From the NCBI GenBank assembly GCA_047495785.1, contig JBLDXI010000028.1, positions 434,001 to 498,000 on the forward strand: a stretch of DNA of 64,000 nucleotides. The letters are read 5' to 3'. The position numbers and the translations under genes were made by a program. The notes beneath the pieces are model-generated. The model did no database searches. It had not been told where the DNA came from and was given only the letters and a program-made list of their open reading frames with translations. Source of the stretch: Lepidodermella squamata (Eukaryota; Animalia; Gastrotricha). Shown here piece by piece: positions 1-64,000 of the stretch (the first letter of the stretch is position 1; every line of letters starts with the position of its first letter).

Positions 1-3000
1 GGAACAAAGCCGAAACTCCCCAGACCTCTAATTCTCTCAAAGCTTCCCGAATTGTAACTTCGCCCTGGGCTCTTTGGTTGAGCTCTTTCAACGCTTCAAC
101 ATTTGCCAACACAGCATCGGCGCAATCGACAATGTTTCCGAAGTTGAGTTTTTCCAGGGTCATTCCTTTCGGCATATTGAGCTGCCGGAACAATTCGAGC
201 CAGTGATCTTGCGATAAAGCCTCGCCTCTCACCCATTTGAAAGCTGGGCAGAGAGCTCGGAACTTGTCGATATCCTTCTGAATCCTAGCTACCATAGGGC
301 TAGCTTCTTCAGTCCTCAGCTTTTCATGCCAGGTTGTCAAAAACTCCTCGAATTGATAGGTTTTCGATCTGAAAGAGATCCAATCTTCCTTACGCAGGAC
401 TTCGAGGCCTGAGTGGAACTGCTCAAACAACGACCACATTTGTTCTTGAGCCGCTATGTCATCTTTCAGCTTTTTCGCCAGATCAAAATCAGGATTATCC
501 ATGCCGAAGTGATCGCATTCAGAACTCAATTTGGTAATTGCAGCGTCCAACTCATCGAATTCCTTCTTCCGATCTTTAATGCTTTGAATAGCGTCGAGAA
601 GTTGTTTGTTGGTCCCGAATAGCAAGTCATCCTTCGGCTTCAATTGCGCCCATCTAGCCGAGAATTTTTCAACGTTTGCTTGCGTGTTTTTAACCTCGGT
701 TAGCACGTTGCCTTTAATAACTTCAACCTGATCTCGAACCATGAGTTGATGAGATTCTAGTAAGACTTCGAACCTGTCCCAATTCGGCTGGAGTTGGGTT
801 AAAGAATCAACCCCTCGCCCGACTGTTTGTCTCAACAGTTTGTTCTGCTCTTCACAGGCCTGAAACAGCGGTTGCATTTCCGCCTTCAATTTCGAGAATT
901 CCGCATGTTTTACAGTCGCCTCCGAGATTTCCTCAACAGTTTGAGGACGCTTGGTTAACGTAGTAAGAGCTCCCTGGACGAACTGTTCGATTTTCTGAAC
1001 ATTTTGCTGGCATCGAGTTCTCAAAACGTGGACCAATGCATCCTGTAACTGCTGCAACAGATCTTCGACCGAAAGCTTGAACGGGTTGAGATTGATCAAG
1101 ATACAGTCGATTTTAATGTGGTTCGGCAGCTTCTCGATATCGGCACCTCGAATTTTTAGGGCTTTGAAGTTATCCTCGAAATCAACGTTAGTTACAAGAT
1201 GTTTATCGACAAATTCTTCGACATCATATTTAGCCAAAGAGCTGAAGTCACGAAATCTCTCTGTGACCAATTGAAGTCGTTTGAAGATGGATGAAGCTTT
1301 CTCGAAGCAGGTTATCATTCCTTCCGGGTGGCGCTCGATAATAGATGGGAAAATGAAACCTTCAGTTCGATCGCCAACGCCCCGGAACAAGTTCGGAATC
1401 GAGATGAATTTCTTCATTTCTTTGTAATATCTCGACTTGATTTGTTCGAAAGGCGGGTTGAACTGAATCTTGCCTGATCGAATGACCAAATCAGCTTGAA
1501 TTTCGGGTTGGTTTTCGTTCAAAGCCTCCAAGCCCATCAGCCATTGGTGTTCAAGGGCTTTGTAGAGCTGTCGGTCTAAATGATCACGCCAGGGTTTCAT
1601 TCCCTCGGCCGAAAAGCCTTGGTCGACCAAATTAGCCATGATGTGCCTGATTTCCATCAGAACGTCCTTCCACTGTTGCTGTTGTCTTAGAAGGTCGATA
1701 CTGAGTAGCCTAGCAATTTTTTCAATGATTGTTTGGTGGCTTTGGCGGAGTTTTCTGTTCTCATTCGTGAGTTTATCCGCGACTTTTTGAAGTTTCTGGA
1801 TGTAGGCCTCCAATTCCTCAGCGCTATCCCAAGTCACAGAAACATTGCCAGAAGCGCCAGTTTTTGAGTCGCCCTTCGGTTTCTTTATCAATCGCTCGAA
1901 TTCCAAAGCGGTGTTCAACATCATAGCTTGTTGACATGGCAACATTTGTTGATCGATAGTGTTGTAGAAATGACCGACTTGTTGCAGCACAATCGCGTAT
2001 TTATAGAATCGCCGTCCGACGTCGGCAGCTTTCGTGATTTTCGGAGAAATTGCATAACCAAACGATTGCATGTATGCGACTTCTTTCAGCAGAATTACTA
2101 AACGGTCGCTGTAGTTGACTATCAATTTTCCGTCAACTTGGCTGAATTCCATGACACTACCCTTCAACTCGAGACTTTTCTGCTTGTTGTCTATCATTGC
2201 CAAAACTTCACGAGACCATTCATCAGCTTTTTCAGACAGCCATGATGACAAATTCCGCTTCAATTCACCGATTTGTTGCTCGAGTTTGCCATGGGATGAT
2301 AGGTCTCGTAACACACTCTGGCTTAGTGATGAACATTCTTCGACTCGCGATAGCAGCTGACGAACGAACATCATCCGCGAAACCAGCTCAGGCATGTTTT
2401 TCGTGGTAACAGTTAGACGGCCGGATTGGAATTGCGCGAATTCATCCTCAACTTTTTTCACGATGATAAGCAAATGGCCTTGCATCATCTCTCGCTCGGC
2501 ATGTAGCTCTTTGCAAATTGTAGGGCGTCGCAGAAGTTCCTGCCTGGCTTGGAAAACTCGAAACAACTGATAAGCGTCGGATGTGTCGACTGAATTGAGT
2601 TGGAGTCGGAGTTTTTGAACAGCCTTTTGTTCGGCTGATGAGAGGGTTCGATCAACTTGACTAGCGGCTCCTCGCCACTGCTGATCAGCATAAGGCCCGC
2701 CAGCAGCTAGTGCTGTATAACCGATTGAAATGAAAGGGGCGAAAACTGAATTGGGCTGCAAGTCGAACTCGTTGCGGTCCGATGTTGAAAGCAAGCCGAT
2801 CAAAGTCTCCAGCAGTATGCGAAACGATAAGACCTCTGAAATCCGGTTGTCCAGGCGGACCAGGTTGTCGCAAATGTATTTATCGGTCTTCCAGCGATGC
2901 TCAGATTGACGCCAAAATTGGCCAGTCAAACGTTCACAGCATGATACCCAACGGCGAGAGACGAGTTGCATCGACTCGAGAACGTCTCGAGATTTAGCAT

Positions 3001-3945
3001 ACTTTCCACAAAACACGTCTTCCTCTTTAGCTATTTTGCAAACGAGTTGAGCCACAAAGTTAGCTATGTAAAAGAAAATTTAACAATATTAATGCTAAAA
3101 TGAGCAAAGTCTTACAAATGACGAAGAATATGTTCGACATTCGCTGGTCAGGAAAAGGGGGACTGATGCCAGAGTCTGTCCATAATTCATTCAGAACATC
3201 ACTTGCAACCTCAAGCGCTTCAGTAGTTGCGATCAATGAAGCAGCCTCTACGGTAGAAAAGTCCTTCACAAGAGGCTGTAAGATCATACAGATGTCGCGA
3301 GCTCTAGCTTGAGATGACTTCGATGGCCCAGAAGTGGACTGTCGCTGCCAGAAAGCAACCTCATCGGCAATAGTTGTAATTCCTAAAAGAGAGGTATTTA
3401 ATGAATAATCGATGGCAACACTGTTTGCATCATACCCATAGGTGAATCTTCTTTCGAAGGATCACCCGCACTCGAAGAGTCAATAAGAACGTTGTCCAAT
3501 TCAGATAGTAGCTTTTTAATTCTACCGTCAGAAGCAGACCCTTGCTGCAGCAATGGTAGAAACACATTGTGAACAGCATGATACAGCGTATTAAATGCTG
3601 ATTCCGTAAGAGTAAAAATAGCCACGTTTTGATTGATGTTGTCCGCAGATAAGTTAACGGCCTTGGTTTTCAAAAACAGGACGCCACTTTCTTTACCGTT
3701 TGATGCCTCGATCTGCAAGTAACACAGTTAAATAAATAACAGAGCTTATCAAACAAACAAACTCTGTTAGCAACAATCAACTTCGAACCATCTCTCCTCA
3801 CAAGTAAAACCGCGCAAGAGGGATCATCCAAAAAGTTGCCAACAGCGGCATTCGATGCTAGTTCTCCGAATGACGATGGCTCACTGGAATAGACCGACGC
3901 GGCGGCATTAACAAAGAATGCTCGCCGCTGATCCTCAATGACCAT
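1..3945 (-). CDS. DYNC2H1: Cytoplasmic dynein 2 heavy chain 1, N-terminal tail (gene continues past the left window edge)
   Basis: ATG at 3945 (MVIEDQRRAFF...NFLDD...LYHAVHNVFLPLL...LLSELD), a few short introns, then a long exon containing YAIVLQQVGHFYNTIDQQMLPCQQAMMLNTALEFERLIK, matching the dynein-2 heavy-chain tail as I recall it. Confidence 0.93.
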
Positions 3946-4078
3946 AGCTAGCAAAGATCTGAACTCTCAGCAGCGAGAGTTTGAGTGACCGTAGTAAGTG
4001 AGAATGACTATGCAGCAGGTAAATCGCATGAAACGATTATTAAAGCCGGCTCCACACACGACAGGGATTGCCACACGC

Positions 4079-4090
4079 GTTGCTAATAAC
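4079..4090. promoter_or_regulatory. Possible RFX X-box in the divergent promoter upstream of DYNC2H1
   Basis: GTTGCTAATAAC, an imperfect X-box-like palindrome about 135 nt upstream of a ciliary gene start; imperfect consensus match. Confidence 0.35.
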
Positions 4091-4343
4091 GCGCTGTTGA
4101 AGGTCACTAATAATTAAAATTTGCCATATTGTAAATTGCAGTTTGAATATTCTGTTTTTGGATATTATTTTGAAATGACAGGTTTTTATTATTTTGCGTC
4201 TTTAGGAACGCTGCTTCAGTCCATGTTTGGTTGTGAGTTCAGATCGAATCGAAATGTTGACAATTTTGATCAGCTAGAAGTTGGTCGAGCTATCTCTCGC
4301 TTACTCCTGCTGTAGATAAACGTATTCGCAATCTGAAAGTAGA

Positions 4344-5500
4344 ATGCGGATTTGCGTGATTGGCTCGGGGCAACTCGGAGCTAAGATAGCTGGTAATTTT
4401 ACGGAATTTCATCAAAATGTATTTTCTTATTGCACCCTGTCATAAAGGTGAGCTTGTTTTGTATGGCCATCGTGTGAAGCTATCAGATCGCGATGCGCGA
4501 AGACTAGATGCGGCTTACTCCAGGATAATGCAGGATCGAGAGCAGCTGCGACGAGATGGCCTCCTAACTGCAGCTCAAGAACAGGTATGACAATTCTCCT
4601 CTTAGAGCTCAGCTATTGAATCTGAAATCTGAATCGCAGGCCGTTGGTCAAATGTTCTGCTTGTCGAACATTCAAGATGCAGTGCATGATGCTGAGCTCG
4701 TGATCGAGGCAATAGTTGAGGAACTCGAGGCGAAACAACTGTTATTTGAGGAAATCAGCAAGTACTGCACAGAGACGGCCATTCTTAGTACAAACAGTCT
4801 CACCCTAAATCTGGATGAAGTCTTTGCCAAGACAGCTCATTCGGAGGTAATTATTTTACCTAGATTGCTTATCAATATTGAAAGACATTATGTGCTCAGA
4901 GAACTATTGGCATGCGGTTTCTATTTCCTGTTTACTGCATCCCTGAGGTTGAATTGACCCCTCACGGAACAACTGCGCCTGACACTATTAATAAGGTTCG
5001 AAGATTCATCTCGCAGATGGGTAAAATAGCATTTTTACGCGGAGATCGCCCGGTTATTTTGACCGAAGAAGAGCGAGAGATACGTAAACTTGAAGCCGCC
5101 GCTGCTGGTTCACTGAGCATTCATACGATGGCATCAGTTGCTGAGGACTCTGTCAGTGGAGGCGCCGGATCTCTTCACTTCTCTCGCCTCGCTCTGGCTG
5201 CCAGATCTTTTCAATCAAAAAATAATGTTGGCTATCCCAGCGATAATAACTCGATTAGCGGCGGAGGGCGTAATTTTAACAACGACTGCGCCGTTTGCTT
5301 GGATAATGCAAGGGACACGGTGCTTGAGCCATGTAGACATTTAGTAACCTGCATGGCTTGTGCAAAAAGTTGGTTGAATGAACTTAATTTCAACTTGATT
5401 TCTAACTAATTCTGTATTTTCAGCCTTGCAAAGGCGGCGCGATTCATGTCCAGTTTGCCGCTCTCCGATCGTTGATGTCATACACGTTTTCAATTCATGA
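4344..5500 (+). CDS. 3-hydroxyacyl-CoA dehydrogenase NAD-binding-like domain fused to a C-terminal C3HC4 RING finger (5 exons)
   Basis: MRICVIGSGQLGAKIAG Rossmann motif; AELVIEAIVEELEAKQLLF and ILSTNS are 3HCDH_N motifs; CAVCLDNARDTVLEPCRHLVTCMACAK|TLQRRRDSCPVCRSPI is the RING; GT-AG introns keep the frame; TGA ends at 5500. Confidence 0.85.
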
Positions 5501-5919
5501 TTTCTATTGCTAGCAGCTCGCTCTGTTCTTTCATCGAGAACTGACAGTTTTGGGCCAAGTGCTACAAGGAATCGCAATTTGTTGTTGATTTCAATATTAT
5601 TTTTCATGAAACTGTATCAAGAGTGAATCGAACCGCTGAGTATGCGAAGGTGTTTTACCCGTTGTCAATACTTTCCTCGAATCTCATACTGTTGTACCGT
5701 CAAACAAACCAAAAAGATTGTTTTAATATTTTCAGTTGGCAATAAAACCTGAAATTGCTGTCATTATTTTCTTAAATACTAAAAACACGGTCTAGGATAA
5801 TGAGCTTCGAAAGTGTTCACTCATCATTATACTACTTCGAAGCAGTAGTCGTCGTCGATGACTTCTGAACTCTCTCATTGACGTCAATCGTAACCCGAAA
5901 AAGTAGAATCAACGAGTCT

Positions 5920-6080
5920 TGGCCCGGCGCGTAAGGCGATGCTATCACCCAATCGCGGCCAACTACCTATTCGCTCGGCTGCGGCGTGCAACGCGTGATC
6001 CCCAACGGGCTCGCCTCGAACCAAAGATTGACCTAACAAATAGCCGAAAACGTTGATATCATCCGCCTAGCAATTTGCTA
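5920..6080 (-). pseudogene. Decayed partial copy of the death-domain exon at 14399-14694
   Basis: Near-identical DNA (ccaacgggctcgcctcgaaccaaagattgacctaa...aacgttgatatc) to about 14545-14735, including the intron side of the acceptor, with an internal deletion and indels. Confidence 0.85.
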
Positions 6081-6605
6081 TCATTTCAACATTATCGAAA
6101 CGCTGGCTTCTCTCAACTTTGAAACTTTGAATTTTACGATTTACCCAATAAATCAGTAAATATCGCCTTAAATATCGCCTGTCTTAAATGCTCAAACGCT
6201 CTTTGCACGTCACGAGCAAGGCTTAGGTGCTGAACTATCAGTACGCCGAAAAATAAACGCCATTTCAAAGTTTTCTATTGCATTTTCTATTGCGACTTGT
6301 ATCCCAAAGAAAAGCATGAATTGTAGGATTGTGCAAAAAATGCTGCAAAATGCGTGCCGCTCGAGTTTATTTCCAATTCATTCCAATTCATTACAAGCAG
6401 AGCAGTAACACCATACCCATGTATAAATAAGCATTAATCAGAATTCTTGAATATAACACTGCATATCATAGGCCACAAGAACAGTAATCATAGGTATATC
6501 AAATTAAAAGCCCACTAAGTTGATACTTGGATCCCACATCCGCTTCCGAGTAGACAAACTCGACTCACTGCTCCGCATCTTAAAGTCTTGACGATTTGTT
6601 GTTTT

Positions 6606-6884
6606 TCAAACCCTAATAATCCTTCGACCGTGCCCACTTGGTTTGCTGGTGTTATCATCTTTCGAATTCTTAGGCTTCTGGTTTCGCGTGATATGTGCAG
6701 GGCGCGGACGTCCCCCGTTTCTGTCGCGAAGACTTTTCTGAAAATCGGCTATCGAACGGCTTTCCTCTGAAAGTATTTCACAGGCAACGATACTAACCTT
6801 CAAAAACCAACAGTTTAATCATCAGCGCGTAAAAGCAAGAAGAAGTAAACTCACCAATAGAGCCAAAACAACGTAGCGCATCAT
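6606..6884 (-). CDS. Secreted cationic peptide precursor, copy A (2 exons)
   Basis: MMRYVVLALL|VSIVACEILSEESR...NQKPKNSKDDNTSKPSGHGRRIIRV*; hydrophobic signal peptide, phase-0 intron, upstream TATA; paralogous to the copies at 11185 and 37403. Confidence 0.8.
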
Positions 6885-7475
6885 TTTCTACCGAAACGAA
6901 AAGTTAATTGTAAATCGTAGAGGAAATAATTGAAAAATGATTGCTCCTTGCTACCAGCTATGCTGTTTTATACCCTGAAAAAACCGGTTGACTGCCAAGA
7001 TATCGAGGCCGCCGTCAAGCACCTGCCATCAAGATAAATAAACAGGCGATCGGTGTTATTTGCTATCGACGAACCTTACGAATAAGGTTGAATGAACTTA
7101 AACTAAATACTCAAGACACCAGCGCCGCATCAAAATGAATCGAGAGGAAATAATTGAGATGAAGTTGAAAGCCAAAGCTAAATAGATATAAATATACAGG
7201 GGCAACTTGTAACAAAACTGAAGCTGATTGGTGTCGATCAAATTAATGAGATTGAAACATTCAGAATATCTTTTGCCGGAATCCGTTGCTACTTTTTTCA
7301 TATAGCCTCGCATAGCCACCGCCAGGCGAAGGTCATTGGGAATGCCTGTGATCCCCGCCTCAAACCAACCCCCGAACAATTAACAAATTCGAATTAACAA
7401 ATGATCATTTTATTGAGTTATCAAATACACCACAATTATGTACAAAACAGCGTATAATGGTATTATCACTTGTAA

Positions 7476-10400
7476 TCAGAAACCGTACTTCATTTTCGAC
7501 GCCGACTTGTTCATCTTGGACGACGCCCAGAAGTCCTTCAACTCCTCCTCACGCTCCTTAGCCAGCCACGCCAAGTACGTAATTTGATGGCGCGATTTCG
7601 CCCGACCCCGCGGCGCCATCATATTGTTCGGACCATTCAGCGCCGCCTTAGCTTCCGCCATCGCCTTCTGCCGCGCGTACTCGGCCGGATCCAGCAAATC
7701 ATCGGCGTTACACTCGACAAACTGTATCGACTCGTCCTTATTGTGACGGCCCTGCATCTTGCGCAGATCTTCCTGCGTAAACGAGGTCGAAGCTCCAGCG
7801 GCTAGCAGCGACTCGGGAGTCTGCGAGGCCAACCAATCGTGATACCCAGCCTCGTTCGGATCGTCCTCATCTTCTTCATCGTCATCATCCTCGTCATCTT
7901 GATCACCCTCAACAAGATCGATGGTAACCTTCTTGTAGTTGATCGAAGATTTTTGGGTATTTGTCGGCCGAGACGGGCCGAAAATGCCTGATAATTCGTT
8001 ATCAGGCTGAGAAGTTGCGGTCAAGTTGCCAGGCTTAGCCGGGCCTATTTCAGTTCCGTAGTCGAAATGCTGCTCAACCGGCTTTTTGCTTTCATTTATC
8101 GAGAAAAAGCTGCTAGGTTCGTCGTCATCAGACGAGTAGAATTCACTCTCCATTTTCTTCGGCTCGACTACGGCCGGCTTTTTTATTGCGGGTTCAGAGG
8201 TGGCTTGGCTATTCTGAGCTTTTGCTTGAGCGGCTGCGACGGGGCGAGACTTCGCGCCCCACTCGACGTCCTCCGTCGCGATTGCACGCCGCCGCCCGGC
8301 GACTGAGGGTGGAACTAAGCCGCTTGGGACGCGAGGTGGGGGCAGCACAGAGAACAGCGGGCATCGCGCTTTTGGTTCGATGGGCGTTGGTTTCTTCGAC
8401 GGCGGACCCGCGTCTTCATCGTCGTCGGCATCGTCCAGTTTCGGCACTGTAATACGAACTTTGCCGGAGGCATCGGGTTTGAATGACGGCAGGACTGAAA
8501 ATAGAATAAAAATAAAAAAAAATAAAAATAAAAAAAGGAGGTTACAAAAAATCCAGTTGCATTTGATTCAATTTCTTTCTATTTTGCATCAGATAACCAA
8601 GTATCATTCTGCTCCAAAGTTCCTGAATTTCACAACCCAAGCCATTTAAACACGATCTTATTATTTTTTGCTACCAAATACCTGGACAATTTTAAGCGGG
8701 AAGTAGATAGACAATTAGGCATAAAGTAAACAGTTCATTCGTAGTAGCGTTGGTGTACGTGTTTTGACACCTGTTCGGGTGACTCATCTAAAGAATATAC
8801 AAGGAGGCATGGTCAGTGCACTAATGCTCGAAACTGAATTCTTACCATCAAATTGGATGGATAGCACATACAAGCATGGGGAAGCAGTTGACTTTAAACT
8901 TCAAACTTGTACATATCATTTGCGCGACCAAACGCAATAACAAAAATAAAACTGATTGCAGTCTGAGCCTTGACCCCTTGACTAGGCCTGTCGTGGTCAT
9001 TGACAAAGACCCTAGAAATTCGAGAATATTGTATTCCTTCAACTACGGCGCATGATGATGAAAATGACGGAAAATAGGAAATTCGACAAAATGTTGAGAT
9101 TAAATATCTCGCAAAGGAGAAAAGATGAAATCCAATGAAATTGTTGTTATTTAGATCAAATCTGATTAATCAACGGTTGGAAAATTCAATCAGCTCAAAG
9201 ATGCAAAAAACCGCTTGTATTTCCGTGTTACTTTTGGCAAAAGGCAACAGTTCATTGCGTCATTATGTTACGTGAGAAATTAAAATTTTTATTTTCCGAG
9301 AAAATTTTCCGAGCAGAGGTGGAAACAGGTCGGGTTGACCGGCCGGTATTTGACCGGTTGCCGGTTGGGTATGGATCAACTAAATTCTAGCCGGTTGACC
9401 GGTAAACTGGCCTTTTCGGCATACAATCAAAAAATATAGCGAATGCGTTTATCAACAATCTGAGGCAAGCGCTAAAAATTTTGTATTTTTGATGGTTCAT
9501 ATAGTGGCCAAAACCATTTTGAATTAAAAAGAAAGCCATTACGTGATTTATGTGGTTTTTGTGTTGGAGACTTAATCTTGAAACCGGTAAAATACCGGTA
9601 AACCGGCGTCGGTACAACGGTTTTCTACCGGCTTAGGTTGCCGATGGGTGACATGGGTGCCAGTTGGGTCGCCGGTCGGGTTGGGTCGAGGTTTTACCTG
9701 TTTCCACCTCTCTAAGATTCTCTGAACAACGTCGTTTTTACCCCAGTGAAGGGGTTTGGTGGCCCTCGTTAACGCAGTTCTTAATTTTAACGCATTGTTC
9801 AGTCAAATTACGATTGCACAAATGAGCGAATTTGGAAAAATTGAATATTTGATTCCGTTTTTTATGACGCATTTATGACGCGTTGTCGTGGGGAGCGTTC
9901 CGTCGTTCCGTGCAGAAAACTATTGCAATGGCGCAAGTTTTATGCTTTTAGAAGTCAAAATTTAAGCCGAAAGTGGACAATAATTAAAGCTCATTCAATT
10001 TTTAGTCGTAGGAACGTAAAGCTCATTCATTTGTCATTTCGGCGGCAGAGATTACTGAATTTTTCCGCAGTAGAGATTGCTGTAGAGCTGTAGAGATTTC
10101 AAACTTGCCCTTGTGAATAGCTTCGCTCAAATGACAAATTATTGCACAAATTATTGTTTGTTATTTAGCTCATATTTTGCATTGATTATTACCGTACTGC
10201 CCGAAAAAATGTCAGCCTCGAATAAATGGCAGCCTCAAATAAATGTCAGAAGTTAGAGGTCGTTCGAAAAAATAAACGTCAGGCCCGAAATAAATGTCAG
10301 TCCCTTTTAAATGTCAGGGGTTCATCAACGTTTGAAAAAAATAAATGTCATGGTTTTTGTTCCGGGCAGTACGGTATTCGGATTTTTGAGAACGAAAAAA

Positions 10401-12978
10401 AATATAATTTAAAATGTTTGAATTATTTGGAAATTGTAGGGAAACAAAAATGCTACTTTAATGAGTTGTTGAGAAATTACAAAATGGTTAAAAGGAATTT
10501 GAATTCTACTACGTTATCATCCTCGCCTTCTCCTCGTGGCAAGAAACCGAGCATATGCCGATCTATTCTATTTCGTTGTTTCGATTTATCTCAAAGGTAA
10601 CACTTGGAGATAGGACTCCTAGCCGTAACAACGGCAAATTTCTAAACAAGGTCAAGTAACACACAGTTATTGCCGATTTCGATCTCATTAGCTGCGGATG
10701 GTCTCATTAAATGCAGCTTTGTTTGACATATTCCTGTGCTGAGGTGGGCAGACCTCTGGTAGTATATGCCATATCTGTTAGAAGGGCGAAGTGCTAAATG
10801 GCTAGCTACTAAAGAAACCAGGATTACGTTTATCAATGATTTAATCTCATTCATTTGATCGACACCAATCACCTTCACTTGTGTTACAAATTGCCCCTGT
10901 ATATTTATATTGCAGATTTGGCTTCAAAATTCGTCTCTCCATTAATTTCGATGCAACGATGAACTAAAGTCTCGAGTATTCAGTTCAGTCTTTTTGCCAG
11001 GGTTTTTGCGATAGAAGAAACACCCATCGCCTGTTTATTTATCTTGATGGCAGGTGCTTGACAGCGCCACCGCGATCTCAAGGTTTATGAGGGTATAAAA
11101 AGGCACAGCTAGCCGCAAGCAGCAGTCATTGTTCAATTATTTTCTTGAAAAATTTACTATTTAATCGTTCGTTCTCGGTAGAAAATGATGCGCTACGTTG
11201 TTTTGGCTCTACTGGTGAGTTTACTTCTTGCAATTACGCGCTGATGATTAAACTGTTGGTTTTTGAAGGTTAGCATCGTTGCTTGTGAAATCCTTTCGGA
11301 GGAAAGCCGTGGTACGATGGCTGATCGGCAGACTAAGCCACACGGCGGAAAAGTTAGAAGTCCGCACCCTGCACATACGCCATCGCGAAACCAGAAGCCA
11401 AAGGATTCCAGCATACCAAGTGGCCAAGGTCGAAGACGTATCAAGTTTTGAACAACAACAAATCGCCCAAGCTTTACGATGCGGGTTGAGCTGAGAGAGA
11501 GATGGAATTCCTGCTTCGCTTGTAATTCGAAATAAACTCAAAATGGCATGCATATTGCAGCATTTTAGCGCGATCCTACAATCCATGCCTTTCTCGTGAT
11601 ACAAGTAGCTTTAAGATGCTGGAACCTAGTAGTTTTCGAGAAAAGGCGTAATTACTACAACATTACGCTAGTTATTAAGTTTAATACGGCTCAAACAGTT
11701 CCAAAACGTATGCAATTAAATTCTCCGTCATCGGGGCTTTCCATTGACATTCTGCTTGACATGTATCATACCTGAGAAAATGACATAGTGTGTGGTCTAA
11801 ACTCGATCGCAAAATCCTATGGCAATGTCACCCCGCTGGCTTAAGTCGCCACGTTTTATGGTATGTCAAGGAAAAATGTTTACGAGGTCCGCGTCAGACC
11901 TCGTAAAGATGCAAGTAACATAACCAATATCTCCGAAAAAGTCACAGCTCAAGTACTTAAGATTTTAGATCGAGATGAATCAAACATTTAAACATGAAGC
12001 TCCTATAAACCAGATGTGTGTTTATGTACCGTTGGCGTTTAGGTTACCACCGGGATCGTAGAGCCGACTGCGGTTCAAGTGATACCCAGCGGTAACGGGC
12101 AACTCTCACGGGGCCCCTGTGCTTAAGATGTTCACAACATCGAACTGAATGGAGATGGATGAGTGGAGGCAACAGGACGGGAGCAATCCTATCTGATTCA
12201 CCTTCTGGTTTTTCTACCTGTTCCTCACCGTTGGCGCTGAAATTCACATCTGATTCATCTATCGATTAATTTTGATGCAGCGCTATTGTTGGAGGCATTT
12301 AGTTCAACCTTACTGCCTAGGTTTGTCGAAAACACCGTCCGTGCCTGTTTATTTATCTTGATGGCAGGTGCTTGAAGGGGGCCTCGCAGATCACATGGTT
12401 TGCTGGGTTATAAAACAGCAAGCCGCAGTCATTTATCAATTACTTTCCCGACAAATTTACAATTAATTCTTCATTCTCGGTAGAAAATGATGCGCTGCGT
12501 TGTTTTGGCTCTACTGGTGAGTTACCTCCTCGCTATTACGCGCTGATAATTCAACTTTTGGGTTTTTTAGATTAGTATCGTTGCTTGTGAGAAATTCATG
12601 CTTTTATTTGTGAGAAAAGTAGGTTTTGACGCTGGAAGCCTGCAGAATTTTCGAGAGGAGACGAAATTACTACAAGAAGTCAGGTAAATATTACGTAGTC
12701 GGTGAAAATTATCTATTGATTTATTTTAGAGATTTTAGAAATTTTTTTGAGATGAATGGCGTATAACTGAAACATTCAAAAATGGAGCTCTTACCTAGGG
12801 AAGATTTCTTGGGTAGCGACCTGCCAAAAGTGTCGGCATCGTCTAGAAACGACGATTTCGATTGAGGTTTCGACTTAGTCGGAGCTTTCGCGGCAACTTT
12901 CGGTGCTGCTTGCTGCTCTTCACCCTCGGAATGGCTGCTCTCGTCACCACTATCACCATACGCCACTAGAGCATTCAT
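7476..12978 (-). CDS. PRCC: Proline-rich protein PRCC (exons 12978-12795 and 8494-7476; 4.3-kb intron)
   Basis: N-terminal MNALVAYGDSGDES and C-terminal RHQITYLAWLAKEREEELKDFW...KMKYGF are PRCC signatures; the phase-1 splice joins in frame. Confidence 0.9.
9314..9712. mobile_element. MITE with 16-bp terminal inverted repeats (possibly hAT-derived)
   Basis: AGAGGTGGAAACAGGT ... ACCTGTTTCCACCTCT; many internal accgg/ccggt motifs; no clear target-site duplication. Confidence 0.7.
10190..10376. mobile_element. Tc1/mariner/pogo-type MITE
   Basis: TA-CCGTACTGCCCG ... CGGGCAGTACGG-TA termini; internal repeats of aataaatgtcag. Confidence 0.8.
11030..11100 (+). promoter_or_regulatory. Conserved peptide-family promoter module (forkhead-like TGTTTAT, E-box CAGGTG, TATA box)
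   Basis: ctgtttatttatcttgatggcaggtgcttga...tataaaa recurs upstream of all four copies (about 6965-7047 -, 11030-11100 +, 12343-12416 +, 37495-37577 -). Confidence 0.7.
11185..11451 (+). CDS. Secreted cationic peptide precursor, copy B (nested antisense in the PRCC intron)
   Basis: MMRYVVLALL|VSIVACEILSEESRGTMADRQTKPHGGKVRSPHPAHTPSRNQKPKDSSIPSGQGRRRIKF*; AATAAA at 11531. Confidence 0.8.
12487..12687 (+). pseudogene. Internally deleted peptide-family copy C
   Basis: Promoter, exon 1, intron and ISIVACE are retained; the sequence then jumps to DNA matching the 3' flank of copy B (gctggaa...ttttcgaga...aattactacaa), so the mature peptide is missing. Confidence 0.75.
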
Positions 12979-13255
12979 TTTTTCATATAAAGAATCCCTA
13001 GCGAAAAAATCAAAACAGACGTAAATGATGTTTCCGATTGGTTAGACATAATTTATTGCGGAAGACCCAGTGGTCCATCAGATTATAAAAAAGGAGAGCA
13101 AAGAAAGTAAAAATTGATTAGCGCAACAAATGACCTAGAATCCATCCCTGAAGAGTAGAAATTTCAGAAATTAGCGGCAATTTTTCAAAAATTTCAATTC
13201 AATTCTATGCTTTGTTGCGTGAATCAATTTCGCAATGAATGACTAATTTCCACTT

Positions 13256-14241
13256 TTATTCATTCTCTGCGCACCACACGGCAGCCCATGAGCCGAGCTC
13301 AGCCATCATTCTATTGTAGCCAATCACAACCGCATTCGTTTTCGCCATCAGCTCATCCAGCTGAGCCGCTTGTTCCTGCTGCTTCCTCACAATGCGATTC
13401 AACCGCTCCGCATGATCGACACATCCGGTTATGGCTTTACTGTTCAACACGCTTTGCAGCTGTGAGACCTTTTTCAAACTCTCAACAGCCGCTGTGATTT
13501 GATCGTGCTCCATTAGGATGACCTCGCAGTGAGTTCGCAAAGCTGCGACATCCGTCGCTTGAGCATTTATGGACACGTTTGACTTCATAGATAGGTGCAA
13601 CGCATGTTCCAGTTGTTGAACTAAATAATGAAGAAAATAGCACAGAATCAATATTCTTGATTGATAATTGGAAAAAATGATCTTCGCACCAAAATTATGA
13701 ACATGTATTTTGTGGAAAGCCTTATCCTGAGTTCCGAAGATTCGACCATTTTGTCCCAAAAGTTGCAAACTATTTTTTAATTTGGCAACTTTTTGTAGGA
13801 AACTCAACAAATTTTATGCTTAAATTAAACCTAATGAGAGAATATTCCATCTTTTATCGGACCGAGGAATTTACTGGAGAAAACCCGGAATGGTAACCCG
13901 TTTGGACCAAATTTCTGCGGACTTTTTTAATCTAACAAGTGGCACTCTTGATTAATATTCTCTTGATCTTTGAATTTTTCTAAAAACCATGTATTTTCTT
14001 TGCTTGCGTTACTTATGGGACACGCCGTACAAGAACTTGGATACTTACGTTGTGAGAAAATTCTGTTAATATTGCGACGTCCAGTTGTGTAAAGCACCAA
14101 TTTCTTGTTCAACTCAGCCAGTCTCGCATCGACGGCCGGATTTTGGCCTTTGGGCGCCTCAGACAAATTCCCAAGAACGCGGCTTTCCAACTCGCAAATT
14201 CGCTCCTCCAAAAACTCTAGGTTGGCAGTTTGAGTGCTCAT
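13256..14241 (-). CDS. DCTN3: Dynactin subunit 3 (p24/p22); exons 14241-14049 and 13620-13256
   Basis: LEERICELESRVLG, VILMEHDQI, LQSVLNSKAITGCVDHAERLNRI, YNRMMAELG..W follow the DCTN3 pattern; the splice is in frame. Confidence 0.8.
13751..14029. mobile_element. MITE family 1 copy in the DCTN3 intron
   Basis: tgtcccaaaagtt...acttatgggacacgccgta; homologous to 14823-15209 and 58822-59199. Confidence 0.75.
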
Positions 14242-14398
14242 TACAAAACTTGAGAATAAATCTAGAAACAAATTAAAATTAGCAGTTATGAAGTGGAAGT
14301 TTTATTCTCTACAGAAGTTCACTCGTAGTGCTTGAGATCTTGCAATTCTATCACAACTATTTATAAAAAGATTCCACGGAACAATTTTTGCTGTCATT

Positions 14399-16423
14399 CT
14401 AAGCGATTGATGCCCGAATTTCCTGCGCAACTTCGCGCATGTTGCTAGAAACCAGGGCTTGTTCAAGCGCTTCCATAGTGGCATAGCCGCGGTCGCGATC
14501 GCGCCAAGTTTTCAGAATAGTCATTATCTTCTGCAAGTCCTGACCCGGCGCGTACAGCGACGCTATGGCGTCGACATCGGCGACGGTGAAGTTGAGGTAA
14601 TTACACAGCATCATCCAATCGCGGCCGACCAGTCGCTCGGCCGCGGCGCGCAACACGTGATCTCCAACGGGCTCGCCTCGAACCAAAGATTGACCTAAAA
14701 ATATCCAAAAACGTTGATATCCGCTCAACAATTCACCATCAATTTTAAGGCCATTAAAACGAAGGACCAAATGATCAGAGAAATTGGTTTGGAATTTCCC
14801 GATTTTGAATTGTAAATAAAACTACGGCGTGTCCCAGAAGTTTCTCGACTATTTTTTAATTTGGCAACTTTTTGTAGTAAATTAAACTAATTTTTATGAA
14901 AATGAACTAACCGAGAGAAAATTCCATCTCTTATCCGCGATGAAACCAAAGAAATAAAAAAAAGTCACGAGAGAAAAACCGAAACCCCCGATTTTAATGT
15001 TAATTGTTTTGCTAATTTTCGGTATTTTATCCTGCTGGGCCAAATTTCTCCGGAACTTTTTAATCCCATTGAACTTGACATACTTGATTAATATTCTCGT
15101 GATTTTTGGAATTTTTTTTGTGGCAATGAGATTAGACTTCGTCTCTCATTTTACAGTTTCTGAACCCTTTTCCGTGCGTTTTTTTTTGCTTGCGTTACTT
15201 ATGGGACAAGCTTCATTATTCGATTTGAAACGCTCATAGTCATAATTTTAGCTGATTAGGCTTGAGAAAGTTATTTATCATACCAAGAGCTGAGAGTCCA
15301 CCATTCGAAGCGTTCACGCTGGCTCCCGGGCCGCCGCCGCCGTCCGGCCGCGGTGACGCAAGTGACTTGGCAATTTCCGACTGCATCTTGTTGAACATGT
15401 CATGCTCGGCGACCATGCGCGAAATCGGCAATTCGTCGTCCATAACTTTGACCTCGGGCGGTAGAATGGCGAAGTCTAACAGGCGAGCTGTTGCTTCCAT
15501 GTGAATAAGATGCCACGTTTTGAACTCGTTCATATCAACCTGGCCGTCGCGATTCGTGTCCAACTGGCTCATGACGGTTGTAGCCAAATCATCCACTTTG
15601 TACTGAATACAGAGGGGCTCATTAGGAAATTACCAATAACTAAGTCATATCAATTAGAAATTTCCATTTGATATTTGAATAGCTAAGCCGTGATACTTCC
15701 GTCAAGATTGAAGAACGACATTCCTATCCTTAAGTCTTAAAGCGGATCTGAGCAAGGGACTTACTTCGTCCCAATCTTGATGCATTTTCTGGATAACCTC
15801 CTTCCATTTGACAAGATTCAGTGGGTAGTTTTCGTTCATCAAATAGAAAACGACGCCCAATTTGTCCTCCAAATCGCATCGAGACCACCACGTAGCGGCA
15901 CATAAGAACGTTCGGAATGACACTTCACCTTTCGTATTTTGCAAAAAATGCAGAATCTGGGAGAAGAAAAACAACAAAAATTGATAGAAAGAAATCAAGA
16001 TTTTTGGCGAATTTATAATTGGTGCTCAAATCACAGCTAAAAACGTGGAAGGTTAATTTATCTGAATCAAAGCCACTCGTGCGAATATTTACTCTGACGG
16101 CGAAAAAATCGTTAATCTTAGCTCCCTTCACGATAACGGTTCCGTCACTGGTAGATCCGAGCTGCCGAAATCTGGTCCACATTCGATGAACCTCCACTGG
16201 GCTCACTAAATGTATTCAATTTTCAACGTAAAAAATTGATTAATTTCACAAATTCATCAATTTTAAGCTGAAAAATTGCGTGGACTTCCTCCAGATTATA
16301 AAATTTTCATACAATTCGAAACTCACTTGCACAAGCAGCTGCATTGTGAATGATCCAACTCATTTCGCCCGAGCCAGGCGAGACATGCGGCGGCAATTCG
16401 GCTGGTTTCGGAATTTTAGCCAT
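14399..16423 (-). CDS. Calcineurin B/CHP-like EF-hand protein with a C-terminal death domain (5 exons; start uncertain)
   Basis: SPVEVHRMWTRFRQLG, GEVSFRTF, EDKLGVVFYL, canonical EF loop DTNRDGQVDMNEF; spliced in frame to GRDWMMLCNYLNFTVADVDAI...ILKTWRDR...ATMEALEQAL (death-domain pattern). Confidence 0.8.
14823..15209. mobile_element. MITE family 1 copy in an intron of the EF-hand/death-domain gene
   Basis: TACGGCGTGTCCCAGAAGT ... ACTTATGGGACA inverted termini; internal similarity to the other copies. Confidence 0.75.
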
Positions 16424-16576
16424 ATACGGCCCCATTTTTCAATATTTTCAAAAGCTCTAAATATTTCTTAAGAAATTTCAAAATTTCAATCTTGATGAAT
16501 CGTTTAATAATACTGAAAAATAGCGCATTTCTGTGAATTTTATAAATAGGAAGACGAATAATTTTCGATGTTTTCA

Positions 16577-19391
16577 TTAATGCGGCGTGCTGTAGATGTC
16601 TGGCCTGCGTTGTTTTCGCGTCGGAATAGCATCTCGAACCGCATTGACCTCACTCGGATCTAAATCAACCACCAACATGCCTTCTTTCTCATCAAGTTCG
16701 CCCATAATTTTGCCCCACGGATTCACAACCATAGAATGTCCCCATGCAATATAGCCGGCCGTTTCGTCACGCGCCGGTGAGCAAGTCGCAACATACAGCT
16801 GGTTATCGATTGCTCGAGCTTTTTGAAGCTGCTCCCAATAGTCGGGGCCGGTTGTTGTGCTGAAAGCGCCAGGGTAGATCAACAGGTTGCAGCCGGCTTC
16901 AGTGTACCAGTTCGCGAGTTCTGGGAAGCGAATGTCGAAACAAATGCCGACGCCAATTTTCCACTTTTCATCTGCAAATAAATTCACAAAATGATAGTTT
17001 CGAACGAGAAATCCCGATTTTGAGCACCACAAAAATCCATCATATATTTTTTTCAAATTTTCGTTATTTAAAAAATATAAGTGGATCACTAAAAAAACTT
17101 CAAATAAATACACTTTACCGGGCACAAAATTAAAAAATAGCTAACATACTTATGACACCATGGAGAAAACTGTTGCCAGGTTTTAGAACATCCGATTCGC
17201 GAAACGTAATTTTTCCCGGAATATCAATGTTGAACAGGTGCATTTTGCGAAATTTGCCATTGAAAGACCCGTCGCTGTTGAACCACGCGCACGTGTTGTA
17301 AAGACTGCCATCAGTCGGGTCCAATTCTGGCACCGAACCGCCAATCACTGCAATCGAATTCGCTTTCGCAGCTTCGGCCAATTTTTGGCACGTTTCTCCG
17401 CCTGGAACGGCTTCGGCATATTCGCCGAAAAATTTGACGCCATAAGGTGAATTGAAACATTCCTAAAAATGACACGCGAATTATCAAATTGTTCCCATCC
17501 AACAAGTTGGATTGCTGTTTCCATCAAATTGTTTTAATATACCCAACCATCTTAGGAATATATTAACTGGCTACCTGGTATAATCTTCATCTTGTGAGTA
17601 GGATAGAATCTCTATGATCTTGCGCATGTAAGATGCCATTTTTTAATTAACAAGAGTTCTAATTTCTAGGCACCAACTCTTCTTTTATCTCAAATTTCAG
17701 AGAAGACAAGTAACTTTTTCCTCAAGGAAATCCAGGAAAAAAACCGCCCCTGGCGAGTATAACTATCCTGGAAAGGACGAGTCATTCGTAAGTTTTATGC
17801 CAATTGGGCACCGACGAAGCCGCAGGCAAGCGGAACAAAAAAGCTGTTGATAATTTCTCGGAAATGAGTAGTCGCGGAAACACACGTTTGTGAGCAATGA
17901 AAAATAATGAACCAGAGAAATTAGAAATGGAAAACGCTCGCCTGGTTTCGATGGTTCAAAACTTTCGTCTGTCTCACTCTCCGGGAAAACCATCATCAGC
18001 ATCTCCTGCCAAATACGATTAACCTTCCAAACCAAAGCGGAGGAAGTCAAGCTGCTCGAAGCTGAAGGTGAGCCTGAACCTCAACGTAATATCGACATCA
18101 TTCAGTATTCTAACACTGATCCGAGATCGAGTTCCTAAAATTATATACGGCCAGAAGAAGAAGACCCAAGGTAATCAGCAAATTATCTAACGATCTTGCC
18201 TGTTCATGTTTCCATTTTCTGCCTTTATCAGTCTTGCAAGAAGAAAAGCAAGGCGACGCCGAGCAAGACTACGGTGACCAAGACGACTACGAGCAACGCC
18301 GTCTCGAGCAAGAAGAGCGAGTCCGTCGTGAGGAAGAAGAGCGAGAACATGAGCAAGAACAAGATGATAAAATGGCACAAGGCGAATCTCGCCGCAGTTC
18401 ACATGAAGAAGTCATGGACGTTGACGTTGTTGTCGCCGGAAGCGTCCCTAGTGGTCAAGGGCAGGAGGAGGGTGAAGGCACAGAAGACCAGGATGTCGGG
18501 CGGTCTAGCGGTGTAGGCCGGGCTCAATACCTAGCACCCGATGGCGGCAGCCAGGTGGTCAGCGGCAGTCTCCCGAGTGGTCAAGGCCGCGATCCACACC
18601 CATCAGGTTCGACTGCAAATCGCGACACGGCTGATGACGACGCGACCGGTGCTGTTGGCTACGGATTTGTTGACTACGCGCGACGTGAAGATCACGGTGC
18701 GGGCCATACGATGTTCCGCGTAAGACGGCACTGAGCGACAGGCCAAGCGAATCGCCAAGTCAAATGCAACTTCGGCGTCGAAGATTACGAGTCTTTCCAT
18801 CCAACGCTACTCCATCTTATTCGAGCGCTTGGCATCCGCGGTGATCCGATGCTAATGTGGGACACTGATAAGTCGTACCGCTGCTACGACTAGATTCTTA
18901 TTGTCGACTAGATGGGTCTTATTATAATTCTTGGAAAAGAGTATATTTTACGCGAAAAATGCATGTAAAATACGGCGTAAAATTCGAAAAATCCTTCGAG
19001 TTGCTGTTAGCGCATGACCTTCGATTCGAAGCAATTTCGTGAACATGCGTTACAAGACGTTAACCCTACTGTAATAAGCGTTTCAACATCGGTTGAAAGA
19101 AAGCGAAATGATTCTTGCGAAACAAGTACGGATGGCTGTGCGGGAAAAATAATACTTTCACATTATTTAGAAGATTTTCTCATACATTTTACTACAGCCT
19201 ATAACTGGCTAATAACTGGTTGCCAAATAATTCAAAAAATTTTCTGATTTCGAAAAATGAGAGGAAATTACCGGCAAAACAGCTAGATGAGCACCTTTAG
19301 CCTTGGCTGCTGCGATAAATTCGACAGCTTTCTGAACATTTTGCGCTTTGTTTGCCGTAACGCCGAGCTGAATCAGTGCCACCCTCAACAT
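16577..19391 (-). CDS. NIT2: Omega-amidase NIT2 (nitrilase family; 3 exons)
   Basis: MLRVALIQL...AVLP|[61 protein letters not shown]; the E-K-C catalytic triad is intact. Confidence 0.95.
18140..18892 (+). pseudogene. Nested antisense acidic ORF followed by a frameshifted RRM-like remnant in NIT2 intron 1
   Basis: GT-AG intron 18171-18231, E/Q/D-rich ORF to 18734 containing RNP1-like [11 protein letters not shown]; another frame continues [15 protein letters not shown]. Confidence 0.5.
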
Positions 19392-20540
19392 TTCCAATTA
19401 ATCACCCTAAAAATGGAGGGAAAAACACAAACAATTTTAACAATTTTTTTGACATTTTATTCATTTTCTTATCATTCACTTTTGTTGTCTTTTCGTGTCG
19501 CAAAAAACTGAAGCTCACAAAAAGGATGTTGCTGAAAAACGAGAGAGAGATAGAGAGAAAACGTGTTAACATTATATCGTATTTTTTCAAGCTCACGATC
19601 GTGCACGGTAAAACAATTATTCTGTTAATTATGCTTAAATTATTCTCAAAAAAAATTACACAGGACAAGATGCGTTTCCAAAGCAGCGGTATTTTTTTCG
19701 ATAGGAGAAGAAGAAACGGCGCGAGATATGAATCATTTAGCAACAAAATATTTTAGCCATTTTTACAGCTTTAGAAAATTAGTTAATTTACATTTATTTC
19801 AGGCCGAAAGATTTTCTCGTCAAAACAGTGTACATAGCACGGCGCAAAAATGACCGATCCAGCATTCGTAAAAATCGGCCATTTTTGGGCCTATCGACTA
19901 TGAAAAATGTACATATATAGAAGAAATGATAAACACAGGAAAGACGTGAAAGAAACTGGTTATCAATATAACATAATCTTCGGTAAAATTTTCAATTCTC
20001 CTCATTGGCACGAAGCGCTTTGTTGTCTACGAAAAAAATCGACGACACACGTGAGTGACCCAGAAGCACAACCAAATTCACTTCGAAAAACTAAACACAA
20101 TGCACATATGTATAGGTAATTTTTCAACCATTAGCTCAATTTTCACGTGAAAGTAAAGTTACAACAACATCCTCATCGAAAAAAAGAAGATGAAACGATT
20201 GCCATTAATTTTTAATTGAAGAGGAAGCAGCAAAAAATATCGAATGCAGCGATTTTTCACAAATCTTAAATTAGTTTCTTACATAAAAAAAATGTAATTA
20301 TTTCTTTCTAGTAGGTTATGGCGATAAAATTTAGCCGATATTTCAAGAAAACGTGAGGTTAAAAGTTGTATTTCAATTCAAATTTTGCCAAAAATTATTT
20401 CTAATGGCACTTATTCATCTGACACGTGGAATATAGGCTATTTCATTTCTCAATATCACACTTGGATTTCCGCTATAAAAAAAATCGGCCAATATTTACA
20501 GGTGAATGCAAAAGATAGACAATTATTTTTCGATCAGTTT

Positions 20541-23500
20541 CTAGATAGCCGAATCTGCATTCCGCCGATTATTTCGCTGCCACTCCGGAATTGTATCAAA
20601 ACTAACAACATCCGTGTCCCTATTTAGTATGGAGCCGCCATTTTTCTGGCGGCCTTTTTGCGGCCGTTTCGGCGTGTACAACTCGTCCTCGGCTTCGTCG
20701 ATATCGCCGTCGTCGCTAAAACCGCCATTTTCATTGCGTGCCAACAACTGCACAGCTGAACCGTGGCCGCCGTTGCGGGAAACGCGTGGATTCAGCTGCA
20801 CATACTTTTTACCATTGTGTGAGCGAGATTTCAACGTTTTCTGCAAAAAAAAACAAGAAAAATATGTTCATTCACGGTATGAAAATATTTATGAAAAAAT
20901 GATGGAGCAACTTGAGGTGATGCAGTGAATAAGCAATCGCATAGTGATGAGCCACACGCCAAGTTGACCAACAACATTTTAGGGTCGGGGCAAATACAGA
21001 GTGCGGTAAACAAGCGAGAAGTTCTACCACCCTGGAACATTAAAAGCGTTGTTCAAATGACGAATGTAAAAAAGCACAAACGGCAAACTGAAGAAAAGTT
21101 TTTTCCAAAATATTATCCCCGCAACTCATTCCTCAAATTTCTCTGATATTAAAATCAAACTTTCATACATAATTTTTTAAATAAGTGTTTTTCAGAAAAA
21201 CAAAAATAGGGCTTGCTTAGGGTTCAGGGTGCAGATCTCAGATTTAGGGTTGGGGCGATTTTCTGGCTTCAATTGTAGGGCTCCCCTACTTCACCAATAA
21301 CCATAATCAAGCGAAAAAAATTGACGACATTTTTGGAGCCCCCATTATTTTCTATAGGCCAGGAACCAGTCGGGCCATATTTTATCGATTTAAAGTCTTG
21401 TGAGGCCTAATAAATGAAAAATCTAAATCCTTGTCATAATTTTTCTTCAATAAATCATAGTTAGCTGAAAGCGTACAAGTATAAAGCGGTAAGCAAAGCG
21501 GAAAGCGAATGAGAAATGAACCAAAGACGTCTGTTTTTTTTTCATGTGCCTCAAGTTGCTACTCGAATTTGTACTCACCTTCATTCGAACAAGAAAAACA
21601 ATGACGAAGAGCACGAGAATGACAGTTGAAGCGGCGAAGACCGAAATAGTTGCGCTATTAGTATCGATTCTGCCCCACAAACTGCGATTTGCCATCGCGT
21701 TCCTCACATCCGCCGGCATACACGTCGACCCGCTGTCATCCTCGTCGAAGCAATACATGCACTGGCGGTGCAACCGCGACCCGTCACTCGGATCTTGAGC
21801 TTCAAAAGGCGCGTAGTGCTGCGGGCAAGTCGCAACGCACGTGCCGTTGTGGAAATACGTCACATCTGAGCACGACGTGCAGTCTTGGTCGGTGCCACCA
21901 GCGCAAGTTCGGCAAGATACGTGGCATCGCGTGCATTTGTGATTGCCCAGTTCGAACTCGTTCAAGGCGCATTTCGATTTCGGCGCTAGGCAGCGCTTTG
22001 TCGCTGCGTCCATGGTGAGGCCGCTTCGGCATGCTTGGCAAGATTCTGGCCCGCTGCCTGAGCAGGTTCGGCACGATTCGTGGCACGGCGCACAGCCCCA
22101 CATCCACTTCTCGAAGAATCCTAAATTCAATCGCAAAATAATCCATGTTAAATTAGGGCTGATACATTTTCGACCTCAAGTGAATATTTGAGAAGAACCG
22201 TATAGAAAGGGCCCTTGTTTCAGCTGAATAAGAATTTGACAGAGGGGAATTGTGATGGCACAATTTTTAGAGCGTGATCATCCCAATTGTGTGACGCAAC
22301 AAAAACGACAGGGGCATTTTCTATAGGACACGTCTCATTTCTTGTCATCAAATCGCTGGAGGTAAATTTACTAACAGTTTGTTCAACAAATTTTTTTTTA
22401 CTATCAACTTGGAACCATTGCAGTAAAAATTGGCAAGAGACCAAATTAATTCAACTAGTAAAGTTTTGTGCCTGTTGTTACCTTCGATATTTCCATTATC
22501 ACTACTCCCATAAAATTTTGAGAAAACTCCCGGATACTAATACAGTAATACGATAAAATCGGGAATCTGCATGTGTTATATTTTTAATTTTTGGACATTT
22601 CACGAAAATCATTGATAAATTGAATTTAAATGCAGTAAGTAAGGCACTGTATTTTTCATCATTGTTAAACCTCCCCTGAATTATCCGAATGTCGATTTGT
22701 TCGTCGTTTTGTCCGGTGTTGATGATAGCTTTAGGGGCACAAATATCGTTTTTGGCGCGGGTGGATGTTATAAATAGCCATCAATAGCCGCAATTTAGGC
22801 TAGCTAATTTCGGGGTGAAACTCGGCTGATGAAAAAATAGTATGCGCTGATAATATAATGATGAAATCTATCGCGGATAAAAAAAATACTTTTCCGCTGA
22901 TGAAAAGTTCCCCCCTTAGGTGGTAGAAAACAATATAAAAAATCAGTGAGGGGTTAAATTATATGCTCGAAATAATTAATTTGTATTTTCTACAAACAAG
23001 CAACATAGCAACGAAAAAATAAATTTACTTCTTCCGATCACATCCCTCAGACCCAATAGGTAACATTTTTTCGTCAAAATTTCTTTCTTTTTTAGCATTT
23101 CTAAACATATTCTTTGCATTGAAAACTTTATTGCAGGAAAAATGACAAAATCTTCCCTGAAATGAGCCTGCTTTCTGTTCATCTAATGAAGCACCAAAAT
23201 CGAAGCAAAACACGAGTAATCACGAATAACCATCCCGAATTTGAATGCACCAAGTGCATAATATTTCTAGCAAAACACACTGAAGAAGTCTGCGACCAAC
23301 ACCAATTAGGGAAAAACGTTCTCCTAAAACTAAATCAAGTTTCCCCTCAACGAGGTACACGTGAAAGGCGACGATTTGAAACTGGATAAAATTGACATTT
23401 TTCTTGAACAATTATGACAGTTACAAATTTACTGCTTATCCGTGGCGAAAAAGTTCAACGTACCTTGCGGGCACCGCCCAGGACACTTGTCACACGCCAT

Positions 23501-26069
23501 TCTCGAATCGTCTTGGCAATAGCCGTGCGGACAATCGTGTAGGCACGCCGAACGATTCGGCGATAAAAACATGCCATTTTGGCACGAGGCACAAATTTCT
23601 GGCGATGCACAAATCGTGCAATGCGCCGCACAGGCGATGCAATTTTTCGCCGCTTCATCCCTGAAAAACTGCGGCAGGCACGTCGAAACGCAAACGCCAG
23701 AGTCTGTTTTGTAATTTTTGCATTTTTTACAGTCGGCAGCTGACGGGCCGGTACAGCCGAGGTCGGAAACGCATTCAGGGTGGCATATCAGGCTAGTATT
23801 ACCCGAATTTTCGGTAAATTTTGCACCTTTCTGCGCATCTTTCGGCATTTTGACATTGTCCTTCCGGTTTAAAGTCGACGATTCCGGCACGAATTCCGTT
23901 CCATATAAAACGAGGCGCCACAATTTGAAAGTTCCGTGATTCGCCTCGGAACCCGTGTTAACAATCTCCAATTTCCACTTGCCATTCGGCGTTTCGCCCC
24001 AGAAGTGGACGGACATAAATGGCCACTCTTTATATTCGCCCTGATCTCGGTCATGCGACCTCCTGGGGATTAACTGTGATCGAGTTCCTGACGGGCTGGT
24101 TAGATAAATTGTTAAATCGCCTCGTCGTGAATATTCGAGTGAAATTTGAGCCTGGACATGCTCTAAATATCGAACATAATCCGAAGACCCGGCACATCCG
24201 TCGACATTAGCCTCTAAAACCAGCGACATTTGCCCGGCCATGTCGCGCGATTTTTCATCCAAATGAGGTACGCAAATTTTTTGTTCAGGCACTGTTTTCC
24301 ATTTTTCAGCTAATCGCACCATTCCAAGGCCGTCCATAAGGCCGTAACCATATTTTGTGCTCACTTTACGCCCAATGCCGTTTGTTACCCAGTTTGCGTC
24401 ATTTAACGGCTCGGGTCGCGATGTTTCGACGACGATGTGTTGAACATCTCGCCAGGTTAGTTGAGGATTTGCTTCCAGAGCAAGGGCAACCATGCCGCCG
24501 GCCATTGGCGCTGATGCGGATGTACCTGAAAACCAAAATAATAACAATTAAAAATTCGAAAAAATCGCAGTTGCATCGTTTAAAATCAAATAAATTTTAG
24601 GCATCAAAGATTCAAAATTTAGCAAAAATTCATAACATCCCAATATCGGTGATTTGTCGTGCTAAAAAACCAGAGGGTTATATTAATGGCTAAAAATTAT
24701 GGCATGAAGTGACAAGGCATCGCCTGAGATATGGAGATTTCGTAGAATTTCGACAACGGGAATTTCAAATAGTAAGCATTTTTTACCTGTATGCCTTTCT
24801 GTACAACCGTGGTGTAAATCTGTAGTCACGACTTGACGATCGCTAGACGGTTCGCCCGAACTGTAAGTCGTCGCAATTGTCGAAGCGCACTCTTCCAAGT
24901 ACCAAGGTTTAACACCATGCTCCGACGCACTACTGATCGACAGGGTGAAAATCGAATTCGCGTAGCCGTCGCATGCACATGAATCCTCCGCATTTCCACC
25001 GTTTCCAGATGCCCAAACGAAAATATTGCCTTTTCCACCTCGACCTTTTAGCACGCCCTGGACAAATGCTTCTTTTGCAAGAATTCCAGGCCCATCAAGC
25101 GCCTTTCCGTTATCATCAGGGCCCCAACTCGCGGAGTAAATATCGATGTGTTGTGGGTTCAAAGAAAGGGAAGAAGCTTCAACAGCGTCGGTAATTCCGC
25201 CGTCTAACATGCGAACTCCACCGATTTTGGCGTTGAAAGCCACCCCAACTGTGCACACTTTGTTGTTAGCAACAGCGGCTACTTGACCAGCGCAACGAGT
25301 TCCATGGCGATTTGAATCTATGGAATCGTAACGAGGAGTAGGATCGTCATCGTCGCTGTTAATATCGCGACTGGCTTGTGGGTCGTAATTTGGTGCTATG
25401 TCTGGATGGTCCTTCTCGATGCCGTCGTCTAAAATTGAAACGACGATGTTCATCCCAGTGTAGCCTGCTTGCCATGCAGCTTTCACATTCATATCATAAT
25501 TTCCTTGTGCACCATTCAACTGTGATAAACGAAGACGATTAGGCTCATATATCAAATTTTATTCCTATAATTCAGCTTACCAAATACCACGATTTGGGCC
25601 AGATAGGGTCATTAAAGCTAAGATCACCGGTGGAGGTACTGCGTTTCACCCGCTTTTTAGGTACTTGGCGCTCTGAATATCGCACGCCTTCCCGTTTCGC
25701 CAGGTTTTCAGAAACCTCAGCCATCCAGCTCTGACTGTGTTTGTGAGCTTCTCGTTTTTTGATAACATGCGAGAATTGCGAGATTTTGGCGGCATCGGGC
25801 CATTGACCTTCTAGTAGATACACATCAAGATTTCCGACCTGAAAAACAATGAAATCAACAATTTTCCAAGAGGTTAATTAATCAAATATTACCTGGCTTT
25901 TGAACACTAATCCATGATCGCGGGCGAGTCGACGAGCGGCTTCCTCGCCACCGTCGATAGCGACCGCCCACTGATGAACCTTCTTGATCTCGTCGATCGA
26001 ATATGAATATGTAGGTAGCACTTGACAAAGACTGCAATACAGTAATAAGGCTGTGGAAAACCTCAACAT
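20541..26069 (-). CDS. Furin/PC5-like membrane-anchored proprotein convertase (subtilase S8, P domain, Cys-rich repeats, TM)
   Basis: Signal peptide, propeptide ending KKRVKR, ILDDG, HGTRCAG, ASGNGG, GTSASAP, P domain (RRGDL, MSVHFWGE), furin-like Cys repeats, TM helix and acidic cytoplasmic tail. Confidence 0.95.
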
Positions 26070-26816
26070 CAAACAATCTAAAATGAAATAGGGATATGGT
26101 TAACGACTCAAAATAACGTTTGAAAATTAGAAGGAACATAATTTCCCTTGGAATCTGGTGTCTACCAACTACCAACTTCTCAAACTAGCTCGGGATGGAG
26201 TCAAAGCACCAGCGGCATTATGATTATGGTGTAAGCCAATTGATAATTCAAGCAAAGAGTGCACCAAGATGGCCAGCAAGCTACTGTTTCTCGGCTCTAG
26301 CTATTTCAAGATAGCTGAGTACGTTGAACAACGCATTGATGTTTCATATACTTGTTCAAGTGAAATGCTAACACGCGGACGGAGATGTGTCCAACTATCT
26401 CTACATCCGTCGAATGGCGAATTGGATCGGGCACACTACATCCTGAACACTTGGGCCTCAAAAATGGGACGTCGGTAATTCGTCTTGTCCTCATTTCCGC
26501 AATTGAAAACCTGCTCGTCTGACGGAGGATCGTTGAAAAGTTGACAACCCGCCAAACTGGATTCATTAATTATTGAACGCTAATTAAAACAAAAACGACA
26601 AGAAATGCTTCAATAAAGTTTTAAAATATTTTCGCGCGGCTGTGATAACAATTTGCACATTTAATTTGTTTCGTAATTTAGAGGGTTGCAATTTTTAGAG
26701 GGTGTGATCGTAAACTGGCCAGGGACCTATCGGCAACCACAAAAGACCGGCAGTACCTCGTCCCTCGTCTGCGTTTTGCTTTCCAGGTGTTTCTGTTTCT
26801 CTCTTGGTCATCAATC

Positions 26817-27953
26817 ATGGCCATCCTGTGCCCGCAACAATGGGCATATAAAATGTTGAAGTGTTCGTATTCTAGATCATTTGCTGCTGCTCTGCCATTT
26901 CGCGCTGCTGCAATTCCAGATGTCGACAAGACTCGTTTAGCTCAACACAAAATTCATGTTCGAACTAGTATTGGACGATGGGAGGATAAGCCGAGTGGGC
27001 TTGACTTTGAGGTGTCGTACCTTGATATTATTCCACGCGGCTTCAGTCAAAATCATATTGATTCGTTGCCCGTAATTTTGTATTTAACCGGATATATCGG
27101 CAGTCATCGGCCAGTTCGTCACTTTTTGCTCAAACTTGCTGATCGCACGAAGTGCCGCCTTGTTGCGCCTCTGTGGCCTGGTGTTTGCGATGAAACTCGA
27201 GCTCTTTCCAAGGTCGACCACGAATTGTTTGGCCATAGTGTTACAGAATATTCTGAGTTCACGATGGATTTCTTACAGGCGATGAACATCGTTCCTCAGA
27301 AGCAGCCGCTCTCTTCAATTGTTGCTCACAGCGGAGGCTGCCATCCTGCTTTAGTACTTGGCGCTCGCCAAGCTAGATTAACAAAAAGTCTTACATTGAT
27401 TTGTCCATCCGCACCCCGCCCTCTCTCCAAGTATGGCTACGAGTGGATTCATCGTTTTGTAGCAAGCACCTGGGACATTTCTTATATCAGACCTGTTCTG
27501 AAGCCTCTAATTCATACCAGCGTCTTCTTTAGTCCATTTCGTGGTCATTTATCAACAGATGCCGCGGTCAGCATTGCTAAGGCGACTTTGAAAGTTGAAC
27601 GGACCGAAGTTTTGGGAGCGGCGAATGATGTATTACATAAGCAACTGCCTTTGTTATATGTTTACTCGGATCTCGACGAATGGATTCCTTTGGCTGACAC
27701 TCTAACATTAGCCGAACACTTGGAATTGCACCCAGACTCGAAGAAGGGTCGGACCTCTACCGACCGCTACTCGATTAAAGGCGGCGAAGTGGTCAAATTG
27801 AAGCCTCCACATCACGTCGGTGATGCATTGCACGAATCGATTCGTCTTCCTCGACATGCCGTTCGAATTGTGAAGGGTGGATCCCATTGGCCCCAACGAA
27901 ACTGCCCAGATCTATTGTTGGACAAAATATCTGATCTTTTGCAGTATGGTTGA
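26817..27953 (+). CDS. Intronless alpha/beta hydrolase (possibly DUF1057-like)
   Basis: About 380-aa ORF; VILYLTGYIGSH, RLVAPLWPG, nucleophile elbow AHSGG, YSDLDEWI, GGSHWPQ. The start could instead be the downstream MLKCS ATG. Confidence 0.8.
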   Translation: MAILCPQQWAYKMLKCSYSRSFAAALPFRAAAIPDVDKTRLAQHKIHVRTSIGRWEDKPSGLDFEVSYLDIIPRGFSQNHIDSLPVILYLTGYIGSHRPVRHFLLKLADRTKCRLVAPLWPGVCDETRALSKVDHELFGHSVTEYSEFTMDFLQAMNIVPQKQPLSSIVAHSGGCHPALVLGARQARLTKSLTLICPSAPRPLSKYGYEWIHRFVASTWDISYIRPVLKPLIHTSVFFSPFRGHLSTDAAVSIAKATLKVERTEVLGAANDVLHKQLPLLYVYSDLDEWIPLADTLTLAEHLELHPDSKKGRTSTDRYSIKGGEVVKLKPPHHVGDALHESIRLPRHAVRIVKGGSHWPQRNCPDLLLDKISDLLQYG

Positions 27954-28037
27954 ATTGAAACAATTTTAGTATTTTGCCAATTAATGTTTCTACCATCAAT
28001 TGATTTGCGTTCTCATAGATTTTGTTTTATAACTATT

Positions 28038-30104
28038 ATGGCATCGTCCGCCAACGGTGCTGTAGCAGATTTCGTTCGGCGTCTCGAGAAAAGACTCGGT
28101 GATTTGAGCACTCGAGCCGACTCTATCCAATCACTGTCTCAATACGCGATTCAACACAAAAATGAACACAAGCTGATTGTTCAGACCTGGGAACGTGTCC
28201 TAAAATCAGGGGCAACCGATGGCGAGAAGCGGATCGCTTTATTCTACGCCTGCAATGACATACTGCAAAATTGCAAGCGGAAAGGTGCTGAAGTTTTCCT
28301 GAAATCGTTCGAATCTTCTCTTCCTTCGGTTCTCGGTTATTTTGCTGAACCGACCACTGTGCAACAAAAGGTCGAACGTGTACTCAACATTTGGGCTGAA
28401 CGCCACGTCTACCCAAAGTCGACGATTGACTCATTTATCACCTCGCTGGGTTCGAGTCCGAAATCGTCTGATAATACATTAACCGCAGCTAAGTCAGAAT
28501 CAAAGACGCTGAACAGTATTTCTGAAGCGGCTTCGGCATTTTCGGTGTCGGATATAATTTCTAAATTCAAATCCGAGGGCTTGATTGAACGGTTGCGGCA
28601 ACAAGTCAGTTTAGATTCAGACGTGTCATCTCGATCTGAAATGCTGAAGAATCTCGACGTCGATGTTTCGGACGTTCAAGTCGTCAGCAATCTAAAAAGT
28701 GAGCTTCCTAATATTTTCTATCGATTAATCGAATGTAAAAAATCTATGAATTTGCAAAATTTGAGGCTTGGGATTATTTATTAGCCCAAATTAGCAGAAT
28801 TAAAATTAACATCGCGCCTAATATATGTACAATTTTTAGATAAATCCGAGGGAAAAGAGTTTTGCGAAAAATTCGAACGTGCATACACAGCTCTACAGTC
28901 TTTCGTAACCCTCCTCGAGAAGCAGGCTGAAGGCCGGCGAAAATTGGTTGAAACGCTCGAAAATGCTGAAGTATTCTACGACACTCAGTATGCGGAGGTC
29001 AAAAAGATATCTCATGTAATTATTCGAAATTTTTCCTAATATTTTGTTCAAATTTTCTCGGTTTTTCAGGTTTATAACAAGTATTTGAATAATGTTAACC
29101 AAGTGATAAAGAAGGCTGGTGAAAGACGGGAAACTGTACCTTCTCCCGAGCTGGAAGAGCCGCGGACTCCGTCGACCCCCGATGACTCGGATTCGATGGA
29201 TATCGAGCAAAATCACGAGAAAAATAGATCACCCGCAGTTGCGAATGGCAATAAATACGGGGGTAATTTTCAAATGCCAACTGGAAATCTACCACTTCCA
29301 CCTATGCCGCCTATGCTTATGCACATGATGCCTCCGCCGAGTTCGTTCCGGTTCAATTTACCAGCCCCGCCGCCTCCTCCATCTCATCCGCCCCCACCCC
29401 CGCCTCATTCGCCCCAAAATCAGCAGTCGCAAAACCACCAATTTCAGCCGCAGTATTCGACTCCGCCCCCTCCACGGCCGCATTTTTCATCGCCACCTCC
29501 GCCACCGCCTCCCCCGCCGCAACAGCAATTTCAGAATTCGCCTCAAATGGCGCCTAATTTCGGGTCTTACCCGCCCCCGAGACACCAGAATCAAGGTCCG
29601 CGGATGAATTTTCCCCCGCAAAACCAGTACCACTCGCCTCCGAAGATGCAGCAGAATTTCAACTATCCACCGCCGCAGCATAATCAAAATCACAGTCAAG
29701 GAACGATTCCGACATTGATAAATCGAAGCAATCCGCCCATTTCGCCGACTCAAACCAGCCCGCCTCAATTTCAGGGTCCGAAAAGCGGCCGGAAACGGTC
29801 GTTCGAGGGCTCTGAAGAAGGTTTCGAGCATTTGATACCCGCTCAGCCGCTACTAAGTCTTCCGCCCAGCTTCCCATCGACCCGGCCGATCTCGACAATT
29901 GTCGGCGTTCGGCGGCCATCTGCGTCTGGACCGCCGACCTCTGACCCGAGGCTGGCGCAGCAGGGTCTGCCGAACAGGGGCGGCCGAGGGGGTCGTGGCG
30001 GGCATGTTAATATGGGCCGAGGTGGGCCAGGAGCTGGCTATCCTTATCACCACCAACACCACCCCGGCGGGCAATATCAACAGCAGCAGCAACAGCAATT
30101 TTGA
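28038..30104 (+). CDS. RPRD2: RNA pol II CTD-interacting protein RPRD2-like (3 exons)
   Basis: CID domain DSIQSLSQY...LFYACNDILQNCKRK...VERVLNIWAERHVY, coiled coil, VPSP motif, and a Pro/Gln/RGG-rich tail. Confidence 0.85.
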
Positions 30105-30588
30105 TTGTTTTTTCTTCGTGTCACGGTTCTTCGGTGTTCTCAATCTATCTGTGTTGTTAAAAATTGGATGGCGATTTGCAAGAGAAGTCGATGAAAAAAT
30201 TTGCTTAGAACTAGTTTTCTCATCTCCCGGTTTCAAATTGCTCAAAATTATGTCGTCTTTCTTGAATACCGGATTTCTAAAACAATTTTAATTCCAAATT
30301 TTTAATCAATGGTACAAGATGCAATAATTCCAATACATTTTGGACTAATTTTTTTGCCCAATTTTCATCTTAGAATTTGTGCCAATTTTTTCGAGGTTTA
30401 AGGATTTACAAATTTCAGGCAATTTTCATCGGAATTTTCTTGCGAATCGGCTCAAATGCTTTCTTACCTGTCTCGTCTTTGACTATAAAATTGACGTTAA
30501 AATTTTTGGCTATAATAAAACTTATCAAGATTTCGATTTAACCTCTGGTTTTTGCCGATAACTAATAGACATTTTGATTGATTGAAAA

Positions 30589-33377
30589 ATGACTGCTGCC
30601 GAGCCGAGTTTGCTGTTTACAGTGGTCGAAATGTCGACAGTGGTGTCAACTGTGGTTATGATCCTATCAGTTCTGTGAGTCATCAGTGGAAATGGAATAA
30701 TCTGAATATTAATTGCATAATTTTCCAGGCCATTTTGCTATGGTATGTATCGTAAACGCGATGCGAAAGATGCGCCATTTGCACTGTTTGTCGTAATCAT
30801 GGTCATGTAAGCTAGGCGTCATTTTTCAAATTTTCAAATTTTAACGCCATCCCAACTCTCGACAGGGCGTTGAATGGCCTGGCCTATGCGATAGTTCTCG
30901 GCAACAAATCGGTCAGCTTCATCAATTACCTGTCGCTATCGGTCAACCTGGTCTTCATGACCGTGTACTTCACCATCACCCGATGCCATGTTCGTTTGAC
31001 ATTTTTATCTATTCTAGAAAGTAAAATCAGGAAATCAAAAGGATCTTACTTTTGGAATTTTTTATGAGCTGAACCCATTTTTAGCTTTTATCTAAAATTT
31101 GGTTCCGCTAAAAGATATCCTGAAGTTAAATTCCTATATCGTTGACATAGGCTTTAACACCACTATGGCCGGCTAGGTTGCCTCACTTCTCATATTTTGA
31201 TGTCATATGATTTGGGGCAGACATTTGCATAGTTGTATTTATTACCTTAACTATGGCTATCCTGTCATCAAGAGGCTCAATGTCAGAACCAATTTCCCGC
31301 ATTGCCGCTTCAAACGTGAAGCCATGGTGCAGCTTTTTTCATCGATTCTCCTTCCAGAATGCCGAAATAAGTTAAAAGTAGAAGGCAAGTTGGTTCTGAA
31401 GACACGAGACGAATCTGCATTCGCTGACCATCTGATGTCTGATGAACTCGTAAGGTGAGGTCTAGCTTTTTCGGCAACAAGTAGTAAGGTTTTCCAGCGA
31501 TGAGTAGCTGCTGAGGCGAAATTGTAGACTTTTTGGACCAAGCCAGAAAAAAATTGAAATTCAGGAAGATACCTAATAACAAAATTAGTCTCGAGTTTCG
31601 TTTAATTTTCTTTGTCGAGATGCCAAGGAATGGCATAGCATCGATTCAAATTATGAAAATTAGCAGGCAACAGAACCAAACGTTCTCTGGTGATGTCGAT
31701 ATGAAGATCAACCCTTAGAGCCTCGTATTGCGCTTGGCGATTTGCGGAGATGTCGCTAATCAGATAGCATCGGGCAGCATGCTTGAAGTAACCCCAACAG
31801 TAATTCCTCGTATTCTATATTAAACTGCTCAGGAAGGGCATTTAAGCGATTGAGCAAGACGTCAGATTCAACTAACTCATATTTCTTCATAAGAGCGGCC
31901 TTCGCCATAGAAAAATCACACAATTTCGGCGATCGTTACGTGTGGCCTGTGGTAGGGTGAACGAATAACACAGCGTGTGGGCGAGGAAGAATGTGCGCCG
32001 TGCTCCGATATTCACCTAACGGCTGTCATAGCGTTGATGAAATAGCTGTGCAGTAGCAAAGAAACCGAATATTTTCGGCAACTCGGCGACGCCAAGAGCC
32101 AAGTGCATTTAACATTCATCGTAGATTGTACTTAGACAAATGCCCTAACTATCCAAGATGCATCTTTTACCCACCTGGAACATCTTCAAGACGAGAGTTT
32201 GACATATACATCGTGTGAAAATCCAGTTTTTCCTTCGGCGGCGTCGCGATTCGAGCAGCTTCCGAATCAAATAAGCTTTCGCCATTGATAGAGTACTAGC
32301 AAATCAACAGGCGCAAAATTATAAGAGACATTTTTTTATAGCGCTGAAAGATTGCTGATGTTAAGACACAACTCCGCAAGACGAGAGAGAAAGTCGAAAA
32401 ACGGCGGTGCTAGCGCAGAAGATTGAGGGCGAGGCAACATAAACGGAGGTTCATTTACCTGAGAAATTATAGGCGAAATATCGTGTAGGAAGGTATCGAA
32501 GTCCGGTACCATAGGCATCCGTAAGTCACAGTCAAATTTCTCCATTCCATGATGAGTTTTCCTGTAGGTGACATTAGGGTATTCAGGGTATGAAATTTTG
32601 AATTTTTCAATAGCCTTGGAGGCGTTACGCTCATTTTCAAGATGAAAAGTGAAAAGTGAATATCATCTGGGTAAATATAAAGCGGATTTGAACAAAACGC
32701 AGAGAGTAAACAAAGTGTTGCCGTCGGCAGCCAAATTCCGTTAACTGAATAGCCTATTACCGAAAATGAACAGCCTGTCTTCAAGCATCTTCAAGGCCTA
32801 AGTCAAGAAACGGCTCGTTGTCAGGTTTCCTACATTCCATCACTAAATTTTCGGGAGAATACACATTTTTCTGACATTTTTTCAGAAAATTTTATAAATT
32901 TAGCCGAAATCGCAATTTCAGACTGTAATTAAAAAACAAAATTTTCCAGGTTCAATCTGCCCTAATACTGGTTTTTGCGCTATCCGGCCTCGCGACAACT
33001 CATTACGTAGCCTATGTGAACATGCCGGATAGTTACGCATCAATTATCGGCGGCATCGGCGCCACTTGTTCTGTCCTCATGAACATTTTGCCGATCGGTG
33101 AAGTTTTCAAGTGCTTCCAACGAGGCGATTCGTCGATAGTCGACCGGCCTATGCTGTTCTGCGGCACGATTTGCACGTTTTGCTGGACTGTCTACGCTGC
33201 TATGCTTGATAACGCGTATTTCTTGGTAAGTTTGGAACATTTTTTTTATGGATTATTGAGTTTTTTTAAATTATTCCAAAATTTTAGTACCCGAATATTC
33301 CTGCGTGGATTGTCAGCCTGCTGCGATTCGTCGTTATTTTTAAATTCCCGAAGCTGGAGGCCAAAAAGCAGGAATAA
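30589..33377 (+). CDS. SWEET/MtN3 sugar transporter, paralog 1 (5 exons; 2-kb intron 3)
   Basis: PFCYGMYRKRDAKDAPF, PIGEVFKCFQRGDSS..RP, CWTVYAAMLDNAYFL|YPN: two MtN3 repeats, about 7 TM. Confidence 0.85.
31200..32800 (-). mobile_element. Degenerate hAT-type transposase relic inside the SWEET intron
   Basis: VQKVYNFASAATHRWKTLL...LTSSSDIRWSANADS and an upstream HNLN recall hAT (ZMYM1-like) RW and CxxHxLN motifs; many stops and frameshifts; boundaries approximate. Confidence 0.6.
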
Positions 33378-33605
33378 AGTGGATCTCATCTGAAACAATT
33401 ATAGCCCTTTCCTTGCAATATTTTTTGATATTTTTTGCCTGCTGCATTACCATGATTGATATTATTTGGACATGACTAATACTCAGTTCATCTTTTCGGT
33501 GCCTTGATTAGTCGAAAAACTGCTGCTGGATTAGAACCAACGAATTAGATTAGAACAATTGAGATATGTTTTGATAATTTTCTAGGACTTAATTCGCAGA
33601 GAACC

Positions 33606-34618
33606 ATGACCGACGCGGGCTGGCTGTTTGCAGCGGTCGAAATTTCGACCATAATAGCCTCAGTGGCTTTGACGCTTTCAGCCTTGTAAGCAATTCATTT
33701 AAATCATCAATCTCGGTGAATTAATTTTCCAATTTCCAGACCTCTTTGCTTTGAAATGTATAAAAAGCGAGACGTAAGCAACAGCCCGTTTGTCCTATTC
33801 TTGGTCTGGTTGATATTGTAAGCGTTTTAAACTGGTGCTTGTTTCATAATCATATGATTTTCTTGTCGAATTTCAGGTCACTCAATAGCTTGACATACTC
33901 GATTTTAGTTGCCAACAATACGCTCAATTTTATCAATTTCATATCGATCGCTGTCACGCTAATCTTCATGATTGTCTACTTTATAGTGAAACCAAACGAT
34001 GTGAGTTAATATTTCTTCTCCTAAAATTTAGATCTTCGACATTTCAAACTGCAACGCGGGGTAATAGTGAACTTATCCACTTAGCAGGCTTTGAAAAGTT
34101 GGAATTTTACATGAAATACTCCGTCTCATTCGCTTTTGTTTGAACCAAATGTGGATTGAACATCTACGATATACATTTAGATTGCCTCTATGCTGACGCT
34201 TGCGATATCGATTGGCGGCCTTGCGCTTAGCCAGTTGGTCGCCTATCAGCACGCGACGAGTGTTGACGATTTCATTGAAATCATCGGCGGTGTTGGCGCC
34301 ATTGGTGGTTTCATCATGAATCTGCTGCCTATAAGCGAGGTCATTTCGAGCTTCCAACGCCGCGACTCGTCGGCTGTTGACTTGCCGCTGCTTGTCGGCG
34401 GCAGTGTCAACTTGTTTTGCTGGACGGCTTACGGCATGTTACTCAACAACTACTTTTTTGTGGTAATTTCCTTGTCAATTCAACGCTTCAGTATTTCTTA
34501 GTTTTGTATCTGATAATAGTATCCCAACATTCCTGGTGCCATTGTCAATATGCTGCGATTTTTTGTGGCCTATCGATTTCCGAGTGGAAAATCTGCTGGC
34601 AAGGACAAGCGTATCTAG
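33606..34618 (+). CDS. SWEET/MtN3 sugar transporter, paralog 2 (5 exons)
   Basis: Same exon structure as paralog 1; PLCFEMYKKRDVSNSPF, PISEVISSFQRRDSSAVDLP, CWTAYGMLLNNYFFV|YPNIPG. Confidence 0.88.
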
Positions 34619-35339
34619 CAGTGATATTATTACTGCTGCTTTTTGATATAACCATTTTTTGTATTATCGACCTCTATGCTGATTTCTTCCATAAGTACCG
34701 GTGATTTTTACGACTAATAATAATAATTACAAATCGCTCTGTGCCGATTTTTCAGCATTTTTAATGAGATTCCCCGAGTTATATGTGCCATGGCTTTTTT
34801 CAAGAATAAAATAATCGTACGAAACATTGTTCTGTTCGAAATTTCTCATGAAAAATATCAACTACACAAATTGCCAGGTGGAATGAAAAACATTTTTGCA
34901 ATCCTTTAATGGTAATACGTTTCCGTCTGGTTACAGATTTTTGCTGAACATCGAACGAAGGTCTTACAAGTTGAAGACCATTTAATATCTACTTATCTCG
35001 CGAAAGCTGAATTCGATCATAGCGTTGCGAAATCAAAAAGTCCTTGAAATTCAGTTTATTGTCTATTGGACAGTAAAATTATTGCTTTCGACTGGCTGAC
35101 GTTCAGATGAAAAATAGCTTCGGTGGAATCAATCAAATGTTTTTCATTTGAATGCTTTTGGAAGACAACATTTTCAATAAATACAGTTCAAAAAACTCCA
35201 ATAATTTGCAGTAAAACGGGCTATCAACATGAGGGTTGAATGCGGGAAAAATATTTACTTTGAACCAGCAATATCCTATGCGCATTTCCTTTCTAATCTC
35301 CAATGCGCGGCTAAAATTCAGTGATTCAGTTTTTTATAC

Positions 35340-36497
35340 ATGATGCCGCACGGGATTTTAGTACTGCTAGCTGCATTTTTCTGCTGCTCCTGGGCATCAG
35401 ACTTCGTGTCGAAGCTCGATTCAACGGATCTTTTGATGACATGCCCGCAGTTATGGTACGAGACCTACACGCCAAATTGCTCAAGTGGAAGCGACATTGA
35501 CTGCACGCCAACAAAACTCCAAATCCAACTGCTCCTGGACCATTTCAACGGAATCGATGACGTGCAAGAAGTTTCCCACGTCTCTGGCTCCGTTCGCCTT
35601 AAATGGGAGGTCTACTGTGAAAACTTGACAAGCAGCATGACCGGGTTCCGTTACGTCAGCGAAAAGTTTTGGAGGCCGAGAATTATCCATTACAATGCTG
35701 TGTCAAATGTTGGGATGGCTGGAGATGGCTTCACAACCCGGGTTTTCATGAGAGCCGGATTCTCGCCTGGCGTCAAACATCGCGGATTTGTTATGCAAAC
35801 TATGGGAGTTTTCTCATCAAACTGCGCAATGGCTTTCGAAAATTTCCCGTTTGACGTGCAAATTTGCACGGTAGCATTTGTTGTGCAAGATATGGCATCA
35901 GCAGTCCATTTTTCAACTCAAGAAATCGTGATCTCCCCTGACTTTCTAGGCCCGGGAGATAACTGGAATCTACTGTACTACAACGCGAGCATTGATGCTG
36001 TGGATATCATTGGAAACAGGAGCAGGGTTGTTTTCAAGCTAACTTTTGCGCGAAACCCGGCGTTCTACATTGAAAATTTGATGGCTCCCTGCGCGTTTTT
36101 GACAGCCCTTCACATTCCGGCTTTCCTACTCCCGGCTGGCCATCAAGAACGGTCGAATTTCGCGATAACGATACTTCTGGCGTTAACATTTTTCCAGGGT
36201 GAAATACTCAACCAAATTCCCATCAAACCACAAAGAATTGTGATCAAATCATACACAAGAAACTGTTGTGTGCTGTCGTGGGCATGTACGATTTATTTTC
36301 TGGTTAGCTGTTTCACGGCTGAACAGTTTCGTGTCTGGAATTCAAGCCGGGTTCATAAACAATTGGCTCTATCGAACGGTAGAGCTCTCGATGTGATTTT
36401 TGCTTCGCTGGCAAGCATTTCTATAATTGCGGTGCAGTTCGAAGCTTTCCTGCGATTATCTTGCTACGAAGATTACGTTTATAAGTGTTCGAACTAA
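35340..36497 (+). CDS. Intronless divergent Cys-loop ligand-gated ion channel subunit
   Basis: Signal peptide, FWRPRI, Cys loop CAMAFENFPFDVQIC, pre-M1 RNPAFYI, M2 ERSNFAITILLAL, four TM helices. Confidence 0.9.
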   Translation: MMPHGILVLLAAFFCCSWASDFVSKLDSTDLLMTCPQLWYETYTPNCSSGSDIDCTPTKLQIQLLLDHFNGIDDVQEVSHVSGSVRLKWEVYCENLTSSMTGFRYVSEKFWRPRIIHYNAVSNVGMAGDGFTTRVFMRAGFSPGVKHRGFVMQTMGVFSSNCAMAFENFPFDVQICTVAFVVQDMASAVHFSTQEIVISPDFLGPGDNWNLLYYNASIDAVDIIGNRSRVVFKLTFARNPAFYIENLMAPCAFLTALHIPAFLLPAGHQERSNFAITILLALTFFQGEILNQIPIKPQRIVIKSYTRNCCVLSWACTIYFLVSCFTAEQFRVWNSSRVHKQLALSNGRALDVIFASLASISIIAVQFEAFLRLSCYEDYVYKCSN

Positions 36498-37078
36498 GCG
36501 TGATAGATAACGCCTATAAAACTCTGCTTCTAACTCAGCTTCTAATAAACCAGGGAGTGAATCCGATTTTGTGGTACTTTTTGTATATTCATAGTTGCGA
36601 CCCGGGCAACTCAGTCATAGCCGGCAATTTTCTGTCGCAAATATTTGCTATAGGTATTGAATGATGAAGCTATCAATAATCCCATACCATAATAAGAGGC
36701 AATTCCGAACCAGCAGTCGTCATTAAACACATGGGCAAATGATGGCTTTAAAGTCGAAATTTCGAGCACCCTGCACCCTGCAGACCAGGCCCAGTCAACC
36801 CTGGCTAATTCAGCAGTCAATTTAAATGCCACTGTGCACTCTGTTACACATTGTTACACTCAGTTGTATGAATTAAAATTCCACAGAGCTCCAGCATCGT
36901 AAAGCTACTTGTTTCCCGAAGAAAAGCATTGATTGCTGGATTGCACAAAATGCTTCAAAATACAAGCCGTTCGAGTTTATTTCGAAATACAAGCGAAGCA
37001 ATGAACATCTCAATAATCACATCTCCCTCAGCTCGACTCGCAGCTCTGCATCTTGAAGCCTGGACGATTTGTTGTTAT

Positions 37079-37403
37079 TCAAACCCGAAAAGTGAGACGA
37101 GCTTGGCCAGTTGGTTTGCTGGGATGCTTAGCTTTCCATGCCTTCAGTTCAGCCTCGCTCAATTTCTTCTGGTTCTTTGGCTTCTGGTTATGCGACGATG
37201 CAGCCCCTGGGCGCTGATGTGCCCCCTGTCCGCCTTGTCCGCCATGTCGCCTATTCTGCCCATCAGCCGCCACACCACGGCTTTCCTCTGACAGGATCTC
37301 ACTAGCAACGATACCAACCTTTTATAACGAAGAAATTCAAATTACAGGGCGTCAAAATGAGGAATTATCTCACCAATAGAGCCAAGACAATGTAGCGCAT
37401 CAT
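37079..37403 (-). CDS. Secreted cationic peptide precursor, copy D
   Basis: MMRYIVLALL|VGIVASEILSEESRGVAADGQNRRHGGQGG...NQKPKNQKKLSEAELKAWKAKHPSKPTGQARLTFRV*; same intron, promoter and 3' UTR as A and B. Confidence 0.8.
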
Positions 37404-40400
37404 TTTCTACCGAGAGCCGAGAGCGAAGAAAAAATTGTAAATTTGTTGAGAAGATAATTGAAATGTGACTGGCTGCTTGCTGCTAGCTCGGCTTTTTTAT
37501 ACCCTGGCAAACCATGTGATCTTCGTCGAGATCACAAGGTCGTTTTCAAGCACCTGCCATCAATTCAAATAAACAGACAACAGGTGTTTTTCCTTTCGAC
37601 AAGCCCCTGCAGGGGCAGTAAGTTTGTGCTAAATGGTAGAGACAATAGCGATGCAGCAAAATGAACCGAGAGATGGATATTTATCTCAAATTTATCTCAA
37701 ATTTGAAAGCCGACAACGCTGCATAGATGCACGCTAGTATATATGTATACAGCGCTAGCATTTTGTAATATAGCAGAAGCAGATTGGTATCAAGCATGAA
37801 GGAGACTAAAAAATCGAACCTTAAACTGGTGTATTTAATCTCGGTCACTATCAGCCAAAAGTGAATTTATAATTTACTTGCGTTTTCAGGGTAATTTTCT
37901 AAGCGGATGATATTCGATTATGCACAACAAATTTCTTCCCCTTTATTAACCACTTGTCATTGCGAAGATCCATCTGATCCTAGCAACGCAACTCGCGTTG
38001 CTAATCAGGTACATGACAGGTACACGGGAGTGAAGTTTATTCCCTGTCGTCTCTTTCTCCTCCTGTATAAAGTTTTGTTGTTTTACCTTTTTCTCAAGAC
38101 GAACGGAATAAAGATGATGTTATGTTATGTTTATACGGCAATATCATACGGCGATGTTGTATTTTTGTTTTTTTTCTGTCATGTACTGCAGCCCATACTA
38201 AGAATCATTCGTGATGTAAATGGCATCCGTGAAATTTTTTAATTAACAGCTATTTCCTTTGTTCTGCTCGCTATCTTTAAGCCAGTCGCCCCCAAGCAGG
38301 TGTCAAAACATTCCGCGAGTTGAAGCAATGGCATCTCCAGCGCCGCTACTGATGGTCTATTTGCGTTGCTTCACGTTTGGCTGCGAAATTCTTGCTGCGT
38401 AAAATGATGATAACATAAAATGTTCATATTATGGTGGCAATTTTCTCGGTTGCTATCAAAGAGCCCTAAAATGTCCACACTTAATTACCGCCCTTGATGT
38501 CCGAATGATATCCGAAAAATATTGAAACTTAACGAGATGTCACAAAATAAGAAATCATCGAAGCGAATACAACTGGAGCTGCTGCGGCCCAACCATCAGC
38601 CGAGCCGTTGCTCTTTCAGCCGTTACCACAACTTCCGCCGCCTGGCAGGCGCAGCAGCTCCAACCCTACAGCCTCAGCAGTTCTAAGCTCAGCCACTTTG
38701 TCCTGATTGTATGGCACAGCATTAAGCAATTCGACCGCGATTACTGCAGGAGAATGTACCCCAGCTGATGAGGCCGCAGAGCGTTTATGGCTACCGCCAG
38801 TCCATCCAAGGGCACATCATCCAGGCCCAGCCTCGAGTTTCCACCTGAAGTTACCTTAACAGCTTCAACGTTCAGCCAGCAAGAAAGCTCGAGAAGCCAC
38901 TTCAATACCACAAAATGTGTTGCTTCTGATTTCCATTGATGTCGGGGCTTGAAAAGAGGCTTCTTCACGTGCTACGAACGCGATCTTAGCTAGTAATGAA
39001 TGCTGATGGTGCCTAAGCCCAGACCTCTCGTGAATATCAAGGACTCCCCCATACCCCAACTCCCCAAAGAAAGGATGACGAAATCAAACTCGATTTGTTA
39101 GCGACCTAACTTTATGGTTCCACTGGCACGACTCGCACGAGATCGCAGCTTTCCAAATGCCGAAGAAGTGTCTTGCAAGACGAGTTTGTACAGCATTCTT
39201 CGAAAAGCTCTGAAGAATCCAACGCCAGAGATGGGATTTTTTGATATTCTGACGGAGGAATCGCCCCAAGCCGGGAGAGACTGGTTAGTACCAGGTGACT
39301 TGTAACAGCAAGGCGCTTCTGTGGCATCACGAAACCTTGGCCAATGCAAATTTTTCAATCGATTGTTGGTCTGTAAAACAGTTTTTCAAGCCAAAATAGC
39401 GTCTCAAATAAAATCTAACACTGGAGCTGCCTGGAAAATAAGAATTTCAGGCTGAATTTTGATCTGCTAGCATGACTTGTTGAATCCAGACAGTTAGCGA
39501 AAAATTAGCCGTTTTTGCCGAAAAAATTACCAGTTTCATTTGTTGAGTTCTTTCTTGATGCGCAATTTCGGCGTCACTAACTACCGACCACATGCCACAT
39601 GGCTGAATATATTTCGGAAATATAATCGGTTCTCAGATTCGTTGCATACCAGCCGCCAATAGCCGTGGAAAACGATGAGCCAAAGGAGGCAGACGCCGTG
39701 AAAAATAATAGCATCTACTTTATTTTTACGACCGAGGTCGTAAAAACGTTATCTGTGTTTACCAAATTTCAAATTTCTATCCTGTAAACTAAGTCGTTTT
39801 TTAAACGGGTTAACCGCACTCTCTATTAAAGCTATCTTCATCCAGTCATAATTACATTCGAGGGCTCGACTTTCGTTTATTTTCGATGGGACAACTTGAC
39901 CAAGATAAGAGACGGTGCGGAACAGATCATGTTTGCTGAAAGAGTACAGATCATGAGTCAGAACTAACCGTGTGACAACAGCCTAAATTTGGGTTTCAGC
40001 AAGAAATGTTAGGATCCGACACTATTCGAGACACTATGTGTTTATTATTATTTGTTTATTCTTCGGTGAAATAGAAGAAAAAGATGGGAGACGTTTCCGG
40101 TAGGTATAATTTTAAACAATAAAATATAACTTTTATGCAAAATTCGCAAAATGAGAAAACGATTGCGCAACTTATGGGACACCCTGTAGGAAAAATGCTG
40201 TCCACTCGAGAGTACCAGGTAGCCACAACCCGCAAAAAGCCGGGAACCACAATCGCCTAAAAACCATTCTGCGGCATAGTCAGCCACTTTGCAACAAGAG
40301 AAATTGTATAAGTACAACATGTTCGGTTATTCCTGGAATGGAAGGGCATGTAAAAGGGGCGCTCAGACTCGTGGTTCGTTTTACTCTGTTTTACCCTGTG

Positions 40401-41453
40401 TCCCGGTGTCCTCGAGCCAGAAATGTTTGCCACAGCCGAATTTGGGCAAGCCAGAGTAACCTAGTCAGAGGGCTATCGTTTCTCCTAATGAACCTTCTTT
40501 TCGGTAGCGGAATTACGGTTAGCTGGCCTGGCCGAGGTGCAAATATATTCAGACCATTTCGAATTTCCGCATCAAAAATTGCCATTTCGACGAAGCCATT
40601 TGGTTTATTCGTATATTATTAATAATAATATAAATTTACTTGCGCCGCAGACACAACTAATGACGAAGATGATGCCGGTTTATATACACAATATACACAT
40701 TCGCGATAATATTTATAAATAATAATTACTATGATTTGCCCATCATCATCCGCCATCACGTAATAGCCAGTAGAGTACTATGATAACGGTAACGTATTCA
40801 ATAGTTTTACATAGGCGACATTGATCATACTATACCGAGTGAATTTTACGCGCCCATAAACTGACCATCAATTCAGGTTTCACAAGGTATCATAATATTA
40901 TAATTCATCGTTTTTCAAGCATCACAAAAAATGACAAGGAAAAAAGAAGAAATTTTGTTTACTATCAAGTAACCACAAGTTTTACTCATTGTTATTATTC
41001 GCAAGAACAATCAACCAGAGATGAAAACAGCGAATGCGTAAAAAATCACACCATTGTTAGCTTTTTCAAAGTTAGAGTCAAGCGAGACAGAAAAAAGAAT
41101 CAGTATTCAAGGCCGAAAATTGGACAAAAAATGCACGATATATCCCGAGTAGAACTGATCAACAATTATAGTCACAAAATCTGAGATTTTTTCACGTTTA
41201 TAATTTTTTAACCGAAAAAGACGATCATCATAGTTTTTTTTCATCACGTGGAATGACAATTTTTGGTGCTATTGTTAACCTAACAATATTGATCTTACAA
41301 GCGGAAGAAAAATGGATGTGTTTTTTTCATTTACGATAAAATCTTGACTTGAACATGCACGAAAAACGCTGTCAATGTGAATTGCTTGATTAGAAAAATT
41401 TCCCATTTATTTCAAAAATTATTGATTATTATTTTTTCGATTTTTTGGTCTCT

Positions 41454-43922
41454 TCAAAATCGATTTCCGCCGCTGCCCTGAGCCGCGCCATTGAATGCGT
41501 TTTGCGCGGCTGCTTGCGCCGCCGAAGCCGCGGCCTGTTGCACGCCCTTGTTCGACATGACGCCGCTGGCGAATTCGGCCTGCGCCCGGCTCAGACTGGC
41601 GCCGCTCGCTCGGTAGATGGCGTGGACGCGCAGCAGGATCATGGCGTCGGCGCATGCCATCAGGCCGTGCAGCACGCCGCTGATGATGGCGACCACGCCG
41701 ACGGCTGTTAGACTCGCGCTCTTGTTGACAAGTGTCACGCCGTTGAGGAAGCCACTAATGAAGAAATAATATCAAGTAAAAAATCGAGAAAATTCAAACA
41801 AAAAATCAAAGAATTTCAGAAAATTGAATTTTTGAGCGGTAAAAAATTTGATCACAAATTTAGAAATTAATCGAGAAAAATTACTCAAAAATACTCGGAA
41901 ATTTGGACTTTTTGAAAAAAATCTCAAAATCTTTGAATTATTGTGATACCCTTTCAAGGCTTACCATACCCTCCAAACTGGGCTGCTTTGAAAAATGTTG
42001 GAAAAATCAAAATGAGTCCCATGCCCGCATTTTCCAGCCGAATTTTAAAATTTGCCGTAACTCCAAAAATAATGAATTTCCGCTAAATATTCTCAAATTT
42101 CGATAATTTAGTAGCTATACTTACGGGACATAGCCGGGAATGCCGACAGCGTGCAGAACGTGTATGACGAATTGAACGGCGAAGACGATGAAAAATACGA
42201 AGAAGTTGAACGAGGAGTCGTCGCGGAAGGCCTTGTAGACGGGGCGGAACCAGCAGACGTAGCTGAGCGGTACGCAGATCGCCAAGTTGACTAGACATAT
42301 GCCGAAGCTAGCACCGCCGTCCGTGGCGCCGAGCGAGAGAAACGCAAGCGCCAGCGCCATGTCCCACACCAGCATACCGCAGAGGACTGATGGCAAGCAT
42401 ACAGAACACATGTTAATTCATGAAACCCAAAAAATTGCAGCGAAATTCGATGAATTTTGAAATTTGTCGAATTTCGTGAATAAGCAAAAAAAATCATTTT
42501 TTCAAAATTTAGTCATTAAAAAGTCATTAAAAATAATTCTGTTGTTTTCAATTTCTTTCTTAAACAAATATGAATATTGCTTTTAGATTCAAATTCTATT
42601 GTTGTTCAAATCATTGAAAAGGATATAAATAATTAAACACAATGAATTTCTACAAACATTAATACTGATAGCAATGCAAAAAATCGAATATGGCAACTGA
42701 AAGAGGAAAGAAGGGAAAACTCACACATCCAGAAGTAAAAAATGAGCTTGATGAGTCGCTGAAATTCAACCGGGATTTCTACGTTAATGTCTTGATAAAA
42801 GCACGGCTTGATTTTACAACACGCGGGCAACGGCGGGAAGTTGTTCGTTTTTACTGGAAACCAACATGAAACGTAAAAGAAAACAAGACAAAACATAAAA
42901 AAGTGAACAACAACAACAACAAAGGTGAAAATATACGTCGAAAATAGGTGGAACACTTATAGAACTAAAACAACCACAATATTTAACCCATTTGAAGCTA
43001 TTTTGTTGTTTTTTACTTACAAATAAAGTAGTGATAGATGCGCTTAACCAGCCCCTGCATTTCGACGGGAATTTCAGCGTCGATGTCCATATAAACGCAT
43101 GGTTTAATGGGACAAAACGCTGGCAGAGGCGGCCAGTTAGGAATTCGCAGAACTGTACCAAAATTTTAGAAAAATCGAGCAAATTACAAATTATTTCTCT
43201 AAAATTGACGTTAATGTTTTCATTTCTTCTTGAACAGTATAACCAGATTTTTTTCCTAAATTCCACCGATTTCTGGGGTTAAATTTCCGTCCAAGACCCC
43301 AAATATTTCAAACTCTGAAATTATTTTCCCAGTTTCTATAATCGATCCAAAAAATAATTTGAAAGTCTTGATCTACAGCATAATTTTTTATATTAATTAT
43401 TCCCACCTTCCCGAAATTCCATATTGAAAAAATCCGCTTTAAATTCTAGCTAGTTTTCCTAACGGCTAATCTCTCCTAAATTATGCGCAACCTGCTTCCC
43501 GGGAAAATAAGGACGATCGTGTAATGAAAATGACGAGCCGACGTACCTCCCATTTGCATGTTCTTCAATTCTTGTTCTTTACGCATCAACTCAGCCGCTT
43601 TCCGCTCGAGTTCTTCCTGGCGCCGTTGCAACTCCTGCGTGTCGATATTCGTCGCCTGGGCGCCGCCGTTTTTCACCGGCTGATTCGATGGCACAACAAC
43701 AGGCGCTTGCTGCACGAAGGTCGGCGCAACAGCCGCTTGAGCTGGCACGGGCTTCGACGCGCCTTCAAACGGGTTGTAATCGTCGAGAACGGCCTGCGAA
43801 GTGGCGGCGGCTGGGGCGGTGACGGGCTGCGTAACAGGCGCGAAGGGCTGAGCAGCAGCTCGAACCGACTGGTCGGAAAAATACCGATCAGCCTCCGGAT
43901 TCGCAAACGGATTGTCAGACAT
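41454..43922 (-). CDS. SCAMP: Secretory carrier-associated membrane protein with a duplicated exon 2
   Basis: NPF repeats, [17 protein letters not shown](W/F)PPLP..KPC(V/F)[43 protein letters not shown]. Confidence 0.95.
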
Positions 43923-44133
43923 TCGAAATTATTATCGGCAAGAATAAAATTGCCTAAAAGAATAAGAATTTCCGAATTTAGTTTCATTATTCTCTCTTTC
44001 CTCGAGTTATCATCCCAGATTTACAAAAAGCAATTCAAAGACAAGATATGGAAAACAGACGACAGAATTAATAATAAAATGGAAAGCGAATATCAATTAT
44101 ATTACACAAAATTTGTTAATTTTTTCCGTATTT

Positions 44134-46311
44134 TCAGAAAGCATTCACAGTCGTCGATGCGTTCAACGCTAGTTGGTTCTGCTGAGCCCAAGCCGCCGCA
44201 GCTAGAACCTGTAACCGGTAGATGAAGAGGGCAGCCACGAGGCAAACAACCAGAGAAACGATGCCGATCGCTAGCAACGCGTTATCCGTCGCAGGGTCCA
44301 CCATTAAATACAGCGTCAATTGGCCGACAGAGCCCGACCAGTACGACTCGGTCCATGACGAATCTTGGCTCTGCAACATTTGGTCCAAAGTCGGTGGGTT
44401 TTTCGAATCTGCTAGCAACGGCGAGACGGAATATTGAACCCAGGTCGAGGCAGATAGGCACTTCAAATCCTTCGAAATTTGATACGCAGCAACTCCACGT
44501 GGATTTGTGCCGTTATATTGCGATTTGAATGTTTTGAGGCAGTCATCCAATGACGATGAGGCATTCGTGCCCTGAACTTCCTGCCCGAAACTTGCGTGGA
44601 GGAACGTGCCTAGCATAGCCAAGGCCGCTCTTGTGTTGTTGTAGGTCGGCGGCCAGGGTAATGGCTGGTAGCCAAGCGTGTAATAATCAAAGGCACTTGG
44701 CATTTGCTTGGCATTAAACCCGGCTAGAATGACGTCAGAACTCGTGTAAGGCAACAGATCCATCAAAGCCGATGAGTTACTTTCCACAACTTTCGAACAA
44801 TTTGACGCGAAACAAGCGTAGAAATCGGAAATTAATGACTTCTCAAGTTTGAAATTCTTAATGTTGTCGCATTCTCCGCCCGATTTTTCTGTCAAAACTC
44901 GGCAGTACAAATTAGCCAAGCCGAGGCTAACCGGTATAATAGAAGTCAAAAACTCATTTCGATTCGACAGCGATTCAACGGTATCTCGGTGGCTGTGATA
45001 GTAATCTGAACGAAATTTCGCGTTTTCATAGTCAGTGATGAGAACAGACGGTACGAAACTTGACAATCGGCGGGTAAAACCGTGCAGAGAACTAGGTGGA
45101 ACGGTTGGATTAGAGCTTCTACTAACTGTTACGTTGAAATCCGTCAGCGATTTAGTAATCAACTTTGCCAAATCACCCTCGCTCGGCGTGTTTCGGCCGA
45201 AGTGAAGGTAAACAGTAGGATCGGTAAGCAAGCCCAACTCTCCGATTTCGATTATTCCAGCGATATGCTGCGTTTTCAACACACGACCTCCCAGCCAAAT
45301 ACCATCACCTTCCAATGCTTTCGCAAATGTTGAAGATCCGATGTAGTCCAGTGCTTCGCCGTCGAGTATTGCGAAGACAACCTCTTTGGACGAGCTGAGC
45401 GACAGAACCGACGGGAATTTCGATAATACGTAGGCTGATGCTGATAGGACTGAAAAACTTGCGGCTACGTACGAAGCAGATGGTGTTTTTTGAGCAATCA
45501 TACTGACAGCGTCGCCTCGACTGACGATAAGCACAACCGATTGGTTTTTACGGTCTTGATTGACCGAAGGCTTTGCTGTGGAAACTATAACACTTGTACC
45601 GTGGACAGGGCCGCAAGTATCTAGCCCGACCGAGCCTGTGAGACCTTTCAAAATTTGCAGAAGTTCAAGATTGCCACGTCTGAGGCAGATATCGGTATTT
45701 CCTGCGCCCTGCATAAACGAGTCAAGTTTAGCAGCACAACGAGGCCAAGACCCCGAATTGTATTGGCCAATGCAGTCATAAACCCGGGCAATTTCTGAAG
45801 TATTTGTTAACAAAAAAACGGGGAACGAGATGTCTTCGAAAAATATTCCAGATCCAGGAGGATTCCACGGGTTGGCTTTGTCGCAAGCTTGGTCTGTTCC
45901 GTTAAGACCATACATAGACGCTCTGTTGTTTGGGCAAGTGTTATCAAATGATAACTTGAAGTTTATTGGCTCAGTGGAATTCATGACGGCAATAATCCCG
46001 GATAACACACTTGTTTGACTAGAACGAACAGCTTTGATTAAATCCATCGTTAAAAGTTTGTCAGGAATGACTATGACAATTGAGGTATCGTGCTTCCGGT
46101 TAAGAGTAGACTTGACTGCGTCGTAAGAATCCGCGCGTTCCAGTACGCCGGTTGCTCCAGATTTAGGAGAGGTACATCCAATCTGATTTGTAGCGTTGAA
46201 TCGCTTAAAGCACATGTAACCGGATTCAAGCTTGTCGTAAAGCCTCGATGAAAGATCTCCACATAACACGGCCGGCACGAAAGCTAAAGCTATTATAACC
46301 AACACCCTCAT
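44134..46311 (-). CDS. NCSTN: Nicastrin (gamma-secretase subunit), intronless CDS
   Basis: CFKRFNATNQIGC, WNPPGSG, GEALDYIGSS, PPSSL, WTESYW, single C-terminal TM helix; 725 aa. Confidence 0.95.
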   Translation of the reverse strand: MRVLVIIALAFVPAVLCGDLSSRLYDKLESGYMCFKRFNATNQIGCTSPKSGATGVLERADSYDAVKSTLNRKHDTSIVIVIPDKLLTMDLIKAVRSSQTSVLSGIIAVMNSTEPINFKLSFDNTCPNNRASMYGLNGTDQACDKANPWNPPGSGIFFEDISFPVFLLTNTSEIARVYDCIGQYNSGSWPRCAAKLDSFMQGAGNTDICLRRGNLELLQILKGLTGSVGLDTCGPVHGTSVIVSTAKPSVNQDRKNQSVVLIVSRGDAVSMIAQKTPSASYVAASFSVLSASAYVLSKFPSVLSLSSSKEVVFAILDGEALDYIGSSTFAKALEGDGIWLGGRVLKTQHIAGIIEIGELGLLTDPTVYLHFGRNTPSEGDLAKLITKSLTDFNVTVSRSSNPTVPPSSLHGFTRRLSSFVPSVLITDYENAKFRSDYYHSHRDTVESLSNRNEFLTSIIPVSLGLANLYCRVLTEKSGGECDNIKNFKLEKSLISDFYACFASNCSKVVESNSSALMDLLPYTSSDVILAGFNAKQMPSAFDYYTLGYQPLPWPPTYNNTRAALAMLGTFLHASFGQEVQGTNASSSLDDCLKTFKSQYNGTNPRGVAAYQISKDLKCLSASTWVQYSVSPLLADSKNPPTLDQMLQSQDSSWTESYWSGSVGQLTLYLMVDPATDNALLAIGIVSLVVCLVAALFIYRLQVLAAAAWAQQNQLALNASTTVNAF

Positions 46312-47216
46312 TGCAAACTAGAAATTGATAAAAATAACAGATAATTTTTGAATAACGCATTGAAAGTTGAAAGAAGTAAGCACAGTAAAACTGTAAAATC
46401 TCAGTGAGTGATCTAGGTTCTTAAACATCCGCAAACTGACCGAACTTCCTCCGTAAATAAAAATAAAAGAATTCAACAGCGTATCGAACAAAAACAATAT
46501 AAAAAATTAACATAGCAAATAGACCATTACGCTGCTTGAAATAACTTATTGAATACTTAGGGACCTACTATTTAAAATGGATGACAGGTGCATTCATTAA
46601 CCTGATGAGTAAGAGAGGCGTAAAGCTAAGAGCTAAGGCGGCAACAACGCCCACACCTTTGATCTTCTGCCGCTTGTTCAAAACTTATTTTCGATCCGCG
46701 GTATTAATCATAAAGTAATGACGGCAATTCAAATTTTGTCATTTCCGGAAATAATTTCCATAAAATTTAAATTCAACTGGTCCCAAAACAAAAATGATTT
46801 GGAAATAATTTTTTATTTTGTAAGAGGAAAGGGCGCTCCATTTTTGGCGGCGCCCATCATCGTTCGCAGAAGTTCGCTGAAGTTTGAAGTTTGCTGAAAG
46901 TGGCAGCAAGCCTTCCACGTTCTAACCGCAATTTGATCTGCGTTTTGCGGTTTCTTCGTTTTTCTTAGCTGTTTGTGGACAACTTTTCATCTTCTTTGGT
47001 ATATTATCATGCTCACCACAAAGGATGCTCACATGCTTGCTCCGTGGTGATGATGACCTTTGACCCCTCGGTATTTTCACGTAGATGAGTTAAGAATTGC
47101 TCTCAACTCGTAATTTTCATCTGGTTTCTTGTATTTTATAGAATATGAGGTTAATTTAATCATCTATTGCTTCAACTTGGAACTGCAGCCGTCTGCAGAC
47201 CGCTTTTTGACCAAAA

Positions 47217-48668
47217 ATGACTATGACCCCGATGAGCGTTTCGGGCTTTTGCAAGTTGTTCTGCTGCCCTCCGTTCCCTTCTCGCATTGCTGCCAAACTT
47301 GCATTTATGCCCCCGAAACAGTCCTACAACATAATTCCGGATGACTCCGGCCTTAGTAACTACAGCTTTGAGCCGCACGAATCTGCTGACTGGCAATTTG
47401 GCCCGCAAGAACTTGAGCTGCTTAAGCCGTGTTTCGCCAGAACGCGCCGAGGTAATCGCATCGCTTGCCTACACGTGCGCTGCCCAGAGCCGAACGCTTC
47501 GCCTTATACCATATTGTTCAGTCACGGCAATGCCGTCGATCTTGGCCAAATGAGCAGTTTTCTACTATCACTTGCCCGTTGGCTACGCTGCAACATATTC
47601 TGTTATGACTATTCCGGCTACGGCTGCTCGTCAGGCAAGCCTTCGGAGAAGAACCTATACGCTGATATTGATGCTGCTTTCAAAATGCTGCAATCGCGAT
47701 ACGAGCTAAAGGCAGATCGCATTATTTTATACGGCCAATCAATTGGCACGGTGCCTACCATTGACATGGCATCTCGCCAACGAGTTGCCGCTGCTATTCT
47801 TCACTCGCCGTTGACGTCTGGCATGCGAGTAGCTTTCCCAGCCACAAAACGCACATATTGTTTCGACGCATTCCCTAAGTAAGTATTAAATCACCATGTT
47901 GTATGTGCTTATCGTTTTTCTCATGTAGTATTGACAAAGCGACGAAAATTCGGTCGCCGGTACTCGTTATCCACGGCACTGAGGATGAAGTGATCGACTT
48001 TACGCACGGCCTCGCAATTTACGAAAAATGCCCGGTCACTGTCGAGCCGCTGTGGGTCGAAGGCGCCGGGCACAACGATGTTGAAATCTACAGCCAATAC
48101 GTCGAACGATTACACAGGTCATTATAATAACTCTCAAAAATGTTCATAATATTGTTAAATTAAAAATCAAAATTTTGAAGTAATTGGAGATAGCTGGAGA
48201 TAGCTATGACATCAAACGTTGGCCTATAGACTGGATTTTTAACGATTTTAGTGTTTTATTTTTTTAGATCATCGGAATTTCGCTTTAAAAAATTCTTAAT
48301 TTGAACAATACATATTTGATCTAAAATTGATTGTCTGATCTACTGATTTCAGATTCGTACACGAAGAGTTACCCGCTCGCTACCAGTCAGACGGAGCTTC
48401 AGACCGCAGCATGGCTATCGGCCATTCTAACACAAATGGTGGCAATATGGCGAGCGGCGCTCGCGACAATCGCCAGAGCTCGAACGACTCTGGCGGCATT
48501 AGCTCGTCTCAGGTGGTGCTTGAATCGCGATCGCCGAGTGGCGGTAAGCTGCTGCACAGCAGTAAACCCGGGCCAGCGGCAGGTACTCGAATTCGGCGCG
48601 CTTCATCCGGCGGTGAGTCGTTGGGAGGCGATTCTGGGTCGGAAGCGGCGCTCGATCTTAACCACTAG
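47217..48668 (+). CDS. ABHD17: ABHD17 depalmitoylase (exons 47217-47878, 47929-48117, 48353-48668)
   Basis: [54 protein letters not shown]. Confidence 0.95.
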
Positions 48669-50605
48669 TGTTGTTAGGATTAACTGCTACGGAAAAAATA
48701 ACACGCGCACAATTTCTCGCTCCATCTCTTCTATCTCTCTCTCTCTCTCGTTGGTTTTGTTTGTTTATATCGCGAGGCATTCGGTTGGTTTATCTATCCT
48801 CACGTTACTTGTTGCTTTTTATTGTGGTCAAATTTCTTATGTCGAAATCATGATGAAGTAAAATTGCGGTTGATTCGGATTCGGTAATATTCCTAGGATT
48901 TCAGTTTTTAATTAAAAAAAATGGACTTCAAGTGGTCTAGAATATAATTTCACGTGTCATATTGAGTATAAAAATAAGGCAATATTAGAATTATAGTTTG
49001 ACCCGAGAAAATACTTCACTGCTTGGAAATCAAAATCTATCTGTATATTAGTAAAGAAAATTTGAGGAAGACAAAAAAATATTCCGTAATCTTATGGTTA
49101 ACCGCAATTTTGTTCATTTTCCAAATTGTCTCAAATAAAGCGAGCCAACTGCTTTTATGTATAAAAAAATATTCGCGTGATTTCTCACTTTTTGAATCGT
49201 TGATATGATTTGTGAGCATCGTAAAATATTCATATCGTTCGCCACGCTTGAAAAGCTTTTTAATCATCTCTTAGATAAGAATAATTTGCGATTTCTGTTC
49301 TCTCGTTTTATTCTCTGAATCAACAATGTATAATCGAGAGATTCGTTGTAATCGATTTTTCTTCATCTTCTTCTTCTTCACCGGAGCTCAACAAAAAACC
49401 CAATGTTTTTCTGTTGTTTTCAACTGACCAAAAATGTTGTATAAAACCTGATGATAGATATTATTATCGCTATATGGGACTCAAAAAATGAGAACCTCGG
49501 AAAACGAGACATAAGAGGTTAAGCTGTCGTTGTCTTCATCAAATTATCGTCATCTAAGAGAAAAATGCGAAAAAATAATAATTACGTGCACCTGTGTCTT
49601 TCATTTCATTATTTCAAAGTGAAAAAGTTAATGACCGCCGACGGATTACTTCTTAGCTTGTGTGGCCTAGTTTCAGCAAATTTATTGGTTGTTCGTGTGC
49701 AATATTTAGCTGTCGTGTTTATGTTCGCTCTTTTCCCGGCTTTTGCGAAAAAATTGAAAGTTTTCCTCGCTCTTGTCACGATGTTTTCTCCGCCGTTGGA
49801 TTTTTTTCTAATCATGATTTAAAAAATTGTGGATAGTTGATGTGTACAAAAAATTGCACTTTCTCTAAATATTGAAAGCTTACCTGAGCCTGGTTACATA
49901 GCGACGTTTGTATAATGGAAAAAAATGGAATTGTTATCAAATCTATATCATTCTACCTTGATTCTTCGATCATTAATTGATAATTAACGGCGTTATTATT
50001 ATAAAATTATTGTTTCAATTATTACTACTGCGGAGAAGGAAGTTTAACTGTTTACGACGATGAAAAAAGTAACAAATAAAACCTGAAATTGAGTAAAAAA
50101 GGGATTAATTTTTCGTTACGCTTCTTCGAGCGTGAAATGAAAAATGAAGTTGAATCGATTTTTTTTCAAGGAAGAAAAACCACTAAGCGCCCGAGGGAAT
50201 ACGAAACGGAAGTGCTAGTAGCTGTCGTAATTTCCTCATTGATTCAATTTTTTTCATGTCACCCTACCTAGAAGCTGCCGAGAAAGATTCAGCGTGGGAT
50301 TAACAAAATTAGATCGTGAGAACCAAATTTAAACCTGTTTTAAATAAGCAGGACAAAAATGTTAGTTTTAAAACTCCGCATTCATCTCATTTCCATTTAA
50401 TCGATACATCGGGGCTCCGGAGTTTCATGAGATTCGTGATAAATTCCTACGTGGGCCAGGAGCATGACGTGGATAAAACCTATAATTTGCGATCACGCTA
50501 AGATTTACATCGCTAAGTTTTTAATAGGCACGAAATTTTACTAGAGAATAAATGCTTTCTTGTGAATAATGCATTCGCGCACCTGAGAGTCAATACTGCG
50601 CTAAT

Positions 50606-52315
50606 ATGCTGCTGCGAAGTGGTGGTGGCACGATCATAGTTATCGAGCCGATCAGGTTCGAAGCAAAATCGAGACCTGTTCTGCCAGCGTTCAACCCGTC
50701 GTCGTTCGAAAATCAAAGCCTAGACAATTTCGCTTTCCCAAATACCTTACTTACTCCTGCGATGATGAGCAACGTCTCGGAATTCCAAAATCATCATTCA
50801 TCCACGTTGAGTAGCGGCGTAAAATGGACCCTGGCAAGCTTCGGGATTCTTGAGGCAACTTTCGCAGTGACTTGCAACTTGGTTATCATCATTGGTGAGG
50901 AACTTTTCCCAATGTTAATAAAATAAAATATGTATTCCTTGTCGCAGGAATTCTAATGGCTTTGAACCACCATCGAAAAATTATCCGATCCAGCCCTGCT
51001 CGGAGATTGAGAAGATTCGGTGATAACGCCATGATGATCTACGTTCTTTCACTTGCCGTAGTCGACATAATAATGGTCGTCCTAAACATCGGATTTCTCT
51101 CATTAAATTTGATCGAAGAGGACTTACCAGAAGCCCTCAGGATAGGATCAATAGGATGTTCAATGCGAGATCCTGTTGTCAACGCAAGCGTTGGAATTTC
51201 AACTTGCCTCATGTTGGCAATCGCATACCACCGGCATACGCTTATTCTCAAATCAGCCTCAGCAAGAAGCCCGAGTAAACAGCTGCTAAACTCATCGGCG
51301 TCATTTGACATTGGCAACAGTCCTTCGGTCTTATCTTTGAGAAAACTTGATATTCTAGCTCGGAGGCAAAGCTCGATCATCGCATCTAGCGGCAGCGGAA
51401 AAAGACCTGTTTTACGAGCTGCTTTTGTTATATTATCCATCATTGCTCTTCATGCGGTGATATCACTGCCAGCTTTTTTCCACGTCAAGCTGGTTCCGAT
51501 TACATATCAATATCCAATTTTCACGAACGCTACATTGACCGGTTACCAGTTTCAAGGTATACACATTTTGGTTATCAGGCTCATTAATCGATTTGCTATT
51601 TTCGGCTGTAGAGATCACTCTTACTTCAATATGCCTGCAATGGTGGGACTCGTCATTACTGTTTGCATTGTATTCCATGATGCACTTCTCTTTCTCTTTC
51701 CTCGTACCGCTGCTTGCAACACTTGCATTGTACTCGAATGTCATTTGCCATCTAAGCAGGTCGAGTTTTAACTTTGCACAGTCGAAGAAGCGATTCTCGA
51801 AAACGACGCAGCACCTCGGCTTTGCTGTCTTAGCTTTCACTATTTGCTGGTCGCCGTACAAGGTTTTTACTCTCTTCATTGATATCAACGCAAGTGGGCT
51901 ATTTATTGGCACCGTGGATGGATCCGAATCTGATGATATCGTGGGTGGTCTTCTGTCAAACAGTGATATGAGCTATGTCTTGGTGCTGGCTTTCAAACTT
52001 CTGGCGATGCTACAGACCTGCATTAATCCTATTCTTTACGGATCTCGAATGCTGGCTCCAGCAAGACAAGAACATCGGCGCATGTCCCAGCTTCATGTCC
52101 CCGACAAGTTTGAACTGGAGAAAATACGGCGAGCATCGAGGCCATCTGAATGTCAGGATTCGTCAAGTGGGGATGCAGAAAGCGCGAGGGCTTTCGTTGT
52201 GAGACATTCTCGGCAGTCGTCACGCGTTGCCTTCCGCAACAGCATCGAAATTCCGATTTTCGAAATCAACAGGTCAGCAAGGAATTCATACGTCGATGTT
52301 ACTGATAAGCCTTGA
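50606..52315 (+). CDS. Class A (rhodopsin-like) GPCR, peptide-receptor-like orphan (3 exons; start uncertain)
   Basis: TM1 CNLVII, TM2 SLAVVD, TM3 Cys and AIAYHRH, TM5 FLVPL..Y, TM6 FTICWSP, TM7 CINPILY; introns about 50894-50947 and 51557-51611 keep the frame. Confidence 0.88.
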
Positions 52316-53049
52316 TGTTACTGCGAGCGAATGAGATTTTATATGCACATCCTTGTTTATAAAATAAACTAACGCTGTATTCTCGCTATTCACAGTATTA
52401 TTTTACAAATTGGTTCCAATCTGCCTAAGGCTAGCGTTTTAAAAAATCAAAATAAAATTATACACAGCTTTCGACGGAAGGCTAACTCAGCGTTTTTTAA
52501 GCAGTTTAACAGTTCAAATTTTAAACACCAAACCTAGTGTTGTCAATAGATTCGACTGAGTCGACGATTAATCTAGATTTTTAGTCGATCTATTGAGACG
52601 CTCGTTTTGAGCTCGTTTTGAGACGCCGAAAATGTTTTTCCGGCCAAGTAAAACCAACACTACGGTACCTATTTTATCAAAAAATTCGCCTAAGCTACCT
52701 AGGAAAATTATCGATTTTGGGTTCCAAGAAGGCTGATATCGGGAAAATCACTGATTTGTAAAATCGATACTAGGAATCGATATCAGCTCTATAAGATGAA
52801 GTATAATTCGTGAACTGACCGCTCATAGCGCGAAATACGCGTAATATGAAGGTCTATCGCGGTTAGGCATGATAACAAAAAATGTGAGATTCCAGCGATG
52901 AATAAATAGGAAACTCGAAAACCCATATTTAGGGGAAATCTAGTGTTGGAGTCTCAACTTTAGTGCTGGAACCCTAAATTTAGGGTGCGCACTTGGCACA
53001 TCCAATAACTAAACCGGCTATTTCTCTTCTTCATTTTCTGGACCTTTCC

Positions 53050-53701
53050 AGGCATAATTCACCGGCAATCTAAATATTTCATTCGTACCGGATAAAATAC
53101 CGGAAATCATGGAACCAGTTACCATCGGGGGGTTTCCGGGTTTTCTCCGGTTAATTTTTTATTTCTTCAGTTAAATCATGGATAAAAGACGAAATATTCT
53201 TTTGGTAGGTTTAATTTTAGAAAATTAGTTGAATTTCCTTTAAAAAGCTGCCAAATTACAATATACCGTATATACCGAATTAGTTTACACTGCCTTATAA
53301 TTCTTTTGTAAGCCATTCAAGTCCTGCCTTAAATTCCGGGTCTGCCTTTTATTCCGGGTCTGCCTTATATTTCACAGATTCGCAAAAAAGAACTCATCTC
53401 ATAGTAGTTAGCCATCAATTTCATCGCGAGACACGTCGGCGTAATCCCCTCTCAGCGAGAGAACCCACTCGTGCAGAGCGTTTTCCATGTCATCGTTTAC
53501 GCCCCGACCCCCGAGGTGCTTGCGGTTCATTCCAGCGACTGTTTACCCAAGAGATTACCTGCTGAGTGGATTACGCACTTGCCTTATAATTCGGTGATGC
53601 CTTATATTTTATTATTCGACCTCTAACCTCTGCCTTATAATACGGTTCTGCCCTATAATTCGGTATATACGGTAGTTGCGCAACTTATCGGACACCCTGT
53701 A
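53050..53701. mobile_element. MITE family 1 copy interrupted by a second MITE
   Basis: About 53090-53263 plus 53675-53701 align colinearly with 59000-59199 and end in ggacaccctgta; left boundary approximate. Confidence 0.7.
53264..53674. mobile_element. pogo/Tc1-mariner-type MITE
   Basis: TACCGTATATACCGAATTA ... TAATTCGGTATATACGGTA perfect inverted termini with TA ends; subterminal ctgccttataa repeats. Confidence 0.88.
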
Positions 53702-53859
53702 TAGCTGAGAATTCACTCATTCCCCGATAACTACCTGCATCTCAGAACTTAGAAAATTGTTTATATTTTGCAGAGTTTAACCTAAATTATACTGTTTTAC
53801 GGTCGTTTCAATTATTTTACCTTCATTTATCATGGATTTTGAATTCAGCCGCGGATGCG

Positions 53860-54622
53860 ATGCCTTTGTATGGCCGTTGTAACAACACCAAAACCTTAGG
53901 AATTACGCTTGACGGCCGCTGGTTTAGCGTTTTCGATGAACACTTGTTGTGTCGATCATGTGGCCATGCTATTAGTCTTCATCCACAAGCTGCCGATAGT
54001 AAGTATATTTCTCATATTATGACTCATATTATATGACTCCAATCCCATGAGATGATAATCAAGAATTACATCATGTCAAATTAAATGCGCAACCATTTTC
54101 TAATTTTGCAATCTTTCTCGTTTTTTGTCTGTAGTGAAACCTACCGTTAGCACCATTAGAATAAATTATTTGTGATTATATTGACTATGTTCTTGTTTCT
54201 CCAGCCGAACGCCACCAGAACCTGGCCACGCTGCGAGACTCGGACGAGCTTCGCCCGGTAACAGCGGATCTCTTTTAATTTTCTAACACGCTTATTATTG
54301 AACATGATTTTGTTAACAGGACATGTCGCTCCTCGCCATCGCCGCCATGCTTTTGCTCAACCTCTTTGTCCTTGGCCCGGCTGCCGTTGCGTTCTACACC
54401 TCGTCGTGGGCCCCTGGCAACGAGCGGGCGCTAGTGCTCGCCTTAACGTGCATGTGCGTGGAGCTTTCGGCTGTGGTGTCACTTTTCAATGGAATGTACT
54501 CTCGGAATACTGTATCTTCGGATACGGTAGCCTTGTTACTTCTATCTAGCGCAATAGCCGCCTTCAGCCTTCAGCCGGCCCGCCAGTGCCAGCCCATGGC
54601 GCCTGCCATCTCAGCAAACTAA
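53860..54622 (+). CDS. Small orphan protein: CxxCxHxxxxH motif plus about 3 hydrophobic helices (3 exons)
   Basis: MPLYGRC...LLCRSCGHAISLHPQAAD|TERHQNLATLRDSDELRP|DMSLLAIAAMLLLNLFVLG...; two GT-AG introns with compatible phases (1, then 0). Confidence 0.55.
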
Positions 54623-57600
54623 AAGCTTTTAGCCTAATTCTTATGACCTATATCGACTCGTGCATCATTACACCTTAATATTAAAATAATATTCGCAATT
54701 TCGCATAAGGTGATTTCTCTGATATTGTTTCTTTAGCCACATCACTTCTATACCGGTTATAATTTATATTCAATTATTGGACATTATTTAAATAGCCACT
54801 TAATACCTATTCCGTTCTGTGTGTGGAGCTCGTTGAAAATCGACAGCGTTTAGACAGCCAACTTTCGCCAATTTTCTTATGTCTGCTATTATAGGTATGC
54901 ATCGCGCCGAAAAACTCATTTCACCCCTTTTATTACTAATTGGCGCTTTAAAACAATGATTATTATAAATATTATATTTTATGAAAAACTCGTGGATAAT
55001 TATTTTTATTTGAATTATACATGTTGTAACTACTCTCAATAATTCACATTTTGAAAAAAAACTCTTGTAAAATGTCTCTATCTACGCTTTAAGCTCGTTA
55101 ATTGTTAATTTTAATGGGTTTGATTTTATACCGTAAAACTTCAGTCAAACCTGCTGTTGAAACTTGATGATGCACTTGCTCAATGGCATTTTCGATTAAT
55201 TTTTCGTGTCCATCAATAAACATTCATTGTTTTGATACAATAAAACTCAGGCATTTTGTATTCAATGTTGATGAAAAGGCGCAGAAATAATTCATCATAT
55301 TCTTTTTTTGCTGGTTCCAAGGTCGTATATTTTTTGGCAAATTCGGGAACTACATTTTGAAAATCGTTGCTAACTTATTGGATGATTTTCTCTGATTTTT
55401 TGGTCATTTTTCGATGTTTCGGAATAGGATTAGGAATAATTATTTTTGAACAGAGGCCCAGCTCTGGACATTTTTCAACTCCGCCATGTGCGTGCGGCGC
55501 ATGTGCTGTAAACGAAAAAACGAAAAACCAATTTATTCTGAAATCTTTATACTTACAATCATCTAATTACAAATATACAAATTTCTCCGGCGGCGGAGAT
55601 AGCTCGCTCGTCGCATGTACACGAACATTCTGTATCATAATATCTAGCATCCAGTCGTTCTTCAAATTTTACACTGCGAATTTCCAGAAAATTTCCAGAA
55701 AATCAGGAAATAATCATCTATGTTTTACCTTTTACCTCCAAGTATCAAAACGTGGATCCCAGCTTGATATACTAGGAGCACGCAAAACTCATTTTGATCA
55801 AACGACTTTTGAAAGTGACAATGAAGGCCGAACCCGAACCCCATACTACCGTCGGAATTTAAAAATATTCTTCGACTGATGAGTTTTCGATGACGGAACG
55901 ATTAACTTTACTTTTGAGGACGACCACGCACCACGCCTCTTGCCACCACGAACATAGGAGCTTAGGAGCAGCAGCTTTCACTGCAGCTTAGATCGACCGT
56001 AGTCCCGGAGTTCCGCTTGAATACCTATCGGTAAGGAATGCGAAATGCGCGTTACCGAATTAACAGAGAATATTGCGGCGAACTCAACACGCTCGACGGG
56101 GCCTCGGTATTGCATTATTAGCTTAATTTTATTTAAGCATACATGATAATTCGAAGGTTGGAGTTTAGAGAAATTCCTTGATGCGCCGAGTGTTCTTGAG
56201 CGATTTCTTATAACTCCTAATTCCAAAAACGCTGCGAATTTTCACTTGAGATTTTTGGGGCCATGCAGATATAGAATCTTTGATCGGATGGTACAGGGAG
56301 CAGTTCTTAGCCCAGAAAGTTTACAGTGCTCCCCCGACATAAGCAAGGGGCAAGATCCACGCGATTGCTCTTATCGAGGGTTGCTTATATCGAGGGAGCA
56401 CTGTGGGTATCTTTCGCAACAGCTTTTCAATATGACAAGGGGTTAAACTCGTTTAGGTGCCAAGGAATTGCAGCCGGTTTTATTGATAAAAATAATGACA
56501 AAGGAACAACTCTCATGAATGAATTCTCTTTGCCAGTTATATGAAAATTTGAGGACTGATTGCAAAAAGATCAGCCGATTTGAGCGTAACCATCGCGCAT
56601 TCGCTTGAAAAAACGCGCATAGTGCCGCCGGCATTGCGTGGGGACTGATTTTTAAGAAACGACCTTATTTTATTAATTAACAGGGGTTCATCTTTTCGAA
56701 TTATAAATAAAAAAATATTTCGAACCACGGAAAAATATAAAAAGGCTTCCGTATTGGTCTTCACATAAATTTATTTATCAAATGACGCGCTATTTTGTAG
56801 GTTTAGCTGGCGTTTGGTAGTCGTTCGTGTTGCCCGCAGGTTGGGCTCATCAACTTAACTTTAAAACGTTGTTTGGAAGTGAATTGGTGCTGATTTTAAG
56901 TTGCGGCATTGTATATTTGATCAATTTTTGCTATTGTAGGCGGTAGTGGAGTGGTTAAGCAGCATATTTTTCAGATTTATCAGTTAGATCGGCTTGTTGC
57001 TGGCTGTTCTTCTGCAAATCCATGGCTCTAAAGATGAGCAAGCGTGTTTATGTCAGAATTAGGAGTGCGTTGCTGTGATTTGTAACTAATTTGTTTTAGG
57101 ACACCACTATTTTCATTAGATTTCGGGGATTTTGTGCGGAGTAACTCTGATTCACATGTTAGATGCTATTGAGTTCTCATCTTGGAGATGGAGTTGCATG
57201 GATGCTCCTTGTTTATGTTGGCTTGGTATGAGAACACTAGAATTTTCTTTCTTAATGCTTGTCCATCTAAGAATTCAATCTAATTTTGCCCTAGGGTCTC
57301 TTTGCTGTCTTTCTAAAACCGAAGTTACGGCGTCGATGCACTCGGACGTTATGTGTTATGTGCATTTGATGCTGGTAGGAGTCTCGAGTGTTGCATTATT
57401 TTAATCTTGAACTTCTAGATATAACCGCTAATAACGGTCCGCTAGGTTTGTAATATCTCTGGGCCTCTCAGTCCAGGATTGAATGGATGATGGAAAATAT
57501 GTAAGGCAACATCTAAATTTGAAACGCCTTTCATTTAAAGTTAACTGAACTTTCATTAGGTCTTTCATCAGTTTCAGTCATTAGACAGATTATTTCCGAG

Positions 57601-58821
57601 TTACTTATTTGGTAGCGCCAACGATATCCATCCAAACTCACACTAGCTAATCACGAGCAAAATAACTAACGCTCGAACCCGACAACAGAATGAAGAATGG
57701 GATGTTATAAACAAAACTTGTTAAGAGATGCCATGATAAATTTATTTCATTTTGATTTCCGCCTTGCTTTGAAATGTATGATGATTATTTACGAAATTCA
57801 GTCGTGAGGTTAAATTGCGTTAATATCTCATGTATGTTTAGAGTAATAATTTACATCTTTTTCTTGGAATTAATCGATCAAACTTCAAATGGCTAGTCAA
57901 AAGGAGAATACGATGCGACTGATACGATCTATTCCTTGAGCAGTCGGCTCTTCAGGCGCTTGACTCGCGGCAGACTATATCAAAGCAAGAGAAACCAAAC
58001 CGAAGATACTGGGTGTGTTATTCAGCCACGACCACAAATGGTACTTTTAATGGTGAATTTCTTAAAAAAAATTGGAAAAATATAATTATTTTCAAGGGAT
58101 CGGAGAACTCTTCTAAATACGAAAATAATATCGTGGATCTATGAGCTAAAGTAAAATGGTCGAATCCCGAATCCAGGAGCGTGGTATGTTAGAATTTCAA
58201 CTGTTGTCCAGCCGCAATAATTTTATTCCGATTATTTTCTCAGGTGGTCTGAGAAATGTCGAATATGTCGGATCTGTTGGCGCAAGAGAAATACCGTCTA
58301 TAATCAAGCTCATATTTAACGTTGTCTTTGTTTCAATGTCGCGGTTAAACTGTTATTGAATTTCTAAATAATTTTTCGGGGTAAAAATGCCAATAAAATG
58401 TCGAAACCAAAAGTGTAATTTTTCTGTGAAAATCTGTTTAAATCCATCTTAATTATCGATTGAGTGGCCGTGGCTGATGGCAGATGATGACGAAGGATGG
58501 CCCACTGCTCTATATCTGACAGGTTTTCATTCAGGCAGAGATTGAAGCAGAAGCTAAAAAATGGCGAAAATATTTCATAACCACCAATAAAAGAACCCGG
58601 CCTTGGGACCGGTTCCGGGTAAACACCGCGGAAGGCCTTTACAATGCTAGCATTGCCCTCAGGATTGTATACACCTATTAGCCGCAAATGAGAAATATCG
58701 CGAATATTCTCAAGCCCGCTATCGAAGGCGAAACTGTTTGAGCGAAAAAGAAAGCCAGCAAAGAAAGGATAATTTTTCGCATATTTCGTCGCCGCCGAAA
58801 TTTTAAACTGAGCAGGACAAC

Positions 58822-59199
58822 TACAGCGTGTCCCATAAGTAACGCATGCAAAGAAAATACACGGTTAAGAAAATTTAAAATGAGAGGCGAAGTCACACCT
58901 CGTGGCCAGAAAATTTGTAGAAAAATTCAAAATATCACACGTAAGCAAGTATGCGTCACTTTAAATGGGATTAAAAATTCCGGAGAAATTGGTCCAACCC
59001 GGTAAAATACCGAAAATTACCGAACCAGTTACCATCGGGGTTTTCCGGTATTTCTCCGGTAAATCTTTTATTTCATCGGTTAAATCGCCGATAAAAGATG
59101 GAAATTCTCTCGGTAGGTTTAATTTAATAAAATTAATTAATTTCCTATTAAAAGTTGCCAAATTAAAAAAAAGTTGCGCAAATTCTGGGACACTCTATA
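58822..59199. mobile_element. MITE family 1, apparently full-length copy (Tc1/mariner-like, TA ends)
   Basis: TACAGCGTGTCCCATAAGT ... TTCTGGGACACTCTATA inverted termini; a further terminus fragment lies at about 40163-40187. Confidence 0.8.
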
Positions 59200-62100
59200 T
59201 TTATCCACCTTAATATCGATTTTGTCGCCATGAAACGATATTTTCATGCTTTCCGATAATGTTAATATGGCTAATACAGGTTTTTTTTTAATTTCAAATC
59301 GGCCGACTCAGGGCGGAAAAATGAGCCGCAAGATGAGACATGCGGTGAGCTTAAAATTAGGTAAAAAAACAGGGACTGGTCGAGGGTCGAGACACCTCAC
59401 ACTGTTTCCATAATATTAGCCATGGAGGTACAGCCATTGGCCGTGGCCCGTAATTTTGGGTTGGCGGAGTCTGGCAATAATGAGCCAGGCGGCGCCCGCC
59501 GTTGCCGGTCGAAATTAATTTCAAAATTAATCAGAAAATATTATTCTTCTGGCTGTAGATAATAGTCAAAAAAGCCGAAATAGCAAAAACAAAATCGGAA
59601 GCATTTGCGTACCATACATAACCAGGAACGCGTATACCAGGTACCAGGTAGGTACCATAATCGGCGGGGAGAAGAATCGGCTTTAGTCGCATTAAATGCA
59701 TAAAACTACCGCCGGTTTCAATGTTACTAAAATTCAAACGCTTTGAATTTTTGTTGAATTTAGGGTTATTAAGTTTTCGAAAATTTAGGGAAAAATCGCA
59801 TGGAACCGTGAAAAATGCAGCGTGGCATTGCGGGACTTTCCATAGATATATTAAAAAAGGAAAAAATCCATGGAAACTACCCACACGTCGGATGAAGGAA
59901 TGCCTAATAAATGGTAAGAGCTGACTTTTCACCTGAGTGGAAAGAAATTGAGGTTTTAAGATACGTGTAGTCCCAGTCTTTAAATTTCGCGTCGAAAATC
60001 TCACTCAGAAAAAATCAGCACTGTTTGTGTGACAAGCTTATGGCATTTACTGTCTTTCAGTTTAATTTAAAAGCGATTAAGAGTCACGTGACTAGTGTGG
60101 CTGTGTTAATGACGCAACAATGAAGGCAGGCGCCCTTCTAAACGGAGGGTTGTGATTTTTTTTGGACTTTTCCTTAAATAGAGGTGATTTTCTCGGTCAG
60201 TTTGTAAAATTTTCGAATTTTGAACAAATCCTAAGATTCCTCTGCTCTTACATTATAATATCACTTAGGAATAGCTTTAGAATAAATTTTACCATTAAAA
60301 TGCAGGCTGAAATACCTGTAATATATGCCCATTTTGAGGATTGTTCTGGTTGCTTGTTGACCATTGTTTAGCGATTTTAAGCGATTTTGACCGGATTTTC
60401 GAGCGATATATCGTTGCTAGCTGTCGTGGCAATTAGATTGTCGAGAAAAAACAGATGCCGAAGCATTAAAACTGGCAGAAATGTACCTTTGACGTAAGTG
60501 AAAAAGCAATAAAAACTGCCTTTTTCACGCACAAATTTTCAATCTGTGCGCTGCCCATGTGTTTTTTTTAAATAATCGATGAGTGAGAATTTTGCACAAT
60601 GCTATTTTGCGAGAGAGTAATTTTGTGCATGTGCGAAGCAAATTTTGACAATTTTTCAGATTTTAGATTTTGGAACATAGAATTTAGTTAGAAATGCCCA
60701 ACTTTACAAAATTCATTCGCCTGGCAATTAATATCCTGAAATCAAGGGTATAGATCTACATTCCGATAAATATTCCTAGGTATTTCAAACTATCTTCGCT
60801 TAATTCAAAATTTAAATTTAAATTTTGAATTTATTGATTTTCGAATTATTTTTATGAAATTCCCCGGCAACTTGCATTTGCGTCCATCCGTTCGGTTTAT
60901 GTTTTATCCATAAGTTTTAACTTTTGAAGCTGTTCAGTATTGATTGCCAGCGACGCCAGAAATTTTAGATGGTTTATTCAATTATTATTATTTTTTATTG
61001 CACCGAATTTATCAGTTTCGTCTCTAATATTCGTCTGACCCCATTGGTTATGGCATCTGGCTATGGCATATTATGTCTAGATTTTGACAGCGTGACAATT
61101 CTTTACACTTGCCAATACCAGGAAGCTGAAAATTCCTGCGAATGACCGGAATGAATCAGTACAATTTTAACCATTATTTTAGTTAGAACTATAAATTATT
61201 TGTCTATTTTATCGCGGTTTTTGCGAAAGAATTTTCAACGGACATGTTAAATTGCATCAGCCTCCGACAGTTGCATTGCTTCGAGGGTCCACGTAAAATT
61301 AATTGCCGCTCACGCTTGCAGCTGAAATTGTTACATGCTATTTTAAAAGAAATTTTTTTGAATTTTTTTTCAAAATTTGCCTTCCATTTTTTCTACGTGG
61401 CTTCGCTAACGTTTTTGGTCTTCATGTCATAGCTCATCCCATTTGATCCACGGATAATTTCTGCTGCCAGCCGCCGCAGCTGATCATACGTTGAGGCCGT
61501 GACCTAATTATGCCGCCGTAAAAGGTGTAATAATCCGCGCACTCGTTTTATTACTGCTGTTTTATTACTTGTCAGGTCATGATGTTTGTTTGTGTGTGCG
61601 TGTAGAAAGAACCGATTTTCCTCGTCGACCTCCTGCGCTATGCAATTTCAGCATCCGTAGATTTCCAATAAAATATTAAATATTTCGATAATTTTTGAGT
61701 TTTAATTTTTTTGTTATTCTAGACCACCAGATTAGCATTTAATTATTATTGTGTTACTCAATCCCGCCCGTGGCTGCCCCAATTTTCGGCATTATTTGTC
61801 CTTCATCGGTCACTGCTTGCCTGGCTGCTAATACTTGGTACGTTTTACCTTCTGCTTCCACAGGATTGAGGTGGGGGGAAGAATCAAATCAAATCATTAC
61901 CCATTTTGTTGTGTGACAGAATTTCCGAGCTATCACTTTTTTCCCGAATTTTTTCCTGAAAGTATTGATGAATTTTTGCGACATGGGAATTTATTGATAA
62001 CATCGAAATCTAATTCGTGTCAAATTCGTAATTTCTTCTGCTGCAATTATCGGTGCACCCGATGGAGCCCGTTTACTCGCGGGTAATTTCGCGATAGCTA

Positions 62101-64000
62101 AGGTGAACAGAATTTCAAGTTTCGTTGGTTTTTCGATTTTTCCAATTTTTCATCTGAATAGCCTAGTGAATAGCCATGATTGAACTGGTATCTGGAAATT
62201 CGCCGGAGCGTTGTGTTGATCGCCGATGATCACCTGCATTTTGTTATTTTATTTCAATTTTCCTGTATTTTTTTATATTTCCGCAATTTTTTGTTCTCAG
62301 ACCGCTCGCGTCCTTAATTTGTAGCGTGCATGAAAATGTAAAAGGAGATCATTGTGGCTCGGAGATGACGCAAGATCAGATTGTTCTCGACTTAGTTTCA
62401 TAAAACCCCTGTTACACAACAGAGGAAAGCGTTCCATATAAGCGATTTTATTCCTTCATTTCTCCATTATTTTCTATTTTCTATTAATTTCTCGAAATCG
62501 TTAGGCAGCTTTTGATGCAACGTCTCTACGCTCACCTCTTTGCTGCAATGCAGTGCTGCAATGCGACTGCTACCTAATGCGGGTAACTTTTACCCACTCA
62601 GATGACCCACCTCAATGAATTATTTTAGCTGCCGTTAATGCTGTTGCTCTAACCAGTCGCTCATCAACTTCGCCTCATCGCGACTACATGTCGGATTGCT
62701 CGGATTGAATTAGTGGATAATTCCAACAATCGTGTTCAATCAAATTTCGGATTATTTTTGATATCAGTTCAGACTTGGCTTGCGTTAGAAATGAAATTTT
62801 TGTGTGGCATGGTTAGTAAAATATTGCCCCATCATTGGGCGTCCAAAGGCTTTGACTTTTAATTTTGCAACCAGCATTGATGATACTTGATTAATTGCTC
62901 GGAGCAGGTAAATTTAATTTGCGCATGATTTGCCTGATGGTAATCGAATCCGGAGGGACAGTATAGGCCACTAATTTTGAACGCCAACATTCCATAAATC
63001 ACGGTCTAGCATTTCAAGATTCGCCCATAAAATTTTCTCGAATTTTGCAGCAAAGAATCTAGGAGGGCAAAAATCTGAGAGCACATTTCAGTTGAGCTAT
63101 TGTTTATAGAATTCAAGAGAATAATCGCCACGTCTTGCTGTTTTTTGACACAAAATAGGAAAATCTCATTTGTTCCCGTCATGCTTCATCTAAGAAAAAT
63201 TCTTATCAAATCCAGGTAATGCCTAGGAATATTCGCGAATAAATATTGAGACTTCCCGATTGGTTATCACCGCTTTAATCATAAATTCACAAATCAGTAT
63301 CTCGTCATAATTGATACAGGCTTGTGCAGTGGACATTGATTTCAGTTTGAAAGGCTTAAGATATTGAAGATGTGAAACACAGCGTATCAGAAAACTCGTA
63401 AATTTGCGATTTCGGCGAAACTAGACCGGTTGATTAACTTCACTGGCTCAATGGCTTGAATGAAACAGGATAAACGGGCTGTCCGTATCTAATCCAAATC
63501 TAATCTGAATTTGCGGAAAAATAGGGAATATTTCATATTTTCGTTATTTGGTTCGGTATTTTTATTTTTCCGTTTCTGAGGCCGTTTACGAGTCAGAAAG
63601 AAATGAGTTGAAAAAGCAGGAGTTTTTGTAACTCCATGGGTAATTCAGCTAAAGCATTTAGTTTACATACCCTGGGATATATTTTTGCTAACCGGAATTA
63701 TTTCATTTTTTCTAACTTATAATTATTTTTTCATTTTTTATTAGATTCTTGAATCTGACGTCCTTCATGTTTCATTCCTTCATCCGGCTGTTGTTAAGGC
63801 GCCGCGGTTTTCACGCATCCGTCGCCTTGATGGAGTGATCATCAGTCCGAAAATCTGCTCCCCGAATCAAATATGCGTTCAAATTCCTGCTGAAAAATTT
63901 CGAATCGAACGGCTGGTATAGCCAGGATGCGCTGGCTACAACACTGTGCATCTGTTAAACTCAACTTGTTGCAATCGCTTATCGCGTACTTTGACGGCAT

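Follow-up and report, generated by a model that had tools for sequence, protein, structure and literature searches.

Organization of the locus

The 64-kb stretch of Lepidodermella squamata DNA analysed here (the window) carries four genes on its minus strand in the order NIT2, EF-hand/death-domain (EF/DD) gene, DCTN3 and PRCC, as established by minus-strand reading and frame analysis (Table 1). The stop-to-ATG gaps separating them measure 141 nt (NIT2–EF/DD), 157 nt (EF/DD–DCTN3) and 277 nt (DCTN3–PRCC). An earlier note on this DNA had described four unrelated minus-strand genes with short gaps of 153, 157 and 277 nt. Its coordinates are borne out, and so are the last two distances; the first is true of the second ATG of the EF/DD gene and shrinks to 141 nt when counted to the likelier start. 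The introns have swollen with repeats to 0.4–4.3 kb in L. squamata, while the intergenic gaps have stayed short.

The NIT2 product matches the Pfam family CN_hydrolase (E = 5e-18 and 2e-27), the EF/DD product matches EF-hand and Death, DCTN3 matches Dynactin_p22 on both exons, and PRCC matches the Pfam family of the same name (E = 4e-20). Named proteins near PRCC in the protein search come from spiders, lampreys, tunicates and fish. Translation of the EF/DD gene is likelier to begin at the first ATG (16435, MGPY...) because the protein of a related species, described below, likewise begins with MGPF...; the N-terminal MG... is a possible N-myristoylation signal.

The cluster is preceded by the last exon of a furin-like proprotein convertase gene, which is probably a transcription unit of its own. 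The corresponding gene of the relative encodes Peptidase_S8, P_proprotein and Furin-like domains, and positions 179-241 of the relative's scaffold L001 match positions 20852-20790 of the window in tblastx. The gap between this gene and NIT2 is 4–8 times longer than the gaps inside the cluster, and in the relative it measures 753 nt versus 68–126 nt. Such a long gap in both species would fit the sole promoter region of the cluster; comparison of the two species found no conserved promoter block upstream of NIT2.

Table 1. Genes and candidate processing signals of the cluster, in the order in which the minus strand is read
Feature	Position	Strand	Details
Furin-like proprotein convertase gene, last exon and stop	20541-20841	-	Sequence reading, domains of the relative's gene, tblastx
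Gap before the NIT2 acceptor, ~1.13 kb	19409-20540	-	Putative promoter and outron site
NIT2 candidate acceptor ccctccatttttag	19407-19420	-	AG 19408-19407; predicted exon start 19406; ATG 19391, 15 nt on
NIT2-like omega-amidase gene	16577-19406	-	3 exons: 19391-19272, 17462-17150, 16971-16577; 275 aa
NIT2 putative poly(A) signal ATTAAA	16503-16508	-	46 nt before G of next acceptor
EF/DD candidate acceptor taagaaatatttag	16457-16470	-	AG 16458-16457; predicted exon start 16456; ATG 16435, 21 nt on
EF/DD gene	14399-16456	-	5 exons: 16435-16327, 16205-16093, 15956-15765, 15602-15284, 14694-14399; 342 aa
EF/DD poly(A) signal AATAAA	14301-14306	-	39 nt before G of next acceptor
DCTN3 candidate acceptor taatttgtttctag	14262-14275	-	AG 14263-14262; predicted exon start 14261; ATG 14241, 20 nt on
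DCTN3 (dynactin p22/p24) gene	13256-14261	-	2 exons: 14241-14049, 13620-13256; 185 aa
DCTN3 poly(A) signal AATAAA	13052-13057	-	54 nt before G of next acceptor
PRCC candidate acceptor gattttttcgctag	12998-13011	-	AG 12999-12998; predicted exon start 12997; ATG 12978, 19 nt on
PRCC gene	7476-12997	-	2 exons: 12978-12795, 8494-7476; 4.3-kb repeat-filled intron
AATAAA past the PRCC stop, cluster end	7409-7414	-	Sequence reading; next gene downstream on opposite strand

Candidate acceptors and polyadenylation signals

A T-rich TAG precedes each of the four ATGs, and all three gaps contain a poly(A) hexamer, either AATAAA or ATTAAA, shortly before the next TAG. The acceptors had been reported previously at 15, 20 and 19 nt from the ATGs of NIT2, DCTN3 and PRCC, which is correct, and at 33 nt from that of EF/DD, which is the distance to its second ATG. 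Both AATAAA hexamers that had been reported, at 14306-14301 and 13057-13052, are present. Downstream of position 13179, where RNA-contig coverage ends, no canonical hexamer other than the second of these is present. The ATTAAA of the first gap (16508-16503) had been overlooked.

When scored for acceptor-likeness against random 60-nt windows, single sites rise only modestly above background, with p values of 0.006 for NIT2 and between 0.08 and 0.35 for the other three (DCTN3, p = 0.08; EF/DD and PRCC, weak singly, p = 0.13 and 0.35). Merged by Fisher's method, the p values give 0.006 for the four sites of L. squamata and 0.0016 for six sites of the relative. A TAG after a run of T is found at 11 of the 12 sites examined, resembling the ordinary intron ends of the L. 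squamata genome. The U-rich runs present before each acceptor are not specific, and a search of the gaps for a common motif other than the poly(A) hexamer and T-runs found none.

Conservation in a second species

The same four-gene order and gap layout occur in a second species, and this is new here. The relative is known from metagenome scaffolds only, and its proteins are 51–80% identical to those of L. squamata (71–79% for NIT2, 54–82% for EF/DD and 51–55% for PRCC, the last compared with the relative's protein P0001). Its scaffolds (L001-L004) keep the order convertase, NIT2, EF/DD, DCTN3, PRCC, with internal stop-to-ATG gaps of about 125, 68 and 76 nt. The pattern of hexamer, (T/C)AG and ATG runs on through cwf18 and the next gene; over five gaps the hexamer lies 14–38 nt before the AG, and the AG lies 12–25 nt before the ATG. 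In both species, genes on one strand follow each other at distances judged too small for an ordinary promoter, a poly(A) signal of the upstream gene closely precedes the downstream acceptor, and the two species share gene order as well as close packing. To judge from their sequence, the gaps of the relative (68–126 nt, poly(A) signal included) would leave almost no room for a promoter.

The layout is also similar site by site. The distances from AG to ATG in L. squamata and the relative are 15 and 17 nt (NIT2), 21 and 21 nt (EF/DD), 20 and 19 nt (DCTN3) and 19 and 15 nt (PRCC). The acceptors of the relative read ttctttttttctag before NIT2, gattttag before EF/DD, ttttctttctttag before DCTN3 (p = 0.006) and aatttag before PRCC. 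An AATAAA lies 35 nt before its DCTN3 acceptor, and the 5′ UTR that follows the EF/DD acceptor can be partly aligned between the species.

In L. squamata, synteny with the relative ends directly after PRCC, so the block is not inviolable. Three further ENA scaffolds of the relative are 99.5–99.8% identical to the first and therefore allow no footprinting, and scans of JGI metagenome contigs found no further relatives.

RNA evidence

RNA-like contigs (run X1) confirm the introns at 17149-16972 (between exons 2 and 3 of NIT2), 14048-13621 (DCTN3) and 12794-8495 (PRCC); the junction of PRCC exons 1 and 2 is seen as a loose contig end that matches the window from 8494 onward. Contigs stop at the EF/DD exon borders 15765, 15282 and 14695, and one spans the DCTN3 stop codon and 3′ UTR as far as 13179. 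In our reading of the depth bins, 14188-14329 and 12998-13178 are uncovered, which suggests that there is no stable RNA in these intervals. Contigs of this kind can show neither single transcripts nor transcript starts. None was seen to bridge a gap of the cluster and, among the matches listed, none has a loose end at the four acceptors, the 5′ ends of DCTN3 and PRCC being uncovered. When transcript contigs were sought by protein look-up, DCTN3 exon 2 had no match and PRCC matched the metagenome relative only. Exact protein look-ups found no record either for one of the window's single-exon genes or for a piece of 86 aa, the size of a contig.

Rfam scans of the 64-kb window, at gathering thresholds and by E-value, detected no leader RNA gene. 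The published rotifer leader GGCTTATTACAACTTACCAAGAG (PMC3795323) has no match within three mismatches in the window or in the relative's scaffold L001.

A putative spliced-leader operon

The anatomy on which the earlier note based its operon reading is real and is conserved gap by gap in the relative; the shared leader and the polycistronic precursor are what we infer from it at this locus. Given this operon-like anatomy and its conservation, the best reading is a putative animal operon resolved by a spliced leader, in which all four genes would belong to a single transcription unit; to this we assign a probability of about 0.6. Transcription by RNA polymerase II would begin within the ~1.1-kb gap that precedes NIT2 and proceed through NIT2, EF/DD, DCTN3 and PRCC, ~12 kb in total. 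The upstream messages would be cut and polyadenylated just past AAUAAA or AUUAAA, and the UAG acceptor 39–54 nt past the hexamer would receive, by splicing, a short capped leader donated by a separate small RNA. Four individual mRNAs would result, each with just 15–21 nt of 5′ UTR of its own.

Nematode "hybrid operons" are trans-spliced clusters with additional internal promoters. All four L. squamata genes might similarly be trans-spliced and yet form no true operon, some or all of the downstream genes being started additionally, or exclusively, from a promoter of their own that lies either between the genes or within the 3′ end of the preceding one. The cluster would then amount to closely packed genes that start independently and each receive a leader. 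The gaps of L. squamata contain the TATA-like words tttataaaa, tttataaata and ttttataat about 80–110 nt before each internal acceptor, which makes internal promoters conceivable in this species, and a minimal promoter could fit into 141–277 nt. Moreover, a TAG also precedes the ATG of unclustered genes, for example nicastrin and NIT2 itself, so the acceptor alone is no operon marker. However, the exact word TATAAA occurs twice against an estimated ~0.7 expected in this 68% A+T sequence, which we judge no commoner than chance, and TATA-like words are absent from the gaps of the relative, of which those of 68–76 nt already house an acceptor as well as a poly(A) signal. Order and spacing have also been kept over 20–50% protein divergence. 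We regard separate promoters for the downstream genes as unlikely, at roughly a one-in-four chance.

It is more doubtful still that the locus involves no trans-splicing at all and belongs to a compact genome in which the TAG either closes a tiny cis-intron or forms part of an initiator or core promoter, and the genes are transcribed singly with very short 5′ UTRs. The weak single-site scores of the EF/DD and PRCC acceptors in both species, and the lack of a leader among the listed contig matches at the locus, speak for this possibility. It would require that, in each gap of the two species, a promoter overlaps both the poly(A) signal and the 3′ UTR of the upstream gene, and it sits poorly with the intron-end-like TAG seen at nearly all sites. 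That the neighbourhood arose by chance, with gaps shortened by genome compaction and no shared expression, is very improbable: four same-strand neighbours are expected about once in eight, so that strand agreement alone is not significant, and synteny breaks after PRCC, but compaction leaves unexplained a layout of signal, acceptor and ATG that is positionally conserved at every gap in two species.

Comparison with known systems

Operons of the nematode (Caenorhabditis elegans) type are resolved by spliced-leader trans-splicing (PMC1657053, PMC7986045). Like the L. squamata cluster, they bring together unrelated housekeeping genes on one strand, place an upstream poly(A) signal and then a U-rich downstream acceptor within tens of bases, leave short 5′ UTRs after the acceptor and are conserved as clusters between species. 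In nematodes the poly(A) signal lies roughly 100 nt from the acceptor; the distance is shorter here (39–54 nt, and 14–38 nt in the relative). For their downstream genes, nematode operons of the SL2 type use a specialised second leader, together with a U-rich Ur element ~50 nt past the cleavage site; the L. squamata cluster is known from its DNA layout.

The chaetognath Paraspadella gotoi has widespread trans-splicing and operons defined as same-strand genes <250 bp apart, which are enriched in housekeeping genes and lack an operon-specific leader; the same paper describes leader genes as frequently located within clusters of ribosomal DNA (PMC12460157). This protostome lineage resembles the present case in its closely spaced same-strand housekeeping genes. 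It belongs to another phylum, and its leaders and trans-spliced genes were shown by RNA-seq and Iso-Seq, in contrast to the DNA layout and conservation available here.

Flatworms have leader RNAs and some polycistronic units (PMC12582326, PMC3795323), and their leaders are 36–37 nt long and end in ATG (PMC3795323). Rotifers, for which operons had not been reported as of 2021 (PMC7986045), are likewise small freshwater invertebrates, and trans-splicing and short 5′ UTRs are rotifer features. They differ in their leader, unmatched here as described above, and no rotifer protein is among the named close matches.

Implications for Gastrotricha

In the literature searched, neither trans-splicing nor operons are reported from Gastrotricha, and spliced-leader operons would plausibly be new for this lineage. 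The broader claim, that Gastrotricha have a multi-gene spliced-leader operon conserved in two distantly related species of that lineage, we put forward tentatively, at a little under even odds. Whether spliced-leader trans-splicing and operons, scattered over animal phyla, arose once or repeatedly is still debated (PMC12460157, PMC7986045). If the operon reading is true, the tree would gain a data point from a phylum with nothing published so far, in an informative region near its proposed flatworm kin (PMC6468455). Because these proposed kin trans-splice, a comparison of the two leader systems would be a direct test of whether trans-splicing and operons of animals have a single origin, in the ancestor shared by both phyla, or repeated ones.

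The locus is useful because the cluster is also present in another species with a far more compact layout, so that comparing the two can test which features of the gaps are needed. There is also a consequence for annotation, as gene finders built on the assumption of a single promoter and a long 5′ UTR for every gene would fuse such genes or misplace their starts.

The window contains two further tight same-strand pairs with TAG or CAG before the ATG, namely nicastrin followed by SCAMP (gap ~210 nt) and an alpha/beta hydrolase gene followed by a CID-domain gene (gap 84 nt). In the protein search, the nicastrin of the window matched plant proteins only, at 26–29% identity.

Gene content and layout of the cluster

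The minus strand of 7000–19800 carries four genes, all with introns: NIT2, an EF-hand/death-domain gene (EF/DD), DCTN3 and PRCC. The gene models come from reading this strand and checking the frames. Pfam matches back the identity of all four genes, and the re-read strand, frames and domains bear out the four-gene layout described in an earlier note. Contigs of X1, a sequencing run, behave like RNA. They jump over the DCTN3 intron (14048–13621) and stop at 17150, 16971 and 12795, where their loose letters are the sequence of the next exon, so that three predicted cis junctions of the cluster are confirmed. Intron 1 of NIT2 also contains an antisense, acidic ORF of 166 residues (18234–18734, plus strand) with faint RNA-like depth of ~6 and no Pfam match; it may represent either a gene nested in the intron or what is left of a mobile element.

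Positions of the cluster genes, of the candidate signals between them and of other closely spaced genes
Feature	Window position	Strand	Basis or remark
NIT2-like omega-amidase	exons 19391–19272, 17462–17150, 16971–16577	-	Pfam CN_hydrolase
EF/DD, 342 aa, EF-hand and C-terminal death domain	five exons, 16435–14399	-	Pfam EF-hand and Death
DCTN3	exons 14241–14049, 13620–13256	-	Pfam Dynactin_p22, both exons
PRCC	exons 12978–12795, 8494–7476	-	Pfam PRCC
Candidate acceptor AG before NIT2	19408–07	-	read from sequence
Candidate acceptor AG before EF/DD	16458–57	-	read from sequence
Candidate acceptor AG before DCTN3	14263–62	-	read from sequence
Candidate acceptor AG before PRCC	12999–98	-	read from sequence
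ATTAAA, NIT2–EF/DD gap	16508–03	-	read from sequence; 46 nt before acceptor
AATAAA, EF/DD–DCTN3 gap	14306–01	-	read from sequence
AATAAA, DCTN3–PRCC gap	13057–52	-	read from sequence
Alpha/beta hydrolase, single-exon	26817–27953	+	CAG acceptor 30 nt before ATG
CID-domain (RPRD-like) gene	28038 onward	+	ctcatag 19 nt before ATG
Nicastrin, single-exon, 725 aa	43922–46330	-	tttctag 6 nt before ATG

All three stop-to-ATG gaps share one layout, in which a poly(A) hexamer is followed after 39–54 nt by a T-rich TAG and, 15–21 nt further on, by the ATG; the first gap belongs here because it, too, has a hexamer, ATTAAA. Both AATAAA signals claimed previously are present on the minus strand, and the reported gaps of 157 nt (EF/DD–DCTN3) and 277 nt (DCTN3–PRCC) agree with our figures. 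The first gap of 153 nt, with 33 nt between acceptor and ATG, is true to the second ATG of EF/DD. The first ATG, at 16435, is the more likely start, since the EF/DD protein of a relative (see below) likewise begins MGP, and the two distances would then be 141 and 21 nt.

The strength of the acceptors was scored with a small weight matrix made from 13 ordinary intron ends of the cluster locus and the relative, taking the best AG-ending site 5–40 nt upstream of each ATG and random 60-nt windows as the control. The p values are 0.006 for NIT2, 0.13 for EF/DD, 0.08 for DCTN3 and 0.35 for PRCC (Fisher-combined, 0.006; combined for the relative, 0.0016). Because this margin over random windows is modest, the acceptor signal by itself is suggestive and not decisive.

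The same cluster in a second species

A search with PRCC exon 2 found one close protein, P0001, on an ENA metagenome scaffold (51–55% identity, full length); protein searches found no close homologues in named genomes. The four scaffolds of this relative (L001–L004), which come from four assemblies, are mutually 99.5–99.8% identical and were therefore counted as one species. L001 carries, all on one strand, NIT2, EF/DD, DCTN3 and PRCC in the order seen in L. squamata; next come cwf18, an ORF of 135 aa and the gene of a gamma-tubulin complex protein (GCP). L002 has a furin-like convertase upstream of the cluster, as does the window. Protein identity between the two species (tblastx) is 71–79% for NIT2, 54–82% for EF/DD, 41–46% for DCTN3 and 57–70% for PRCC blocks.

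The contribution of this locus is that the entire layout is conserved in a second species. Every gap of the relative, including the next two, contains AATAAA or ATTAAA, then 14–38 nt, a pyrimidine-rich TAG or CAG, 12–25 nt and the ATG. The acceptor-to-ATG distances in L. squamata and the relative are 15 and 17 nt (NIT2), 21 and 21 nt (EF/DD), 20 and 19 nt (DCTN3), and 19 and 15 nt (PRCC). The relative's introns are 48–125 nt long and its internal gaps ~125, 68 and 76 nt; in L. squamata the cluster introns are enlarged (0.4–4.3 kb), while the gaps remained short. On L001, the ORF called as cwf18 and the PRCC stop codon overlap by 11 nt (5313–5323), so automated calls on the relative's scaffolds mis-start genes in such clusters; cwf18 more likely starts with the ATG at 5398, downstream of an acceptor at ~5372.

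The convertase stop lies 1149 nt from the NIT2 ATG in L. squamata and 753–758 nt in the relative, several-fold longer in each species than the internal gaps, for which reason the transcription unit probably starts at NIT2. At the other end, PRCC's downstream neighbour in the window lies on the opposite strand, and neither cwf18 nor the GCP gene of the relative is present in the 64 kb; the cluster was thus broken after PRCC in one lineage.

Proposed interpretation as an operon

The layout of the four-gene cluster would be best explained by a spliced-leader operon, a reading to which we assign a probability of roughly 0.6; for trans-splicing this is more than the locus taken by itself would warrant. 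Ranked second, and rather unlikely, is a cluster that is trans-spliced but has promoters of its own inside it. What speaks most strongly against separate promoters is the relative's 68-nt gap, in which a poly(A) signal plus an acceptor leave ~35 nt to spare. By depth-bin arithmetic, all X1 depth in bin 14107–14307 belongs to one contig ending at 14187, and that in bin 13102–13302 to a contig ending at 13179. The X1 contigs thus leave DCTN3 and PRCC uncovered at their 5' ends, together with the inner stretches of two gaps. This pattern is compatible with fast processing and also with separate genes. No leader was seen, none of the 12 loose ends listed for the contigs lies at any of the four acceptors, and the 64-kb window contains no leader RNA gene.

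Two more same-strand pairs in the window have a cluster-like layout. The hydrolase and CID-domain genes form an operon-like pair with a gap of just 84 nt, tighter than the gaps of the cluster. SCAMP lies ~210 nt past the nicastrin stop on the same strand, and its ATG comes 31 nt after ttcttttag.

A spliced-leader operon here would be a further case of a known type of system, in a phylum apparently without a published record of it. Our literature search found no paper tying gastrotrichs to spliced leaders, trans-splicing or eukaryotic operons; Gastrotricha are absent from recent overviews of trans-splicing lineages (PMC7986045; PMC12460157), and trans-splicing and operons are unmentioned in the L. 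squamata genome paper (PMC11660948). The published assembly (2024) comprises 122 Mb in 157 contigs with 43% GC (PMC11660948); the window has 42% GC.

Repeats, variants and a ribozyme-like match

The DCTN3 and EF/DD introns each hold a copy of a very high-copy short repeat (13705–14106 and 14710–15312), at which the depth of the DNA run (2024) is 1,700–6,800 versus ~70–90 nearby. Since many contigs link both copies to other places, the repeat resembles a MITE- or SINE-like family. Minus-strand blocks that recur inside the PRCC intron and shortly past the end of PRCC (~7020–7060, 11040–11250 and 12360–12560; among them ...atcaagataaataaacaggc... and ...ctcaccagtagagccaaaacaacg...) may represent two or three copies of a single mobile element.

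Across 13209–15528 the DNA run contains a second haplotype at ~20–33% of the depth, ~3–5% divergent in places. Its variants also occur in the 2015 RNA-like run, exclusively in places. The likely source is a culture that is polymorphic, or a pool of animals. Elsewhere in the window, a Twister-P5 ribozyme-like match (58597–58663, minus strand) covers the full model with 33.8 bits, slightly below the Rfam gathering score of 37.6 (E = 0.003).
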